Virus record (IMG/VR): IMGVR_UViG_3300025835_000003 | Coordinates: 1 to 57,373 of that record | Strand: one strand, 5' to 3' | DNA from: a virus | Taxonomy: Duplodnaviria > Caudoviricetes | DNA: 57,373 nt | In this document: positions 1 to 57,373 of the stretch, one piece after another | How the letters are laid out: every line of letters begins with the position of its first letter | How positions within the stretch are numbered: the stretch's first letter is position 1 | Made by a program: the position numbers and the translations under genes | Notes under the pieces: generated by a model | Seen by the model: only the letters and a program-made list of their open reading frames with translations | Told to the model about the DNA's origin: nothing | Database searches by the model: none

Positions 1-200
1 TTCAGCCGATAAGTCTAAATTAGATGGTATTGAAGCAGGAGCCAAAACAGGTACGGTGAGTAGTGTTGAGGTATCGGGGGGAACCACGGGGCTAACTACT
101 TCGGGAGGTCCGGTCACCGGTTCCGGTACGGTGACTCTGGCGGGCACGCTTGCGGTAGCTAACGGTGGCACCGGGGCTACCACGGCGGCCGCTGCCCGCA
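1..200. repeat. Assembly terminal overlap, copy 1 (circular contig)
   Basis: 1-200 matches 57174-57373 except T127 versus C57300 (synonymous GGT/GGC). The overlap falls inside a tail-fibre CDS. Confidence 0.97.
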
Positions 201-688
201 CCAACCTAGGTGCCACGACAATAGGATCCAATGTATTTACTTTAACCAATCCTTCCGCTATTACGTTCTTGAAAGTCAACGCCGACAATACGGTTACAGC
301 AGAAAGCGCTGCGACTTTCAGAACCAGTATAGGTGCTCCTGGGTTGGGAGCCAATACCTTTACCGCAAATCAGACTGCTCCTGATTTCATCTCTACATCA
401 GATGAAACCTTGAAGGCCGATGTCGAACCTCTGATTGTAAGATCTCCTTACCTTTCTCCAGTCAAATATCGTTACAAAGATAGTGGTCGGACAGAGATAG
501 GTTTTATCGCGCAAGATATCAGAGACACATATCCCGAAGTTGTATTCGAGGATGATAAGGGGATACTATATATTTCATATCCCAAACTTACAGCAGTGCT
601 TGCAGCAGAGTTGATTGAAGTACGCACACGTCTCAATGAAATGGAAAGTAGAGTGGAATGGCTACTTAACAAAGCGGTGAGATGCTAA
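1..688 (+). CDS. Tail fibre protein, 3' part with C-terminal intramolecular chaperone (peptidase S74-type) domain
   Basis: VANGGTGATTAAAARTNLG fibre motif, then SDETLK...GFIAQD...YPEVV...ISYPKL and a terminal coiled coil, the S74 signature. Confidence 0.85.
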   Translation, partial: SADKSKLDGIEAGAKTGTVSSVEVSGGTTGLTTSGGPVTGSGTVTLAGTLAVANGGTGATTAAAARTNLGATTIGSNVFTLTNPSAITFLKVNADNTVTAESAATFRTSIGAPGLGANTFTANQTAPDFISTSDETLKADVEPLIVRSPYLSPVKYRYKDSGRTEIGFIAQDIRDTYPEVVFEDDKGILYISYPKLTAVLAAELIEVRTRLNEMESRVEWLLNKAVRC

Positions 689-689
689 T

Positions 690-1178
690 ATGCCTCTTCC
701 AACAACCGGAAATCTTTCTCTTTCACAAATCGTTACAGAGTTTGGAGCGCCTACGCAAACCCCTCTATCGGCGTTTTTACGTGGAGGGGCATGGGTTCCC
801 AATACCTCAGCCAATCAAGGCGTACCAACAGCGCCGCCCGTGGCCATAAGAAACTTCCTAGGAGCCTCGAAGGTTATCAATCATTCTGTCACAGCGCCGG
901 GTATTGTCAAGGTTGCTCCTATTGGAGTCACTGCACAAGGAAGCAGCACTGCCACAGTGTCGAATGGTGTAGGGCCTTTTACACACTCATGGGCCTTTAC
1001 TGTTGGAGGAGCAGGTATCACTTTGTTCGGCACTACAACCGATACAGTAACTGCATCAAAGACAAATACAGGATCAGGAGTCGCATCCGGTACATTACGA
1101 GATACAGTAACAGACCAAGGTAATAATAACTTCGTTTCAGTATTTGATATAAGTGTACAATTGGAAAATACAGCCTAA
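690..1178 (+). CDS. Tail-fibre-associated protein
   Basis: The MPLPTTGNLSLSQIVTEFG N-terminus is typical of genes following S74 fibres; Ig-like, beta-rich C-terminus. Confidence 0.7.
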   Translation: MPLPTTGNLSLSQIVTEFGAPTQTPLSAFLRGGAWVPNTSANQGVPTAPPVAIRNFLGASKVINHSVTAPGIVKVAPIGVTAQGSSTATVSNGVGPFTHSWAFTVGGAGITLFGTTTDTVTASKTNTGSGVASGTLRDTVTDQGNNNFVSVFDISVQLENTA

Positions 1179-1195
1179 ACAAGGCGTAAATTAAC

Positions 1196-1636
1196 ATGTC
1201 TAAAAGTGATGTTTTTGAAAATGATCTATTGAAATTGATATTCAATAATGTGGCCATTACCAGCATTGGTGATGCAGGAGGTCTTCCTGGATCGACTGTT
1301 GCCGATAACTTATGGATGGCGTTGCACACGGCATATCCTGGAGAAGCAGATACTGCTACAACCTCTGAAACAGCCTATACAGGATATGCACGGCAAGCCT
1401 TTGCCCGGACTGCTGCGGCATGGGCAGTGACCGGCAATTCTGTATCTCCTGTTGCGGCTGTTGATTTCCCTGAAGCAACAGGGCTTCCTGGTGGTGCTCT
1501 GACACACGCCAGTGTAGTAAACACAGCTTCTGGTGTAGGAAAAATACTATATTCAGGAGCCTTAAATCCTACCATCACCATGCAAATCGGTACAATTCCC
1601 CGCATAAAGAATACTTCCACCATTATGGAAGATTAA
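1196..1636 (+). CDS. Small virion fibre/structural protein
   Basis: MSKSDVFENDLLKLIFN...ALHTA.PGE...ETAYTGYARQ belongs to a conserved phage structural family. Confidence 0.75.
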   Translation: MSKSDVFENDLLKLIFNNVAITSIGDAGGLPGSTVADNLWMALHTAYPGEADTATTSETAYTGYARQAFARTAAAWAVTGNSVSPVAAVDFPEATGLPGGALTHASVVNTASGVGKILYSGALNPTITMQIGTIPRIKNTSTIMED

Positions 1637-1659
1637 ACTAGCAGTAGTAGAGGATCGTA

Positions 1660-3193
1660 ATGGATGAATTCTGGTTTCTAAGAGACACTGCGTCAGGCAT
1701 TGCCTGCCCCATTGGGGGGGGACCACTGGCGCTGTCCCAGACATCAGGGGCGACCGACGTATCGCCGGATTTGCAATCCGGCGAAATGTTCTTCAATGTA
1801 GCAGAAGCGCGCACCATTCCGGCAGGCGTGTGGACGCTAAACTTTTGGACCGATACCGGCGCGGGTGGCGACCCGGCAAATAAAATCGATGTTACCGTAA
1901 GGCGTTCACGGGTAGTCACATGTACATCTGCTCAAGATTTGCTGGCAACAACGACAATAAGTTTAGTCAAAGGGGCAATAGAACAGCACGTACTTACATT
2001 TTCTCCTGGTGAAGTAATCTTTGGGCCGCCGGGGCCATTCACAGATGAGTTTATTCAGGTACAATTTACCAGTACTGGCGGAAATCAAACTCAATTCTTA
2101 CGATTTAATAACAATGTCGGCAATTTCAATTCATGGCTAGAGCATCCTGGTCCCGCATCTGACATCATTCCTGCTGATTTAACAGCAACAGGTGTTGCTG
2201 TGTCGCAATCTTCTGTTATCCAAAGTTCTGCACTTGCATCAACGGCAATAGGTGCTACCACTCTTGCTTCTAATCTTATATTACCCAGTGCATATAGTTC
2301 AACGGCGGTTGCATCCCCACTCCTCCAAGGAGGGCACGTAATTGGGAGAGAACTGTTAACCACAGGTTCGTCTATAATGGCGGGGGATTCTGGGCAACAC
2401 ACAGCCGTGGGTTTCCTTGCCACCGGACAGGGTGTGACCTCTGTCCAGACTTCCACAATACAGAACGTGGAACTTTCGTCACAAGGGGCGGGCCTTACTG
2501 CTCTTCAAGCCGGGCTTACTATAGTAAGTGCTTATACAGGAGTCGGACTGGCAGATATACTGCTACAAGGAGGACAGGTAGTAGAGGGAGAATTGTCAGC
2601 CGCAGGACTTTCTGCGGTGCTGGCAGAAGCCCTTGCATTTTCCGGCGGGGAAATGGCTTCTGTTGCTTCATCACAAGCTACTTTTCCAAATAACCGCACC
2701 GTCTCTGTTGCTTATGCAGCAGAAGCAATAAGTACCAGCACATTTGTTGTGCAGGGAATGCAAGATGCAGCATTCAATTCCACTGGTAGTTCCATTTTCT
2801 CTCCACTTTCTGGGGGGATGTCACTTGTAGAAGCAGCTTTCACATCGAGCGGAGCTAGCACAGTATCACCTGAGGCAGTCTTATTGGCCCCAGCCGATAC
2901 CTCCATGCAAGGTGTAGTCAATATTTTTATACAGAATGCTGTGATTGTAGGGGATATATACTATACTATCCCAAAGTCTTTACGAATCAGCAACATCCCT
3001 TATCGTAAACAGTGTATTGGCCGTGGCTGGTGTGGGAGATGCACAATTTGGTCCTATTCCTGATGGGTCCGGACCACAGATATTTCCGGCATTTGTTTTT
3101 GTTATAGCACAACCAAGCGTTACTTCATCCGTGCAACGTGCTGTGAGAAGCATTCAAAGAAGTGTAAGGACTGCGACAAAGCCAGCATTATAA
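1660..3193 (+). CDS. Long Ala/Ser/Gly/Thr-rich fibre-like protein, frameshifted near 2950-2960
   Basis: ORF 1660..3063. The +1 frame is open from 2951 to 3193 with similar composition and ends just before the next RBS. Confidence 0.65.
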
Positions 3194-3208
3194 TAAGGAG
3201 TTATATTT

Positions 3209-3517
3209 ATGGAGCAGACACAATTGGTAGCAGCAACACAAGGCGCAGCAGTAAGCGCCGATTTCACGCTGGCGCAAGGGGAGACTACTGTTATTATCAT
3301 AGACTCTCTTGGCGCTGTACGAGATACTACAGGGGTATCTGTGCAACCTGTTTGTTTTGTGAAACGAAAACTAATAACTCCTAACAAATATCAAAGCGTC
3401 GCTGGTGATTCTGTCCTGACTCTTGCGCAACCTGATGTTTTATTGATAGGGCCTGGAATATTCAGAATAGAAAAGGAAGAAACAGAGTTTCCGATTGCTG
3501 CATTAAGAGACACATAA
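3209..3517 (+). CDS. Hypothetical virion protein
   Basis: AAGGAG RBS; lies within the structural operon. Confidence 0.65.
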   Translation: MEQTQLVAATQGAAVSADFTLAQGETTVIIIDSLGAVRDTTGVSVQPVCFVKRKLITPNKYQSVAGDSVLTLAQPDVLLIGPGIFRIEKEETEFPIAALRDT

Positions 3518-3518
3518 C

Positions 3519-3878
3519 ATGCCTGGAATTGCTTTTCAACAAGATGCTTTTCAGAATGTTGCGTTCCAGACGCAGAACGTAAACGTAGTGTTGCTGTTTG
3601 CAACACTACAAGACGCAAATGATACAAGTGCAGCGACATTTTCTCAAAATACCATTGCAATAAACAACAGGTTTGTTCTCACACTTACAGATGGTCAGGA
3701 TACCTTGGATTCTTTTTCTGGCGTGCGAATACTTTTCAACGCCGCCTTTGTTGATGATGATGATTTCTTGACATCATCTACTTTGCAAGTATTCAACATT
3801 GGAAATCTGCTTGATATTGCAAGTCAAAGAACCATAATCACACATCCCATTATCGAACGTACCATAGTAATACGATAG
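3519..3878 (+). CDS. Hypothetical fibre-associated protein
   Basis: AFQQDAFQNVAFQ N-terminus and TLQDANDT-like repeats; tightly packed. Confidence 0.65.
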   Translation: MPGIAFQQDAFQNVAFQTQNVNVVLLFATLQDANDTSAATFSQNTIAINNRFVLTLTDGQDTLDSFSGVRILFNAAFVDDDDFLTSSTLQVFNIGNLLDIASQRTIITHPIIERTIVIR

Positions 3879-3892
3879 AATAGGAGTTATAT

Positions 3893-4249
3893 ATGGCAAG
3901 ACCTGATGTATTCAATGATACGTTTACAAGCGGAGATACCATTGTATTCCGTTTGTTCATAAAATCCAGCAAGGCTGTGGAACCACTCGATCTTTCTGAA
4001 TTGACTGCGGCTCGCTATGGAATCTTTGACAAGATAACAGGAGCTAGCATCCTGGAGAAAACTCTTGGTAATGGTATTTTGATAGAGTCTCCGACAGATG
4101 GAATACTCATCGTTTCCTTAACTCCAGCAGATACCGCTCCGCTGGTCAACACCTATAACCATGAACTGGAACTGAATATAAATAATCAGGAAAAGGTGGT
4201 AACTGTGTTTCAGGGTACCATCGGATTCATTGAGGATAAGTTAGTATAA
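3893..4249 (+). CDS. BppU-N-like fibre adaptor protein
   Basis: GDT...DLS...G...VSLTPADTA...YNHELE...TVFQGTI pattern; RBS AGGAG. Confidence 0.6.
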
Positions 4250-4265
4250 GGATGATATCATTATT

Positions 4266-4427
4266 ATGCCGCTCAAGAAAGGCACCAGCCAAAAGACAAT
4301 CAGTGAAAATATACGGGAGCTTGTAGCTTCTGGCAAACCACAAAAGCAATCGATAGCCATAGCTTTGAGAGAAGCCGGCATCGCCCGTAAACAAACAAAA
4401 TCTAAAGGTATTAAAGCATCATCATGA
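4266..4427 (+). CDS. Small basic phage protein, [16 protein letters not shown] family (53 aa; absent from the ORF track)
   Basis: Translated by hand: [38 protein letters not shown]...; ATGA overlap with the next gene. Confidence 0.8.
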
Positions 4428-5110
4428 CAACATCTATTGTAACAATTCCTTTCGTTGTAAGGGGTGAGCAATTCATATTAGAGATTCGCAGACCCGAAGT
4501 CACCCCGGAAGTTCCCCCGGGCGCTCCGCCTGAACCCGGTCCAGATCCTTTGCCACCAGATCCACCGACTCTGCCGGATGCCCCCGATAATGAACCTCCT
4601 CCGCCCATGTCGGAACCTTTCCGGTGGAAGAATCTGGATTTCGAGCAAGGGACTACAGGATGGTCCATATCTGATAACACCCTTGGTATATTTGATACTA
4701 CGACTAATCCTAACGAAGTCATCGAGGGCACAGCAAGCGGTATTTATGTTGGTCGACCAGGAGGATTAGCGCGGATGCAAATCCTCACTGACCCCTTACC
4801 TGTACCACCTGGAGCAAAATGGAATCTTTCTTTCAAGGCTCGCACGATTGCCACTTCCCTTGGGCAGACATCAATATCCTTGCGAGTCCGCATATTTCGC
4901 CCAGATGGATCTGATGTATTATCAATCATAGGTCCTTTTAATACTTCTGACTTCACAGGGACAATGCCGACACGCACTATCTCTATGGGAGGTACGATAC
5001 CTGAGTTTGAAGGGGACGCTATGATGCAATTTGGACTGATCGTGCAGAATCCGGTAGGTATGACGCGGGTGGTATTCGATGATTTTAAAATGGAGATCAC
5101 ACCCAAATGA
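4424..5110 (+). CDS. Pro-rich linker plus carbohydrate-binding (CBM4/9-like) domain protein
   Basis: [13 protein letters not shown] linker, then the [11 protein letters not shown]...VFDDFKM galactose-binding-like pattern. Confidence 0.6.
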
Positions 5111-5517
5111 TGAAGTTACCGTTGAAGGCACATATATCATGGACTCGCTTGTGGCAGACGCGCCTAGTCTTTATACCGAAATGGATACGGATGTGGCAAG
5201 AACCGCTGATCTGGTTGCCTCTGTTGCTGTTGCTGCTGTGGCTGGCCGACTGGTTGTTACCGCAAATAGACCCCGACGCAGGGATCGATGGGCCGGGGTT
5301 CCTGTATGGTTTAGTCCAAGCCATGATCGCTTTCGCAGTAGCGGGATTTGTGGCGTGGATTGCTCAGCGTACCTATGGAGTATCTCTATCCGAGGAACGC
5401 GAGGAAGAAGTCCTGGGAGAATGCAGGAAAGGTAAGGTAGGCTCCATGTTTGTTATTGCTCTCCCTTGGATACAGTGGTTTTTGGTATTTTATTTGATGT
5501 GGGATAAGATGGCATAG
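5107..5517 (+). CDS. Putative holin (3 hydrophobic segments)
   Basis: Multiple TM-like stretches, upstream of the endolysin. Confidence 0.55.
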   Translation: MMKLPLKAHISWTRLWQTRLVFIPKWIRMWQEPLIWLPLLLLLLWLADWLLPQIDPDAGIDGPGFLYGLVQAMIAFAVAGFVAWIAQRTYGVSLSEEREEEVLGECRKGKVGSMFVIALPWIQWFLVFYLMWDKMA

Positions 5518-5528
5518 AGAGAGATATA

Positions 5529-5720
5529 ATGACAATTCTGCAACGTTTCAAAGTGTGGGCACTTAAACAGAGAGACCTGTGGGAAGAGTGTGCAGTTATC
5601 ACGGGGGTTGTTGTCGGAGCAGCCGTGATCGGAATAGGAATTATTTTAAGTTCGGTCGGCGTAATGCTGCTCGGAGGAGCAATAGCAGCTCTGGGTGTAG
5701 CTGTGGCATGGCATGTTTAG
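5529..5720 (+). CDS. Small membrane protein (holin/antiholin candidate)
   Basis: 63 aa with two hydrophobic helices. Confidence 0.55.
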   Translation: MTILQRFKVWALKQRDLWEECAVITGVVVGAAVIGIGIILSSVGVMLLGGAIAALGVAVAWHV

Positions 5721-6345
5721 TTGGTTGCTCGGGCTGTGCCTAGGTCTGCCAATACCGGTCAGTGTGGACTCGGTAGATTTGATCATTCGCTGGGAGATCA
5801 CCAGTCCCGCTGTATATCGAGCGCGGTTTCAGCGGCCTATCTGGCCGGGGCTGACATCGGGCGTGACAATTGGCATCGGCTCAGATCTGGGTCATCAGCA
5901 AGTATCCGTCATCCGCCAAGTGTGGCGGGCACATCCTCAGCTTGAAGCGCTTCTCCCGGCGGCAGGGGTGATCGGAGAGGCCGCCCGTATCCTGTCCCGG
6001 CAGATGCAGCACGTGGTGACACAATGGCCTCTGGCACAAGATGTATTTATTGAGGTCGATCTGGTCCGTTTCTGGCGCATCGCTGTGCGGGTGTTCGGTC
6101 GAGATGACTTCCTCGCGCTCAGCGCGACGGCGCAAGGTGCGTTGACCAGCGTGGTCTTTAATCGCGGTGGAAGCATGGCCGGGCCTACCCGCGCTGAAAT
6201 GCGCTTCATTCGTGATGTGTGTATCCCTGACGGGGATGAGGAGTGTATCGCCGAACAGATCGAGTCTATGACTCGTCTGTGGAATGTGAGGGGGCTCATC
6301 CTGCGAAGGCAGGATGAGGCGGCCCTGATCCGTAGAAGATTGTGA
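5713..6345 (+). CDS. Endolysin, pesticin-C-terminal-like muramidase
   Basis: IRWE...PIWPG..SGVTIGIGSDLG...ALTSVVFNRG...GLILRRQDEA motifs. Confidence 0.85.
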   Translation: MFSWLLGLCLGLPIPVSVDSVDLIIRWEITSPAVYRARFQRPIWPGLTSGVTIGIGSDLGHQQVSVIRQVWRAHPQLEALLPAAGVIGEAARILSRQMQHVVTQWPLAQDVFIEVDLVRFWRIAVRVFGRDDFLALSATAQGALTSVVFNRGGSMAGPTRAEMRFIRDVCIPDGDEECIAEQIESMTRLWNVRGLILRRQDEAALIRRRL

Positions 6346-6353
6346 TGCTGGAA

Positions 6354-6569
6354 CTATGTTGGATGTTCATCCACTTCTATAATAATAGGTGTTTGTGCAT
6401 CACGAATAACACGGGCAACGGCCCGCGTGACAGCTTGTCGGGTGCTATATCCTTCTCCTGAATCGGCAATGATCCGCCCATTACGTGCACGTAGTCGCCA
6501 ATACCAAATATCGCGATTAGCATCTAAGGCTTTGCTTGACTTGTATATTTCATATCGAAGTTCGTTCAT
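6354..6569 (-). CDS. DUF1508/YegP-like protein
   Basis: WYWRLRARNGRIIADSGEGYST signature; opposite strand within the lysis cassette. Confidence 0.8.
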   Translation of the reverse strand: MNELRYEIYKSSKALDANRDIWYWRLRARNGRIIADSGEGYSTRQAVTRAVARVIRDAQTPIIIEVDEHPT

Positions 6570-6666
6570 AGCTGTAATTTCCTATTACATAAGTTAAGAA
6601 TGATGGACATATATCACTATCTTCAATGAGCTGGTTTAATATAACTAGGGGGACAACAGAAGTATC

Positions 6667-6945
6667 ATGATATTAAATAACGACCAGGTTGAAAGAACCA
6701 TGCAAGAAAAGGCAGCGGTAAGAATTGCTCTGATTGAACACGCCCTTCTTGCTATTGAAAAGGAGAAGGATCTTCTTCGCACAGATGTTTCCAGCTTGCG
6801 AGCAGATATACGCGCACTTGCTACCTCCATTCAGGAACTGGATAACAAGTTATCAAGATACACTGGATTTTGGGGCGGTATTCTCCTGATGTTCGGATCA
6901 GTCGGTGCCGTTATGGGATTACTATTTTCATACATGAGGCAGTAA
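6667..6945 (+). CDS. Holin-like protein (coiled coil plus C-terminal TM)
   Basis: Coiled coil followed by FWGGILLMFGSVGAVMGLLF. Confidence 0.55.
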   Translation: MILNNDQVERTMQEKAAVRIALIEHALLAIEKEKDLLRTDVSSLRADIRALATSIQELDNKLSRYTGFWGGILLMFGSVGAVMGLLFSYMRQ

Positions 6946-6948
6946 ATT

Positions 6949-7404
6949 ATGGCTTTCTTTCCATTGTCATTGCTGAGCGGAAAACTAAAGTTGCTTGCTG
7001 GTGGCATCTTGCTTGCCGGTCTTGCGGCTTCTCACACATTTGCGTGGCACAAAGGAAATCAGGCATGTTTCAAAAGCTTGATAAGGGATAACACTAAAGA
7101 GGCTGTCAAAGATAATATAGCCAATGTCGAAAGAACAGAGAAAGCACTCAATGAACTGAATGAATTAAGGAGAGGAAATGCTACACTTAAAGAGCAATTG
7201 GAAGAAGCTGTCAGGCGGAGCAATCTTGCACGGCAGCCGGCACGTCGGCTCACATGTCCTGCCGTGCGAGAAGATACCACAGCAGGATCGCGCACAGAAG
7301 AGGTCGATACTGAAGATAACCTTGCTTTCACTTGCAATCTTACTGATGACGAGCTGCGCATCCTCCAAGACATTCAAGCGGCAACCGATAGTAATATGCC
7401 CTGA
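6949..7404 (+). CDS. Inner-membrane spanin (Rz-like)
   Basis: N-terminal TM and coiled coil, with an overlapping lipoprotein gene. Confidence 0.75.
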   Translation: MAFFPLSLLSGKLKLLAGGILLAGLAASHTFAWHKGNQACFKSLIRDNTKEAVKDNIANVERTEKALNELNELRRGNATLKEQLEEAVRRSNLARQPARRLTCPAVREDTTAGSRTEEVDTEDNLAFTCNLTDDELRILQDIQAATDSNMP

Positions 7405-7579
7405 TGCGGTGCTTGCTCCTTGTCCTGCGCTCGAACGTCTGGAATCAGGAGATTGGTCTGTTGTTAAAAATACAATGGGAGAGTGGGGCATCCAGTATGC
7501 CGAGTGTCAGTTGAAACAAAAAGTTGTTGTTGAATGCTATAAAGAAAGCACCAAGTTCCAACGTTCTTCGGAAAACTAA
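7310..7579 (+). CDS. Outer-membrane spanin lipoprotein (Rz1-like); probable CTG start
   Basis: (M)KITLLSLAILLMTSC lipobox; Cys/Pro-rich; overlaps the i-spanin 3' end. Confidence 0.75.
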   Translation: MKITLLSLAILLMTSCASSKTFKRQPIVICPDAVLAPCPALERLESGDWSVVKNTMGEWGIQYAECQLKQKVVVECYKESTKFQRSSEN

Positions 7580-7582
7580 ATA

Positions 7583-9182
7583 GTCGGCCCTGCAAAATTC
7601 ACCCAATCGCCGCGCTGGCCGGTCCGAGGACCCGCCACGACGCGCCGGGTTGCCGCAGACCGTCTACGAGCGTGCCGAGCCACCCGAGCAACCGGCGCAA
7701 AAAAACCGGCTCGATTCCACGCCGGACGATCGCCCGCAGCAGCCAGCGCAGGTTGTACCCGGCCGCGCACAGCACCGCGTGCAGGGCATCGCCGCGGGCG
7801 CCCCGCAACCAGCAGCGGTTCATCCGGTGATCGCTCTTGGCATGGCCGATCAGCGGTTCGATCGCCTGCCGGCGCTTGAGCCAGCGGCGTTGCTTCACGG
7901 TCAGTGACTTGTACTTGCCACGGTGGATGATCTCGCAGCCGGGGTTGTCGGCATCGACACCGCGAAAACCCAGATCGACAATCACCTCCCGCGGCTGCAC
8001 ACCCAGGTCTTCGAGCAGGATCGTGGTCTGCTCCAACTGCTCGCGCAGCAGGTGGCCGTCGTAGGGATTGCCCGGAAACGTCCGCGCGCCCACCATCAAC
8101 CCCTGCCGGTGGGTCACCACGATGCCGGCCTTGACCCCGAACTCGTAGGGTTGTCGCGCCTTGCCCTTGCCGATGCACTCGACCTCCGGGGCGTGCAGGG
8201 CGTACAGCTTGTTCTTGTCCTTCGGGCGCTGGGCGCGAATCCGCTCGGCCCGTTCGCGCAGCGTGTCCAGCCGCGCCAACACCCCCGCCGAGGCGTCGGT
8301 GATGCCGGCCCGCTTGCGGGCCAGCTCGCGCAGCACGATGCCGAGAATCGTGCGCTGGCGCTTGAGCACCCGCCGCAGCCGCCGGAACTGCCGGGCGTGG
8401 GCATAGCCGCCGGCCTTGCGCCGCAGCGTCTTGCCCTCTTTGGCATGGGACTGCTTCAGGCCGATTCCGGCCGCCTTGGCCGCCTTCACCACCTGGTAGC
8501 GGGCGATCTCCAGCAGCCGGCTATCCGTGGGATAGGCCATCGCCTTCTCCTGCACCGTGGTGTCCACGATCACCCGCTCGAACTCGCACGGGCGCACGGC
8601 TTTGGTCTCGACCGCCACATCGATCGTCGCCTTCAGCAGCTCCTCCACCCCGGCCTCGCCGATCGCCGTGCGAAAGCGCCCGATCTGGGTCGCATCGCAC
8701 GGCAGCCTGGGCGTGTAGTACACCTGGCCGCTGAAAAACTGCCACACCACATTCTCCGACCAGCGCTCGACCACCGCTTCGTCGCTCAGGTTGTAGGCGT
8801 GCTTGAGATACAGCAGGCTCAGCATCAGCCGCATCGGCAACCGCGAGCGGCCCGCCACCGCCACGCCTGCGCCGATCACCTGTTCGTGGACGCCGAACAG
8901 ATCCGCCACTTCGCGCCGCGTCCCGGGCCGGTCGGTGCGCGCGAAGCACGGCGCCAGCGCCGCTTCCAGTCGCGTCCAGGGCAGCCGCGTGGCCAGTACC
9001 GCCAGCGGGTGGCGAAGGTCGATCATCTGGTCCAGACGGGTTCGGAACAAATCCGCTGTGCTCATGCGCGAAAACTCCCAGAAAACGCAACCGATGGCGC
9101 TAATTCTCGGGGGATCGGCGGGATTTGCCAAGCCCCGCAGAGCGTTGTGCTAGGCGGCTCGGCGGGGTTTTGCAGGGCCGAC
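7583..9182. mobile_element. IS5-family insertion sequence, 1600 bp
   Basis: Perfect 15-bp terminal IRs GTCGGCCCTGCAAAA (7583-7597 and 9168-9182); TAAATA on both flanks (7577-7582, 9183-9188); much more GC-rich than the phage. Confidence 0.93.
7599..9065 (-). CDS. IS5-family DDE transposase
   Basis: DLFRTRLDQMIDLRHPL, VDTTVQEK, KGKARQPYEFG, DLGFRG, RRQAIEPLIGH motifs; uninterrupted frame. Confidence 0.93.
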   Translation of the reverse strand: MSTADLFRTRLDQMIDLRHPLAVLATRLPWTRLEAALAPCFARTDRPGTRREVADLFGVHEQVIGAGVAVAGRSRLPMRLMLSLLYLKHAYNLSDEAVVERWSENVVWQFFSGQVYYTPRLPCDATQIGRFRTAIGEAGVEELLKATIDVAVETKAVRPCEFERVIVDTTVQEKAMAYPTDSRLLEIARYQVVKAAKAAGIGLKQSHAKEGKTLRRKAGGYAHARQFRRLRRVLKRQRTILGIVLRELARKRAGITDASAGVLARLDTLRERAERIRAQRPKDKNKLYALHAPEVECIGKGKARQPYEFGVKAGIVVTHRQGLMVGARTFPGNPYDGHLLREQLEQTTILLEDLGVQPREVIVDLGFRGVDADNPGCEIIHRGKYKSLTVKQRRWLKRRQAIEPLIGHAKSDHRMNRCWLRGARGDALHAVLCAAGYNLRWLLRAIVRRGIEPVFLRRLLGWLGTLVDGLRQPGASWRVLGPASAAIG

Positions 9183-9201
9183 TAAATAAACAGGCTGTCT
9201 G

Positions 9202-9507
9202 TTACTCCTGCTTATCTGGATCAACAGACCGTTTCTTCGACCCGATGTTCACGACCACACCACCATCGTCTTCGTTGCCAGCATCTGTTAGCTTGTTGAA
9301 CTCATAAGAGCGCGGGGAATCCACAGGCAACGCATCGGAAGAATCCACCCATGCGGATGTAATCCCGTCTGTGACAAGAAATATCAGGCTGCCATCCGCC
9401 GAGTATTCTGCGGCGATTGCATTCTTAACCACCGCAAAAAAGTGGATGGTATCTTCGCCAGGAATGATTAGAATATCAGAGCCATCTGCATGTTGAAAAC
9501 TTGCCAT
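9202..9507 (-). CDS. Hypothetical protein
   Basis: Last gene of the minus arm; overlaps the upstream stop. Confidence 0.6.
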   Translation of the reverse strand: MASFQHADGSDILIIPGEDTIHFFAVVKNAIAAEYSADGSLIFLVTDGITSAWVDSSDALPVDSPRSYEFNKLTDAGNEDDGGVVVNIGSKKRSVDPDKQE

Positions 9508-9785
9508 TAGTCCATATCCTTTATGTTTGGATTGCCGAAAGAATCAAAGGCTCGGGCATTTTCCGAATCCTCTTCATATTCGTCAAAGAATGCAACCTCA
9601 GTAACATCCCATAGGATTCTACTGGCCTTGTCTATTTCCGCAGAAATGTGAGCATGTGATATTTCAAGGGCATCATCTTCTGCCCATTGCATATCCTGTA
9701 TTAGTCCATGCAATATATTGAGTGCCGCTTCAATTGCTACCTCACACCGGCTCAGCCGGCTGTCTTCTCCATTTAGTGTGCTCAT
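9507..9785 (-). CDS. Hypothetical acidic protein
   Basis: Tightly coupled ORF with a GGAG RBS. Confidence 0.6.
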   Translation of the reverse strand: MSTLNGEDSRLSRCEVAIEAALNILHGLIQDMQWAEDDALEISHAHISAEIDKASRILWDVTEVAFFDEYEEDSENARAFDSFGNPNIKDMD

Positions 9786-10729
9786 TATGTGTATCTCCTC
9801 ATTACATAATCGTGCTCCAACAGTTCAAATTTATCAAATCCTCCTTCCCATACATTGTGTAGAATGGTTATACAATTTCTCCACATGTGTGCAGTGTTGG
9901 CGTTCCAGTCGTATAACATTTCTGGATGAGTGAAACATCCACAGGACAGTCCGAAGGTAACCGTCCCATCCGCACAGACCATCTGCTTCAAGTCATACGT
10001 GTGCGTGTGTCCTTGTATAGAGGAGCCTAGGTTCTTCCTGATGAGGGAGTTACCAATGTTTTCTCCTGAAATGGGTTGCCCTTTTACGCCACTTGAAAAG
10101 TAGTGTGAAAACAAAACACCATTCAACATTCCCACTTCCTTGAAAGGTACAATCACATTCCAGTATTTCTCATAGTTCAGGTCTTTGACCCCTATCATCC
10201 CTTCTAGTTCTGGATGAATACTTATGGCTGTGTTTATCCTTCCTTGGTCATGATTGCCTAAACAATGTACTGTGAATAGAGAAAACTTTCTCTTTCTTAA
10301 AGAAGCCCGCTTCTTGTTATAGGCATCTATCGGCTTAAACAGCCGCCGCTGTGCATCATGTGCAGCTTGGATGTCCTTCTTATATCTCCTTCCCTCAAAC
10401 TCAAGACGGCCCCTATCATAGCTGGACAGGGAAGGCATGTCTGCAAAGTCTCCTATATTCAATATACATGTTGCTTGTTCCTCCAGCAACAGGTTGCCGA
10501 GTGCTTCATATCGATCATTGTCGAAATCAGGATGTGCATGACTATCCGGCAAGATGACTATCTTGTTAGTGGACGGTAATGTCTGTTGAACGACGATTGG
10601 TCGGTTCATCAGACGTGGGTTCACTTTCTTCTGCGTCGGCACCATATTGTTTTGATCCTTTTCCGTTACCTTTCCCGACACTGGATCGCCGTCTATTCGG
10701 GGAAGTGGAGGTGGGTTTCTTAGCTCCAA
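9785..10729 (-). CDS. Calcineurin-like metallophosphoesterase (start uncertain)
   Basis: DSH, GDFAD, GNHD, SHY, GHTH motifs. Confidence 0.88.
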   Translation of the reverse strand: MELRNPPPLPRIDGDPVSGKVTEKDQNNMVPTQKKVNPRLMNRPIVVQQTLPSTNKIVILPDSHAHPDFDNDRYEALGNLLLEEQATCILNIGDFADMPSLSSYDRGRLEFEGRRYKKDIQAAHDAQRRLFKPIDAYNKKRASLRKRKFSLFTVHCLGNHDQGRINTAISIHPELEGMIGVKDLNYEKYWNVIVPFKEVGMLNGVLFSHYFSSGVKGQPISGENIGNSLIRKNLGSSIQGHTHTYDLKQMVCADGTVTFGLSCGCFTHPEMLYDWNANTAHMWRNCITILHNVWEGGFDKFELLEHDYVMRRYT

Positions 10730-11006
10730 GTATCTCTAGCATGGTAGCTCCAGATGCCTGATCTTGTATGCTTACCGGTGAAACATCCAATATCTGTGTA
10801 GCAAAACCTGTCAGAATATACACCAATTGGAAACTTGCCGGGGCATCGATTACGGCTATACCAGAGGAATCCACGGGACCACTAATGTCATATCGTGTTC
10901 GCACAACGATATTGCCCGTGCCTTTCTCAAGCCCTACTACAAGCGCGGCTATTGAATCAAGCTCTTCAAAGAGAGCATCAATATCTCTTTGCTGTTTATC
11001 TTTCAT
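10566..11006 (-). CDS. Hypothetical protein
   Basis: AAGGAG RBS before the ATG at 11006. Confidence 0.55.
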   Translation of the reverse strand: MKDKQQRDIDALFEELDSIAALVVGLEKGTGNIVVRTRYDISGPVDSSGIAVIDAPASFQLVYILTGFATQILDVSPVSIQDQASGATMLEILGAKKPTSTSPNRRRSSVGKGNGKGSKQYGADAEESEPTSDEPTNRRSTDITVH

Positions 11007-11187
11007 CAAAATCTCCTTTGCCTCGACTTCCCATAAGTTGTATAATCTCAAGTACAAATACGATAGGCCATACAAGAGCGTGCAATAGTATAGTCCTGTG
11101 TCGGATTACTTTATCACCTGGAGAATATCCCACTACCCATACCACAATACCACCTACAACATATATGATTAGCAGTGTAACCAGCAT
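10996..11187 (-). CDS. Small two-TM membrane protein
   Basis: IYVVG...ALVWP hydrophobic pattern. Confidence 0.6.
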   Translation of the reverse strand: MLVTLLIIYVVGGIVVWVVGYSPGDKVIRHRTILLHALVWPIVFVLEIIQLMGSRGKGDFDER

Positions 11188-11200
11188 AATGATGCTCTCA

Positions 11201-11605
11201 TTATTTCTTCATCCATTCTTCGGGCACTGTACCCTCCAGACTTACTGCTGATGGAATACCATACTTGTGTGCCCATTGTGTGTACCGTAAGCTTCTTGCT
11301 CCTTTACCAATCTTGTTGTCTCGCATGAACAATAAATGGATATCCAAATGAGGATTCTGCTTCTTCACCAATAGCATTTTTGTTCGATCTTCTCTTGTGA
11401 AACGCCCCTTTGTTTCTATATACACACCATTTGCCAATACGAAATCAGGTATGTAGGTTCTGCTTTGCTCAGGGATCGTATACTTTACGCCTTTTGTTTC
11501 ATATCCAAACTTGATCCCTTTGCTTTCCAAGTATTTGGAAACTTTCTTTTCAAATCCACTCCTGAATTTTTTTATCCCTTTGTTACTTTTTACGGTACGG
11601 GACAT
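11201..11605 (-). CDS. T7 endonuclease I-like Holliday junction resolvase
   Basis: FRSGFE...YIPDF...IETKG motifs. Confidence 0.9.
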   Translation of the reverse strand: MSRTVKSNKGIKKFRSGFEKKVSKYLESKGIKFGYETKGVKYTIPEQSRTYIPDFVLANGVYIETKGRFTREDRTKMLLVKKQNPHLDIHLLFMRDNKIGKGARSLRYTQWAHKYGIPSAVSLEGTVPEEWMKK

Positions 11606-12302
11606 GTTCTTTCCATGTAGTGGAAGGCGTTCTCAGTATCCACAATAGAGAGGCCACCTCATCGAAAGCCTTCTCATATTCAGAATCACCGTAGAACTCT
11701 CTATATTTCTCACGTACAATATCATCCACTTTCCGCATATCTTCTTTATGTGGATTCAATAATTTGTGGGCAGTCTTGGGGCCTATTCCCCGGATGCCGG
11801 GAATGTTATCCGACACATCACCAACAAGCATCTGCGTGTAGAAATTATAGTTGGCATCTTCAAGGGATACATCATAATAAATATCCTTGACCCAGTTATA
11901 GTGATATCCCGGTATAGTATCCAGATCCTTATCAATGGATACGATGCAGGTACTTTTATCTGGGTGGCTGTATTGCTCAATGCCCAACGCATCGTCCGCT
12001 TCTATGCCATCTGTTATGGTGGCACCATGCACATCTACCAAATATTCCCGGATAGCTTCATAGTGTTCCGGCTTCCTTTCCGATCTCGTCCCTTTGTAAG
12101 GTTTGAGAGTAGCCAAATGATACCTGAAGTTGCTTGATCCGCTCAGGTAGGAACGATAGTCCTGCACACCAAGTTTTCCCAGTGCTGAATGGATCGTTTG
12201 CTTAACAGAATGCAGCGCAAACTCAACCGGTTCTCCCTCTGGGCAGGCGAATCCTATCCGGTAGCAAATGATGTCAGCATCTATTAAGGCGGTTTTTAGC
12301 AT
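11583..12302 (-). CDS. T7 gp6-like 5'-3' exonuclease
   Basis: IDAD, YKGTR, EADD, SIDKD, GDVSDNIPGIRGIGPK motifs. Confidence 0.92.
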   Translation of the reverse strand: MLKTALIDADIICYRIGFACPEGEPVEFALHSVKQTIHSALGKLGVQDYRSYLSGSSNFRYHLATLKPYKGTRSERKPEHYEAIREYLVDVHGATITDGIEADDALGIEQYSHPDKSTCIVSIDKDLDTIPGYHYNWVKDIYYDVSLEDANYNFYTQMLVGDVSDNIPGIRGIGPKTAHKLLNPHKEDMRKVDDIVREKYREFYGDSEYEKAFDEVASLLWILRTPSTTWKEHVPYRKK

Positions 12303-12330
12303 GGTGTCATTTGTTATCTAGTTATCCAGA

Positions 12331-12618
12331 TTATTTACGTAGATACTTTTTGAAGAACTCATATGTGCCAGGATCAGAATGGGCATATTTATCAATGTCG
12401 AGATACATCTTTCCATCCTTGTTTGATGCCCATGTATTTCCGAATTGCTTCTCACTTGACACAAAATCCTCCAAGTACGCGGCGTTGTCTATCGACATCT
12501 GTTGCAAAATGCCTCTGTCGAAAGCGCGGCGCCGTTGGTGTTCCTGCTTCTTGAAACTCTTGTCACTTGCGGATGTGCTGTATCCAAATATAGGTGTTTT
12601 CTTAAATGATTTTCCCAC
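12331..12618 (-). CDS. Small basic hypothetical protein
   Basis: MGKSFKKTPIFG...WASNKDGK; AAGGA RBS. Confidence 0.6.
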   Translation of the reverse strand: MGKSFKKTPIFGYSTSASDKSFKKQEHQRRRAFDRGILQQMSIDNAAYLEDFVSSEKQFGNTWASNKDGKMYLDIDKYAHSDPGTYEFFKKYLRK

Positions 12619-12639
12619 TGTAGTCCTTCCTTGTCCTCA

Positions 12640-14595
12640 TTACTTTATGGGGCACGCCCCACCTACGCAATCTTCTGCATCCTCAAATTGATCCACCTGA
12701 TAGTTCACTTCTGTTATCTTGGTTGTAGTCTTTACCATTTCATCAAAGACTTCCTTTGATATCTTTTCCAATGGGGCTTGATCAAAGCCATGCTCTTGTC
12801 GCAGCAAGAAACTCACACTCTTGAAATTGTCAGTGTAATTCTTCTTCAGATATTTCTTGATGGCGGGCAATTCCTCAAGCCCATAATATATCGTGCATGA
12901 TACGGCATTGTCGCTCCAATCGCGCTGGACCCTGCGCACCACTTCAAGTTGGTCGATAGCAGATAGTTCATCTGCTACAGGAGTACCTTCTGGATATGAA
13001 AAGGGAAAGGATATGACAGACGTACTTTTGTCTTCGCTTCCGTCAAAGTAGCGAACCGGCTCGATGTGATATCCATGCTTCCTGCAAATCTCAACAAGCG
13101 GGCTATCTGAACTGATGCGTATCCTCCGGATCATGTATGTTGCAAAGGCTGGGTGACACCCCGGCGTTACTCCGGGCAACAGACTTAACGTGCCAGATGG
13201 CTTCTGTGTAGTAAGTTTGATGCTTTCCGGCACATTTAGTTCCCCGGAATACTCTTTGTCATACAGCCTGAGTTCAGAATACACCTTCGGTAACCACTTG
13301 CGCTGTTCCTCAGTAGCTTGAAGATAGCCTGTTACACCAATGCCCATCCGCAGATTCCGGGCCACCACTTCTTGTGTAGTCGCATCATGCGCTGGCAATC
13401 CCAATGAGTGTTTGTTAATACGATATAACAGTTTAGTTATATCCAGTAGTTCTTCCAGTGAGTCTACGTTAGGCAGGAATATCTCGGCCAGGCAGCAGGG
13501 TTCCCCATTTTCCAAGGCTATTTCTGCACAGGGATTGACTCCAATGATCTTTGGATCGGGGTATGCAGTGTCACCCAGTCTACCTATCTTCCGGCAAAGC
13601 TCCAGGTTTATCAAGCCATAGCACTCTCCATTTCCTTGATACCCTTCCCAGAACTCATCAGGAAGTTCACTTATGTCCGAACAAACAACAGAGTTGTTGG
13701 AATTGGAACGCCACGGAGGAATACTCCCCAAGTCCCACCGCTTAGCCATGATGAAAGGGATATCATCCGCATCACCTATGGCAATCTGTGCGGAGCGGCG
13801 GACATTGCCGGACACAACAATGCTGCCAATAATGTTCATGATATCCAGGCAATCCACAGTGGTCAGGTGGGTGCCTTTCCTTCCTTCAAGGATTTCTCCA
13901 ATTTGTTCAAGGCCGCGACACAAAGGCTCAGCGCCACTTGAGATTCCGCCAAAGCCTTTAATAGATTCTCCCTTGCCACGTACAAGTTGGGTTGAGTAAG
14001 TTCGGCAGGGTTTACGAGATGGTTCGAGAGCAGTTCCAAGCGTTTGGCGAAGTAATTCAATCCATCCTTCCCGAGTATCGGGGACAATGAAGTCTGCATC
14101 TTTGCTATCTCTACGTACAGGTTTGATAAAATCTGTTCGTACTTTCGGTAATTGTTTAACATGTTCCCTCCGTATAGAGAAGCCCACTCCTCCACCTAGC
14201 ATCAGTTTATCAAAGGCAAAACAGAAGGCTTCCATGTTATCTACGGCTACCATCCAACAATTCTGTAAGGAAGCAAGCCCCAGCTTATCAACCGTGGGGG
14301 TGCCTAGTTGCCATAAAAATCGCCCGGCGACAGTTCCCTTCAGAGCCAGAATATAATGTCTCAGCCGGGACTTCTCTTCTTCGGTGAACGCACACCGTAA
14401 CTGTGTATCTGTAGCTTTTATTACACGGTCGACACATTCATTAAATTGTTCTTGTGTTCCATTCCTCTTGGGCCGTGAATAGGTTCTCAGAAATACCAGC
14501 AGTCCAAGGGTGGACCAAGGGGTTGCATCAATGGGTGTGGCACAGGCTTCTTCACCAGACCCTACAGCATTGTTCTGTTCTTCTTTCATCAACAT
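12640..14595 (-). CDS. nrdJ: Class II (adenosylcobalamin-dependent) ribonucleotide reductase
   Basis: RTYSR, LMLGGGVGF, GNVRRSA, NPCAEI, KPSGTLSLL motifs and C-terminal CVGGACPIK; no beta subunit nearby. Confidence 0.88.
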   Translation of the reverse strand: MLMKEEQNNAVGSGEEACATPIDATPWSTLGLLVFLRTYSRPKRNGTQEQFNECVDRVIKATDTQLRCAFTEEEKSRLRHYILALKGTVAGRFLWQLGTPTVDKLGLASLQNCWMVAVDNMEAFCFAFDKLMLGGGVGFSIRREHVKQLPKVRTDFIKPVRRDSKDADFIVPDTREGWIELLRQTLGTALEPSRKPCRTYSTQLVRGKGESIKGFGGISSGAEPLCRGLEQIGEILEGRKGTHLTTVDCLDIMNIIGSIVVSGNVRRSAQIAIGDADDIPFIMAKRWDLGSIPPWRSNSNNSVVCSDISELPDEFWEGYQGNGECYGLINLELCRKIGRLGDTAYPDPKIIGVNPCAEIALENGEPCCLAEIFLPNVDSLEELLDITKLLYRINKHSLGLPAHDATTQEVVARNLRMGIGVTGYLQATEEQRKWLPKVYSELRLYDKEYSGELNVPESIKLTTQKPSGTLSLLPGVTPGCHPAFATYMIRRIRISSDSPLVEICRKHGYHIEPVRYFDGSEDKSTSVISFPFSYPEGTPVADELSAIDQLEVVRRVQRDWSDNAVSCTIYYGLEELPAIKKYLKKNYTDNFKSVSFLLRQEHGFDQAPLEKISKEVFDEMVKTTTKITEVNYQVDQFEDAEDCVGGACPIK

Positions 14596-14602
14596 GATTT
14601 AT

Positions 14603-15064
14603 TCATTCTCCTTGTGGTGCAATCTGTTCCTTCTTCGCCTCTTCTTCCTGTGCCTTATGATATTCCACATCATCCAAGCGTTCGTTGATCAACATCTGAG
14701 CTATAATAATATAGTTTACTATATCCAGGACTGAATCTAAACAAGATTCTTCCTTGACGGAAAGAGTTCCTTCATCGACAAACGTGTTGATCCGCTCAAG
14801 TTTGTCTTGGATGCGCAGCAAGACCCCCTTTACAGGATCGATCCCCAGTTTGGATGCTCCACGGAAGTTTCTGAAATGATCCCCACCACTGCTGTAGTCG
14901 TGGCTTTTTGCTAGCATCAGCTTCCGCGCTTTATCGCACAGTTCGGAGTGGAATGTGCTTAAGGCTGAAGGGGACACATTTGCTGGGCACTCCTTCGCTA
15001 CCCCTGATATTAGGATCGCGGCATCTTCCAACAAGGTGCTGTCTTTCTTATACCCTTCCATCAT
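14603..15064 (-). CDS. Nucleotide-modification-associated domain 1 (DUF1599-like) protein
   Basis: KSHDY...D.FRNF...GVLLRIQDKLER...DSVLDIVNY pattern. Confidence 0.7.
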   Translation of the reverse strand: MMEGYKKDSTLLEDAAILISGVAKECPANVSPSALSTFHSELCDKARKLMLAKSHDYSSGGDHFRNFRGASKLGIDPVKGVLLRIQDKLERINTFVDEGTLSVKEESCLDSVLDIVNYIIIAQMLINERLDDVEYHKAQEEEAKKEQIAPQGE

Positions 15065-15077
15065 CAAATCTCCTCCG

Positions 15078-15320
15078 TCAATCCCACAAGTAGCCAGGCA
15101 TCGTAGTTCCACCAGAACTGTATATCTTCAGTGCTCTTTGCACATCCTCTACAAACCATCCCTCATCCACTCTTGTGTTGATCCCAAAAATATCCTTGAA
15201 TCTTTCTGGATCTTCAAGGGAGTTCAGCAGTTTGCAGAACTCTTCTTCCGTCACTACCTCCAGACCATCCTTGGTCTGGTGGGTAGTCACACTCGGCTTC
15301 TTGTTGAAGTTACCAGCCAT
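15078..15320 (-). CDS. Hypothetical protein
   Basis: Fills the gap between the putative SSB and the Nmad1 gene. Confidence 0.5.
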   Translation of the reverse strand: MAGNFNKKPSVTTHQTKDGLEVVTEEEFCKLLNSLEDPERFKDIFGINTRVDEGWFVEDVQRALKIYSSGGTTMPGYLWD

Positions 15321-15987
15321 CGTTCTGATCGGCCGCGTCCTCTGGTTCGCCGGATACTGCCTTTGCTTCCGAGGATTGCGCAGGAACTGCCGGAGGAGTA
15401 TCCGTCTTGCCTGTTGCATAATTATAGAAGTCATTCGTCAATGCGTTACAGAGCAAGCAAAGCGCTTCAAATTGCCCTTTCTTTGCAGTAGAAAAGGGTA
15501 GCACGCCCGCTTGCTGAGCAACGTTGAGCAGGGCAATCGCCGAGTTTCGAGCAGCGTGTCGGCTGATCGTGTCCTCCCTGTGACTGGCCGACACCGCTGC
15601 GGGAGGATGGCGAGACACACCCCTTTCTGGGGGATTAGGCGCAGCCAGGACTACCTGCTCCACCTGCTGCGGGCGAGGCGGCGCGACGCGCTGTTGCGGG
15701 GCACGTCTTACTTGTGGGGGTGGACTCCTGCGGGGCGGCGGGGGTGGTGGTGCAGCGCTTTCCTCCCCATTCTCCCCATATACGTTCAAGCTGTTTGCTG
15801 TAATGTTGAAGTAACGTCCCTTTCGGGTGGCATCGAATTCTACATAGGAACCGATTCGGACACCCAGATCTTCCGGGTTGACGCGGCCCATACCATATAC
15901 TTGTCCATCTATTTCCAAGTTATACATAGTACCATAACTTGTTTCGTTGGGTTGGATGTTCGTTACGTAGCCTGCAAATTCTGACAT
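15310..15987 (-). CDS. Putative single-stranded DNA-binding protein
   Basis: OB-fold-like N-terminus, Pro-rich linker and acidic tail ending in W; directly downstream of the polymerase. Confidence 0.55.
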   Translation of the reverse strand: MSEFAGYVTNIQPNETSYGTMYNLEIDGQVYGMGRVNPEDLGVRIGSYVEFDATRKGRYFNITANSLNVYGENGEESAAPPPPPPRRSPPPQVRRAPQQRVAPPRPQQVEQVVLAAPNPPERGVSRHPPAAVSASHREDTISRHAARNSAIALLNVAQQAGVLPFSTAKKGQFEALCLLCNALTNDFYNYATGKTDTPPAVPAQSSEAKAVSGEPEDAADQNDGW

Positions 15988-15999
15988 AGTTCATATCTC

Positions 16000-17943
16000 C
16001 TAGTGTTCAGGATAATCGTCGTCGTCAAAGTCGTACTCATCACATTCCATACAATCTTCTTTGTATTGCTCTCCCCAATGGGAGCCCTTCTTCACATCCA
16101 CCGCAAGTGGAACCTTGAACTCATAATCATATACATTCTTGAGAAACATCTTTGTTCCCTCGATAAAAGCAAAGCGACAGAGTGACTCTAGTTCCTCCAG
16201 ATATTTGTCATCCGCTTCAAGGATAATCGAATCATGAACAGTCAATAACATCTTGGCTTTAGAGTGATCCATTGCGTGCCATAATATTGTGAACGCTATA
16301 GGAATGATCTCGCCCGTGGCAAATCCTTGTATAGGATAATTGTATACCTCCCGTCGCACATCCAGATATCCCCGGCTGTCCATAGTCGCTTTCGGCCAGT
16401 GGAACAGCATTCCATAGCGGGTTCGCAGATACTTTTCGTTTGCAACAAATAGTTCCCAGCGACTTTGTTCTTTGGCGATGTTAGCATATTTTCTCCTGAA
16501 GAACTCACAATACTTGCGCTCGGCTGGAGTCTTTCCGTTGCCGCCATAAAGAGGCATGAATGTGCATCGCTTGGCCTCCTGTCTCGTGGTCGGCTGGCCA
16601 CCTGCTGTTAGATACTCGGCTGAAATGGCGTGCACATCTACTCCTTCCTTGATCTCTTTCAGCGCTACAACGTCTTTGCAAAGATCTGCCGCACATCTGA
16701 ACTCTAGTTGTGATGCGTCACATTCCAGTATGCTCCATCCTTTCTTCCCTGCGCAAAAGAATTTCTTGTATTCCCTTGGTATGTTCTGTACTTGTGCTCC
16801 CTTCTCTTTCTTCATGCCAGGAATGCGCATCTTGCGCCCCGTGGCAGACAGCCGGCCCGTGTTAGTTATCCCTTGGTTGAGCCGGGGCCTAAACTTCCCA
16901 TCAAAGTGTTTGCAGATGAGATCAAAAAACTCTAGGTTTTTTGTGACCCTTGAATTCAGTTTGTTGAATTCCATATATGCCTGAAGAAAATCTTTTTGTG
17001 CTTGGGTCTTGGGCCGCAGTCTGAGTAAAGCATCCTGCGATGTACTTGCTTCCCCTCCCGGTGTGAGTAGCGGCTTTCCCCGCCCGGGATCTTTGGGCGG
17101 ATCAAATCCTAGGGATTGAAACAGGAATTCACGCAGTTGTTTGGGGCTGTTGAGATTGATACCTCCTGTAAGAGTGTCAAGGGTAGCAATAAGTTCCTTG
17201 ATCGCATTACTAGTGTTCAGCGATTCTTCAGCTACCCGCTCCTTGTCGAGATGAAGGAATCCTAGCTCCATATCAGCAATCGGTGGGCAGGCCATGAAGC
17301 GAGTGTAGGCAAGGTGCAGCATATCTTCGTCCATGAGACGTTTCCGCTGTAGGCGCATCAACCTGTGTGCAATGTGTACATCTCGGAAGCAATACTTTTC
17401 CACCCATGCTCCCGGAATGTCCGCAGTCTTGACACCCAGGCGTATCAATCCACCTACGATATCTTCCTTGGCTGGCAGACCATATCGATCTGCCAGAGAT
17501 CCAAGAGAAAGAGAATACCGTGCATTCGCTCGCAGTACCCACTCGGCTGTCAAGGTGTCCCACACCACCACGTCCCTGATGTCCAGTCCACATTGATGCA
17601 GCCATTGCAGTTCAAACTTTGCTCCGTGCGCAACGATAAACTTGGCAGCTTTGATATCCTTCAGCAATTCCTGCTGTTTTGTCACTCCTCCAAACTTTGA
17701 TTTCTTTTCTACAGCGTTCTCACCTTGCACAACATACCAGCACGCGCAGACCACATCGGCGAAAGGATTACCTGCCCAAGCAAATTCAGCGTCTTCGAGT
17801 GCGCGATCTTCTGGGACAGATAGCAAGGTCGTCTCGAAGTCAAGGACAACGTAGGGATATTCCGAATACAGGCGTTCCACCTGTGCTCGGTTCCTGCGCA
17901 AGGTTTTCGGAACCTCTGGTGTCTTGACTTTCATTATCATCAC
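16000..17943 (-). CDS. Family A DNA polymerase with 3'-5' exonuclease domain
   Basis: LDFETT and YCFRD (exonuclease); TGRLS; DASQLE (motif A), RQEAKRCTFMPLYG (motif B), TVHDSI (motif C). Confidence 0.95.
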   Translation of the reverse strand: MMIMKVKTPEVPKTLRRNRAQVERLYSEYPYVVLDFETTLLSVPEDRALEDAEFAWAGNPFADVVCACWYVVQGENAVEKKSKFGGVTKQQELLKDIKAAKFIVAHGAKFELQWLHQCGLDIRDVVVWDTLTAEWVLRANARYSLSLGSLADRYGLPAKEDIVGGLIRLGVKTADIPGAWVEKYCFRDVHIAHRLMRLQRKRLMDEDMLHLAYTRFMACPPIADMELGFLHLDKERVAEESLNTSNAIKELIATLDTLTGGINLNSPKQLREFLFQSLGFDPPKDPGRGKPLLTPGGEASTSQDALLRLRPKTQAQKDFLQAYMEFNKLNSRVTKNLEFFDLICKHFDGKFRPRLNQGITNTGRLSATGRKMRIPGMKKEKGAQVQNIPREYKKFFCAGKKGWSILECDASQLEFRCAADLCKDVVALKEIKEGVDVHAISAEYLTAGGQPTTRQEAKRCTFMPLYGGNGKTPAERKYCEFFRRKYANIAKEQSRWELFVANEKYLRTRYGMLFHWPKATMDSRGYLDVRREVYNYPIQGFATGEIIPIAFTILWHAMDHSKAKMLLTVHDSIILEADDKYLEELESLCRFAFIEGTKMFLKNVYDYEFKVPLAVDVKKGSHWGEQYKEDCMECDEYDFDDDDYPEH

Positions 17944-18263
17944 GCGGCGTCAGATGCTGAAACTTTGCCGGTAGCTTTATCCATGTTGTTAAGAGCAAAC
18001 GAAATAAACATCTCTAATCCTCGGCCCAGTGCGGCCAGTCTGTCTCCAATACCCTGTTCTAGCTGCTTCTGCGAGACGGTGAAGTAGTATCTGGTGCTAA
18101 CATTTTCAATGTTAACCTGATCTTCATATAGGGTGCTATGAGGAACATCTACTCCCCATAGGCGTTCCCAAGTATATTCTTCTGCATCCGGATCGAAGTA
18201 TACTGCTATCTGTACTTTGCGGGTGTCAACAGCATTGTTTTCAGCTTGCGTCGTATTCGTCAT
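17940..18263 (-). CDS. Hypothetical protein
   Basis: GAGGA RBS; overlaps the polymerase start. Confidence 0.6.
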   Translation of the reverse strand: MTNTTQAENNAVDTRKVQIAVYFDPDAEEYTWERLWGVDVPHSTLYEDQVNIENVSTRYYFTVSQKQLEQGIGDRLAALGRGLEMFISFALNNMDKATGKVSASDAA

Positions 18264-18579
18264 TGTCGCGTTCCTCTTCTGAAAGGGGTTGGAGTGTGTC
18301 ATAATCATCATCGTATAGCTTCTTGCGGCGTTCATATGCAAGCGTAGCTTTCTTCATACGTTCCAGGAATTGCTCATCTCCCGTATCGCCTGAGAAGAAC
18401 CATTCCGTATGTCGCATCGCCTTTGCTGTGTAATCTGCCAGCAATAATATCTTACGCAGTTCTCTATGTACTTCTGGGGTGAATGAAGTATCTGAATCCA
18501 TCGTAGCCATTAGTCTCGCCAGTTCATCGGCAAAGTCTATGACTGCGCTGTATCGATAATTGAATGCTCCTCCACTCAT
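18241..18579 (-). CDS. Hypothetical phage protein (MSGGAFNY type)
   Basis: Recurrent phage N-terminal motif and EWFFSGDTG. Confidence 0.65.
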   Translation of the reverse strand: MSGGAFNYRYSAVIDFADELARLMATMDSDTSFTPEVHRELRKILLLADYTAKAMRHTEWFFSGDTGDEQFLERMKKATLAYERRKKLYDDDYDTLQPLSEEERDNDEYDAS

Positions 18580-18938
18580 GTCGTTCCTATCTTTCTTCGT
18601 GGGCCTTTGATCATGTTGATTGCATCTCCATATTCCATTGGTCCAATATCCTCCAGCACCTTCCCTGTCTCTTCGTCCACAATATGAAACGTTGGATATT
18701 CTAAAGAACCTCCTCCCTCCACACCCGGTTCTTCTTCACACTTCACTACCACTAGTTTACCATCCCAGGTGTACCCGATGATATAGGTAGTATCCGCTCC
18801 TCGTATGAATCCCTCACCTGTTGTCAGGTGGATTAGATCGTTAGCGGAAAAAGGAGCATATAATTGCCGCTCTTTATTGGAGCCTGCGTTGGATGAATCC
18901 TGTTCGCTTGTCTTGTCGGTGGTAATCATGTTATCCAT
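18576..18938 (-). CDS. Hypothetical protein
   Basis: AAGGAG upstream; ATGA overlap downstream. Confidence 0.6.
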   Translation of the reverse strand: MDNMITTDKTSEQDSSNAGSNKERQLYAPFSANDLIHLTTGEGFIRGADTTYIIGYTWDGKLVVVKCEEEPGVEGGGSLEYPTFHIVDEETGKVLEDIGPMEYGDAINMIKGPRRKIGTT

Positions 18939-18967
18939 TGTTGTAAGTGGACGCTCCTTGATGAGTG

Positions 18968-19173
18968 AATATCTAATATAAAATATATTATATTAAGAGC
19001 TATGTATTAAGAGCAAGAGCTTTTATTTATATAAATATATATATACTAAGAGCTTCTAATATAGTTCTATAGAACTATGTAGCTTCTTGGCTTCTAATAG
19101 CTTCTATATATTATATATATATATATATATTATATTAAAAGCTTTTATATTATATATTATATTATATATATAC
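18968..19173. repeat. AT-rich island with AAGAGC repeats, (TA)n runs and the palindrome ATAGTTCTATAGAACTAT; possible origin
   Basis: Seen directly; non-coding gap downstream of the helicase. Confidence 0.7.
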
Positions 19174-20406
19174 TCAAGACTCTATGTCAGACAGTTTGGA
19201 AAGAGCCTTGTTTATACGCACCGGGAAATGCCCATGATCTCCCATTCCTAGCTTATTTTTAGGCAGTGAAAACATCCGTAAATCTTCTTGATCATATCGC
19301 ACATCAATACCTATTCCAATCATCGCATCTATTTGCCCTTGAATACCTGTTTTTGAGCTATCGATATCCTCCATGTCGAGTATCAATTTATTAGCCGCAG
19401 ACTCTCCAGCTTGGGTGACAGACACAGTGACAATGTCTGCTTGCTTGGTTATGTTTCTAATACCTGTGGCGGCTGCTTCCAATTGCTGTGTCTTGTTCTC
19501 GGTAGAATGTTTGGCCCCCACATGAATGTTTCTTAACTGATCTACAACCAGCCACCTAGGCTGCTTCTTTTCCACCAGATCCCTTATCTGGTTCAATGAT
19601 CCTGGGGCCATGCCGAACAGAGCAATGTTCTCCAACCCATTGTCACGTGCTCTGTGGAGCGCCCTGCGGGGATCTCTCATCATCTCCCTAGTAGGGTAGC
19701 CAGACATGTTGGAAATCATTCTGGAGGCGATACGCGCTGTCCTATCCTCATTGATGATGTAGATCCCAGGTACTCCTTGGTGGGCAAAGCCACAAGCCAT
19801 CGTGATCGCGGCTGCTGTCTTGCCGGCCTCTGGCCGGGCAAAGAGCAACAGGTGATCTCCCCCATTGACTCCTCCACCGAGGCGAGAGTTCAACGACAAG
19901 GGATAAACCTTCAGCGTACGTTCAGAGTTCCCTCCTCCTTCAAGCAAGGTTTCTGTTGAAAGTAAATCAAAGGTTTCGATCCCATCTTCCTTGACTTCAT
20001 CAAGGGTAGTAGCGGAATGAACCCGTTTGAATTCCTGCAACAATTTGTCAGCCTCTTGATAGTTCTTTCCGGCCAATGCAATGGCTAATTCGGCGCCTAT
20101 CTGATCCCTTTTCTCCTCCAATATAACTGCTTCAACATTCTCTTTCGATATTGTAAATGCAGCGGCTTCATCCAGCAATTCTCTATAGGCATCAACAAGT
20201 TTGTTCGAAGATATTTTAGTGGCAAGCATCTGCAACAATAACGTTTTGTTGATTTGCTTTGCCTCTGGATCTCGTTGATAGTACTCCTTCATGTATTGCA
20301 GCAAGACTTGTGTGTCTCGTTCATACTTCTTTATGTCAATGTATCGCGCTATCTTTGCAAAGGAATCTCTGCTTTGCAATGCCAGCGCCAGTAATTCTTT
20401 ATTCAT
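19174..20406 (-). CDS. DnaB-like replicative helicase
   Basis: ARPEAGKT Walker A, NED, VVDQ Walker B, SKTGIQG, PKNK motifs. Confidence 0.92.
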   Translation of the reverse strand: MNKELLALALQSRDSFAKIARYIDIKKYERDTQVLLQYMKEYYQRDPEAKQINKTLLLQMLATKISSNKLVDAYRELLDEAAAFTISKENVEAVILEEKRDQIGAELAIALAGKNYQEADKLLQEFKRVHSATTLDEVKEDGIETFDLLSTETLLEGGGNSERTLKVYPLSLNSRLGGGVNGGDHLLLFARPEAGKTAAAITMACGFAHQGVPGIYIINEDRTARIASRMISNMSGYPTREMMRDPRRALHRARDNGLENIALFGMAPGSLNQIRDLVEKKQPRWLVVDQLRNIHVGAKHSTENKTQQLEAAATGIRNITKQADIVTVSVTQAGESAANKLILDMEDIDSSKTGIQGQIDAMIGIGIDVRYDQEDLRMFSLPKNKLGMGDHGHFPVRINKALSKLSDIES

Positions 20407-21386
20407 TTATGTGGGTATCCAATGCGTTTCGAGCTATGGGTATTCGTACTGGAAAGCGGATATAGTAAGTCTCTTATGGCGGCTTCCGGCAAGTCCTTTA
20501 TATCTTTGTCCAGACCGATCGGAATGGAGGTATGCCATATTCCCTTTGATCTGTAATGTATGCAGTATTTGACTGCCTTGACAAACGCATCTCTATCGAG
20601 TGCAATGTATACTGTGTCAAATACTTTACCTATTTCCTTGGCAAAAGATTCTGAAATGTGCGTGCCAAGCAAAGCAATGGCTGGCAAGTATCTTGATATC
20701 TTAACGGCGGAATACATATCTTCCACAAGTACTACGCTATTCATACCCTTGTTCTTGGTGCCTTTGAAATAACAATAGCTGTTTTTACCCTGTTCCTTTG
20801 CAGCCTGGTCAAGAAGTGTGAATGCCTTGCACACCTTGGGCAATGGATGTGTGCCTGTGGCCTCATCGGGAGAGGATTCTTGATAGGTGGGAGGAGAAAA
20901 TAGACGCAATTGATAGCCTAGGTTTTGGAAATCAAGATCATATAGTGGCATCTTGATGTAGATAGGCTTTGACAGCACAGGGCGGACAAGGTTCCCAGGT
21001 GGAGATAGATATACCACCTCCGCCCCAAGCTGCTTCAGGTGAGATTCATCCATGTGATACTTTTCCTTGAGCGCATCGAAGACAGCCCTTTCTTTATGCT
21101 TTTCACATGGTGTTAGAGACGTCTCGGCAAACCCCCGCTCTGGTGATCGGGTTCTTGCGGGCAAAGACTTCCGGCCCAATGCTTGTGCGGAAACAGTTGC
21201 CCGACCCTTCAGCCCACAGGAATTTCTATAACAGATAAACAACAGCGCGTTACCTTCTCGCGTAACAGCGAAAGCCCTGTCTTTATTGGCGCCGCCACGG
21301 CAAGCAGGGCATTCATCGGTGAGTTCTGTCTCTCCGTCTGCCAACCGAGAGAAACGTTCTCGGATCTCTGTCTTGTAATTGTTCAT
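20403..21386 (-). CDS. DNA primase (Zn finger plus TOPRIM)
   Basis: CPAC...CYRNSC; LVED; ALLGT; ALDRDA; KDIKD motifs. Confidence 0.9.
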   Translation of the reverse strand: MNNYKTEIRERFSRLADGETELTDECPACRGGANKDRAFAVTREGNALLFICYRNSCGLKGRATVSAQALGRKSLPARTRSPERGFAETSLTPCEKHKERAVFDALKEKYHMDESHLKQLGAEVVYLSPPGNLVRPVLSKPIYIKMPLYDLDFQNLGYQLRLFSPPTYQESSPDEATGTHPLPKVCKAFTLLDQAAKEQGKNSYCYFKGTKNKGMNSVVLVEDMYSAVKISRYLPAIALLGTHISESFAKEIGKVFDTVYIALDRDAFVKAVKYCIHYRSKGIWHTSIPIGLDKDIKDLPEAAIRDLLYPLSSTNTHSSKRIGYPHK

Positions 21387-21826
21387 CGTATGGATTCCTT
21401 CAGTATTCCGCGTATGCGACTGGTGTAAATGATCCGCCGGCATCCGGCTTCCTTCAATGCACTGTAACAGGCTGCACATGGGCGGCAATCTGCCAGGTGT
21501 CCGTTCCGGTCAAACCTTGCTATGTACACTTGTGCATCTCTCGTATCATGGTATCCGGTGAGAGTGAGTGCGCGAATCTCTGCGTGCATGTTTGGTGCCG
21601 GACACTTTCGCCCGACCCGCTTGTTCCATTTGCTTTGGACAGGATGCGTCTTTACGATATTGTGAGAATGCCCTGCCACGTAATTGCCAATGACAATGTA
21701 GCATCCTATCTTAACACGCCAATGGTTAGACCGCAAGCTTTCTTCCAGGGCCAAGGCAATGTATTTTTTGTCTTTTGTGGAGGGTATCACACTGAGTGTC
21801 CAATTTGTAGTGCAACATGAAATCAA
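21383..21826 (-). CDS. Cytidine/deoxycytidylate deaminase-family protein (start uncertain)
   Basis: HAE...RPCAAC zinc motif. Confidence 0.85.
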   Translation of the reverse strand: MISCCTTNWTLSVIPSTKDKKYIALALEESLRSNHWRVKIGCYIVIGNYVAGHSHNIVKTHPVQSKWNKRVGRKCPAPNMHAEIRALTLTGYHDTRDAQVYIARFDRNGHLADCRPCAACYSALKEAGCRRIIYTSRIRGILKESIR

Positions 21827-21835
21827 GCAGCATTC

Positions 21836-22132
21836 TTACTTCGACACTGTGCAGGCAAAGCCATCCCTCGGCGCAGCATATGCCTGGCTGCCATCTGTAA
21901 ATGTCAGGATCATCCACTTTCCTGTTACTTCTACCCGTGTGACACCATTAACTTCGGTTTCGTTATTGGCATCCTCACATTTGACTTTTTGTTCAGAGCC
22001 TTGGATAGCAAGGCGGTATCCATGTTTAACGTCATTAACGATAATAGGAATGAGTCCATACAAGAAGAAGAAAATAAGTAACCCTGCCATTACTTTGACT
22101 AATGGTGATGTGATTGCCAATTGATTATTCAT
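21836..22132 (-). CDS. Membrane-anchored hypothetical protein
   Basis: GGAG RBS; N-terminal TM segment. Confidence 0.6.
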   Translation of the reverse strand: MNNQLAITSPLVKVMAGLLIFFFLYGLIPIIVNDVKHGYRLAIQGSEQKVKCEDANNETEVNGVTRVEVTGKWMILTFTDGSQAYAAPRDGFACTVSK

Positions 22133-22364
22133 TGGTGGAAATCTCCATATCAATAGATGTGGTTGCCGGCCCAGTGTGATGCAATGGTGCTACTAGGTCA
22201 TTGAGTGCAAGGATAATTGTCTTACCCGTAATGTCTTCGGAGTGTGAGTTCCCCATCTTCCGGTAGACCCTATGATCTTTCGACATCTCGAACACTCCAT
22301 TTTTACGTTCGGCGAAAATGCGAAACAATTGTCCATCCTTTAGTGATTTGAATGTGAGCATCAT
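22125..22364 (-). CDS. Hypothetical protein
   Basis: AAGGAG RBS. Confidence 0.6.
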   Translation of the reverse strand: MMLTFKSLKDGQLFRIFAERKNGVFEMSKDHRVYRKMGNSHSEDITGKTIILALNDLVAPLHHTGPATTSIDMEISTNE

Positions 22365-22391
22365 GGTGATTATCTTCTCCTTTCAATATGA

Positions 22392-22464
22392 TAGGCCCGC
22401 CTGGACTCGAACCAGGAACCTTAGGATTATGAGTCCTTTGCTCTTGCCGTTGAGCTACGGGCCT
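22392..22464 (-). tRNA. tRNA with CAU anticodon, probably tRNA-Ile2 (elongator Met not excluded)
   Basis: AGGCCCG/CGGGCCT acceptor stem, TAGCTCAACGG D arm, CTCATAA loop, GGTTCGAGTCC T arm; CCA not encoded. Confidence 0.88.
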
Positions 22465-22476
22465 ATTGTGGATGTG

Positions 22477-22650
22477 TCAATCCAGCAAATCTAGTGCATC
22501 CAAAAAGTAATCAGGTTCCATGCCAATTTCATATAAAAATTCTGGCACGTCCTGCTCGTAGTCATTGTTCAATAGGTCACACAATTCTTTCTTGGCCTGA
22601 CTATACAGAATACCTTCACGTGCTGCAAAAGTTTTGACTAGATCATTCAT
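22477..22650 (-). CDS. Small acidic protein (57 aa; absent from the ORF track)
   Basis: MNDLVKTFAAREG...EIGMEPDYFLDALDLLD; GAGGA RBS; 14 D/E residues. Confidence 0.7.
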   Translation of the reverse strand: MNDLVKTFAAREGILYSQAKKELCDLLNNDYEQDVPEFLYEIGMEPDYFLDALDLLD

Positions 22651-22672
22651 ATCAATTGTCCTCGATGTATGT

Positions 22673-22945
22673 TTACATGAATAGGGACACTAGCGTCCAT
22701 ACTCCTCCCACGCACAATAGTGCGAGAATGCCTCGTGCCACGAGAATGAGTATTGTGGTGTGGCGCTTGGGACGCCTAAATCTTCGCAGGGTCCTTGTTT
22801 GATTCCCGATGTGTTCGGCTATGGCAATGCACCAAGCCGGCCTGATTGTAGGGTTCACCATATCATCCTCCTTACTATACACACTTTCCAAGTGTGTGTC
22901 AAGTATTTTTGTTCCTGGCAGCTTCAGAGTTTTAGCTTTCATCAT
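22673..22945 (-). CDS. Early hypothetical protein with C-terminal TM
   Basis: MMKAKT start shared with 25754..25960. Confidence 0.6.
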   Translation of the reverse strand: MMKAKTLKLPGTKILDTHLESVYSKEDDMVNPTIRPAWCIAIAEHIGNQTRTLRRFRRPKRHTTILILVARGILALLCVGGVWTLVSLFM

Positions 22946-23427
22946 GGGGCTTTCTCCTGTTGTTCGCCTTCGGCTATGTATAGGTTTGCAAATTTACTGA
23001 CTTTGGCGCGCTCGCATGTTGCCGCTGCGTGTTCAATGGCTTTGATATGTCGCTCATTCGCCGTCTTGATTGCTCTTGCATAACGGGCGGAAGCATCTTC
23101 ACGCCATGTTTGAAGCGAAATGTCATATTCCGATTGATATCTTTTCCATGCTCGACTCGCTTCGCTGTTGAACTTTTCAAGATCAACGACCTCGTTAGTG
23201 TGCAATATCTTCTCTATGTGCACACGCGCCGTCTCAAATGCAGCAAAGCCTTCAGGTTGCAGAAGCATTTACGCCGCCTGGCGCCAATCGAATTCGCCAG
23301 CATACTCCCTTGCCAGTTCGGCGGTCACTTCGACCGAGTCCACGAACGTGCGCAGGAACTTATCTTCCTGTGCTGGGTATACATTGGCATTCCGTAGCTG
23401 ATCAATTGTCAGAAGTCTGGATTTCAT
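22942..23427 (-). pseudogene. Early family-A paralogue split by an in-frame TAA at 23269-23271
   Basis: MKSRLLTIDQLRNA...DWRQAA*MLLQPEGF aligns with intact paralogues (FWAAEHFLRPEGF). Confidence 0.7.
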
Positions 23428-23464
23428 GGTACTGGCCTCGCTTACAATAGAAAGTGTTGGCAAC

Positions 23465-23500
23465 ATTCTAGCACGATAGGATGAACGTAGGATGAACGTA
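23465..23500 (-). promoter_or_regulatory. Extended -10 promoter (TGcTAGAAT) with an 11-bp tandem CGTTCATCCTA repeat over the -35 region
   Basis: TAGGATGAACG twice on the plus strand at 23477-23498. Confidence 0.55.
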
Positions 23501-23502
23501 TG

Positions 23503-23880
23503 TCAGGAATCGCCACCCTCGGCGATGTATAGACGGGCGAAGGCGCGAGCTATAGTCTGCTCGTGCTGCCGTAAGATCGTGGCATTGATATGAGTGGGTA
23601 CACGGCATAGTTCACCGCGGGCGTCTTTGACCGCGCGCAGCCTTTTCCGATCCGCACGCGCGACAATCGCATTAAACCGAGTAAAACCTTCAGGCCGCAA
23701 AAAGTGTTCCGCTGCCCAGAAGCAGTTAAACTTTTGCGCATGATCTGACGCTAGCTCGATCGTCACTTTGACCGACTCGTCAAACATCTCGTGGAATAGG
23801 TCGCGTTGTGATTGGCACGCTTTGGCATTCTGTAATTGTGCGAGTGTGAGGGTTCTGTATTTCTTCGTGGTAGTTGTCAT
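23503..23880 (-). CDS. Early family-A paralogue
   Basis: RTLTLAQLQNAKAC..Q.DLF...SVKVT...ARAFARLYIAEG; AAGGAG RBS. Confidence 0.75.
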   Translation of the reverse strand: MTTTTKKYRTLTLAQLQNAKACQSQRDLFHEMFDESVKVTIELASDHAQKFNCFWAAEHFLRPEGFTRFNAIVARADRKRLRAVKDARGELCRVPTHINATILRQHEQTIARAFARLYIAEGGDS

Positions 23881-23927
23881 AGCTGTCTCCTTAGGGTCAC
23901 GGCCTGACGAATGTCTGATCATGACTC

Positions 23928-23973
23928 ATTGTAGCGCGTGTGCGACAAGTGTCAATAGGGAAAGCTGAACAGG
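23928..23973 (-). promoter_or_regulatory. sigma70-type early promoter TTGACA-N16-TACAAT with a 24-bp upstream repeat
   Basis: CCTGTTCAGCTTTCCCTATTGACA is identical at 23950-23973 and 26680-26703. Confidence 0.75.
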
Positions 23974-24056
23974 AAAAAGACAATTCTGAACGTAATTTCT
24001 GCGTTGGCATGGTTTTTGTCAATACAAATATCGTGCCAGCGTGACAACAGCAAGAT

Positions 24057-24084
24057 TTGACAGGCGGCGCGACAGCGCTACACT
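24057..24084 (+). promoter_or_regulatory. sigma70-type promoter TTGACA-N16-TACACT, antisense to the R-M remnant
   Basis: Consensus match at the left junction of the captured segment. Confidence 0.55.
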
Positions 24085-24233
24085 ATCATGCGCGCTTCCC
24101 GGCTCACCTTGGTCTTCATGCCGTGCGCGTCGATGCCACCCACCACTTGCTGGATTTCGGCCCAAAGCCGCTCGCGGTGGACCAGCAGATATTCCAGCCC
24201 GTTGAGGTGCGAGTAGACCTCGGCGATTTTCAT
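24078..24233 (-). pseudogene. Truncated BstYI/BglII-family restriction endonuclease (51 aa; absent from the ORF track)
   Basis: MKIAEVYSHLNGLEYLLVHRERLWAEIQQVVGGIDA...KTKVSRE matches the R.BstYI N-terminus as I recall it (MRIVEVYSHLNGLEYIQVH); starts 10 nt after the MTase stop. Confidence 0.85.
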
Positions 24234-24243
24234 GAACCGCGGC

Positions 24244-25152
24244 TCAGATAGGCTTCACGTCTCCTTCGATCCACGGCGAGCGGGTCAAGGACTTCCCGGC
24301 GTCGGCCGGATCGAAGACAGGAGTGTTGCGGGGACGGATGCGAAGATTACCCGAGGCGGCCGCCCGGATGCGGTCGACGGCCATGTCGGCGTACTCCTTC
24401 ACCAGTTCCGCACCCGCACCGCGCCGGCCGCACCGGACTGCCGCCGCCATGGTGGTGCCGACGCCCGCATAAGGATCGAGCACCCACTCGTCGGGCCGGG
24501 TCAGCGCCAGCACCAGGCGCTCCACCAGCTCCACGGGAAACTGGCACGGGTGACCGGTCTTCTCGACATGGTTGCTCTTCACGTTCGGGATGATCCAGAC
24601 ATCGCCCGGGTTCTTGCCGAGAGGATTGCAGGAATACTGACCGGCCTTCGGCCCCTTGAAGTGCTTCTTCCCGGGGTACTTCTGCGGCACTCGGATCGGA
24701 TCCACATCGAAATGGTAGTCGTCGCCCTTGGTGAACCAGCAGATGGTCTCGTACCGCCCCGATAGGCGCCGGGTGCAGTGCAACCCGTGCTCGAAATGCC
24801 AGACGATCCGGTTGCGGAGCTTGAGGCCGTGCGCGGCAAACAGCGGATACAGGGCAATGTCGAGCGGAACGATGCTGCTCGCCTTGCCTTTCTCCACGTA
24901 GTTGCCGACCTGCCAGCACAGGCTGCCGCCGGGCGCGAGTACTCTCACGCACTCGGCGATGACCGGAGCCTGCTCCTCCAGATAACGATCCAGGCTCATC
25001 CGGGCCTCGTAGGCCTTGCCGACGTTGTAGGGCGGCGATGTCACTACCAACTGGATCGACTCGGACGCAATCTGGTCGAGCAGTTCGCGGCAATCGCCGT
25101 GGTAGGCCACCGCCCGCGCAGCTGGGTCGAATCTTGTCTTTACTTCTAGCAT
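24244..25152 (-). CDS. Beta-class amino-DNA methyltransferase, M.BstYI/M.BglII-like (probably N4-cytosine)
   Basis: TSPPY catalytic motif precedes HPCQFP and the DPYAGVGTT SAM motif; GC-rich. Confidence 0.92.
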   Translation of the reverse strand: MLEVKTRFDPAARAVAYHGDCRELLDQIASESIQLVVTSPPYNVGKAYEARMSLDRYLEEQAPVIAECVRVLAPGGSLCWQVGNYVEKGKASSIVPLDIALYPLFAAHGLKLRNRIVWHFEHGLHCTRRLSGRYETICWFTKGDDYHFDVDPIRVPQKYPGKKHFKGPKAGQYSCNPLGKNPGDVWIIPNVKSNHVEKTGHPCQFPVELVERLVLALTRPDEWVLDPYAGVGTTMAAAVRCGRRGAGAELVKEYADMAVDRIRAAASGNLRIRPRNTPVFDPADAGKSLTRSPWIEGDVKPI

Positions 25153-25238
25153 GGTAGCCCCTCGTTGCTGAAGTGTCGCTCACGTCCGTGAAATCTAAAC
25201 CCATCGACAAAATCGTTAAAATCTATGTTCCGGTACAT
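25146..25238 (-). pseudogene. Truncated phage gene (MYRNIDFNDFVDGFRFHGRERHFSNEGL) abutting the MTase
   Basis: Strong GAGAGGA RBS; the frame runs into the MTase start and stops after 30 codons. Confidence 0.55.
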
Positions 25239-25297
25239 GCCTAGTCCTCTCGTCTGTGGTAGTGTGCGGCGCTTTGCCCGACACCACATCGGGTTAA

Positions 25298-25456
25298 TCA
25301 ATGCCAACCTCTGAGGTTCAGCAACACAGCCGCAGTCATAAACGGCCACAGCAAGGCGTAAAGTAGCTCAGTATTATTATACGATCCCGGAAGATGCCCG
25401 GATCCATAGACTGAGATAACACCTACCACGTACACAATCATCAATGACAGCATCAT
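25298..25456 (-). CDS. Small membrane protein (52 aa; absent from the ORF track)
   Basis: MMLSLMIVYVVGVISVYG...LLYALLWP; GAGGA RBS. Confidence 0.65.
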   Translation of the reverse strand: MMLSLMIVYVVGVISVYGSGHLPGSYNNTELLYALLWPFMTAAVLLNLRGWH

Positions 25457-25469
25457 AGCAGTATCCTCA

Positions 25470-25757
25470 TTATTTGGCTATATCGGCTTTAGCTTGCTGG
25501 TCCATCATGGTGATGACATCGGACAACACAAACGCCGCATCGCGCAGCATATCGGCGCGTATGGCGATATATGTCAGGCGCTCGCTCCGGCGAAACTCAT
25601 CCGACTGGACCGGTGCCACACGTGCGGCCTCAGCGGCCTCATCTGAGAGCATGCCCCATGCACGGCAGGCTGCATAAGCGGCCTCCTCGGCCTGTTCAGC
25701 TGCCCTGCGGGCGAGCTCTTCGAGGGATGCGCTGGCGGTTGTGGTGGGTGTCGTCAT
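25470..25757 (-). CDS. Early family-B paralogue
   Basis: SLEELARRAAEQA...SDEF.RSE.LT.IA.RAD.LRDAA, shared with 26319..26579. Confidence 0.75.
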   Translation of the reverse strand: MTTPTTTASASLEELARRAAEQAEEAAYAACRAWGMLSDEAAEAARVAPVQSDEFRRSERLTYIAIRADMLRDAAFVLSDVITMMDQQAKADIAK

Positions 25758-25960
25758 GGTGTTCTCCCTTCGTTCTTGTAGAAGTCAATCCAGCAATTAT
25801 CATGGTTGTACACCCCCCAATATTCGCCAATCCGCATAGGCAAGGTTCCGCGTGCACACAACCAGACGCTGACACCTTGCAGCGGTCCGCCATTCAGTCG
25901 GTAGAGCTTTTTACGCCCAGGTGTGAGGGGCTTTAGTTTAAAGGTTTTAGCTTTCATCAT
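25754..25960 (-). CDS. Early hypothetical protein
   Basis: AGGAG RBS; coupled overlaps on both sides. Confidence 0.65.
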   Translation of the reverse strand: MMKAKTFKLKPLTPGRKKLYRLNGGPLQGVSVWLCARGTLPMRIGEYWGVYNHDNCWIDFYKNEGRTP

Positions 25961-26313
25961 GGGGCTTTCTCCTGTTGTTCGCCTTCGGCTATGTACGCGT
26001 GAGCGAAGGCGCGCGCAACAGCCCGCCTATACAGGGCCAAGAATTTTGCTAAGTCTACCGAGCTGCTGACCTTTATTACCATAGGTATAGTTCTCTGATC
26101 CGCGCGGGCGACAGCTACATCAAACCGAGCAAGGCCTTTTAGACTCAGCAAGTTCCTAGCCGCCCACTGCCAGTCGAAGACATTGTGGAAGCTGGCAGCG
26201 CGTCGGGCCGTTACCTTGACCGACTCGCCGAACAGGCTGCGGAACAGGTCACATTGTGACTTCCATGCTCCGGCATCACGTAACTGCTTGAGGGTTAGAG
26301 TTCTCGATTTCAT
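25957..26313 (-). CDS. Early family-A paralogue
   Basis: MKSRTLTLKQLRDAGA...YIAEGEQQEKAP. Confidence 0.75.
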   Translation of the reverse strand: MKSRTLTLKQLRDAGAWKSQCDLFRSLFGESVKVTARRAASFHNVFDWQWAARNLLSLKGLARFDVAVARADQRTIPMVIKVSSSVDLAKFLALYRRAVARAFAHAYIAEGEQQEKAP

Positions 26314-26318
26314 GGTGC

Positions 26319-26579
26319 TTATTCAGCTTGCTGGTCCATTATGGCAATGACACCAGACAGCGCGTAGGCTGCATCGCGCAGCGTGTCGGCGCGGACGGCG
26401 ATACGTGTTAGGTGTTCGCTCCGGCAGAACTCGTCCGAATGGATCGATGCCGTACGCGCGGCGCTGGCGGCTTCATCCGAAAGTGTGGCCCATGCGCGCC
26501 ATGCGAGATAGGCGAATTGTGCGGCCTGTTCGGACGCTCTACGTGCAACCTCTTCGAGCGACATTTCGTTGGTCGTCAT
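26319..26579 (-). CDS. Early family-B paralogue; first gene of the early arm
   Basis: AAGGA RBS; paralogue of 25470..25757. Confidence 0.75.
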   Translation of the reverse strand: MTTNEMSLEEVARRASEQAAQFAYLAWRAWATLSDEAASAARTASIHSDEFCRSEHLTRIAVRADTLRDAAYALSGVIAIMDQQAE

Positions 26580-26656
26580 GGCGTTTCATCCTTTCGTTGG
26601 TGGTGGTAGTGGCGGTGCTTTGTGACACGTGGTGGGTCATCCCTCCACGTGTCGTA

Positions 26657-26703
26657 AAGGTATCATGGTCTGCCCAGCATGTCAATAGGGAAAGCTGAAC
26701 AGG
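26657..26703 (-). promoter_or_regulatory. Main early promoter TTGACA-N17-TACCTT with extended TG
   Basis: Consensus match; shares the 24-bp repeat with 23950-23973. Confidence 0.75.
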
Positions 26704-26738
26704 GCTTAAATGATGTTAGGCAGATGGTGTGAGCATGT

Positions 26739-26757
26739 TTGCACCAGGTTGGTGCAA
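26739..26757. promoter_or_regulatory. NtrC-consensus site TTGCACCAGGTTGGTGCAA
   Basis: Exact TGCACC-N5-GGTGCA. Confidence 0.65.
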
Positions 26758-26827
26758 TCCTTACATCCTTACATTCTTACATCTCGCGCATCTATCGCCG
26801 GCCATCTGCCGGCGCATCTCTTGCCCG

Positions 26828-26852
26828 AGCTGTTGCAGCATATGCAACAGCT
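26828..26852. promoter_or_regulatory. Operator-like palindrome AGCTGTTGCA-N5-TGCAACAGCT
   Basis: Perfect 10-bp arms; regulator unassigned. Confidence 0.55.
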
Positions 26853-26890
26853 GCATCCGGTATATGGTCTGCACACAATATACATGTAGA

Positions 26891-26990
26891 TAGACAGGTC
26901 TGTCTACCATGATGTATGAGGAGATGCAGATGGATAGACAGGTCTGTCTGCATGGGCATGGAAAAAAAGAAAAATAGACAGGTCTGTCTA
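26891..26990. repeat. Three copies of the palindrome TAGACAG-GT-CTGTCTR (TetR-type operator-like)
   Basis: Copies at 26891-26906, 26935-26950 and 26975-26990. Confidence 0.85.
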
Positions 26991-26994
26991 CCAT

Positions 26995-27013
26995 AATGTA
27001 ATGTTATAACATT
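26995..27013. promoter_or_regulatory. Zur-box-like site AATGTAATGTTATAACATT
   Basis: 17 of 19 positions match AATGTTATAwTATAACATT. Confidence 0.6.
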
Positions 27014-27107
27014 CCATATTTCAGAATGGGGGGAGTAGCCCTTCGATTTGGCAGCCCTCCCCCGGCGGGGGTGGGGTACACACCCACTTACAAGGCTCAA
27101 TTTCCAG

Positions 27108-27235
27108 TTAATGCACCTGCTAATGCACATGCTAATGAACATGCCTAATGCAAAGGATAATACTGCCGGCTAATAGAGCCTATTAACTGCCGGCTAATTA
27201 ACTACCGGTTAATATATTCCACCTAACTGCTGGCA
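27108..27235. repeat. Short repeat clusters: TAATGCACATGC-type and TAACTGCCGGCTAA-type
   Basis: About four degenerate copies of each. Confidence 0.7.
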
Positions 27236-27255
27236 AACTATTTACGATTATTGGG

Positions 27256-27282
27256 GAACTTATGGGGCCTTTAACTGTCTAA
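27256..27282 (+). promoter_or_regulatory. sigmaE/AlgU-type promoter GAACTT-N16-TCTAA
   Basis: Exact consensus and spacing, upstream of the first late-arm gene. Confidence 0.7.
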
Positions 27283-27345
27283 GATGTATTCCCGCTTTTC
27301 TATCCCTACTGCCAGAATAGCATAGAATATAGCTCTGGATACCAT

Positions 27346-28128
27346 ATGCCTCTAAAACCTTCTGAATCGCTCTGTGACGGCCACGAGGGTCTTACCCTAG
27401 CCAGGGTACTACCCACCCCCTGCGTGGACCCCCTAGCTCGATTCAGGAGCCTTAAAGACCGTGTTGGGGAGTCCTTGCCCTCTCTTGTGGTGACGGAAAA
27501 GGATGCAAAGGAATATCGGTTGGGGGTCATGCCCAAGCATTTCTGGTCATCGGTACGCCTTTCTCCAGCCACTAAGGCATTGATTGAGAAGGGACAGCGG
27601 GTAAGAACTTACAACTTTCGAGCGCTTCCCTTGAAGCGAACCAAGAGTGTGAAGGCCAACTGGAAGCGCGCTTCGGTGCGCAAGCAGGTAGAGGATCAAT
27701 CACGTATACGGTCCAGGAGGCGAGACAATGTTCGAGTGAAAACCGATCCCGCCTACTCGTGGCGCAAGTATCGCCTGCGGGCCAGGCGAAAATGCCCAGA
27801 CCTTCCCTTCGATATTTCCAAGGAAGATTGGGATAGGGTCTTCTTGAAGACTCTTCAAGCAACGCCCAACGGGCGATTCCCGGCGATCCGCCGAATAGAT
27901 GGCTCTTTGGGATATACTTATGGAAACTTGCTGTTCTGCGAACCTGTGACTCCTGGGATAGGGGGTAAGCTTGGAAGCACTGAAGGGCGTATCTTGAAAG
28001 CTCTCAAAGAAGATCTTAGAGAAAATAGAAAGCGTTTTACTACTTATGATTCTTTATTGGAATATATAAGAACCAACAGCCATTATAACAAACTAAAGCA
28101 ATATATGGATATTTATTATATTCTTTAA
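27346..28128 (+). CDS. Basic protein with degenerate HNH-like homing-endonuclease motif
   Basis: RARRK...FDISKEDW...RRIDGSLGYTYGN pattern; Zn-binding cysteines not evident. Confidence 0.5.
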   Translation: MPLKPSESLCDGHEGLTLARVLPTPCVDPLARFRSLKDRVGESLPSLVVTEKDAKEYRLGVMPKHFWSSVRLSPATKALIEKGQRVRTYNFRALPLKRTKSVKANWKRASVRKQVEDQSRIRSRRRDNVRVKTDPAYSWRKYRLRARRKCPDLPFDISKEDWDRVFLKTLQATPNGRFPAIRRIDGSLGYTYGNLLFCEPVTPGIGGKLGSTEGRILKALKEDLRENRKRFTTYDSLLEYIRTNSHYNKLKQYMDIYYIL

Positions 28129-28131
28129 ATC

Positions 28132-28390
28132 AGCATGTATGTATAGCTTGCATGTATAGTCTGCATGTATAGAAGCTTCTAAGAGCTTCTAAGAGCTTTT
28201 ATATATAATATATAATATATATATATATATACACAGCTCTATAGAGCTGTGTTAAAAGCTCTTAAGAGCCAAAAAGCTCTTAAGAGCTTAAGAGCTTTTA
28301 ATATATATATCTTTTAAAGATATATATATATTATATATATAATATATATTAAGAGCTCTTAAGCTTTTTATAATTATAGTTTAAGAGTTT
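28132..28390. repeat. AT-rich palindromic island with AAGAGCT repeats
   Basis: GCATGTAT x3; palindromes ACACAGCTCTATAGAGCTGTGT, AAGCTCTTAAGAGCTT and TTAAGAGCTCTTAA; (TA)n runs. Confidence 0.8.
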
Positions 28391-28471
28391 ATGACACACC
28401 CAGCTAAAAAGGAACCCCGCCAAGACGCGGCGCTTTTCTGTATGAATGCTTAACGGATATTTATCTCGATT

Positions 28472-28498
28472 GAACTTCTAGGAACTTATCGGGTCTAA
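28472..28498 (+). promoter_or_regulatory. sigmaE/AlgU-type promoter GAACTT-N16-TCTAA
   Basis: Second exact copy, upstream of the lysozyme/terminase operon. Confidence 0.7.
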
Positions 28499-28536
28499 GA
28501 TTACCGTAACCCATTTAATAAAAGGAACCCACAAGC

Positions 28537-29145
28537 GTGATAGTATCCTTGTCGAGTTACATAATACCTTGCCTATTCTGGCTAATAGGAACCTTTAAAG
28601 ACATGCCAGTTTCACCTGCCGCAAAAGCTAATTATCGGCCTAATAATGACTTCAGGGCAATAGCCGTGGAGCAAATAAAAGTGCACGAGAATTTCAAGGC
28701 TATCCCTTATAAAGACATCGATGGAAAGTTCGCAATCGGTTTCGGCCATAAGAAATATGCGCTCCCCTCGATGAAACCTATTTCCTATGCCAAGGCGATA
28801 AACCTACTATATGATGATCTGGAGCAAGCGGTAAAAGATGCTCGGGCGTTCTATCCAAAGTTCGATAGCGATCTTGGAGAGTTACGAAAAGCCCTTGTGG
28901 TGAACCTTGCTTATAACCTTGGCTTAACAAATCTTTTACAATTCCGAAAACTGCGTGAATGTCTATCGAAAAAAGACTTCGAGGGAGCTGCACATTCTCT
29001 GGAAGATTCTCTTTGGTATAAGCAAACAGGAGATCGCGCCAAGGAAATTGTCTTTGCCATGAGGCACGGAAGATTGCCGAAAAGTTTCTATCTCAGGAAA
29101 CATGATCGTCCTCGTAATACCTCCCCGCAATCCGCACCTCTTTAA
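28537..29145 (+). CDS. GH24 T4-type lysozyme (alternative start at 28603)
   Basis: HE-X8-D...IGFGH, NLAYNLG, FRKL, DSLWYKQTGDRA motifs. Confidence 0.88.
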   Translation: MIVSLSSYIIPCLFWLIGTFKDMPVSPAAKANYRPNNDFRAIAVEQIKVHENFKAIPYKDIDGKFAIGFGHKKYALPSMKPISYAKAINLLYDDLEQAVKDARAFYPKFDSDLGELRKALVVNLAYNLGLTNLLQFRKLRECLSKKDFEGAAHSLEDSLWYKQTGDRAKEIVFAMRHGRLPKSFYLRKHDRPRNTSPQSAPL

Positions 29146-29150
29146 CATTG

Positions 29151-29564
29151 ATGGAAAAGATCACACATATGTCAACCACTAAGAAAAATGGAGTACACCA
29201 TAGAAGCGGGGAATCCAAAGGCCGTAGGATTCGGTCGAAGAAAGAGGTGGATCTTGTATTGAATGTGATGTCCAATTCCCCCAGTGCTGCACACTATGAT
29301 CACTTGGAGATGTTCTATAAGGGAGCATTTGCCAATCAAATAGCCTGGATGGATGCTTACAATGTAAGGGACTCCAAGCAAGAATCCTTACTTGTGGGAA
29401 CGGAAGTGGATCCAGTTACAGGGAAATTGAACGTATTTCCGCTGGCAAAGATCCTTTCAAAGGAAGAAGTGGGGCTATATCGTGCACCCACAGGCAAAGG
29501 GGAATTCTTGCCGGCACCTTGTGAAAGTGAATATGAAGAGAATGAAAATCATGCCCTCAATTAA
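29151..29564 (+). CDS. Hypothetical protein
   Basis: ORF within the packaging operon. Confidence 0.6.
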   Translation: MEKITHMSTTKKNGVHHRSGESKGRRIRSKKEVDLVLNVMSNSPSAAHYDHLEMFYKGAFANQIAWMDAYNVRDSKQESLLVGTEVDPVTGKLNVFPLAKILSKEEVGLYRAPTGKGEFLPAPCESEYEENENHALN

Positions 29565-30060
29565 AACCACTACGAAGGGACGCAACAGGATCCATCCCGC
29601 TGAAGTCGGTACAGAAGAGGCAGGATGGATAACGAAACTGGAGCAGGCTTACAAGGAAGGTGCTTCGGATGAGGAGGTATGTGCTCTTCTTAACATCACT
29701 TATCCTAAATTCATGGAATACTATAGCACTAACTCTAACTTCCAAGAATTGGTGGACATTGGTCGAACACTTTCCAAGGCATGGTGGATAGGCCAGGGCC
29801 GACGCAATATAAAGGACAAGACCTTCAATACCTCCCTATGGGCATTCAACATGAAGAATCTGTTCGGATGGAGTGAAAAGACGCAAGTAGAAGATACGAA
29901 CCGGAAGGGGCAAGGAGAATCTCTGGATGAAATATCCTCGAAGCTCAGAAAGACTCTACCGGCTGTACTCAAGACACTTTATCCAGATATGCAAAATTCT
30001 CAATTGCTTTCCCGATTTAGCAAAGCGGATCCCTCCCTTTCTTCTAAAGCATCCGGTTGA
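29551..30060 (+). CDS. terS: Terminase small subunit (P22 gp3-like)
   Basis: HTH then AWW...FNTSLWAFNMKN; immediately upstream of TerL. Confidence 0.75.
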   Translation: MPSIKTTTKGRNRIHPAEVGTEEAGWITKLEQAYKEGASDEEVCALLNITYPKFMEYYSTNSNFQELVDIGRTLSKAWWIGQGRRNIKDKTFNTSLWAFNMKNLFGWSEKTQVEDTNRKGQGESLDEISSKLRKTLPAVLKTLYPDMQNSQLLSRFSKADPSLSSKASG

Positions 30061-31727
30061 TGTCTTCCATTTCCAACCGCCAAGCAAATAACAGTGTGCC
30101 TTCCTCCAAAGGTTCTCTGGACGCATGGATCGAGGAAAACTCATCGGATGCCAAGAGCGGCGGTGATATTTCTGGAATGGGAAGTGCCGACGCATTCTCT
30201 GGGGGAAGATTGAAAGGGATGTCAGCCAATCATTTGAAAGCACTACTCAATCTGGCTGAAGCCTATAAGGAAGAATTAGAAGGATCAGGAACAAAGAAAC
30301 TTTTCATGCCGGACACTCCTTTTTCCATAGAAAGGTGTCCAAAGCACAAAGCGTTCTTTGATGCAACAAGAGCATATCGAGAAGTCATCTACATGGCAGG
30401 CAACCGGGTAGGAAAGACCAGTTCCGGTGCATTTGCCGTAAGCTGCTGGGCAACAGGAGAATATCCCGAGTGGTGGGAAGGCAAAACTTTCAGCGGCCCC
30501 ACCACAGGGTGGGTCGTTGGAGACACGCACCAAACCACTCGGGATGTTATTCAGAATGCCTTGCTTGGCCCTCCGGGCGCCTTTGGTACCGGATTGATAC
30601 CCAGAGACAGAATTGCACGGGTATTATCCAAGCAAGGTGTGCCGAATGGAATAGAATCGGTGGAAGTCAAACACGTATCTGGGGGGATATCACTAATAGG
30701 ATTCAAGAGTTATGAGCAAGGGGTACGCTCTTTCTATGGTACATCTAAGGACTATATATGGCTGGATGAGGAAGCTCCAGAAATCATAGAAAATGAGTGT
30801 GCCATCCGTGTGATGACTACCGACGGAGTGATACTTCTTACTTTCACGCCTTTGCACGGACTCACCCCTTTGATTATCAACAAGGCCAAGAATGCAGATT
30901 ATCTTCAAGGAGCTACACCTATCCTTGCCTTTGATGACAGAGAAGTAGGTGTCAAGTTTGCTGAACACAAGGCTTCCAATCACAGGATAGCGATTATTCA
31001 AGCAGGTTGGGAGGATGCTCCTTGGCTATCTGAGGAAGAGAAAGAAGCGCTTTATGCGGATACTCCCCCACACCTCAGGGATGCAAGGAGATATGGAAAG
31101 CCCTCTATCGGATCGGGAAACGTGTATCCCATTCCCTTGGAAGCTATCCAAGTACCTCGCTTCACAATACCCAAGAATTGGAGGAGATTGTTTGGAATGG
31201 ATGTAGGATGGAACCGAACGGCTGTGTTGTTTGCAGCAGTTCATCCTGATTCAGATTGTATCTATCTATATGACGAATTATACTTGAGTCAAAAGGAACC
31301 GGACATTGTAGCTTCGTTCATAAAAGCCAAGGGAGGGGACGCTATACCCGGAGTGATCGATCCTTCTGCGAATGGGCGTTCCTCCCATGATGGACGAAAA
31401 CTTCTCACAATGTACAGGCAGCTTGGACTAAAATTGAAAGAAGCGGACAATGCTGTCGAATCCGGCATCCAGGAAACATGGTCACGCATGAGTGCAGGGC
31501 AACTCAAGGTGTTCGACGACTTGCACAGCTTTGCCAAAGAATATGTTGTATATCGCAGGGATTTGAAAGGATCCATCGTTAAGAAGGATGACCACGAAAT
31601 GGATGCCATGCGTTATATTATAGCATCTATCGATTACGCTTCCATTCCAAATACATTCCGTGGCCTTCAGGCCAATATGCAACTTGGGGCAATGAATAAC
31701 TTTGGAGCAAGAAAGTATGATATCTGA
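30060..31727 (+). CDS. terL: Terminase large subunit
   Basis: AGNRVGKT, WLDEE, TFTP, GMDVGW, DDHEMDAMRY motifs. Confidence 0.95.
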   Translation: MSSISNRQANNSVPSSKGSLDAWIEENSSDAKSGGDISGMGSADAFSGGRLKGMSANHLKALLNLAEAYKEELEGSGTKKLFMPDTPFSIERCPKHKAFFDATRAYREVIYMAGNRVGKTSSGAFAVSCWATGEYPEWWEGKTFSGPTTGWVVGDTHQTTRDVIQNALLGPPGAFGTGLIPRDRIARVLSKQGVPNGIESVEVKHVSGGISLIGFKSYEQGVRSFYGTSKDYIWLDEEAPEIIENECAIRVMTTDGVILLTFTPLHGLTPLIINKAKNADYLQGATPILAFDDREVGVKFAEHKASNHRIAIIQAGWEDAPWLSEEEKEALYADTPPHLRDARRYGKPSIGSGNVYPIPLEAIQVPRFTIPKNWRRLFGMDVGWNRTAVLFAAVHPDSDCIYLYDELYLSQKEPDIVASFIKAKGGDAIPGVIDPSANGRSSHDGRKLLTMYRQLGLKLKEADNAVESGIQETWSRMSAGQLKVFDDLHSFAKEYVVYRRDLKGSIVKKDDHEMDAMRYIIASIDYASIPNTFRGLQANMQLGAMNNFGARKYDI

Positions 31728-34146
31728 TGACAAGGACGAATCCGCCGGTTCTACTGGAAAGATATTAAAGGGCCTGAAAAAGGATGATCTCCCTTCTGAG
31801 GGAAAGATTATTCTTTCAGAGAGAGAAAGAAAGGAAATAAAGGACGAACTTGAGAAAGATAAACTCTTAGAGACCAAGCGCAAGCGTGATGAAACCATAG
31901 AAAACCTTGTCACGATGGTTGAGCGCGCGTTTGAGAAGCGCGCATCCCGCCGTAAATCAAAAGAGAATCAATGGTTACGTGCGCAACGCTTATGGCTGGG
32001 AAGCGTTGCATCCGGGCATGGTCACGGAGGAGACGGGATCGGTGGCGGAGGTACCGCCCGAGAGCCTTTTGGAACACACACCAACCGTAAACGTCCTGAC
32101 TTCAATATTGTTAAGACCAAATGCGATATTGCTTTGAGCCATGTCATGTCAATGCAATTTGCAGGAGGGGAAAAGAACTGGTCCATCGTCCCTCCGAATG
32201 TCAAACCCAAAGTAAAGAGTCCTCTCGATATAGAGAAACCCTTGCAGAATGTTAATCCGAACGACGTAGAAGCCTCTTTGCTTGAATCAAAGGAAGAAGT
32301 GCAAAGCGGCCAGGCCAAAGCGTTCAGAAAAGCCAAATTGATGGAAGAAGAAATAGAAGAGCAATTGGAGCAATCCGACTATATCACAGAGTCCGAAGAA
32401 GCCATGTGGAGCTGGGTGGTTCTTGGTACTGGGATAATGAAAGGTCCTGTCAATACCGGCAAACTCAAGAAAGTATATAACCGTGAATCTGACTTTGATG
32501 GAACATCCGTCTGGATTCCTTCATTCTCTGAGGACATATATCCGCGTGTGACCGCTGTATCACCGTGGTTTGTATATCTTGATGACACCACTAATGATCA
32601 CAGGAATCAAAAGAGTATAGTGGAAGTGCATCCGTGGTCCAAACAGGAACTGATTGAAAAGATAAAACATCCCGGATTCATAGGAGAAGCCATCAAGGAA
32701 GCAATTTCTATTCCACCGGAAGAGGGATTGGATAAGTCCTTTTCAGATTTTTCCTCTCTTTCCGATACCAACCCAAATCTATTTGCCAAGAAATTCATTG
32801 TTTTGGAATATCACGGGCCGATCACACGGAAGCAAATAGATACCGTTGGAGTGAAATCACAATTTGATCTGGACGATATCCCAGACGAGAATCTCTATGG
32901 AGAGGTTTGGGTTGTAAATGGACAGATGATACGCTTTGAATTAAGTGTTATCGAAGGGGCCTTCTCTCCTCCCTACAGTATAACCGTTTGGGAAAAAGAT
33001 CCCGCCTCTCCCTATGGGCATGGAGTACCTTCTCTTGTAGCAGATCCTCAGCGTGTTGTGAGCCAGGCATGGCACATGATTCTTGACAATGCTTCAATGT
33101 CTTCTGGTCCACAGATTGTCATACAGCAATCAGTAATAGAACCAGCAAACGGAGAATGGGAGTTTCATCCAAGAAAGGTGTGGATCAATAGAGATCTTGG
33201 AGCAGATAACAAACGAGCATTTGAGTTTTTCATCACTCCTAATGTCATAAATGAACTTTCACAAGTTCTTCAAATGGCAAGATCCTTTGCCGAAGAAGAA
33301 TCTGGCATTCCTCTTCTCAACGCCGGATTGGGTTCTCCTGAATCGATGGTGGATAGCGCCACAGGTACGGCCCAATTAAACAGGAACTCTACTGTATTGC
33401 TGGATAGAAAAGCAGAACGCTGGGATTCCAATATCACCGAACCCCTCATTTCTCGTATGTATGATTGGAACATGCAATTCAATGAAGATGATTCTATAAA
33501 AGGCAATTTCAATATCAGAGTGCTTTCCTCGACGGATTTCAGAAACAAACAAGCTTATATCAAAGACCTGGAGAAGGTATCGGTTGAAACAGCCAACAAT
33601 CCAGAGATGGCAAAGAGAATCAATCAAGGAGCATTGCAAAGAGCCCGCTTGTCTATGATGCAATTACCTTACACAGATATTATAATGGATGAAGAGGAAG
33701 TCGCAGAAGCTGAAAGAAAGGCTGCGGAGAATAAGAATAATACTCCTGATCCAGCCAGTATCAAGGCACTTGCTGAATTGGAGAAATTGGAACTTGACAA
33801 AGCTCGATTGGAACTTGACTTCAAGAAGCTGGAGTTCGAACAAACACTCAATCAGCAACGAGAGACATTGGAAAGCCAGGAGCGTTTGGCTGCCACACAA
33901 GCACGTCTTACTGAATCGCAGGCACAAATTCTCAAGGCAGATACGGATAGGGAAATTGCGCTTATCAATCTTGCCGCTAAAGAAGAATCCGCAGCAAGGA
34001 GAGATCAAATCCTTATTGAAAGCATGAAGGAAGATTCTGCCAATAAGAAATTCATTGCTGGCCTTCAACACCTTTCAAAGACTCGGCAACAAGTACTTAC
34101 GCAGGCGGAACTTGAACTTGCGCAAGCTACCGGAAAAGGAATATAA
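31717..34146 (+). CDS. Portal protein with long C-terminal coiled coil
   Basis: Follows TerL; GTGIMKGP, EYHG and ILDNA.S.GPQI motifs; helical barrel-like tail. Confidence 0.85.
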   Translation: MISDDKDESAGSTGKILKGLKKDDLPSEGKIILSERERKEIKDELEKDKLLETKRKRDETIENLVTMVERAFEKRASRRKSKENQWLRAQRLWLGSVASGHGHGGDGIGGGGTAREPFGTHTNRKRPDFNIVKTKCDIALSHVMSMQFAGGEKNWSIVPPNVKPKVKSPLDIEKPLQNVNPNDVEASLLESKEEVQSGQAKAFRKAKLMEEEIEEQLEQSDYITESEEAMWSWVVLGTGIMKGPVNTGKLKKVYNRESDFDGTSVWIPSFSEDIYPRVTAVSPWFVYLDDTTNDHRNQKSIVEVHPWSKQELIEKIKHPGFIGEAIKEAISIPPEEGLDKSFSDFSSLSDTNPNLFAKKFIVLEYHGPITRKQIDTVGVKSQFDLDDIPDENLYGEVWVVNGQMIRFELSVIEGAFSPPYSITVWEKDPASPYGHGVPSLVADPQRVVSQAWHMILDNASMSSGPQIVIQQSVIEPANGEWEFHPRKVWINRDLGADNKRAFEFFITPNVINELSQVLQMARSFAEEESGIPLLNAGLGSPESMVDSATGTAQLNRNSTVLLDRKAERWDSNITEPLISRMYDWNMQFNEDDSIKGNFNIRVLSSTDFRNKQAYIKDLEKVSVETANNPEMAKRINQGALQRARLSMMQLPYTDIIMDEEEVAEAERKAAENKNNTPDPASIKALAELEKLELDKARLELDFKKLEFEQTLNQQRETLESQERLAATQARLTESQAQILKADTDREIALINLAAKEESAARRDQILIESMKEDSANKKFIAGLQHLSKTRQQVLTQAELELAQATGKGI

Positions 34147-34174
34147 TACTCATCACCATTATTGACATTCCTAT

Positions 34175-34414
34175 ATGATTACACTTCCTCAACAGCCTTC
34201 AGTAGATTTCAACACTTTCCATTGGGAAGATATGAAAGCTTATCTTCAATATCTTCTTGATAAGGAACGTGAAAAGAACGACAACACAAGAGCTTCTTTG
34301 AAATCCGTGTTTGTCACAAAAGGGAGAATAAGTGTATTGAAGGAACTTATATCCCTTGATGTAGCTTCAGATCGAACGAGATCTATAAATCTTCAAAACA
34401 GCTTTACCGAATAA
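34175..34414 (+). CDS. Small conserved head-module protein
   Basis: W..MK.YL...KGRISVLKELI pattern between portal and scaffold. Confidence 0.6.
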   Translation: MITLPQQPSVDFNTFHWEDMKAYLQYLLDKEREKNDNTRASLKSVFVTKGRISVLKELISLDVASDRTRSINLQNSFTE

Positions 34415-34470
34415 TGTAAAGTCTCACTATCCACTATAGTGCTTAATACCGGAGTATATAATATATCGCC

Positions 34471-35649
34471 ATGAATACAAATACCAAAGATACACCAAAG
34501 GAAAACACGATTACCAGCCAGCAATTGTTTAATAAGCTTGGCGCAGCAATGGATTCTCAAGATATTACAGCAGTAGATGAATTGATGTCGCTTGAATTGT
34601 CGGACGAAAGCGGCGAAGAATCCTCTGAAGATGCTCCTGAAGATAGGAGTATTCCACACAATGTCACACGCTCCGCTGATAAAGAAGATGAAGAGGATGC
34701 TAAGGCAGCGGATGAAGGCCAGAAAGTTGAGGCATCCCCTGCGAAAGAAGAAGAAGAACATGACGTACCTAGTTGGGTAAAAAAGCTGGATGAAGAAGAG
34801 AAAGGTGCGGCACTTCAGTATTTATCTTCAATCGATCTACTCAAGAAACAAAATGATTTCCTTTCGCACCAAAGCCGTTCAAGTTCTGGGCGAGTATCTG
34901 CCTTACAGAAGCAGATAAATGATCTTAAGAAAGCGCTGGAAGATGCCCAGGCAAATTCTTCAAAGCAGCAAGCAGGTTCGCCAAGCGGTGATACCGCGCA
35001 ATCAGACAAGACACAGAGTGCTTCCTCTTTTGAATTAGAAGAAGATGAGACACTTGAAGATTTAAAGAAGAGTGATCCGGCCCTTTATAAACTCATAAAG
35101 CGCCGGGAAGATGCGGTAAAGAAAGCAATCGAACAGCATGATACGCAGTTCGAGAAAGTGTTCGATCAGAGGATGCGAGAAACGCTTCAGCCTTTGGAAC
35201 AGACTCGACAAAAGTCTGAACTAGACGCTGAGACAAGCAGACTCCTTGAAAGAGTCCCTAATGCTCGTGAAGTTGTGACATCTCCTTATTGGAGTTCATT
35301 TGTTGAAAATTCAACCCCTGGTGTACAGGCGTTGGCCAATTCAACAAAACATGAAGATGTCATAGAAGCTATGCGCTTGTATTCGTTGTGGGTGTATGAC
35401 CAAGGACTTGCCAATCCCCAAGCGGCTTCGCAAGAAACGGTAGCAGCGCCTTTACAGGAAACGAGTTCAGTAAAACAAACACAGCAAGCACGAAGGGAAA
35501 AATTAGGTCAGTCGAAAGATGTATCGACAGACAAGAAACCCACAATATCCGCAGGCGGAAGCGATGCGGATGAACTCGACATGGAAGCACTTCTTGCAAA
35601 GGATTTTGAAAAGATAGTAAAGCAAGAGGGGCTATTTTCACGGAGATAA
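34471..35649 (+). CDS. Capsid scaffolding protein
   Basis: Acidic, helical; GRVSALQKQ; directly upstream of the MCP. Confidence 0.75.
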   Translation: MNTNTKDTPKENTITSQQLFNKLGAAMDSQDITAVDELMSLELSDESGEESSEDAPEDRSIPHNVTRSADKEDEEDAKAADEGQKVEASPAKEEEEHDVPSWVKKLDEEEKGAALQYLSSIDLLKKQNDFLSHQSRSSSGRVSALQKQINDLKKALEDAQANSSKQQAGSPSGDTAQSDKTQSASSFELEEDETLEDLKKSDPALYKLIKRREDAVKKAIEQHDTQFEKVFDQRMRETLQPLEQTRQKSELDAETSRLLERVPNAREVVTSPYWSSFVENSTPGVQALANSTKHEDVIEAMRLYSLWVYDQGLANPQAASQETVAAPLQETSSVKQTQQARREKLGQSKDVSTDKKPTISAGGSDADELDMEALLAKDFEKIVKQEGLFSRR

Positions 35650-35655
35650 ATAATT

Positions 35656-36666
35656 ATGGCTACATTTGCAGGCACCACCTTTGGTGATATCACGCCTCGC
35701 GTTGGTATCTTCGCGGTGGCAAATTTTCTGGCACATGCCCAGAATATGCTTGTACTTGAGCGCTTTGCAAAGGTTGAGCGTGTTCCGAAGAATCATGGAC
35801 TGGTAATCAAGTTTCGCCGGCCCATTCCTTTTGACGCTTCTACTACTGCACTTCTCGAAGGCGTTACACCGCCTCCGCAGATGCTCAAATATGAGGACGT
35901 ATCAAGTGTACTCCAGCAATTCGGTGCTTGGGTGCAATTCACTGATGTAATTTCTGCAACACACGAGGATGATAATCTTCGCGCCATGACGCAGCTTACT
36001 GGTGAGCAGGCAGCTCTCACCAAGGAACTTATTGTCTGGGGTGTTCTTCGTGGTGGTACTTCAGTAATCTTCTCTGGCGCTGCAACGCAGCGTTCACAGG
36101 TGCAGGCCCCTGTTACTCTTGCAGAGTTTCAGGCAGCCGTGCGTGTGCTGAAGAACAATCATGCCATGAAGATCACAAAGATGATCAAGCCAGGCGTCAA
36201 CATTTCCACCGAACCGGTGAATGCTTCGTATGTGGCATTTTGCCACATCAACCTGGAACAGGATCTCAGGGCCATCCCTGGATTTGTACCAGTGGAGAAG
36301 TATGCCAATCCAAACGAACGCATTTCCGAGTTCGAGATTGGTAAGGTCGAAGAAGTCCGTCTCCTAATGACCCCTCATCTTGAGGCGTTCTTTGGTGCGG
36401 GCTCCACGACCATCACAGGCGTACTTAACAACGGGACCAACGTTGACGTTTATCCCATTGTTATTGTTGGGCAGGAAGCGTATGGTGTTACTCCGCTTGC
36501 GGGTTCTGAGTCGGTGCAGATTGCCGTCAAGAATCCCAAGATGGGTGGCGATAGCTCAGATCCTCTTGGCCAGACCGGCTATGTAGCGTGGAAAATGTGG
36601 TATGCTGCTGTTCGTCTCAATGAACAGTGGATGATCCGCATTGAATCCGCCGCTTCCGCCGTTTAA
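35656..36666 (+). CDS. Major capsid protein, N4-gp56 family
   Basis: VPKNHG.VIKFRR, LLEGVTP, EIGKVEEVR, SDPLGQTGYVAWK motifs. Confidence 0.92.
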   Translation: MATFAGTTFGDITPRVGIFAVANFLAHAQNMLVLERFAKVERVPKNHGLVIKFRRPIPFDASTTALLEGVTPPPQMLKYEDVSSVLQQFGAWVQFTDVISATHEDDNLRAMTQLTGEQAALTKELIVWGVLRGGTSVIFSGAATQRSQVQAPVTLAEFQAAVRVLKNNHAMKITKMIKPGVNISTEPVNASYVAFCHINLEQDLRAIPGFVPVEKYANPNERISEFEIGKVEEVRLLMTPHLEAFFGAGSTTITGVLNNGTNVDVYPIVIVGQEAYGVTPLAGSESVQIAVKNPKMGGDSSDPLGQTGYVAWKMWYAAVRLNEQWMIRIESAASAV

Positions 36667-36684
36667 TACAAGGAGGATATTCTA

Positions 36685-37257
36685 GTGGCTAACTTCAATT
36701 CTCAGCAAGTAAATGATGGTTCCCTTTATCGGGGTAACTATGAAGGTGTAACTCAATCGGCAACCGGCCGCATCCGCCTGAAGACGGGAACCCGTCTGAC
36801 GGTGGGAGATGTTCTGCGGTTCGTTGGCCTTGGCCAAAAGACAGCACCTACAAAACTAAGTCTCAGAGTAGTAGGAGAACTTGAGGGAGCAGGAGTAAGT
36901 TCTCTTACAGGCTCCATTGGAACCTTCCAGATTCTAAAGGATGGTGCTCCTCTGGTAGTCTCTGATGGTCCCGCCCCTCTCAATACCTACACTTCTCCAG
37001 CAACAGCCGCCGCATCGATTAGAGCGGCCGCTGCACTGCCAGAGAATGATCAGATCGACATTCCCGGAGGGGACTTTGTTACTCCAGCCCCTGACGGATA
37101 TGCAGGTCCTGTCGAGATTGGTATTGCTATTACAGCAACAGGCGTGTCGGCAATTGTGGCTGATGCAGACCTATATCTAACGGTAGAATATGCTGGCAGA
37201 AATGCCCTTCCTGGTGAACTGAGCCAGAAGCCGGGCGTCCCTAATGGCGCCTTTTAA
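36685..37257 (+). CDS. Putative capsid decoration protein
   Basis: AAGGAGG RBS with GTG start; beta-rich; follows the MCP. Confidence 0.6.
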   Translation: MANFNSQQVNDGSLYRGNYEGVTQSATGRIRLKTGTRLTVGDVLRFVGLGQKTAPTKLSLRVVGELEGAGVSSLTGSIGTFQILKDGAPLVVSDGPAPLNTYTSPATAAASIRAAAALPENDQIDIPGGDFVTPAPDGYAGPVEIGIAITATGVSAIVADADLYLTVEYAGRNALPGELSQKPGVPNGAF

Positions 37258-37282
37258 TCAATAGACGATAACGTCCAAATGT

Positions 37283-37309
37283 AGGTCCAGGGCTTTTGGC
37301 CCTGGACTT
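37283..37309 (+). terminator. Stem-loop after the capsid genes
   Basis: GTCCAGGGC-TTTTG-GCCCTGGAC; weak U tail. Confidence 0.5.
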
Positions 37310-37334
37310 ACCCCTTAACAGGAGTTCTTCAATA

Positions 37335-37979
37335 ATGGAAACATTATCCGGTCAGACTAATCACAATGACAATGAACAACGAGAACCTTCGCTAGAATCA
37401 TTGAGTATGCCAGATCTTCGCAAGCAAGCATCAGCTATGAATGTGCCGTTTACAAGAGACACGACTAAACAAGAACTGTTGCAGCTTGTAAAGGCCGTAA
37501 AAGATAGGAAAAATTATGCTGTTACAGCATTAGGAGAGAGACCGCCTCCGGGATATGCAAGAATTGAATTGATGAAAAACCCGGATCCTTCGGCTTCTAA
37601 CATCCCAGTAACCTTTTCTGTCAATACATATCAAGTATTTATTCCTCGCGGAGTACAGGTAGATGTTCCAATAAAGATTCTTCGTGGAGCTATCATGAAT
37701 TCCAAACAAAGAATCATGAGGGAAAACAGAAACGTGGAACCTACCAGTCCAAATCGATATGAGTTCATAGAAGTTTATAGCTATCCCTTCACGGTGTATG
37801 ATATTCACGAAGGGCCGGATGTGAAGAATACTTATGAATTGCTTTATAACAGTCGCTATGGCGCACGAAAGAAATTCAGAGAAATATATGGATATTGGCC
37901 GAACTCTCAGGAAGAGCGAGCTTTTAAAGCTAACAAGTGTGAAGGTCTACCAAATAATTATTATGAACAACCGGCTTAA
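37335..37979 (+). CDS. Hypothetical protein with N-terminal helix-extended-helix motif
   Basis: LESLSMPDLRKQA...TKQELL; IPRGVQVDVP; AGGAG RBS. Confidence 0.65.
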   Translation: METLSGQTNHNDNEQREPSLESLSMPDLRKQASAMNVPFTRDTTKQELLQLVKAVKDRKNYAVTALGERPPPGYARIELMKNPDPSASNIPVTFSVNTYQVFIPRGVQVDVPIKILRGAIMNSKQRIMRENRNVEPTSPNRYEFIEVYSYPFTVYDIHEGPDVKNTYELLYNSRYGARKKFREIYGYWPNSQEERAFKANKCEGLPNNYYEQPA

Positions 37980-38002
37980 TAATTAAGGATAGAATACGTG
38001 CC

Positions 38003-38926
38003 ATGAACTTTTTGCAGATGGTCAATAATGTCATAGACGAAACGGGTAACCGTGTCGATCTTCTTGATGAATTGGAATTCGATAATCCAAAAGACCCCAT
38101 GCACCGCAGGATAAAGAAATGGGTATCAGATGCCTGGAAGGAGTTGCAAATAGATCGTGGCGAATGGGAATTCATGGCAAAAGATGGTATTATTTTAGTT
38201 GGCCCAGCAATACAATTTGGGCAAGGAACAGGCACGGAGCCGATTAATGGAGATGTATTAACAGGGAATGAAACGGGGACCACATTGGAAGTGATCTCCG
38301 TTTCTCTTTCTTCTGGTGATTTTGCAACCAATGATGCTGTTGGGATAATGGCCGTCAAGGATATAAAAGGCCAGTTCAAGTTAAATGAAACCTTTTCAAA
38401 TGGGACGAGTACCATTACTCTTATAGGTTTGGCGCGCATAAACATAAAAGGATTTCTTCCAGACTTTGATGATTTTCAGGACAAGACCTCTATCTTCATT
38501 CAAGAAACAGGGGGATCGACCTCGCAGACCAATGAGGGATCGGCGGGGCTTTCTCCGCTTTCTTATGCCACATGGTCTCAATGGAATGATGCTTTTGAAA
38601 ACAATATAGCATTTGGCAAACCACGAGTTATCACCACAGCGCCTTCTGGATTATTTGATCTTTGGCCTCGTCCGGATCATGAATACCTTCTGAAGTTTTC
38701 TTATAGCGTCTCACCAGAATCCATCTTTACTGCGCAGGCTTCTCCCTCTAGTCTGGAAGAGAAATATCATCCAGCTATTGTGTGGAAGGCTGTTCTTGAT
38801 TATGCTGACGCAGATGGTCAGCGTAATCTATTCTTCAAGGCACAACGCAAAGTCAAGTGGTATGAACAGAAAATGAATCGCACGTTATTGCCTTCTATAG
38901 CCTTTTCTCGTAGTGTATTTGATTGA
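38003..38926 (+). CDS. Head-tail adaptor protein
   Basis: MNFLQMVN...WVSDAWKELQ...WEFM...LWPRPD...YHPAIVW pattern. Confidence 0.75.
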   Translation: MNFLQMVNNVIDETGNRVDLLDELEFDNPKDPMHRRIKKWVSDAWKELQIDRGEWEFMAKDGIILVGPAIQFGQGTGTEPINGDVLTGNETGTTLEVISVSLSSGDFATNDAVGIMAVKDIKGQFKLNETFSNGTSTITLIGLARINIKGFLPDFDDFQDKTSIFIQETGGSTSQTNEGSAGLSPLSYATWSQWNDAFENNIAFGKPRVITTAPSGLFDLWPRPDHEYLLKFSYSVSPESIFTAQASPSSLEEKYHPAIVWKAVLDYADADGQRNLFFKAQRKVKWYEQKMNRTLLPSIAFSRSVFD

Positions 38927-38945
38927 ATAGGATAATAAGGAAGAA

Positions 38946-41900
38946 ATGACCTCGCAACTCATACGGCGTCCCGATCCTACTCCAACGCAATTTGATACAC
39001 TTGCGTTGGATAAAGGACTTGTCTTTGGCATATCGCCAATAGAAGCTCCTGCTGGATCTCTTTCTGATTGTCTCAATTATGAGGTCGGCGGAGGGATTGG
39101 TATATCCAGAATATCTGGGTTTACTAGGTTCGATGGTGTACACAATTCTTCTACAGATACTTGGTTCTCTGTCCGGGTAAATGAATCCCCCGAAAATGTA
39201 GATATCAGGTTTCCTCCTGGTATGCTTGTAAGACTCAAGGGAGAAGAGACCTTTTCTTCCGTAGTCGTATCTTCTGCTGGATCTACACTTGTACTTACTG
39301 CTGTAAAGGATGGAGAGGTTCTATACAAGAAAGGGGAAACAATCGAAAATGAAACCCTTCAATCAGCATTCATTCTTGATATAGAGGAAAGTTCTTCTCT
39401 CAAACAAACGGCAAAATCTATAGTATCTTCTCTTAATGATATTAACGAAAGGTTGCGCGGCTTCGTCACACCTTTTGAATCGGCACCTGTGGGTGTTGCT
39501 CTATTTAAGAATACAACCTACGCATTTGTTGAAGAGTTTGTCATTCCTTTCGAGAATGGTGAATTTGAAGTCTTCGTAGGAGATAAGGTAACAGTAGAGG
39601 GGGAAGTCTATACTATACTGGATGTTGTCTTGACGGGGGGATCTTGGGCATTAAACGATGCCACCGGTACCTTTACTGTTGCCGGCAATATAGGTGTTCA
39701 ACAAGGAAAAGAGATATTACTGGTTCCTGGCGGATTGAATCCATTAGATATAATTCGCGTAGGCGATATCAGAAATCCAACCTTGCTCGATACCCCCTCA
39801 GGTTCTGGCATTTGGCAGGCAGTGAGAGCTGTAGATAGCGCTCCCTTCTCTGAAACAGGATGGAGAAGAACTCTGAACAATACCTTCTCCGTGGGTTTCA
39901 AAAATGGCTTGAGTTCAACTAATGAATTACCGCGTCTGGATAGAAGAGATACAAGTAATCTTCCTCAAACAGGTATAATTAGCACCGGAGTTATTGGAGA
40001 TCAAGGCACCGCCGTCTTCGCTCGTCCGAATATTGTTCTTCCAACAGATATTCAACCCAGTCCTGGAGTGGTTCAACCTTTCAAGGTAATGACCGTTCCT
40101 GGCAATATCGTAAGCAACAGCCCTTCTGATGTATTATCTGCCCTGTCTGTCGCGGGAGATGCCGTTGTTTTAGGAGATGTTGTAAACAATGCTTTGATTC
40201 TTGATCCATCACTTCCTCGCTCTGGAAGCACTTCTACGATATCAAACAGACTATTACTTTCATCATTCAAACTGTCTCCAGAAATACCAGAAGATGCACA
40301 GATACTTGGAGTAGAAGTATTATTTAACAATTTGATATCTCCGGCTGAAAGTCCTTCTGCGAATCATGGACACATGGAGTTTTCCATTAAGGCAGAACTA
40401 TATAAGAGAGAACCCACGGAAGGAGTAATATCCATAATTAGCGATCCAAGAACACTGTTTGTTACCAATAAGTTTGGAGCAAGAACACCGTCTGGCAATT
40501 TCGTGATAGGAGGAAGTGAGGATCTATGGGGAGCAAGTTCCCTTCAAGCTAGTGATATAAACGATTCAGAATTTGGAATATCCTTGTCTTATTTGGCAAA
40601 TATAAATATACCGGATACAGCACCCAGTCAGGATCTCGGAGATTTAGTTAGGGTCATATTGGATCAAATACAATTGAGAGTAACGTTTCGCACACTTCGT
40701 AATCGTGTCTTCTTTCAGAACGGATCAGATGTAATAGCAGCCGATTTGATTTCCTTCAGGGTATTTTCAGGAAGGTTACAGAATGGAACAGCCAGAGGTA
40801 TTCTACAAATATCAAATCTTGATGGGGCACAGGCAGGAAGACAAACATTTAGAGAAGGGGCCGATATTTTCTCTTCAGAAACATTAGATCCTGGTTCCAA
40901 GATAGGAGAGGTCATCCTTAGTACATCTGGACCTTATATCTCTGGTAATATGCTTCCAACAACAAAAGATATGCAAACGGCGGGTACTCGCTTTGAGACA
41001 ATTACTGCGAATTTCTTTGGAGACGAAGCCTTCGCAGGTTTATACGGAGTATCAGGAGCGGGAAGAGCCTTTACATGGGATGGAAACTTTCTTCTCAAGG
41101 TATTTGCCATTGAAGATGAAGATAAGGATAAACCTAGACACATTGCTTTTCATCACTCCCATTTGGCACTCGGATATATTTCCGGGCAGGTGCTGTTCTC
41201 ACAACCTGGAGAACCTGAAGTATTTGATGGTGCAAGAGGTTCCTTTGAAATAGGTGTAGGTGATAGTATAACAGGTCTTGCTCCTATTCAAGGAAGTTCC
41301 TTGGCTGTATTTGGTAAAGACAGTATCACGGCTATTACAGGAACTGTTCAGGAAAATATATCCACTCAAACTATAAGTCCAAAGTCTGGAGCAATAGAAT
41401 ATACTGTTGTAGATGTAGGAGGAGACCCCATTTATACAGACTTGCAAGGGATATCTTCTCTCCAGCAGTCAGCAACATTTGGTACATTTAGTGGACGGAG
41501 ATTAAGTGGAAGTGTAGCTTCCTGGTTACGACCACGTCTTAGAATAAAGGCCATATCACCGGGTGTTCCGGCAGCGTCTGGTATATTGGGAGCGCTTGCC
41601 TTCCGGTCAAAAAATATGTATAGTCTGTTGTTCAGGGATGGATATGTACTATCCATGAATGTATTTTCTCAAGAACCCAAGTTCTCTCTTCAAAGGTATT
41701 TTCTTGGTCAGGACATTTCTACAGAACAGACAGACCGATTCTTTGAACCCTTCGCCTGGTCTGCTGGCGTGGATGCAACAGGAGCAGATAGGATACACAT
41801 GATTCATAAATCGACAACCAGTGAAACACCAAAAGAACTTGAGAACTTTATATATGAGTTCAACACAGGATGGTCTTTTGATGGAAACTATATTCCACAT

Positions 41901-42275
41901 TTCGTGGAATTGAATGCTTACTTCGGACCTTCTTTTACTACATATAAAACACTACGGGGTATGATCATTGAAGGAATGAGTCGCGGTTTTGCAAACGTGG
42001 GAATGAAGATTTCGTCATTAGTTCCTGTTGAGTTCGGTAAAACTGTTCTGGATATATCCTTGCCAGACAAACCTTTCGATAGGGGACTATTGAAGGATAT
42101 AACTAGATTTGATTCTGTTACACAAGGAACATTCAGGGGTCGTTCTTTTTGTATTCGTATGGAAGGAACACCAGAAGGTTCTTCTGAGCTTGTTCGCTTA
42201 AAAAATCCTGAACCAGAGTATTCAATACAAGTTTTGATCCCCCGCTTTGACCCGGCTGGAGCACAGGAGATTTGA
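38946..42275 (+). CDS. Tail nozzle (tail tubular B / P22 gp10-like) with inserted domains
   Basis: GSLSDCLNYE....RISGFTRFDG N-terminus; HLAL...FSQPGEP...IGVGDSITGL propeller motifs. Confidence 0.75.
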   Translation: MTSQLIRRPDPTPTQFDTLALDKGLVFGISPIEAPAGSLSDCLNYEVGGGIGISRISGFTRFDGVHNSSTDTWFSVRVNESPENVDIRFPPGMLVRLKGEETFSSVVVSSAGSTLVLTAVKDGEVLYKKGETIENETLQSAFILDIEESSSLKQTAKSIVSSLNDINERLRGFVTPFESAPVGVALFKNTTYAFVEEFVIPFENGEFEVFVGDKVTVEGEVYTILDVVLTGGSWALNDATGTFTVAGNIGVQQGKEILLVPGGLNPLDIIRVGDIRNPTLLDTPSGSGIWQAVRAVDSAPFSETGWRRTLNNTFSVGFKNGLSSTNELPRLDRRDTSNLPQTGIISTGVIGDQGTAVFARPNIVLPTDIQPSPGVVQPFKVMTVPGNIVSNSPSDVLSALSVAGDAVVLGDVVNNALILDPSLPRSGSTSTISNRLLLSSFKLSPEIPEDAQILGVEVLFNNLISPAESPSANHGHMEFSIKAELYKREPTEGVISIISDPRTLFVTNKFGARTPSGNFVIGGSEDLWGASSLQASDINDSEFGISLSYLANINIPDTAPSQDLGDLVRVILDQIQLRVTFRTLRNRVFFQNGSDVIAADLISFRVFSGRLQNGTARGILQISNLDGAQAGRQTFREGADIFSSETLDPGSKIGEVILSTSGPYISGNMLPTTKDMQTAGTRFETITANFFGDEAFAGLYGVSGAGRAFTWDGNFLLKVFAIEDEDKDKPRHIAFHHSHLALGYISGQVLFSQPGEPEVFDGARGSFEIGVGDSITGLAPIQGSSLAVFGKDSITAITGTVQENISTQTISPKSGAIEYTVVDVGGDPIYTDLQGISSLQQSATFGTFSGRRLSGSVASWLRPRLRIKAISPGVPAASGILGALAFRSKNMYSLLFRDGYVLSMNVFSQEPKFSLQRYFLGQDISTEQTDRFFEPFAWSAGVDATGADRIHMIHKSTTSETPKELENFIYEFNTGWSFDGNYIPHFVELNAYFGPSFTTYKTLRGMIIEGMSRGFANVGMKISSLVPVEFGKTVLDISLPDKPFDRGLLKDITRFDSVTQGTFRGRSFCIRMEGTPEGSSELVRLKNPEPEYSIQVLIPRFDPAGAQEI

Positions 42276-43573
42276 TTATGGCAACTAATTCAGGTAATGT
42301 TTTTACTATACCCCGCCCACAGCCCATTGATGGGGTTCAGAATATACCAGTGAGTACAGCGCGGCCAATGAGTATAACACAACAAATGCAACAAGATCCA
42401 TTCCAAGCTCAGACGGTTGCTCCAATTAATTCGGAGGGATTGGGTCCCGTGCAAATTGAACAAATTAGTTCAGAAGGTCTGGGACCGGTGAAAGTTAATC
42501 CGTTTAGTTCTGAGGCTTTAGGACCGGTGGAAATCGAGAAATTAGGATTCAACCCAACAGGCCAGGCACCTGGAACAGGGCAAACTACAGATGCAAACAG
42601 TCTTGCTGAACGTGCGCGAATAAGAGGAGGTGCTTTAGTTCAAAACAGATTAACGGATGTAATAAGTGAAAATTCTCCGTTCATTCAGCAAGCCCGCTTG
42701 CAAGCAGAAAGACAGGCCAATTCAAGAGGACTTCTAAATTCCTCTCTGGCAGCCGGAGCAGCGGAAGCAGCCGCCATTGATAGGGCGCTTCCTATTGCTT
42801 CACAAGATGCACAATCTGTCGTCCAATCCATTCTACAAAATGCTGCACAAACCAATCAACTCCAGTCACAAAGAGAAGGTCAAACATTTACAGCGGGGCA
42901 AGCAGCTCTTGATAGAGAATTGCAAGGTGCTCTTCAAGAACAACTATTAAAGTTTCAATCGGGAGATAGTGCTGCGCAAAGAGAGATTACTAGACTCCTC
43001 CAATTACAGGAATTAAACTTTAGATCAGGAGACAATGCTGCACAACGGGAACTTAATAAACGCCTTCAAAATCAACTGCTAAACTTTCAAGCGGGTGACA
43101 GCGCTGCGCAAAGAGAGCTTAATGCGCGCCTTCAAGAGCAAACACTAATGTTTGAGGGAGGAGATAGAGCAAAGAACAGACAAGTTAGTCAGATTCTACA
43201 GAATCAAAACTTCAACTTTCTTGGCGAACAAGCAGAACTGGACCGCCAGGCAGAATTGTTCAGACTACAAGAAGATTTTAGTCTCAGGAACCAACTTGCA
43301 GATAATGACACAGCCCGTACAGATTTTCTAAATGACAATGTTTTTAATAGAAACTTGTATGGAGATATAGCTAAAGGATTTGTAGGTACACAACTCAATA
43401 CAATCGACGACCTGTTTCGTGCAAGTGCACAAAAAGTATTAGATGATCCCGGTGTATTTGATCCCGCAGCATTCTCCGGTGTTATGAATTTTATGAATAC
43501 ACAATTAAATGATATTTTCTCAAATGTTTTCGATAACTTGTTCGGCGGCTTTTTTGGTGGGGGTAACCCGTGA
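42272..43573 (+). CDS. Internal virion/ejection protein with 22-aa repeats
   Basis: ANSRGLLNSSLAAGAAEAA...ALPIASQDA motif; repeated F.SGD.AAQRE. Confidence 0.7.
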   Translation: MIMATNSGNVFTIPRPQPIDGVQNIPVSTARPMSITQQMQQDPFQAQTVAPINSEGLGPVQIEQISSEGLGPVKVNPFSSEALGPVEIEKLGFNPTGQAPGTGQTTDANSLAERARIRGGALVQNRLTDVISENSPFIQQARLQAERQANSRGLLNSSLAAGAAEAAAIDRALPIASQDAQSVVQSILQNAAQTNQLQSQREGQTFTAGQAALDRELQGALQEQLLKFQSGDSAAQREITRLLQLQELNFRSGDNAAQRELNKRLQNQLLNFQAGDSAAQRELNARLQEQTLMFEGGDRAKNRQVSQILQNQNFNFLGEQAELDRQAELFRLQEDFSLRNQLADNDTARTDFLNDNVFNRNLYGDIAKGFVGTQLNTIDDLFRASAQKVLDDPGVFDPAAFSGVMNFMNTQLNDIFSNVFDNLFGGFFGGGNP

Positions 43574-43604
43574 TCCACTATAACGTGAAAGGAAGGTAAT
43601 CACT

Positions 43605-44318
43605 ATGGGACTGTTCAAAAAGATAAAGAAAGTATTCAAGAAGGTAGCTCCCATAGCAGGCGCCGTTATAGGAAGTGCTACGGGCGTTGGTCCGGTTATA
43701 GGAGGTTCCATAGGAGGCGCTTTGGGTAATGCTGTGGGTGGCGGAAATGTTTTGAAAGGAGCTGGAAAAGGCGCATTGACGGGTGTTGCTACAGGAGCTT
43801 TGTCTGGAGGCGGACCCTTTGGAGGCAGTGTCGGTGGTACAGGTACTTTAGGCCAAAGAATCAAAGGAGCGGGTTCCAGTATTATCAACAATCTGGGGTT
43901 CGGCGGTACCTCTGGTACCACAGGCACTTCTGGCAGTGGCGGTGGCGGTGGAGGATTCTTGGGCGGATTACTTGGTGGTGGAGGCGGAGGCGGCGGAGGA
44001 ATAGGAGGAATTGATCTTGCAGCAGCCATATTTAACGGACTATCCACCAGCAAGAGAAACAAAAGAGAGCGGCAGAATCTCATACTTGAAGTCACTCTTG
44101 GAACGACTTTATCAGGGGAAGAGCAAAGAGCAACATCCCTATTTGATTCTCTTGTAGTAGAGGCACAAGAACAAAGGAAGCGGATGCGCACAGATAAAGG
44201 CCTTGAAAACTTTCGACAATTTGCAAGTCCTGGACTGCGAGAACTCAGAAAGACTCGACCAGAAGAGATTCCTTTGCCTGATGTGAATATATTTAATCGC
44301 TCTGGCAGTAAGTTCTGA
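43605..44318 (+). CDS. Gly-rich internal virion protein
   Basis: MGLFKKIKKVFKKVAPIAG followed by glycine zippers. Confidence 0.7.
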   Translation: MGLFKKIKKVFKKVAPIAGAVIGSATGVGPVIGGSIGGALGNAVGGGNVLKGAGKGALTGVATGALSGGGPFGGSVGGTGTLGQRIKGAGSSIINNLGFGGTSGTTGTSGSGGGGGGFLGGLLGGGGGGGGGIGGIDLAAAIFNGLSTSKRNKRERQNLILEVTLGTTLSGEEQRATSLFDSLVVEAQEQRKRMRTDKGLENFRQFASPGLRELRKTRPEEIPLPDVNIFNRSGSKF

Positions 44319-44347
44319 TAATGGATAGCACACAGGAGATATAGAGT

Positions 44348-44974
44348 ATGGCCGAGAAAGAAAAACAGGACCGCAAGGAAACCCAAGATAAAAAGTCGGA
44401 TAGCAAGGATTCCTCAAATTCTCCAGAGACTAACGAGGATGGGAAAACTCTACTTACACCCGCTGAAGAAGATGAAGCAGATTTCATAATAGAACTGTCT
44501 CTAAATATAATGAATAATCCAGAGGTTAAGAAAACTATTCAACAGGCTACACGTGCGGCAGATCCTCCATTGGCCATAGCTAACTTTGTTGTGCAGTTTG
44601 CTCTCAAGATCGATGAAGCTTTGGATTCTGTTGGTGTGGAAACCGTGGATAATATATGGTTGGCGGATGGAGGGGTGATAGAAGAACTAATTAAGCAAGC
44701 TATCCTTATTGCCAACATCCCAAGTCAGGTCGTAGCCGAGGAACAGTTTTCTCAGATCTTTGACGAAAGTCTGGAGCTCTTGAAAGCACTCTTTCAGGGA
44801 GCAGCCACAAATGCCGCACAACAACAACCAGTAGGCGGTGCAGAACAGGCGGGATTTCCGGCTGATCAACAAGGAGCGCTTCCCCAACAAATAGCAGGCG
44901 ATGGAGACGGTGGTCTTCCCCCAGAGCAGGTGGCAATTGCGGGTGCTGCGCCGTTGCCAAATATAGGGGTATAA
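44348..44974 (+). CDS. Acidic hypothetical protein in the ejection-protein operon
   Basis: AGGAG RBS; position. Confidence 0.65.
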   Translation: MAEKEKQDRKETQDKKSDSKDSSNSPETNEDGKTLLTPAEEDEADFIIELSLNIMNNPEVKKTIQQATRAADPPLAIANFVVQFALKIDEALDSVGVETVDNIWLADGGVIEELIKQAILIANIPSQVVAEEQFSQIFDESLELLKALFQGAATNAAQQQPVGGAEQAGFPADQQGALPQQIAGDGDGGLPPEQVAIAGAAPLPNIGV

Positions 44975-44988
44975 GGGAGACAACTATC

Positions 44989-45729
44989 ATGGCAGGATTT
45001 ATTGAAGGATTTACCGGCAGCCTTGCGGACACACTTAAAGAAGAATCTTCTCAACGAAGAGAATTAAGATTTGCACAGCGGACCGCAGAACTTGCTGAGG
45101 AAAGAAGGCGGCGGGCTGTTTCCAGAAATGTAATTGATCTTGCCGCAGGAACAGCCACTCCAGTAAATGAATTGGGTGAAGCAGTAGGCCCATCGAGGCC
45201 GGCCAGTCCATTTGAACTGAAACAGGAAGAGACACGTAGTAGGCTTGAAGAGGCGAATCTTAGCAAGGTCGAATCGGACGCAGAAGGTGCTAGGGTAACT
45301 GCTAAAGATGCAGAAGATAAGGTCGAAAGGGAACGGCAAGAAAGTGCTGCCCGCATACGTGAAGCTGACTCACGAAGGGACTTAAATGTTAAAAATGTGG
45401 AAAGGATAAGACAGGCTATAAAAGCAGAACCCCCACCCAATCTTGCTGCGGCAAAGGAAGTCTTTAATCAAATATCCACGGGAGCCAATATAGCTATAGC
45501 TGCTCTCAGCCAAACTAAAGAGCCAGAAGCAAGGGCTGCACAGGTGGCGATACTAAGAGCGCAAGCAGCCGCCCAGAAAGCTTTGCAAGGAGGCGATTTA
45601 GATGCTTTAAGACAAGCCAATGAAACACTCCAAGGGGCACTTGAGGTAGCTCTTTCACTCGGGGCCTTGCCCGTTGTTTTGCCTAGAATAGAGAAAAAAG
45701 ACGATGATAATCCTTTCTCTGTGCGATAA
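44989..45729 (+). CDS. Internal virion protein (coiled coil)
   Basis: MAGFIEGFTGSL N-terminus; helical. Confidence 0.65.
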   Translation: MAGFIEGFTGSLADTLKEESSQRRELRFAQRTAELAEERRRRAVSRNVIDLAAGTATPVNELGEAVGPSRPASPFELKQEETRSRLEEANLSKVESDAEGARVTAKDAEDKVERERQESAARIREADSRRDLNVKNVERIRQAIKAEPPPNLAAAKEVFNQISTGANIAIAALSQTKEPEARAAQVAILRAQAAAQKALQGGDLDALRQANETLQGALEVALSLGALPVVLPRIEKKDDDNPFSVR

Positions 45730-45748
45730 CCGAAGGATACCCTGATTT

Positions 45749-48700
45749 ATGGCAGCCATCGGCCAGCAGGCCCAGGCCCGTTCTATAAGTAGTTTGCCAC
45801 CAAGTATACGGCGGTTAGTGGAACTCGGGCTTCTCTCCGAAGAAGAAGCTTTCGAGCAATTCCCCGAAGGATCCACAGCAAGCGCAACCACTCAAGTGGA
45901 AGGAGATACCATATCTACTCCTTCTGAAAGTAGCGAGGAATCCCCTGCTTTAAGCAGACTACGTAGTCTTGGACTTATCGGAGAGGATGAGTTCAGGGAT
46001 TCTGCTGAATCTTCCATAGCAACCGCACAGCAGGAAACCCCAACGGAAGACAAGGGGCAACAACGGGGGATCGTGGGTAATGTCATAAACTTTGGGAAAA
46101 GTTTAAAGACTCTTGCTGATACTGCACCCGTCTCACCCACCCAAATCGCCGGCGGCGTTGAAGACTTTGGGAAAGGCGCAGGAAATCTCTTTTTCGGTGG
46201 AGTAGAAAAGGGTATAGGTGGTTCAATCGTAACCGCCGATACACTTAGTACGATAAGAGGGTTGGAAATAACAAAAGAGATAGCAGAAGGCAGGACTCCC
46301 CGAGAGTTTCAGGATGATCCAAACAGTCTAGTTCCTCGAATCACTGAAAAAGATATTGAAATAGCTAAACAGCAACTCGATACACCCATATTTGAAGGGA
46401 ATACACCACGACAAATACTTGAGGATGACGAACTTCTCAATAGATTTATTCTTTCACAAAGAGGAGAAGTGACAGATGTTGCCCAGAACATTCTCGACAG
46501 AGGTATAGCAAGGGAAAAAGAGGTTGGGCGTGTCTTTGAACAGCCAAAAGAAGGTGCATCCTTTCTTGAATCGGCTCCTTTTCTAGCTGAATCAGGATTA
46601 CGTAGCGCTGCTGAATTTGGATTTCCTGCGCTTGTAAGCGCTGCTAATCCTTTATTGGGTACTGCGGCAATTTTTGGAACATCCCTAGGATTGAGACAAG
46701 GCGAAGGACAGTTACAGGAAGACCCCAATCTCGCAAGAACAAGTCGTCGTGCGGCAAGACTTGCTCCTATTGATACAGCATTGGAATTTGCCGGCATTCG
46801 TCCTATTCTCAATGCTGTGAAGGCCACAAGAGGATTGCGGAATGTTCCAGAAAAAGAAATACTGGATGCTTTGCTGGCATCAACTCCTCGCACCACTTTA
46901 AATGCCATTACAGCAGAAGTTCCAACAGAAATTCTGCAAAATGTAGCCGAACAACTTAATGATATATTCATAGATAAAACACAGGAAGGTTTTTCTCCTC
47001 GCCAAGCTCTTGAAGATGGATTTGCGGCGATATTCGGCGGTGGTGTACCGGGTACTGTTGTAGGTGCAGCGACAAGTAGAACAAGACGCAGACAAGCGGA
47101 GAACCTTGTTCAGGCCAGGATTCAGGCGCAACAAGATGTTGTTAAGATTCTTGGATTTCCCGATCCAGATGTTCAGGCTGGAATAGATTTTGATACTGCT
47201 GCAATAGCTGAAGCAAATGATCTATTAGCAAATCGCCAAGAATCCACAACAAATTTGCGTGGAGAATCTCTTCCAATAGATGCGGGGAGACTTGGTACAC
47301 AAGCAAACCAGATATTAGAGGAACGCCAAAGGCGCAGGGCGGAGCAAGGCGGAATACCCGAAGCCCCTTCTTCACCTTTTCCACGGACCGGGGTAGAACA
47401 GCAATTACAAGATGATATTGCCCAGTCACAGGGAGATATAGGAACAACAGCTACTCAAACAAATACTACTGCTACACCCGGCATCCCCCCACAACAGCAA
47501 GGGACTCCATTACAAGGAACTCCTACTGTCAGTGTCCCGCCAGGAGCCGCACAAAATACACAAGCAACGAATACGCAAACTCCTGGTACAGCCGGGAAGG
47601 CGACTGCTGCGCCTACTTTAACAGATCTTCGTAACAAAGCTCAAGAAATAGAATCGGGCGGATTATTTAGTGTGGGAGCAGCTCCCACTGTTGTTACAGC
47701 GCGTGAAGCAACTACAACCCGTCCAGAAGGAGATGCTACTAGAGAGTTTGTTAAGGGACTTTTGAACACACCAGAAGGACGTAAAACCGCTTCTTTGATA
47801 TTGCAAGATAAAGTTCTTGTAGCGGAATCTTCTGGTGTCATCAGAGCACAAGATGTACGTGGTGGAGTTAAGCCCTTGGGAGGCCGCCAAGAAGGAGATA
47901 CATTTCTTGCTCGCGGAGTATTCACCGGCAATAATATCATATTGTTCAGAGACAATGTAACGCCGGGGGAGGCGGCCAGCGTGGTTGCCCATGAGGTTGA
48001 TCACTTCTTCAATGCGGCGGCAGATAATGGTGCCGCCACACCTCGTGGATTGCGCGGACTAGTCGGTAAAGAAGCCAACGATAGAGCAATTGAATCAATA
48101 CGAAAGCTGGCAAGTGAAGGCAGCCAGGTTGCGCAGAATATATTGGATATTGCAGATAATAATTCTAAATTGACAGGAACTCCTGTCGTTGATGAGATTG
48201 TGCCTATAGCTATAGAAGAAATAACAAAAGAAAGAGCAAAAGGAACCGCACTAGGAAGACTCGGATCGATACCGAGCAATATAGTAGCATCCGCAAAGAA
48301 CACGCTCAGAGGATTTGGAATAGACCTTGGATTTACAGAAGCCGATCTGTCCAATCTGTCTGATAGGTTGACTTCAGAGTTTTCAAAGATAGACAACCGT
48401 AACATGCTAGACGGATCTATACCACAGGCTTCTTCTGGTAAGAAAGCATTATTTACATTGGTTGGGGAAAGCTTCAATGGTTTTGAAAGTTTCAGACAAC
48501 AGAAACTTACCTTTACTGGACCAGATGGGAAGGCACGTGCTGAGTTAGATACGAAGGGAGCAAAGACCTTCCCGGGTATTGTTGAAGATGCAAATCGACG
48601 CGGATTGGGTGTCGATACTTCTGTTATGAGTTTGGGGGATAGACTTACTTTCCAGAATGCGGCAAGAGGAAATCTTGGCAAGGCAACTATTCTAGGAGAT

Positions 48701-51700
48701 GTTCTCAATTTCCCTACTCTTTTCTCTGGATATCAGGAGTTCAGAAATACTCCAGTAATCTTTACCAAACTTGGAAAGAATCGTGATGGTAAGTCCCGTG
48801 TAGGAGCATTCTCTCCATCGAAGGGTGCTATATTTATCGATCCCACTCAAGTCAATGATAGCAACTTGGTAGATGCTGTACTACATGAGGTTCAACATTT
48901 GACACAGCACCGTGAGGGATTTACTCCCGGGGCTTCCATAAATCGATTTCTCAGTCCAAAGGATGTTGCAAGAATAACATCCATAAATGAAGAATTGCAA
49001 ACAGCTATAACCGGATTCATACAACAGCAAAATAATGCAGGAGAAGAAGCTGTCAGGCAATTAAAAGATACTCTAATAGAAAGGTTTGGCATCCTTCCGG
49101 AGTTTGATAGAATATCTGGTGATTCAATAAAACAACTTTCCAATATCATATCACATTCCAACACTGCTGGAGAAACGCAGGCACAAGCATCTGCTTCATT
49201 AGTAAATAATTCTCTTGAGCAAACACCTCTCGGTAAGGAATTGGTTAGGTTGGCGAAACTTGAATCTGAAAGAAATGGGTTGTTTAATACAGCCTATGAG
49301 CAATATCTTGCTGTTCTTGGTGAAGCTGAATCTAATCAGGTTACTGAAAGAGCAAAGCGCCGCCGAGAAGGAGAAGACATTCCTCTGGCACGTTCTACAG
49401 AAGAATTCTTTGAGGGTTCAGGAGTCAATGTACAGGATTTGACGGACGCCCAAGGAAATAGACTTACTGAACAAGGAAGACAACAACAAACAACAGAACA
49501 GCAGGAAGAAAGGCAACCGCCTTCGCGTGTAAAACAAGATGAGAACCAGACAGCGGATTCTTCTACAAGAGAAACGCCTAAGACATCTCGCACGCAAGAA
49601 GGACCTCAAGGACTTGGTAGGACACAGAATAGTAATACTCGTTTTTCTGCCACATCTGCACAAGCCAGCCAGACAGCCGAAGGAACTGCAAGTGCCGTTC
49701 AGGGCGGACGGGTAGTTCCCGATCTTCGCCATCCAGACAATGGCAACTTCTTCAAAGGATTTCTACAGGTTCCTCCTGGTGTGGGCAAAGGGCCTCTTTC
49801 CAGAAAACTCACTGATGTTGTAAGATTATTCCTACCCAATAAAGGATTACCAACACGTATAGTGGAAGCGGCTGAGCAGCTTCAAGGGGAGGCTGCTGCT
49901 GCACAATTGGATGCCTTGACCAAGATCAATGCGTTTAATGAGGTAGTATCGCAAGAGGCTGAACAACTTGGTGTGAGCTCTGAAACTATTCTTAATGAAA
50001 TACAAAAGATAGAAGAGGCGGTTGCTTCCAAACAAGGAAATGCCCGCAGGGAAGTACGCCGTATCGAGTTTGAAAGATTCAAGAATAAGTTTCCGGAATC
50101 AGCAAAAGGTTTAACTGCACTACGCCGAACTATCTTCAAGAATAGTCTTGCGATAGGAGAAGGCATGCTTAACTCAGGGCGTATATTGACCCAAGAAGAA
50201 TTGAAGATTGTGACTTCCATCCATGAAAATCTGGGTGAATTTCTTACTCGTTCCTTTAAACTATTTCAAGGTTCTAAAAGCAGAACTGCGCAATTGAAAT
50301 TCTTGAGAAAGACTCCTGAAGGACGCAAAATAGTCAAGAACACAGAGAGTTTCATACTTGAACATGATATTCTTATACCTCCCTTTGATAAATTAACAAG
50401 TCTACCGAAAGAGAAATTGATATCTCTTTATGATATTTGGGTAGATAATAAAGGTAACAATCCTGCTAACCTTTCAAGGGAACAATTGATTGGAGATATC
50501 GATGCATCTCGTGGTAATCAAACAGATGGTATTGCCCAGAAAGAAGCAAAGCGTGTTGTTGAAGAACTGCTCAAGGCAAGGACCAGCACACTCCAGATAG
50601 CTGGCAAGATAGCTTCTTTCTATAAAAAAGGACAAGTCGATCAGACTATTGCTACAGCCCGGACAGGTGTTCCGAAGGAAATACGTGCATTGTTTGGGGA
50701 AATTCAACAGCCTGTTGCGAACATTTTTCAGACACTTGTGCGTCAAGGAAACTTCATAGCAAAGACAGAAACACTTTCCTCTATTGGTAAGGAACTTAGG
50801 GGAGAGTTTCTATTTGAGAAGCAAGCCGACCTTCCACCAGGAGTGGTTGCACAGCAATTGACAGGCGCTGAATGGGGGCCTTTGCAGAATCTGTGGACTT
50901 CACAAGATATAAAAGAAGTTCTTTCCACCGTGAAAACCTTACAGGTTACATTTAATGATGTATATGAGGGCCTAATGAGCGGGCGGCAAGAAGGTATTCT
51001 TCCTACTGTTCAGGCAACTATGAACACCGCCGCATGGTTAGGGAGAGGACTAAAATTTGCCAATGTCGTACTTGATCCAGCGGCGATAATGTATAATTTT
51101 ATGGGAAGTCCTATTCAAATGATAGCCAATGGAAATTTCCTATTCGAGAATGCAGGGCAGTCTATGAAGGAAGTTTTCCTTGACTTGAATGGTGCGGCTT
51201 TTAAGAACATCGCACCTGAACAAATACTAGAATTGGTCAGACTTAAACTTGTGGACAACTCTATCACCGGAGAGATAGCACTTGCAGAAATGGATCAGAT
51301 TCTTGAATTAACAGGTGTAGGCGCTAAACTAGGTGGGTGGACGGAGGTAAAATCTCGATGGACAGATTTTTTTTCCGCAGCCGATCTTTATGCAAAAATT
51401 GCCAATTTCAAGCGAGAGGAACGTGTTCTAACAGAAATCTTTGAAAAGGCAGGCGAGACAAAATCCGCAGAAGAAATAAAGCAGATAGCGGCGGCAAGAA
51501 TACGTCGTACAAACTTTACATTTGATAGAGCTTTTCGTGTTACAAAGACTCTTGAGAAAGCGGGAGTCACTAACTATTTCACCTATATGGGAGAAGCCCT
51601 AAGGACTGTTGCTGGAAATTATATGGTAGGTATTCAGGATATCGCCGCATCAAATAAGATAAAGAATCCTGAAACACGGGCTGCTTTGCGCAACCACGGT

Positions 51701-52861
51701 ATTCGACGAACAATAGGAGCGGTAATGGCTTCCTTAGGCCATACCACGGTATTAGGATTATATGCGTCTGGTTTGCAGGTTGCTTTTGGACTTATCGGCA
51801 GAGGTATTTCTGCCATTACGGGCTTTGGAGAAGATGATGATGAGGATAAATTCGATATCATACAAAAGGGATTGGCTTTAAGTGAGCAAACTAAATTCCT
51901 GGTGCCTTTCTCGAAAGAAGGCACAACAACAAAGTTTTTTGATGCTTCTCGTGTAGATCCTTTTGGACCTGGCAATGATATATTGAGAGCAATTTTTGAA
52001 AACGACACTGAAAAACTTGCTGATACTGTTCAAGGGTTATTCATTTGGAATATGGGAGTAGAACGCCTGGTTGAAGCTGTTTCTGGGATTACATCAGAGA
52101 GAACACGTCCAGCTAATACCAGTTTCGGATTCCGGTATCCAGATGCAGAAGCATTGTTGGTCGAGGTGGCACAAGAACGGTTTGGGATTGAACCCGCAAC
52201 AGCTACCCGGCTAATAAAGGGAGCTGAATCTATTGTTCCTGCATTCGCTAAATCAATAATAGGAACATTGATAGCCAAAGACAGAACTCCAGAACAGGCT
52301 TTTGAATCATTGGGAGATCCAGAAACATTGCTCAGAGCATTTGGAATGAGAACGATAGATTTTTCTCCAGAGGAAGATGTTCCAAAAGTATTACGCTTTG
52401 AATACCTTGATAGGATATCTGATTCACGTTCTCGATTGATCGAAGGAATCCGAGGAGCTTCAGATCCAAGCGAGGAGACGATAACATCATTAGTCGTCAG
52501 TGGTATACGTAATGAATTTGAAGGATATACAAAAGCAAGGGATGTTATAGCCGCCGCCAAAGCATCCGGTGTGCCTTCGAGAACATTGTTCAACCTGGTC
52601 AAACGGGTGGCCGGAGCAAACGAAAGACAGATAGAGGTTCTTGCTTCTGGGCAATTTGATCAGACATTCATTTCGGTTGATTCCTTGAGAAACGCCATGA
52701 GGACAGATCTTTTGAAGGCAGCGGCAGAAAATATAGACGACCCTGACAAGGCCAAACTAGAGCAAACCAAAATTAGAACAAAATATGGAATAGCTATATC
52801 GAGAATCCGCAGTGCTTTATCAACGGATATAGGTATAAACTTTGATGACACCGATTCATAA
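45749..52861 (+). CDS. Large ejection/polyvalent protein with LPD23-like and two zincin-like metallopeptidase motifs
   Basis: AHEVDH; FTGPDGKARAELD...LGDVL; LHEVQHLTQHREGF...GEAE. Confidence 0.75.
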   Translation: MAAIGQQAQARSISSLPPSIRRLVELGLLSEEEAFEQFPEGSTASATTQVEGDTISTPSESSEESPALSRLRSLGLIGEDEFRDSAESSIATAQQETPTEDKGQQRGIVGNVINFGKSLKTLADTAPVSPTQIAGGVEDFGKGAGNLFFGGVEKGIGGSIVTADTLSTIRGLEITKEIAEGRTPREFQDDPNSLVPRITEKDIEIAKQQLDTPIFEGNTPRQILEDDELLNRFILSQRGEVTDVAQNILDRGIAREKEVGRVFEQPKEGASFLESAPFLAESGLRSAAEFGFPALVSAANPLLGTAAIFGTSLGLRQGEGQLQEDPNLARTSRRAARLAPIDTALEFAGIRPILNAVKATRGLRNVPEKEILDALLASTPRTTLNAITAEVPTEILQNVAEQLNDIFIDKTQEGFSPRQALEDGFAAIFGGGVPGTVVGAATSRTRRRQAENLVQARIQAQQDVVKILGFPDPDVQAGIDFDTAAIAEANDLLANRQESTTNLRGESLPIDAGRLGTQANQILEERQRRRAEQGGIPEAPSSPFPRTGVEQQLQDDIAQSQGDIGTTATQTNTTATPGIPPQQQGTPLQGTPTVSVPPGAAQNTQATNTQTPGTAGKATAAPTLTDLRNKAQEIESGGLFSVGAAPTVVTAREATTTRPEGDATREFVKGLLNTPEGRKTASLILQDKVLVAESSGVIRAQDVRGGVKPLGGRQEGDTFLARGVFTGNNIILFRDNVTPGEAASVVAHEVDHFFNAAADNGAATPRGLRGLVGKEANDRAIESIRKLASEGSQVAQNILDIADNNSKLTGTPVVDEIVPIAIEEITKERAKGTALGRLGSIPSNIVASAKNTLRGFGIDLGFTEADLSNLSDRLTSEFSKIDNRNMLDGSIPQASSGKKALFTLVGESFNGFESFRQQKLTFTGPDGKARAELDTKGAKTFPGIVEDANRRGLGVDTSVMSLGDRLTFQNAARGNLGKATILGDVLNFPTLFSGYQEFRNTPVIFTKLGKNRDGKSRVGAFSPSKGAIFIDPTQVNDSNLVDAVLHEVQHLTQHREGFTPGASINRFLSPKDVARITSINEELQTAITGFIQQQNNAGEEAVRQLKDTLIERFGILPEFDRISGDSIKQLSNIISHSNTAGETQAQASASLVNNSLEQTPLGKELVRLAKLESERNGLFNTAYEQYLAVLGEAESNQVTERAKRRREGEDIPLARSTEEFFEGSGVNVQDLTDAQGNRLTEQGRQQQTTEQQEERQPPSRVKQDENQTADSSTRETPKTSRTQEGPQGLGRTQNSNTRFSATSAQASQTAEGTASAVQGGRVVPDLRHPDNGNFFKGFLQVPPGVGKGPLSRKLTDVVRLFLPNKGLPTRIVEAAEQLQGEAAAAQLDALTKINAFNEVVSQEAEQLGVSSETILNEIQKIEEAVASKQGNARREVRRIEFERFKNKFPESAKGLTALRRTIFKNSLAIGEGMLNSGRILTQEELKIVTSIHENLGEFLTRSFKLFQGSKSRTAQLKFLRKTPEGRKIVKNTESFILEHDILIPPFDKLTSLPKEKLISLYDIWVDNKGNNPANLSREQLIGDIDASRGNQTDGIAQKEAKRVVEELLKARTSTLQIAGKIASFYKKGQVDQTIATARTGVPKEIRALFGEIQQPVANIFQTLVRQGNFIAKTETLSSIGKELRGEFLFEKQADLPPGVVAQQLTGAEWGPLQNLWTSQDIKEVLSTVKTLQVTFNDVYEGLMSGRQEGILPTVQATMNTAAWLGRGLKFANVVLDPAAIMYNFMGSPIQMIANGNFLFENAGQSMKEVFLDLNGAAFKNIAPEQILELVRLKLVDNSITGEIALAEMDQILELTGVGAKLGGWTEVKSRWTDFFSAADLYAKIANFKREERVLTEIFEKAGETKSAEEIKQIAAARIRRTNFTFDRAFRVTKTLEKAGVTNYFTYMGEALRTVAGNYMVGIQDIAASNKIKNPETRAALRNHGIRRTIGAVMASLGHTTVLGLYASGLQVAFGLIGRGISAITGFGEDDDEDKFDIIQKGLALSEQTKFLVPFSKEGTTTKFFDASRVDPFGPGNDILRAIFENDTEKLADTVQGLFIWNMGVERLVEAVSGITSERTRPANTSFGFRYPDAEALLVEVAQERFGIEPATATRLIKGAESIVPAFAKSIIGTLIAKDRTPEQAFESLGDPETLLRAFGMRTIDFSPEEDVPKVLRFEYLDRISDSRSRLIEGIRGASDPSEETITSLVVSGIRNEFEGYTKARDVIAAAKASGVPSRTLFNLVKRVAGANERQIEVLASGQFDQTFISVDSLRNAMRTDLLKAAAENIDDPDKAKLEQTKIRTKYGIAISRIRSALSTDIGINFDDTDS

Positions 52862-52881
52862 TCACTTGGAGATATAAGACA

Positions 52882-53682
52882 ATGGCTAATGAAGGTGTTT
52901 TTACTACACAAAACAATCCATTTGCACAGAGTGTTTTACAGCAGAACGCCCCTAATCCCGGTGGCGGAAATCCAAATACAGCATTTAATCTGCCAATATC
53001 TACCTTAGCACAGAATCTTGGTACAGGAGGATTGGGATTGCCACGATTTCAAGCACCCGGTAGTGGTGGGCCAGAAACATCGACAGTATTCGGAGTACCT
53101 TCGACGCCAACATCCAATCAGCGGGGAGTATTGCCACCAGCGCAGCTTCCAACAGCAGCAAGTTTTCGGGAAAGATTGCGCAGTCTGTTTGGTAATTCAA
53201 TTCCTCAAGGATCCCCTCCTGTAACATTCTCTCAAACGGGGCAGCAAGGGCAAGGAGGTACTGGAGCGCTCACTGATGCACAACGACGAGGTTTCAGACC
53301 TCTTACTGAAGAGGAACGCATAAGGCAAGGAAGTGGAGAGCTTGGTCCTCCAACATTTACCCAAAACCCTGGCCTTATAGGAGGGGGGAATAAGAATCCG
53401 CCGGCAATAAATCTGCCACCGCAGCCACCGAATACCTTTGGGGAACTTAGTCCTGCGCAACCCTTGAATCCCAGCAATCCTTTATCTTTTTTGCCACAAT
53501 TCCAAGCGCCGGCGTCTGCGCCTTCTGTACTTAATCGCTTTGATCCAGCAAGCGGCGGAACCTTTGTTAATAATCTACAACTACCTTTCATTCAGAGTCT
53601 GCTTGGTGGACAGGGTATATCCCCCTTCTTTAACGCGCAAACACAACCATTATTCTTACCACGGCCACCAGCGACACGATAA
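52882..53682 (+). CDS. Low-complexity Pro/Gln/Gly/Asn/Phe-rich protein
   Basis: GGAG RBS; fills the gap after the giant gene. Confidence 0.65.
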   Translation: MANEGVFTTQNNPFAQSVLQQNAPNPGGGNPNTAFNLPISTLAQNLGTGGLGLPRFQAPGSGGPETSTVFGVPSTPTSNQRGVLPPAQLPTAASFRERLRSLFGNSIPQGSPPVTFSQTGQQGQGGTGALTDAQRRGFRPLTEEERIRQGSGELGPPTFTQNPGLIGGGNKNPPAINLPPQPPNTFGELSPAQPLNPSNPLSFLPQFQAPASAPSVLNRFDPASGGTFVNNLQLPFIQSLLGGQGISPFFNAQTQPLFLPRPPATR

Positions 53683-53779
53683 GAAATATGAATATAACCT
53701 GTACAGGAGAACATCTGCATTGAAACTAAATGTGCCTATAGGTGTCAAACTCCATACACATTACAGGAGACCAACCAAG

Positions 53780-54088
53780 ATGATTAAATATATTACTACT
53801 ACTGTGAAAGCATTTCTTTTTGCTCTGGTTCTGCTTCTTATCCCGGCGACAGGATTAGGCTATACCGGTGATAATGATAATGACGGATATAATAATGGGC
53901 GCTATTCGAGAAACTGTGAGTATTCATATTCCAGACATTGCAATGATCGGAGGCGTTATGATCGTTACTACTACTATAACAATAATATCCGCTGCGAGCA
54001 TTCGCATGGAACCCGTAATTACTATGGAGATGTAAGGTATGGATATGGAAGCCATCGCCGGCACACTCATTATGGATATGGATGCTAA
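53780..54088 (+). CDS. Secreted Tyr/Arg/His/Gly-rich small protein
   Basis: AGGAG RBS; signal peptide MIKYITTTVKAFLFALVLLLIPATGLG. Confidence 0.7.
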   Translation: MIKYITTTVKAFLFALVLLLIPATGLGYTGDNDNDGYNNGRYSRNCEYSYSRHCNDRRRYDRYYYYNNNIRCEHSHGTRNYYGDVRYGYGSHRRHTHYGYGC

Positions 54089-54092
54089 ATAA

Positions 54093-55520
54093 ATGGGATT
54101 TCGCGTATTAAAGGCTAATAATCCCGACGTTGAGCGGGAACACTTGAACAAGATACTCTCCAAAATAGAGGAGAGTTTGTCCAGTTTAGCCTTGCAACAA
54201 GCCATTACCTTTTCCCCCACGCCTTCCTCTGATACGGGTGGAGGAGGATCTGGCGCAACATGGGGTTCGATTACGGGTGTATTGTCCTCTCAAACAGATT
54301 TACAATCTGCACTCGATGGTAAAGCTCCTACCGTTCACCAACACGCACCTAGTGACTTTACTGGATTTGGCGCAGATGGAGGTTACCTGCGCAGTAGTGG
54401 CACAGCATGGCTTCGCACTCAAGGCGTAGCATGGAATGATTTAACCGGTGTTCCAGCTACATTTCCTCCAAACGCACATACGCATAGTGCAAGTGAAATA
54501 GTGTCTGGTACTTTCCTGCTTGCACGTATTCCCGGCTTACCGGCTGTCCAGACCACAAGCGGTGTGTTCTCTACTGCCAGATTAGGCACGGGCACACCAA
54601 GCAGCGCTGTATGGCTGCGAGGTGATGGAGCTTGGGCGGCTTTGCCCGCCCCACCTGCACCAGTATGGGGAACAATCACAGGTACACTAGCAAGCCAGAC
54701 AGATTTACAATCTGCACTCGATGGTAAAGCTCCTACCGTTCACCAACACGCACCTAGTGACTTTACTGGATTTGGCGCAGATGGAGGTTACCTGCGCAGT
54801 AGTGGCACAGCATGGCTTCGCACTCAAGGCGTAGCATGGAATGATTTAACCGGTGTTCCAGCTACATTTCCTCCAAACGCACATACGCATAGTGCAAGTG
54901 AAATAGTGTCTGGTACTTTCCTGCTTGCACGTATTCCCGGCTTACCGGCTGTCCAGACCACAAGCGGTGTGTTCTCTACTGCCAGATTAGGCACGGGCAC
55001 ACCAAGCAGCGCTGTATGGCTGCGAGGTGATGGAGCTTGGGCGGCTTTGCCCGCCCCACCTGCACCAGTATGGGGAACAATCACAGGTACACTAGCAACC
55101 CAGACAGATTTACAAACAGCTTTAAATGGAAAAGCACCTGTAGCACATACACATCCATTGGCAAATCTTCAACAATCTGGTGCGACTACTGGGCAAGTGC
55201 CAACATGGAATGGAAGCGCCTGGGCGCCAGCCACCGTGTCTGGAGGAGGGGGTGTAACATGGAGTACCACCACCGTAAATAGCAATCTATCTCCTGGTTT
55301 GGCTGTCATTGCCAATAGTGCCACAACGCTAAACCTGACATTGCCTATTACTATTACAACAGGAGATGAGTTTATTGCTCACGCCAGACAAGCCAGCCAT
55401 CGCGTAGTCAGCAATGGGAATACTATTGATGCAGTGGGTTCCGGCAATGACCTCCTTGTTGAAGATGGTAACACAGCGCACTTGGTAGCTTATGCTAACG
55501 GATTATTGAGGATTGTATAA
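54093..55520 (+). CDS. Tail fibre protein
   Basis: WGSITG.L..QTDLQSAL, WNDLTGVPATFPP.AHTH and ARLGTGT...WLRGDG fibre repeats. Confidence 0.85.
   Translation: MGFRVLKANNPDVEREHLNKILSKIEESLSSLALQQAITFSPTPSSDTGGGGSGATWGSITGVLSSQTDLQSALDGKAPTVHQHAPSDFTGFGADGGYLRSSGTAWLRTQGVAWNDLTGVPATFPPNAHTHSASEIVSGTFLLARIPGLPAVQTTSGVFSTARLGTGTPSSAVWLRGDGAWAALPAPPAPVWGTITGTLASQTDLQSALDGKAPTVHQHAPSDFTGFGADGGYLRSSGTAWLRTQGVAWNDLTGVPATFPPNAHTHSASEIVSGTFLLARIPGLPAVQTTSGVFSTARLGTGTPSSAVWLRGDGAWAALPAPPAPVWGTITGTLATQTDLQTALNGKAPVAHTHPLANLQQSGATTGQVPTWNGSAWAPATVSGGGGVTWSTTTVNSNLSPGLAVIANSATTLNLTLPITITTGDEFIAHARQASHRVVSNGNTIDAVGSGNDLLVEDGNTAHLVAYANGLLRIV
54294..55115 (+). repeat. 405-bp tandem duplication inside the fibre gene
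   Basis: Units start at 54294 and 54699; one mismatch seen (G54694/C55099). Confidence 0.92.
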
Positions 55521-55987
55521 TGGCTGATGTGACACTGAGTTCGATCATAGGAAATGGCGGTGAAAAGACTCCGGCTAGTGTAAATGGTTTAGTTGGTAAT
55601 GGAGCCTTTTCTGCAATTATTGGTGATTCGCTAAGAGGCGCCGCATTTAAGGAATCATTAAGTGGTGCGTTAACAGCCAATACATATAAAAATGTTTTAT
55701 CCATAGCAGTTCCTGGTCGTTTGCTTATAGCTGCCGCTTATCGAAGAGATACAATATCTCGACAAGTAGGACTCAAAATTACTTTGGACGGTGTTATATT
55801 TTATGATGTATTTGATAAAGCTAATTCCAGCATCGATCGAGGCCCTTTAGGAGCTGGAATCATTTTACAATCTTCGTCTATTCATACACATAATTATCCA
55901 TTCAAAACTATGAGTGTAGATATCAAAAGCTCTTTAACGGAGACGGATAAAATAGCCTATATCATTGTATATACTTTGGATCAATAA
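55520..55987 (+). CDS. Fibre-associated (possible receptor-binding tip) protein
   Basis: LKITLDG beta-sandwich pattern; coupled to the fibre stop. Confidence 0.6.
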   Translation: MADVTLSSIIGNGGEKTPASVNGLVGNGAFSAIIGDSLRGAAFKESLSGALTANTYKNVLSIAVPGRLLIAAAYRRDTISRQVGLKITLDGVIFYDVFDKANSSIDRGPLGAGIILQSSSIHTHNYPFKTMSVDIKSSLTETDKIAYIIVYTLDQ

Positions 55988-55988
55988 A

Positions 55989-56306
55989 ATGGCTGAACGT
56001 TATGAAGACATTATTCATCAAGGGCGTATAATCGGACGCAAACTTGTTGTCGATCCTGTTCCTGAAACTCCGCCGACTACTATTGATCGAGATGATTTCA
56101 TTGAACGGTTTACACCAGATGAGTGGGTACTTGGGCAAAGAGCAGCGCAGGTTGACCCTATTCTTGCGCAAGCTCTTACACTATTGATGGCAAAGTCGGA
56201 TGGGAAAGTAAACTTAGCTTCACCAAGAATGCCTCCCGTATTTGAAAAGATGGTAACACTTGGTGTTTTAACACAAGAAAGATCACGGCAAATTCTTACA
56301 CCTTAA
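55989..56306 (+). CDS. Putative tail-fibre assembly protein
   Basis: FIERFTPDEW...VNL...LGVLTQER..QIL pattern. Confidence 0.65.
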   Translation: MAERYEDIIHQGRIIGRKLVVDPVPETPPTTIDRDDFIERFTPDEWVLGQRAAQVDPILAQALTLLMAKSDGKVNLASPRMPPVFEKMVTLGVLTQERSRQILTP

Positions 56307-56323
56307 CAAGGAGAGTAATCACC

Positions 56324-56470
56324 ATGACAACAGCAATCAGCATTCTAATCGTTGTACTTGTAGGCGTAGTAGTTTTTTTCATCTGGCGTAGCAATACCAA
56401 TAAGAAGGTTGTACCGGGGGCACAGCCACCTATGCCACCTTCTCCAGAACCGCCCACTGAACAGAAATAA
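56324..56470 (+). CDS. Small single-TM protein with Pro-rich tail (48 aa; absent from the ORF track)
   Basis: AAGGAG RBS; MTTAISILIVVLVGVVVFFIWRS...PPMPPSPEPP. Confidence 0.7.
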   Translation: MTTAISILIVVLVGVVVFFIWRSNTNKKVVPGAQPPMPPSPEPPTEQK

Positions 56471-56481
56471 GGGAAACCATT

Positions 56482-56886
56482 ATGGCACTACAATACTCAC
56501 CAGCGCTCAGAGATGCACAGAATGATCAGATAGAAACGGTCATTGGGGCATCTCCTCGTGCACACATACGATCAGGGCCTCCGCCTGCCAACACAGCCGC
56601 TGTTGATGCAGGAACACTGCTGGTGGATATTCCTTTACCCGCAGATTGGTTGGCAGCAAGCGCCAGCGGAACAAAGTCTAAGTTGGGTACTTGGTCTGCT
56701 ACTGCAATAGCAACAGGAACGGCGGGGCATTTTCGAATCAAGAACTCCGGGGCAACACTCACGCATGTACAAGGAACGATTACTGCAACGGGAGGCGGAG
56801 GCGATATGACTACAGATACTATTGCTATCAATTCCGGTGCAGTTGTATCAATTGATACCTTTTCGGTTACCCGTGGAAATGCTTAA
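56482..56886 (+). CDS. Small virion fibre/structural protein
   Basis: MALQYSPALR...IRSG..PAN...GTAGHFRI...GGGDMT family. Confidence 0.75.
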   Translation: MALQYSPALRDAQNDQIETVIGASPRAHIRSGPPPANTAAVDAGTLLVDIPLPADWLAASASGTKSKLGTWSATAIATGTAGHFRIKNSGATLTHVQGTITATGGGGDMTTDTIAINSGAVVSIDTFSVTRGNA

Positions 56887-56904
56887 GTTGCTTAGGAGAA
56901 TATA

Positions 56905-57373
56905 ATGGGAACCATCACTCACGCCAAATCATCTTCTATTCCAGATAGCGCAGATACTACACAAATAAGGCCAAGCGACTGGAACGCCAATCATGTTATA
57001 AATCTCGTGAAAGCAGATGTTGGCTTATCTAGTGTAGATAATACATCTGATCTTAATAAACCCATATCCAATGCTACGCAAACAGCGCTGGATGGTAAAG
57101 CTCCTCTTTCTCACGTTGGTAGTGGAGGTACCGCCCACACGGTGGCTACTCCAGCAAATGCTGGATTCATGTCTTCAGCCGATAAGTCTAAATTAGATGG
57201 TATTGAAGCAGGAGCCAAAACAGGTACGGTGAGTAGTGTTGAGGTATCGGGGGGAACCACGGGGCTAACTACTTCGGGAGGTCCGGTCACCGGTTCCGGC
57301 ACGGTGACTCTGGCGGGCACGCTTGCGGTAGCTAACGGTGGCACCGGGGCTACCACGGCGGCCGCTGCCCGCA
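56905..57373 (+). CDS. Tail fibre protein, 5' part (join 56905..57173,1..688; 318 aa)
   Basis: AGGAG then ATG at 56905; MGTITHAKSS...KADVGLSSVDNTSDLNKPISNATQTALDGKA is a typical fibre repeat. The frame continues across the junction into ORF 56..688. Confidence 0.85.
   Translation, partial: MGTITHAKSSSIPDSADTTQIRPSDWNANHVINLVKADVGLSSVDNTSDLNKPISNATQTALDGKAPLSHVGSGGTAHTVATPANAGFMSSADKSKLDGIEAGAKTGTVSSVEVSGGTTGLTTSGGPVTGSGTVTLAGTLAVANGGTGATTAAAAR
57174..57373. repeat. Assembly terminal overlap, copy 2
   Basis: Direct repeat of 1-200. Confidence 0.97.

Follow-up and report, generated by a model that had tools for sequence, protein, structure and literature searches.

Orphan methylases are well known in phages, where they have usually been derived from bacterial restriction-modification (R-M) systems on phylogeny alone, and Murphy et al. 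reportedly described in 2013 the use of phage orphan DNA methyltransferases against restriction. Methylation of this kind shields the progeny; a first genome that arrives unmodified in a restricting cell gains nothing from it. Excerpts of one account name T4 Dam, the multispecific methylases of Bacillus phages, and M.EcoGII as phage orphan methylases directed against restriction, and state that such enzymes protect DNA destined for export (PMC12707154). The closest described R-M system to the locus reported here is that of BstYI, whose endonuclease R.BstYI (PDB 1SDO, 1VRR, and 2P0J) recognizes RGATCY, together with its numerous homologous pairs in bacteria. Two phage counterparts are complete: Burkholderia phages DC1 (gp38/gp39) and BcepIL02 (gp41/gp42) carry whole BstYI-type methylase-endonuclease pairs, with methylases 62–64% identical to ours; in DC1 the genes follow in the same order, that of a 203-aa ‘restriction endonuclease II’ lying four bases beyond that of the methylase. 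The R.Nph3I/M.Nph3I pair of Nitratiruptor phage NrS-3 is also directed at RGATCY and, according to the excerpted source, combines a 6mA methylase with a BglII-family endonuclease (PMC10734518).

The locus lies in a virus record of 57,373 bases, estimated to be 90% complete, all of which was analyzed (hereafter the window). It consists of a methylase gene (M) and the 5′ end of a BstYI-type endonuclease gene (R), and shares with the BstYI system the M-then-R order, the alignment of the R stump to BstYI residues 1–47, and relatives of M whose full-length R partners match BstYI end to end; it differs in that R ends after 49 homologous codons with no active site, M has no C-terminal tail, and the pair sits in a phage. 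DC1 and BcepIL02 keep the whole endonuclease and what looks like a working R-M system, whereas the window phage keeps the methylase alone, and its M is nearer to Lysobacterales genes (83%) than to the M of either Burkholderia phage. Like the Nph3I system, the locus is phage-borne and apparently aimed at RGATCY; however, the Nph3I system, as excerpted, is complete, makes 6mA, and has an endonuclease that 6mA blocks, whereas the window M carries SPPY and appears to belong with the 6mA-insensitive BstYI type. The absence of a partner endonuclease is shared with other phage orphan methylases, but here the partner’s stump is still attached and a sister configuration retains the donor’s neighboring gene, so the origin can be read directly rather than through phylogeny.

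The locus reveals no new kind of system. What is new is that sister configuration, a second contig (L100) that shares M, the R stump, and the phage junction with the window and adds an upstream NrdJb gene in Lysobacterales order. The first 49 endonuclease codons, the undrifted composition, and the sister form with its donor housekeeping gene make the event readable in the DNA, as a concrete case of what appears to be illegitimate capture, followed by trimming, by a phage with no visible integrase. Judged from sequence, it is a clear natural example of a phage turning a host defense gene to what would be its own protection.

The methylase and the endonuclease stump

The features of the locus, in window coordinates, are as follows.

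23928–23955, minus strand: sigma-70-like promoter (TTGACA-16-TACAAT, 11/12, by consensus match only) of the phage early gene at 23503–23922 (minus strand)
24058–24086, no strand: right junction zone; R protein homology ends at 24087
24078–24233, minus strand: stump of a BstYI-type restriction endonuclease gene, a 51-aa ORF beginning MKIAEVYSHLNGLEY..., called from the BstYI match
24234–24243, minus strand: M-R spacer of 10 nt, GCCGCGGTTC in gene sense, read from the sequence
24244–25152, minus strand: orphan beta-class amino-DNA-methyltransferase M, 302 aa, called from the ORF and its PF01555 match
25153–25159, minus strand: the seven bases before the M start, in common with L100, ending at the left junction (25159/25160)

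M matches the N6_N4_Mtase family (PF01555) over profile positions 1–220 of 221 (E = 1.2e-49; 169.7 bits against a cut-off of 26.7). TSPPY occupies residues 38–42 (SPPY 39–42) and DPYAGVGTT (motif I) residues 226–234, which places the catalytic motif IV N-terminal to the SAM-binding motif I, the beta order (motif IV…TRD…motif I in the excerpted text of PMC2890505). Among PDB sequences, M matched the adenine methylase M.RsrI (2.1e-34) and the N4C enzyme M.PvuII (5.8e-12) and is nearer to M.RsrI overall, which speaks against a cytosine product; the NCBIfam and JGI labels, which are below cut-off or automatic, call it ‘adenine-specific’. The closest non-self protein in a search of 5.8 billion proteins is 83% identical. 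No invariant column of a 12-sequence alignment is altered in M, nor in the part that separates motif IV from motif I, and its catalytic core is complete. The tail seen in 11 of 11 aligned relatives (a variable linker and a QLRLLE-like motif, (Q/E)LxLL), and also in the M of phage DC1, is missing from both the window M and the L100 M; in a DNA alignment, the bacterial loci L001 and L010 have about 60–90 nt of M tail and spacer that are absent here. An AlphaFold model is confident in the core, of low confidence in the target-recognition region (residues 148–205), and below a pLDDT of 50 at residues 278–302.

In a phmmer search of PDB sequences, the 51-aa ORF matched BstYI (1sdo_A) over residues 1–47 at E = 2.4e-12, with the next match at E = 1.7; it had no Pfam match, the PF09195 profile included. 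Its codons 1–49 (24087–24233) are homologous to R and its codons 50–51 and stop (24078–24086) are not: amino-acid homology to 16 full-length R relatives stops after M49, and residues 50–51 (I, V) replace x-G before the stop. The stretch D119-E128-Q130-K133 is invariant in those 16 relatives aligned to BstYI, and the columns D119-E128-Q130, which we take to be the catalytic residues (BstYI numbering), lie beyond the end of the ORF at residue 51. Because this region is far past residue 49, the stump cannot cut DNA, and since both the catalytic and the DNA-reading parts are gone, it is best described as a dead remnant. A frameshifted but otherwise whole R was ruled out, as no further R fragment occurs in the window in any frame (tblastn with 59 queries longer than 150 aa, from 66 complete R ORFs; all other matches E of at least 2.0). 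M is therefore an orphan in that the window has no intact cognate endonuclease gene, the record being an estimated 90% complete and a copy in the other tenth possible.

These results largely agree with the preliminary description, which had recognized from the letters a complete TSPPY beta-class methylase followed, after a 10-nt gap, by the N-terminus of a BstYI-type endonuclease cut to 51 codons at the junction with phage DNA. The homology to BstYI/BglII on which it had staked its reading is present in the stump. Its description of the methylase as intact holds for the catalytic core and fails for the C-terminal tail.

A working role for the 51-aa stump, as a poison subunit or decoy that blocks a host BstYI-type dimer, had been raised as speculation in the preliminary description; it gained no support and is very improbable in our view. 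The ORF is uninterrupted and retains its start codon, the exact peptide was found on 16 contigs, all 17 of the 17 invariant positions of residues 1–46 are retained, and divergence from bacterial homologs does not exceed what M identity predicts (mean 0.60 observed against 0.625 predicted, residual sd 0.068). The same facts, however, are to be expected if the capture is too recent for decay to have set in, in which case conservation of the stump is uninformative on selection, and the 10-nt spacer has no obvious Shine-Dalgarno sequence.

A foreign block in a phage genome

The host-derived block comprises 1,073 bases (24087–25159). Its GC content is 61–71% in 200-nt windows from 24100 to 25099, against 46.9% for the whole window, and GC3 is 0.82 in M and 0.84 in the R stump, against 0.45–0.51 in the polymerase, capsid, ribonucleotide reductase, and terminase genes, four core genes of the phage. 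Base composition has thus not drifted towards that of the phage, which argues that the block is young. The GC-rich block had been noted beforehand, with ends predicted near 24090 and 25155; the measured ends are 24087 and 25159, and the junctions, whose spanning had been named as decisive, are both bridged by contigs of other runs.

At the right junction, with GC taken in 20-nt steps, a 20-mer of 75% GC at 24060–24079 is followed by a drop to the level of the phage. The 168 nt at this junction matched none of the loci significantly and, apart from the 24-nt repeat described next, no other part of the window. The promoter at 23928–23955, whose 24-nt core region recurs exactly at 26680–26703, appears to mark the return to the phage’s early-region architecture. 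At the left junction, a GAGGGG Shine-Dalgarno-like sequence straddles 25159/25160, and bases 25153–25159 differ from L100 by one mismatch, at 25155. Searched exactly, 34 nt from the 5′ end of M had no match in viral and metagenome contigs, collections that possibly do not include near-identical records; a 30-nt loose end at the left joint had none in the window and viral contigs but matched L100 in metagenome contigs.

Given that the record is metagenome-derived, that the GC of the block differs so sharply, and that a second context of the M gene exists, a piece of bacterial contig misjoined into a phage contig has to be weighed. Logan contigs from other runs nevertheless bridge the right junction with 0 mismatches in X6 (23000–24259), X7 (23961–24320), and X8 (23106–24188), and the left junction in the window’s form, also with 0 mismatches, in X7 (24303–25776) and X8 (24428–25728). 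In the four runs, no contig departs at 24087 towards a full-length R gene, and the exact M and 51-aa proteins recur on 13 and 16 contigs, respectively, from three sources. Because independent assemblies of other runs bridge both joins, these are real and not chimeric, and an assembly artefact is extremely improbable.

Phage genes flank the block on both sides, and the window encodes terminase, portal, capsid, DNA polymerase, primase/helicase, and ribonucleotide reductase. No integrase was found among the 64 ORFs scanned, the sole ‘integration and excision’ match being an IS transposase, and an origin as a prophage junction or by specialized transduction was rejected for this reason. The window is probably a nearly complete genome of a groundwater phage of virulent type. 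An Rfam scan of the window returned a single tRNA and nothing else. Searches for cultured-phage relatives with megablast/blastn gave either nothing or only 151 nt of the portal gene at 70%, the 118-aa early paralog had no match in cultured phages by tblastn, and neither a flanking 139-aa protein nor the primase had relatives among viral contigs. Exact matches for three ORF products were absent from the protein collection, probably through differing start calls.

Bacterial relatives, sister configuration, and probable host

The stump, used as a tblastn query, found a BstYI-like R gene directly downstream of the M relative in 73 of 80 bacterial loci, with alignments that span residues 1–46 to 1–50 in 71 of the 73. 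Of the seven loci without an R match, at least one (L004) is a contig that ends at the M gene. Complete R ORFs are 203 aa long in 56 of 66 cases and shorter than 200 aa in seven; that of L001 matches BstYI across residues 1–203 (E = 1.7e-91) and PF09195 at 4.3e-31. On viral contigs, 18 relatives of M were found at identities of no more than 64%, seven of them with an R gene nearby and none with a short R stump (one R query). The earlier reading of the block as a captured bacterial M-R operon is supported by this gene order, together with the foreign composition, the bridged junctions, and the nrdJb-M-R order of L100.

L100 positions 925–2924 correspond to window positions 25159–23160 at 99.85% identity. 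Around the M start, right at the joint, the window form differs from L100 by three G/C-to-A changes, at −3, codon 2, and codon 10, the latter two synonymous. Across 99 loci and the window, the NrdJb of L100 matched only L001 (71%) and L010 (64%), in both of which it lies directly upstream of M; the order nrdJb-M-R also occurs in G190, and three of the four R-bearing Lysobacterales genomes have it. The exact NrdJb protein (P0244) is also encoded on a 20,698-nt contig. Named relatives of the NrdJb belong to Lysobacter, Arenimonas, Luteimonas, Xanthomonadaceae, and Lysobacterales, apart from a few generic Gammaproteobacteria and Proteobacteria MAG labels.

A quick maximum-likelihood tree pairs the phage M with L001 as sisters (SH-aLRT 92), within a clade (97) that also holds L010. 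An IS5 element at 7581–9184 encodes a transposase whose nearest named relative, at 80%, is from Rehaibacterium (Lysobacteraceae), and the nearest cultured relatives of the capsid are in Xanthomonas phage DES1 (52%) and Stenotrophomonas phage StenR_269 (51%). The nearest M relatives, the IS5 element, and the capsid’s relatives point to Lysobacterales as the probable host, so that a likely host group for this uncultured groundwater phage can be named from four independent lines. The IS transposase was found in neither of two MAGs (G001 and G002) with the query used. No closer donor than 83% protein and about 74–76% DNA identity was found, and for this reason the Lysobacterales lineage of the donor is a probable one.

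The two configurations might represent successive stages of one domestication event, a long form with nrdJb and a trimmed form, that co-circulate in the same aquifer, with the changes around the start codon loosening mRNA structure and tuning translation. We regard this as possible yet rather doubtful. L100 could instead be an assembler’s crossing between phage and bacterium. If the staged reading is true, it would amount to a time series in nature, in which a virulent phage turns a host defense operon into a counter-defense gene and the donor neighborhood, the truncation of R, and the earliest adaptive changes can all still be read; the conserved R stump might then have been kept as a decoy.

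Probable capture and retention of the methylase

On balance, we favor as the probable explanation that the phage took a piece of an M-R operon from a Lysobacterales host and kept M for self-methylation at RGATCY and protection. Illegitimate recombination would have brought into the phage a chromosomal stretch of a high-GC Lysobacterales host, consisting of nrdJb, M, and the 5′ end of R of a BstYI-type (RGATCY) Type IIP operon. The window form would then have lost nrdJb, leaving the M core and R codons 1–49; R may have been truncated in the act of capture or may have lost its remainder to a deletion afterwards. M would be made during infection and would most likely methylate the 55 RGATCY sites of the phage, so that every progeny genome would already be resistant to BstYI-type enzymes, whatever strain it was grown in.

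The two RGATCY sites pointed out earlier, GGATCC at 224 and AGATCT at 440, are indeed present among the 55, which are spread over the genome and compare with 56–68 expected, which argues against avoidance. By the family name, PF01555 enzymes form N6A or N4C products only. The methylated position is probably N4 of cytosine (m4C), given the SPPY motif, the insensitivity of BstYI to 6mA (in the excerpted text of PMC10734518), and the placing of ‘possibly M.BstYI’ among N4mC methylases in a figure legend of PMC2890505, as excerpted. The proposal thus predicts m4C at RGATCY on the phage DNA.

The block might alternatively be a passenger, recent host DNA of no benefit whose M is silent or inactive and which is set to go the way of nrdJb and most of R. 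The missing C-terminal tail is consistent with this, as is the lack of a clear promoter of its own for M (the nearest minus-strand promoter-like site, 25480–25452, scores 9/12); so are the fully unameliorated composition and the seven of 66 complete bacterial R ORFs shorter than 200 aa, which suggest that decay of such operons is common. The flanking host genes, however, are trimmed in both configurations and the M ORF is still whole, the three M protein variants are all 302 aa and differ by single substitutions, and every invariant column is held. The block was also found in 18 runs from 17 studies, one of them a 2025 hot-spring run; no RNA run was among the runs listed as holders. We therefore consider a passenger unlikely.

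Still within the idea of a retained gene, M might serve something other than escape from restriction, such as the timing of phage gene expression, replication, or packaging, in the manner of P1 Dmt. Excerpts of PMC12707154 state that regulation of the viral cycle may be the role of many orphan methylases of phages, with P1 dmt as an example, and M lies within the leftward early/middle gene block, codirectional with its neighbors. M nevertheless comes straight from an R-M operon with the partner’s stump attached, and the RGATCY sites, genome-wide as they are, have no placement pattern by eye, such that we give this role little credence beside protection from BstYI-type enzymes. Such enzymes are patchy in the probable host group, occurring in 4 of the 301 Lysobacterales genomes sampled.

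A methylase gene and an endonuclease remnant in a GC-rich block

The preliminary description had placed a TSPPY methylase, a BstYI-type N-terminus 10 nt behind it, and a GC-rich block in one captured restriction-modification operon, and each of these elements was recovered at the coordinates given there.

24244-25152, minus strand: beta-class DNA methylase (M), 302 aa, with TSPPY at residues 38-42, DPYAGVGTT at 226-234, and PF01555 at 1.2e-49
24078-24233, minus strand: stump of a BstYI-type restriction endonuclease (R), 51 aa, MKIAEVYSHLNGLEY..., 10 bases downstream of M

The stump matched BstYI residues 1-47 at an E-value of 2.4e-12, with the next match at 1.7. The M-R block is 61-71% GC against 46.9% for the whole window, and GC at third codon positions is 0.82 in M and 0.84 in the stump versus 0.45-0.51 in four phage core genes. 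In a 17-row alignment, none of the 17 positions that are invariant across residues 1-46 is altered in the stump, which departs from the family after M49, reading I-V-stop where the family has x-G. The D119...E128-x-Q130...K133 stretch, whose four named residues we take to be the catalytic and purine-reading residues of BstYI, is invariant in 16 R relatives and absent from the stump; a tblastn search of the window with 59 R proteins >150 aa found no further R fragment (all other matches E ≥ 2.0). Divergence of the stump from its bacterial homologs, compared over 58 loci and 500 random pairs, is as the divergence of M predicts (mean identity 0.60 vs 0.625 predicted, residual sd 0.068); this lack of any sign of extra decay fits a young capture and is uninformative on function. 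By its match to the consensus alone (10 of 12), TTGACA-16-TACACT (24057-24084, plus strand) is promoter-like; it sits exactly at the stump/phage junction, facing the stump and then the methylase gene in the antisense direction.

A one-genome-per-species scan for M yielded at least 588 relatives among 600 candidate stretches, of which the best 80 were kept. A homolog of the 51-aa peptide directly follows M in 73 of these 80 loci, which bears out the proposed capture from a bacterial operon. The R ORFs ending within the locus (n = 66) mostly encode 203 aa (56), with three of 204-210 aa and seven shorter (48-186 aa). The R partner in L001, a bacterial locus from a Lysobacterales metagenome-assembled genome (MAG), aligned to BstYI across all 203 residues (E 1.7e-91) and matched PF09195 (Endonuc-BglII). 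By these comparisons, the phage M and R stump evidently derive from a complete M-R operon.

Among 18 viral-contig relatives of M, seven likewise have a complete M-R pair; pairs of the same family are carried by the cultured Burkholderia phages DC1 and BcepIL02, whose M is 62-64% identical to that of our phage; the DC1 endonuclease, gp39, has 203 aa, in contrast to the 51-aa stump. The pair lies just upstream of the terminase gene in both DC1 (NC_018452.1, 21690-23238) and BcepIL02. Orphan phage methylases with a bacterial origin are textbook knowledge (PMC12707154) and were reportedly described by Murphy et al. in 2013. More unusual is a case in which the stump, a composition not yet ameliorated, and the gene next to M in the donor can still be recognised together.

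Junctions and a second configuration

The stretch or parts of it were found in 18 listed runs from 17 studies, comprising 2017 groundwater and aquifer metagenomes and a 2025 hot-spring metagenome, the latter with short contigs identical to the window. Given this spread over mostly 2017 groundwater and aquifer studies and the identity of the 2025 contigs, the phage has a wide distribution and has stayed stable for years. Identical copies of the M protein are on record on 13 contigs, and of the 51-aa peptide on 16; two further M variants each carry a single residue change.

The two junctions, which the preliminary description had left to be checked, were compared with contigs of four coded runs (X6-X9), none of which is among the five marked as possible sources. 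Contigs of X6 (23000-24259), X7 (23961-24320), and X8 (23106-24188) span the right junction (24087) without a mismatch, as do contigs of X7 (24303-25776) and X8 (24428-25728) the left (25159/25160); X9 contains short identical pieces only, and none of its listed pieces spans either junction. The junctions are real.

Beyond 25159, the X6 contig that covers M departs from the window for another 137 letters, and the first 30 of these match one metagenome contig, L100. Positions 925-2924 of L100 equal window 25159-23160 with three mismatches (25155, 25147, and 25123), all ≤37 nt from the left break, the other 1,963 nt being identical; L100 therefore shares the 302-aa M, the 51-aa stump, and the R/phage junction. 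In gene sense, the window has A at all three sites and L100 has G, G, and C; relative to the methylase gene, they fall at -3, in codon 2, and in codon 10, and both coding changes are synonymous. L100 also has the phage's 139-aa and 65-aa genes; upstream of M (1-924), it carries 61-69% GC DNA with an intact NrdJb gene (269 aa, TSCPD domain) instead of phage DNA.

When compared with 99 loci and the window, this NrdJb had matches in L001 (71%) and L010 (64%) alone, in each case immediately upstream of M; of the M relatives listed in the genome scan, the two closest (83% and 79%) are in these two Lysobacterales MAGs. The L001 gene order is large ribonucleotide reductase subunit, unassigned 272-aa ORF, TSCPD/NrdJb, M, and R. 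In a search of 5.8 billion proteins, relatives named 'NrdJb' were 69-79% identical and nearly all from Lysobacter, Arenimonas, Luteimonas, Xanthomonadaceae, or Lysobacterales, with a few generic Gamma-/Proteobacteria MAG labels; homologs on viral contigs reached 51% at most. Three contigs carry the exact L100 NrdJb protein, and the longest of them measures 20,698 nt. R was present in 4 of 301 sampled Lysobacterales genomes, three of which have the nrdJb-M-R order, the operon occupying one common position after nrdJb. In L001 (4001-5620 vs 3216-3962), third-position GC is 0.56 for M and 0.82 for the neighbouring nrdJb, so the operon looks like an import in that Lysobacteraceae MAG as well.

L100 could be an assembler's crossing between the phage and a donor bacterium. 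The favoured reading is a longer-insert phage variant: in X6, the contig linking nrdJb to M stands at a depth of 8.6 and the phage flanks at 8.0 and 6.2, and across X6-X9 no contig leads off at 24087 to an intact R gene. Under either reading, the M-R block is linked to a neighbourhood on a Lysobacterales chromosome.

Compared with L001 and L010, about 60-90 nt are absent from both the window and L100, and the phage M lacks a C-terminal linker and (Q/E)LxLL motif found in 11 of 11 aligned relatives and in DC1. Since the core of its AlphaFold model (mean pLDDT 67.5, pTM 0.72) is confident through helix 252-266 and the end is disordered from residue 278, the missing tail is probably outside the catalytic fold.

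Predicted function of the methylase

PF01555 enzymes yield N6-methyladenine or N4-methylcytosine, and motif IV of the phage M is SPPY. The same motif is found in the cytosine-N4 enzyme N4CMT, with DPPY in the adenine enzyme CcrM (PMC10406627, passage on motif IV); BstYI is called insensitive to 6mA in a passage of PMC10734518, and a figure legend in PMC2890505 lists 'possibly M.BstYI' among N4mC methylases. From the product range of the family, the SPPY motif, the 6mA insensitivity, and this listing, we infer that M makes m4C at RGATCY, the BstYI site. Against this, the overall sequence of M is nearer the adenine enzyme M.RsrI than M.PvuII, and automatic labels read 'adenine-specific'. The genome contains 55 RGATCY sites versus 56 (mononucleotide), 64 (order-4 Markov), or 68 ± 8 (200 first-order simulations) expected; the phage is therefore not avoiding this sequence, and a BstYI-type enzyme would cut its genome in many places. 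The M gene belongs to the leftward early gene block and is codirectional with its neighbours; the closest promoter-like site upstream of it matches weakly, at 9 of 12. Part of PMC12707154 gives self-methylation of progeny DNA as the established use of phage orphan methylases, which is also the likely role of M.

Host, donor, and phage genome

Four lines of sequence evidence, namely the M tree, the nrdJb gene order, an IS5 element, and capsid relatives, agree in pointing to a Lysobacterales host. A quick maximum-likelihood tree (107 rows, with 97 of 98 loci; one with a match <200 residues was left out) placed M sister to L001 (SH-aLRT 92), inside a clade (support 97) that includes L010. No closer donor of the block was found above 83% protein or about 74-76% DNA identity in the collections searched. 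The IS5 element forms a second GC-rich island.

7581-9184: IS5-family insertion sequence, 69% GC, with perfect 17-nt terminal inverted repeats
7599-9131, minus strand: IS5-family transposase ORF, 510 aa, with DUF772 and DDE_Tnp_1 domains

Among named relatives of the transposase, the nearest (80% identical) is from Rehaibacterium terrae (Lysobacteraceae). The 7-nt CTAAATA at both ends, overlapping the inverted repeats, suggests a small TAA-type target duplication. The transposase was the sole 'integration and excision' match in a PHROG scan of 64 ORFs, with no integrase, and an insertion sequence in an integrase-less phage is unusual. The best capsid relatives are from Xanthomonas phage DES1 (52.4% aa) and Stenotrophomonas phage StenR_269 (51.1%); no close DNA-level relative was found among cultured phages.

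The window is a whole, linear IMG/VR virus record of 57,373 b with an estimated completeness of ~90%. The PHROG scan identified small and large terminase, portal, major head, and tail proteins, together with DNA polymerase, primase, DnaB-type helicase, exonuclease, class II ribonucleotide reductase, and dCMP deaminase. The early region (22600-27150) holds paralogous small-gene cassettes with sigma-70-like promoters on the minus strand, the products of which have no Pfam or PHROG match and none in cultured phages.

22390-22465, minus strand: single tRNA-Met (CAT) gene (ARAGORN and Rfam RF00005, 68 bits)
22920-22980 and 25935-25995: 61-nt repeat pair, 93% identical
23950-23973 and 26680-26703: exact 24-nt repeat
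25488-25727 and 26322-26561: 240-nt repeat pair, 74% identical

A very AT-rich stretch (28000-28400, 20-30% GC) separates the leftward early block from the rightward structural block and may be a control or origin region.

Follow-up and report, generated by a model that had tools for sequence, protein, structure and literature searches.

Phages borrow single host regulators, among them LexA, Fur, NtcA, PhoB, IHF and DnaA, and a 275-bp cluster of exact sites for three mutually unrelated ones, in a lytic phage that shows no regulator of its own, would differ from such borrowing. The locus described here raises the question of whether a phage carries such a cluster, and what it would be for. The window, by which we mean the whole stretch of 57,373 nucleotides that was analysed, comes from a lytic podophage that is distant kin of StenR_269 and DES1; its record is ~90% complete, the missing part lying in the tail-fibre end of the late arm. 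Positions 26690-27030 form part of a 766-bp gap between a leftward early arm and a rightward late arm. An earlier note on this DNA had described about 330 bp lacking a credible coding sequence and filled with sites for diverse host DNA-binding proteins, at the probable first-entering genome end. We argue here for a non-coding control region of the early operon, in which near-consensus sites for at least three unrelated host regulators would gate weak promoters, and we give this reading a little better than an even chance. The gap is flanked by two genes:

26319..26579, minus strand: first early gene, 86 aa, an ORFan (ORF list; positive coding score; translations)
27346..28128, plus strand: first late-arm gene, encoding a basic protein of 260 aa (weak nuclease leads only)

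Comparison of the translations identified the first early product as a paralogue of the 25470-25757 product. It fell into no family in Pfam and PHROG searches, and tblastn with the two first early proteins against phages returned no match. The 260-aa protein corresponds in position to StenR_269 WQZ00994 and DES1 UFK09583; it has no relative in IMG/VR, and its structure model has a pLDDT of 41, too low for use. An Atlas search gave nothing above threshold, with nuclease and Imm5/YdhT leads only, and PDB sequence searches with three neighbouring proteins gave nothing useful. The assembly of 26564-27576 is covered by contigs from four sequencing runs with zero differences, an agreement that has no bearing on termini. 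In run X7 we also observed the joints 25738>26564 and 25995>26680, which look like short overlaps arising by chance or like recombination of early-gene paralogues, and which we rejected as a module boundary.

The region is indeed non-coding by our scores. Its ORFs score between -0.07 and -0.66 per codon, where coding chunks score 0.235 +/- 0.115 and wrong frames -0.335 +/- 0.189. Every feature that the earlier note had named was found where it had been placed, and the enrichment check against shuffled sequence that it had proposed was run. Counting perfect palindromes with arms of at least 7 and loops of at most 5, we found 6 distinct ones in 26690-27030; 1000 dinucleotide shuffles averaged 0.16, and none of them reached 6. 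When the window was divided into 168 tiles of 341 bp, only 5 held at least three; the tile from 26599 takes in the left portion of 26690-27030, and the remaining four sit in two AT-rich low-complexity regions. An Rfam search gave nothing near thresholds. We abandoned an N4-like hairpin-promoter reading of the palindromes because the 2370-aa virion protein matched no family of RNA polymerases; no RNA polymerase was seen in the phage.

The most conspicuous palindromes form a triplet:

26891..26906: O1, host-type TetR-family operator TAGACAGGTCTGTCTA (motif and host-genome searches)
26935..26950: O2, operator TAGACAGGTCTGTCTA with one mismatch, the last base being G (motif and host-genome searches)
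26975..26990: O3, exact operator TAGACAGGTCTGTCTA (motif and host-genome searches)

These are the three TAGACAG-NN-CTGTCTR palindromes reported before, TAGACAGGTCTGTCT(A/G) at 26891, 26935 and 26975, spaced by 44 and 40 bp, and their count was matched by none of 100 shuffles. All 6 copies of the half-site TAGACAG fall in the intergenic gap, with none elsewhere (3.6-5.5 expected), which is only mild evidence as 95 of 7443 comparable 7-mers are equally absent. The palindrome 16-mer had 8 single matches in IMG/VR, a chance level, and none of them resembled the window. Our early reading of the triplet as operators of a phage-coded repressor was revised after a search of Burkholderiales-order genomes. 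This order is the probable host group, since the phage carries an IS element whose transposase has its relatives, at 65-76% identity, chiefly in genomes of Burkholderiales and Rhodocyclaceae. The IS is not near-identical in 5 genomes with exact operators, and thus the host is not pinned down further.

With at most one mismatch, TAGACAGGTCTGTCTA is present in 21 of 401 Burkholderiales-order genomes, including 9 exact copies, and sites of this type are paired 31-41 bp apart in 6 genomes of the order. The operator was rarer in another order (1/251 genomes vs 13/401). At the 10 distinct host places examined, a TetR homologue adjoins 8 and a DUF1348 gene 8, with both present at 7 and neither at 1, so that one or the other adjoins 9/10; Pfam found TetR_N in both proteins tested for it and DUF1348 in all four. 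At one host locus the identity with the phage runs for 20 nt, past the palindrome, and at 4 loci the TAGACA of the left operator lies 17 nt upstream of a TAGNNT -10. The three TAGACAG palindromes thus match, by sequence, what appears to be the paired operator of a conserved, divergent TetR/DUF1348 gene pair of the host; DUF1348 is described in PMC4608573 as uncharacterised. Phage and host arrangements share the 16-20 bp palindrome, are similarly spaced, and use one half-site as a -35 element as well. In contrast to the paired host operators, the phage has three, and neither a tetR nor a DUF1348 homologue was found in the window by searches that included tblastn with the host TetR.

Next to O3 lies a second host-like site:

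27000..27013: Zur-box-type palindrome AATGTTATAACATT (palindrome and host-genome search)

It falls within the Zur-like box previously placed at 26995-27013. In host-order genomes of GC >= 0.45, AATGTTATAACATT with at most one mismatch gave 5 intergenic matches, three of which are directly upstream of zinc genes, encoding CobW-family proteins (2 loci) and ZnuA (1 locus). The pattern is not enriched genome-wide, with 48 sites vs 45 for the control in 251 genomes. Similarly, the raw counts of TAGACAGGTCTGTCTA (29 sites vs ~30 reversed-control matches) show no excess. Because raw counts do not exceed reversed controls, the TetR and Zur cases rest on exact copies, pairing and gene context, and it is by its context that AATGTTATAACATT matches putative Zur-type sites upstream of host cobW and znuA genes.

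The third host-like site is distinguished by its frequency in the host order:

26739..26757: NtrC-box palindrome, exact TGCACCAnnnTGGTGCA (motif scan; PMC8743547 consensus)

The exact NtrC consensus that had been claimed is present as TTGCACCAGGTTGGTGCAA, its core (26740-26756) being the window's only exact match to the 17-bp consensus palindrome TGCACCAnnnTGGTGCA printed in PMC8743547. In the Burkholderiales order the pattern occurs 211 times vs 27 for the reversed control, 8-fold above control, with a site in 97/151 genomes, an excess that fits selection on the motif in this group of likely hosts. In the window, the pattern with at most 3 mismatches is not enriched (5 vs a mean of 2.79; 13/100 shuffles reach 5), and only the exact copy stands out. 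Of 8 proteins tested at six NtrC-type host loci, none was glnA, glnK, amtB or another textbook nitrogen gene, and two were Gcw_chp. None of the window's 21 GG-N10-GC candidates for a sigma54 promoter (at most 3 mismatches to a short consensus) lies in 26500-27400.

Five further elements lie in or beside the region:

26618..26659, minus strand: inverted repeat with two CACGTG cores 21 bp apart (19-nt arms, 84% complementary)
26757..26783, plus strand: three tandem 8-bp repeats with a CTTACAT core (repeat search)
26796..26814: palindrome CGCCGGC-N5-GCCGGCG, flanked by GCATCT/CCATCT words (palindrome search)
26828..26852: 10-bp-arm palindrome (motif scan; host search)
27011..27027: IclR-like word ATTCCATATTTCAGAAT (weak palindrome)

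The IclR-like word is where it had been reported, although it proved to be a weak palindrome only; 201 genomes gave 67 sites vs 18 for the control. The 10-bp-arm palindrome, AGCTGTTGCA-N5-TGCAACAGCT, has this one match in the window and none in any of 100 shuffles. It has no host counterpart: matches occurred in 147/301 genomes, the control was frequent too, and the 3 closest lay inside long ORFs. The CACGTG pair, which at the start of the early transcript is either a 5' hairpin or an operator, also lacks a host counterpart (4/201 host-order genomes vs 16 for the control). Two unpublished genomes are counted in the tallies of the searches that covered them, and no individual claim depends on either. 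Thus the proposal that the region collects host-protein sites holds up in part: three of the five classes (the Zur-like box, the NtrC box and the triple palindrome, whose TetR-family type the note had not named) appear to match host-order cis-elements, whereas the 10-bp-arm palindrome does not.

Several operators between divergent early and late promoters also make up the phi29 early/late switch region and lambda OR, where phage-coded proteins bind them. An equivalent explanation here would invoke phage-encoded binders, either ORFan products of the early arm or a regulator encoded in the absent 10%, with the host likeness due to shared specificity or chance. Most early ORFs have no known family, and a phage regulator could sit in the missing part because the record is only ~90% complete; moreover, since the 10-bp-arm palindrome, the CACGTG pair and the tandem repeats lack host counterparts, some phage-specific binders are likely. 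As an account of the whole array we nevertheless find this rather unlikely. In agreement with the earlier note, which had recognised no matching regulator, Pfam on 43 ORFs revealed no DNA-binding, HTH or TetR domain, tblastn with the host TetR found no match, and thus, unlike in phi29 and lambda OR, no cognate phage-encoded regulator was recognised. In addition, what is missing lies in the tail-fibre end of the late arm, and three independent host-element matches within 275 bp would be improbable by chance.

How host proteins could act from this region is suggested by three promoter candidates:

26657..26685, minus strand: P_E1, main early promoter candidate, TTGACA-17-TGaTACCTT (own matrix scan)
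26877..26906, minus strand: P_E2, second leftward candidate, TAGACA-18-TATATT (10/12 matches; 10.7 bits)
26975..27004, plus strand: P_R, weak rightward candidate, TAGACA-18-TAATGT (7.6 bits; inferred only)

P_E1 corresponds to the near-consensus sigma70 promoter noted before, running from 26685 to 26657 on the minus strand, and ranks 5 in the genome at 14.1 bits. Most of the sites lie 55-330 bp upstream of it, a distance too great for P_E1 to be simply repressed from them. The -35 of P_E2 is inside O1, in a layout like that of the host TAGACA-17-TAGNNT promoters. P_R, the best rightward candidate in 26600-27350, has its -35 in O3 and a -10 that overlaps the Zur box.

We therefore favour a control region in which the host proteins implied by the motif matches, and by the genes next to these motifs in host genomes, would bind one NtrC box, three TetR-family operators (for the TetR/DUF1348 repressor) and one Zur box. 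The bound proteins would control a pair of weak promoters that sit back to back, one at either edge of the operator triplet: the leftward one has its -35 in O1, and the rightward one has its -35 in O3 and a -10 overlapped by the Zur box. The strong P_E1, further to the left, would remain constitutive. Replication would also multiply the sites, which would then sequester these low-abundance regulators. This last step could in principle be the main purpose, with hundreds of replicating genomes acting as a decoy: titration of Zur, NtrC and the TetR repressor would leave phage promoters largely unaffected, derepress host zinc uptake and the DUF1348 gene, and damp the nitrogen response. The distance of most sites from the strong P_E1 and the presence of three copies of one high-affinity operator would fit such a sink, and PMC7826281 describes decoy sites on multicopy DNA that retune native genes in E. 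coli. However, O1 and O3 coincide with candidate -35 elements, as in the host divergent pair, which suggests direct control, and Zur and NtrC have just a single site apiece. A chiefly decoy role therefore seems unlikely to us.

The control region may lie close to a genome end, to the right of which two further elements are found:

27028..27085: G/C-rich element with a hairpin at 27055-27075 (comparison with DES1 and StenR_269)
27108..27245, plus strand: direct repeats, CTAATGCAC x4 (12-bp period), then ACTGCCGGCTAAT x3-4 (repeat families)

The record ends of StenR_269, tf and PaP3 lie where the two arms diverge; the StenR_269 termini were assigned with PhageTerm, as PMC10747016 states, and the 186-bp terminal repeats of tf were mapped at the bench (PMC3517423). 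By this analogy the physical end of the present genome is probably just right of the region, at ~27030-27090, and the first-entering end would be placed there from StenR_269, tf and PaP3 only. A GGGGGTGG-type element occupies the same place in DES1 and also occurs at the mapped right end of StenR_269 (PMC10747016), which makes 27028..27085 a possible terminus site. A scan of distant relatives for GGGGGTGG was dropped, as the matches were mostly TerL coding sequence or G-rich flanks. The repeat arrays at 27108..27245 are probably phage cis-elements for packaging or replication.

These features, together with the ssDNA folding of the region (z = -5.96), could be taken to mean that the palindromes serve DNA processing, as part of a terminal repeat, a terminase or nuclease site, or an origin. 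We consider this quite improbable for 26690-27030 itself, as it does not account for the match to host operators or for the genes that accompany these in host genomes, the ends of the relatives have no such palindromes, and AT-rich repeat regions at 18960-19170 and 28150-28390 look better as origins. The two readings can be compatible if they apply to different parts of the gap. Host proteins on the first-entering end might alternatively cap it against exonucleases or ratchet the DNA inward, as the earlier note had suggested. The region is plausibly near the early end, and a preprint on T5 proposes host DnaA binding at the injection-stop region (10.1101/866236, in the part concerned with that region). 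This physical role is very improbable, since the binders would be internal, tens to hundreds of bp from any end, and would not block an exonuclease at the tip; furthermore, the end is placed by analogy only and 26690-27030 contains no DnaA box.

The array appears to be particular to this phage among those compared. Similar arrays, which the earlier note had proposed looking for at related phage termini, are missing from the corresponding parts of StenR_269, DES1 and PaP3, where six stretches had 0 palindromes and two longer ones 2 each. The region had no DNA match in the phage collection, and no close relative was found for a conservation test, the best TerL relatives reaching at most 47% identity (best segment) in IMG/VR and at most 49% in metagenome contigs. 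Podophages of the LUZ24/PaP3/tf type resemble this phage in having arms transcribed from the ends to the middle from host sigma70 promoters (PMC3517423), no phage RNA polymerase, and a TerL that is 37% identical. In contrast to this phage, a host-regulator array is unreported there (PMC3517423), and the authors of the tf study left temporal control to be explained by phage transcription factors still to be discovered (PMC3517423).

The claim that no such system has been described was too strong, as the DnaA boxes of T5 and the NtcA sites of cyanophages are precedents. As presented in 10.1101/866236, the T5 injection-stop region holds 8 ordered DnaA boxes conserved across 25 relatives and, like the region here, is a long non-coding stretch dense in repeats and palindromes, on DNA that enters first (here only putatively), with proposed binding of a host protein. 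Unlike in T5, the array here is not conserved in relatives, its end is placed by analogy only, and a DnaA-box cluster was not found (0 boxes in 26690-27030; 96 in the window vs 104.6 expected). Cyanophages, as far as PMC3037559 describes them, have promoters with host NtcA sites or Pho boxes, scattered at 1-16 per genome; these phages are also lytic, carry sites of a host global regulator, and let phage genes follow the nutrient state of the host. They use one or two regulators, whereas this phage has five sites for three regulator families in 275 bp, with a triple TetR operator.

Mimicry of host operators would also serve as a pointer to the host clade of an uncultured phage, and here the pointer, the Burkholderiales order, agrees with the phage-borne IS element. 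More broadly, the phage may sense or upset host control of zinc, nitrogen and stress without a regulator of its own. Taken furthest, tightly packed, high-affinity sites on the first-entering DNA, amplified by replication, would be a protein-free device that both sets auxiliary early and late phage transcription and strips the host of free Zur, TetR and NtrC, a possibility we hold as tentative and rather doubtful. If it is true, phage transcription would follow the zinc, nitrogen and TetR-ligand state of the host, zinc import and other host genes needed by the phage would be switched on, and the array would be a natural, multi-factor counterpart of the laboratory Fur-titration trick. The phage would then be wired into, or draining, several host signalling systems through DNA sequence alone.

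The phage genome (57,373 bp, an entire IMG/VR virus record with a linear classification and a completeness of about 90%, with groundwater, aquifer and hot-spring metagenomes as source habitats) consists of two arms that diverge from a 766-bp gap, within which the flagged region, 26690-27030, sits. The features of the genome and of the gap that bear on this region are as follows:

9202-26579, minus strand: early and replication arm (DNA methylase, dCMP deaminase, primase, DnaB-type helicase, family-A DNA polymerase, ribonucleotide reductase, T7-type exonuclease, endonuclease I)
26580-27345: intergenic gap
27346 onward, wrapping to about 7579, plus strand: lysis, packaging and virion arm (lysozyme, small and large terminase, portal, major capsid, 2370-aa virion protein, tail fibres)
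26685..26657, minus strand: P_E1, TTGACA-17-TGaTACCTT, the best promoter-like site, directly upstream of the first early gene
26739-26757: NtrC box
26906..26877, minus strand: P_E2, second leftward promoter candidate, TAGACA-18-TATATT, its -35 within O1
26891-26906, 26935-26950 and 26975-26990: O1, O2 and O3, TAGACAG-type palindromes
26975..27004, plus strand: P_R, TAGACA-18-TAATGT, at 7.6 bits the highest-scoring rightward candidate of the gap; the -35 falls in O3 and the -10 is overlapped by the Zur box
27000-27013: Zur-like box
27028-27085: G/C-rich element with a GGGGGTGG-type core

The closest cultured phages, Xanthomonas phage DES1 and Stenotrophomonas phage StenR_269, are distant (TerL 46–49% and DNA polymerase 41–42% identical), and the LUZ24/PaP3 group is further off (TerL 37%). 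No close relative of the region or its neighbour genes was found in the phage collection, IMG/VR or metagenome contigs. A protein family search found no RNA polymerase family in the phage. Other strong leftward promoter-like sites lie within the early arm at 23955 and 22902, and together with P_E1 they fit early transcription by the host RNA polymerase. Matches of the 2370-aa virion protein (45749-52861) were limited to two weak ones, a metallopeptidase-like stretch and a ‘virion structural protein’, and a search of it for an RNA polymerase family found none. The StenR_269 authors guessed at a virion RNA polymerase for its counterpart; nothing here supports that guess.

The early arm also carries a tRNA-Met gene (anticodon CAT; 22390-22465, minus strand). 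GC is 54–63% at 24000-27000, the block of the first early genes and the methylase, compared to ~45% in the rest of the phage, a sign that the early module may have originated separately. Two duplicated pairs lie among the first early genes (23503-26579): an 86-aa gene (26319-26579) resembles a 95-aa gene (25470-25757), and a 118-aa gene (25957-26313) resembles a 139-aa gene (23503-23922). A variant joining 25738 to 26564 is present in one metagenome run, as expected of recombination between paralogous early genes. Two AT-rich intergenic regions, 18960-19170 and 28150-28390, are dense in TAAGAGCTT words and long palindromes and could be origins or phage-specific promoters; in StenR_269 and DES1, similar AAGAGCTT repeats occupy the matching place, past the first gene of the late arm.

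An earlier note had described the region as a non-coding landing pad for host regulators, and the five features it named are all present where it placed them. The ORFs inside the region score like wrong frames, in line with its finding of no credible CDS. The region has six distinct perfect palindromes (arm at least 7, loop at most 5) against a mean of 0.16 in dinucleotide shuffles, none of 1000 of which reached six. Among 168 tiles of 341 bp, just five have at least three such palindromes, one starting at 26599 and covering the left part of the region, and four in two AT-rich low-complexity regions. The half-site TAGACAG/CTGTCTA occurs six times in the gap (27275 included) and nowhere else in the window (3.6–5.5 expected), and the hexamer TAGACA is found 7 times outside the gap versus 15–23 expected; there is mild evidence that the TAGACAG word is avoided there. 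Such palindromes are not a feature of the analogous regions of StenR_269, DES1 and PaP3, where six stretches hold none and each of two longer stretches holds two.

A clue to the host comes from a 1604-bp insertion sequence (7581-9184) where the arms converge, with perfect 17-bp inverted ends, a DDE transposase (DUF772 and DDE_Tnp_1) and 69% GC compared to ~45% for the phage. Its transposase has relatives (65–76% identity) chiefly among Burkholderiales and Rhodocyclaceae, a pointer to the host clade, and pattern searches were therefore centred on one such genome, G001, and its order. The pattern of O1–O3, TAGACAGGTCTGTCTA, was found at up to one mismatch in 21 of the 401 genomes of this order. 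A reversed-pattern control gave ~30 single matches, so the raw count is not enriched and the argument is carried by exact copies, pairing and gene context. Nine exact copies occur in the 401 genomes against ~0.3 by uniform chance, and in six genomes the sites are paired 31–41 bp apart, the phage copies being spaced by 44 and 40 bp. Across ten distinct places (eight listed loci of the 401-genome search, one added locus and one in a different order), the site has an adjacent TetR homologue in eight, a DUF1348 gene in eight, both in seven and neither in one. Pfam confirmed TetR_N in 2/2 and DUF1348 in 4/4 proteins tested beside host operators. DUF1348 is an NTF2/SnoaL-like gene, described as uncharacterised in PMC4608573. 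In four host loci, the TAGACA of the left operator lies 17 nt upstream of a TAGNNT hexamer, the same layout as in P_E2. The operator is scarcer in a second order (1/251 genomes around G404 versus 13/401).

By its sequence, the triple palindrome is thus of a host TetR-family operator type, at which binding is predicted. Phage-host identity reaches 20 nt at one host site and then ends, so the palindrome is no captured host fragment. As the earlier note had observed, the phage has no recognisable matching regulator, and no TetR or DUF1348 homologue occurs in the window. One host locus, L255 (G039:C31), resembles the phage triplet in having three operator copies in its TetR/DUF1348 gap (locus positions 1450, 1501 and 1527). 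An initial reading took the region for a normal promoter-operator and terminal region of a phage, with the three identical palindromes as operators of an unrecognised phage protein; it was revised on the host-operator matches.

The Zur-like box pattern, AATGTTATAACATT, was found at up to one mismatch in 35 of 251 genomes, at a frequency no higher than that of its reversed control (48 versus 45 sites). Ten loci were listed, four in low-GC genomes, one inside an ORF and five in intergenic DNA of genomes with a GC of at least 0.45. Among the five intergenic loci, two are directly upstream of a CobW/COG0523-family gene and one is between DUF1826 and ZnuA; the neighbour proteins of the other two were without family. 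Such genes are hallmarks of the zinc-uptake regulon. For the NtrC box, the phage reproduces TGCACCAnnnTGGTGCA, which PMC8743547 prints as the consensus, without a mismatch. At up to one mismatch, this pattern has 211 sites in 97 of 151 genomes from the order, versus 27 in 24 for the control, so that the motif is real there. No textbook nitrogen genes were among eight neighbour proteins at six host loci and no sigma54 promoter was found within the phage gap; in the phage, the box may or may not have a regulatory role.

Judged by sequence, the landing-pad idea has support for the TetR, Zur and NtrC sites, which match host-type sites, but not for the 10-bp-arm palindrome, whose closest host matches lie inside long ORFs. 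A CACGTG pair downstream of P_E1 also lacks a host counterpart (4 of 201 genomes versus 16 for the control), and no DnaA-box cluster was found. By site counts, the ‘IclR-like’ word, a candidate, has 67 sites versus 18 control sites in 201 genomes.

The G/C-rich element closely precedes the first gene of the late arm here, in DES1 (L004, 12120-12323) and in StenR_269 (L002, 7370-7440), where it abuts the mapped right genome end. The StenR_269 record is linear with both ends in the divergent gap, its termini set with PhageTerm according to the authors (PMC10747016), and the PaP3 record also begins in the gap. In phage tf, terminal repeats of 186 bp have been mapped and the two transcription units converge (PMC3517423). 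From these ends and the shared element, the genome end plausibly lies just right of 26690-27030.

Sites for host regulators such as LexA, Fur and IHF are already known in phage promoters. Cyanophage genomes carry 1–16 NtcA sites each (PMC3037559), and the T5 injection-stop region, which is non-coding and rich in palindromes, has been proposed to bind DnaA (10.1101/866236). In view of these precedents, the claim that no such system had been described goes too far. What differs here is the packed multi-regulator array, with sites for three unrelated regulators in 275 bp of a lytic phage and a triplicated TetR operator. Neither this kind of array nor a decoy array occurring naturally in a phage was found described in the literature on NtrC and phage promoters, phage decoy-site titration and DUF1348, covered mostly at title level.

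We lean slightly towards the view that host regulators bind here and that their binding would matter to the phage. Two weak outward promoters, P_E2 leftward and P_R rightward, would bracket the operator triplet, and given their -35s in O1 and O3 and the overlap of the Zur box with the -10 of P_R, auxiliary transcription both ways would most likely be gated by Zur and the TetR repressor of the host, with the strong P_E1 staying constitutive. Because each replicated genome adds five sites, titration of low-abundance host regulators would be a likely side effect, and may even be the main purpose of the array.
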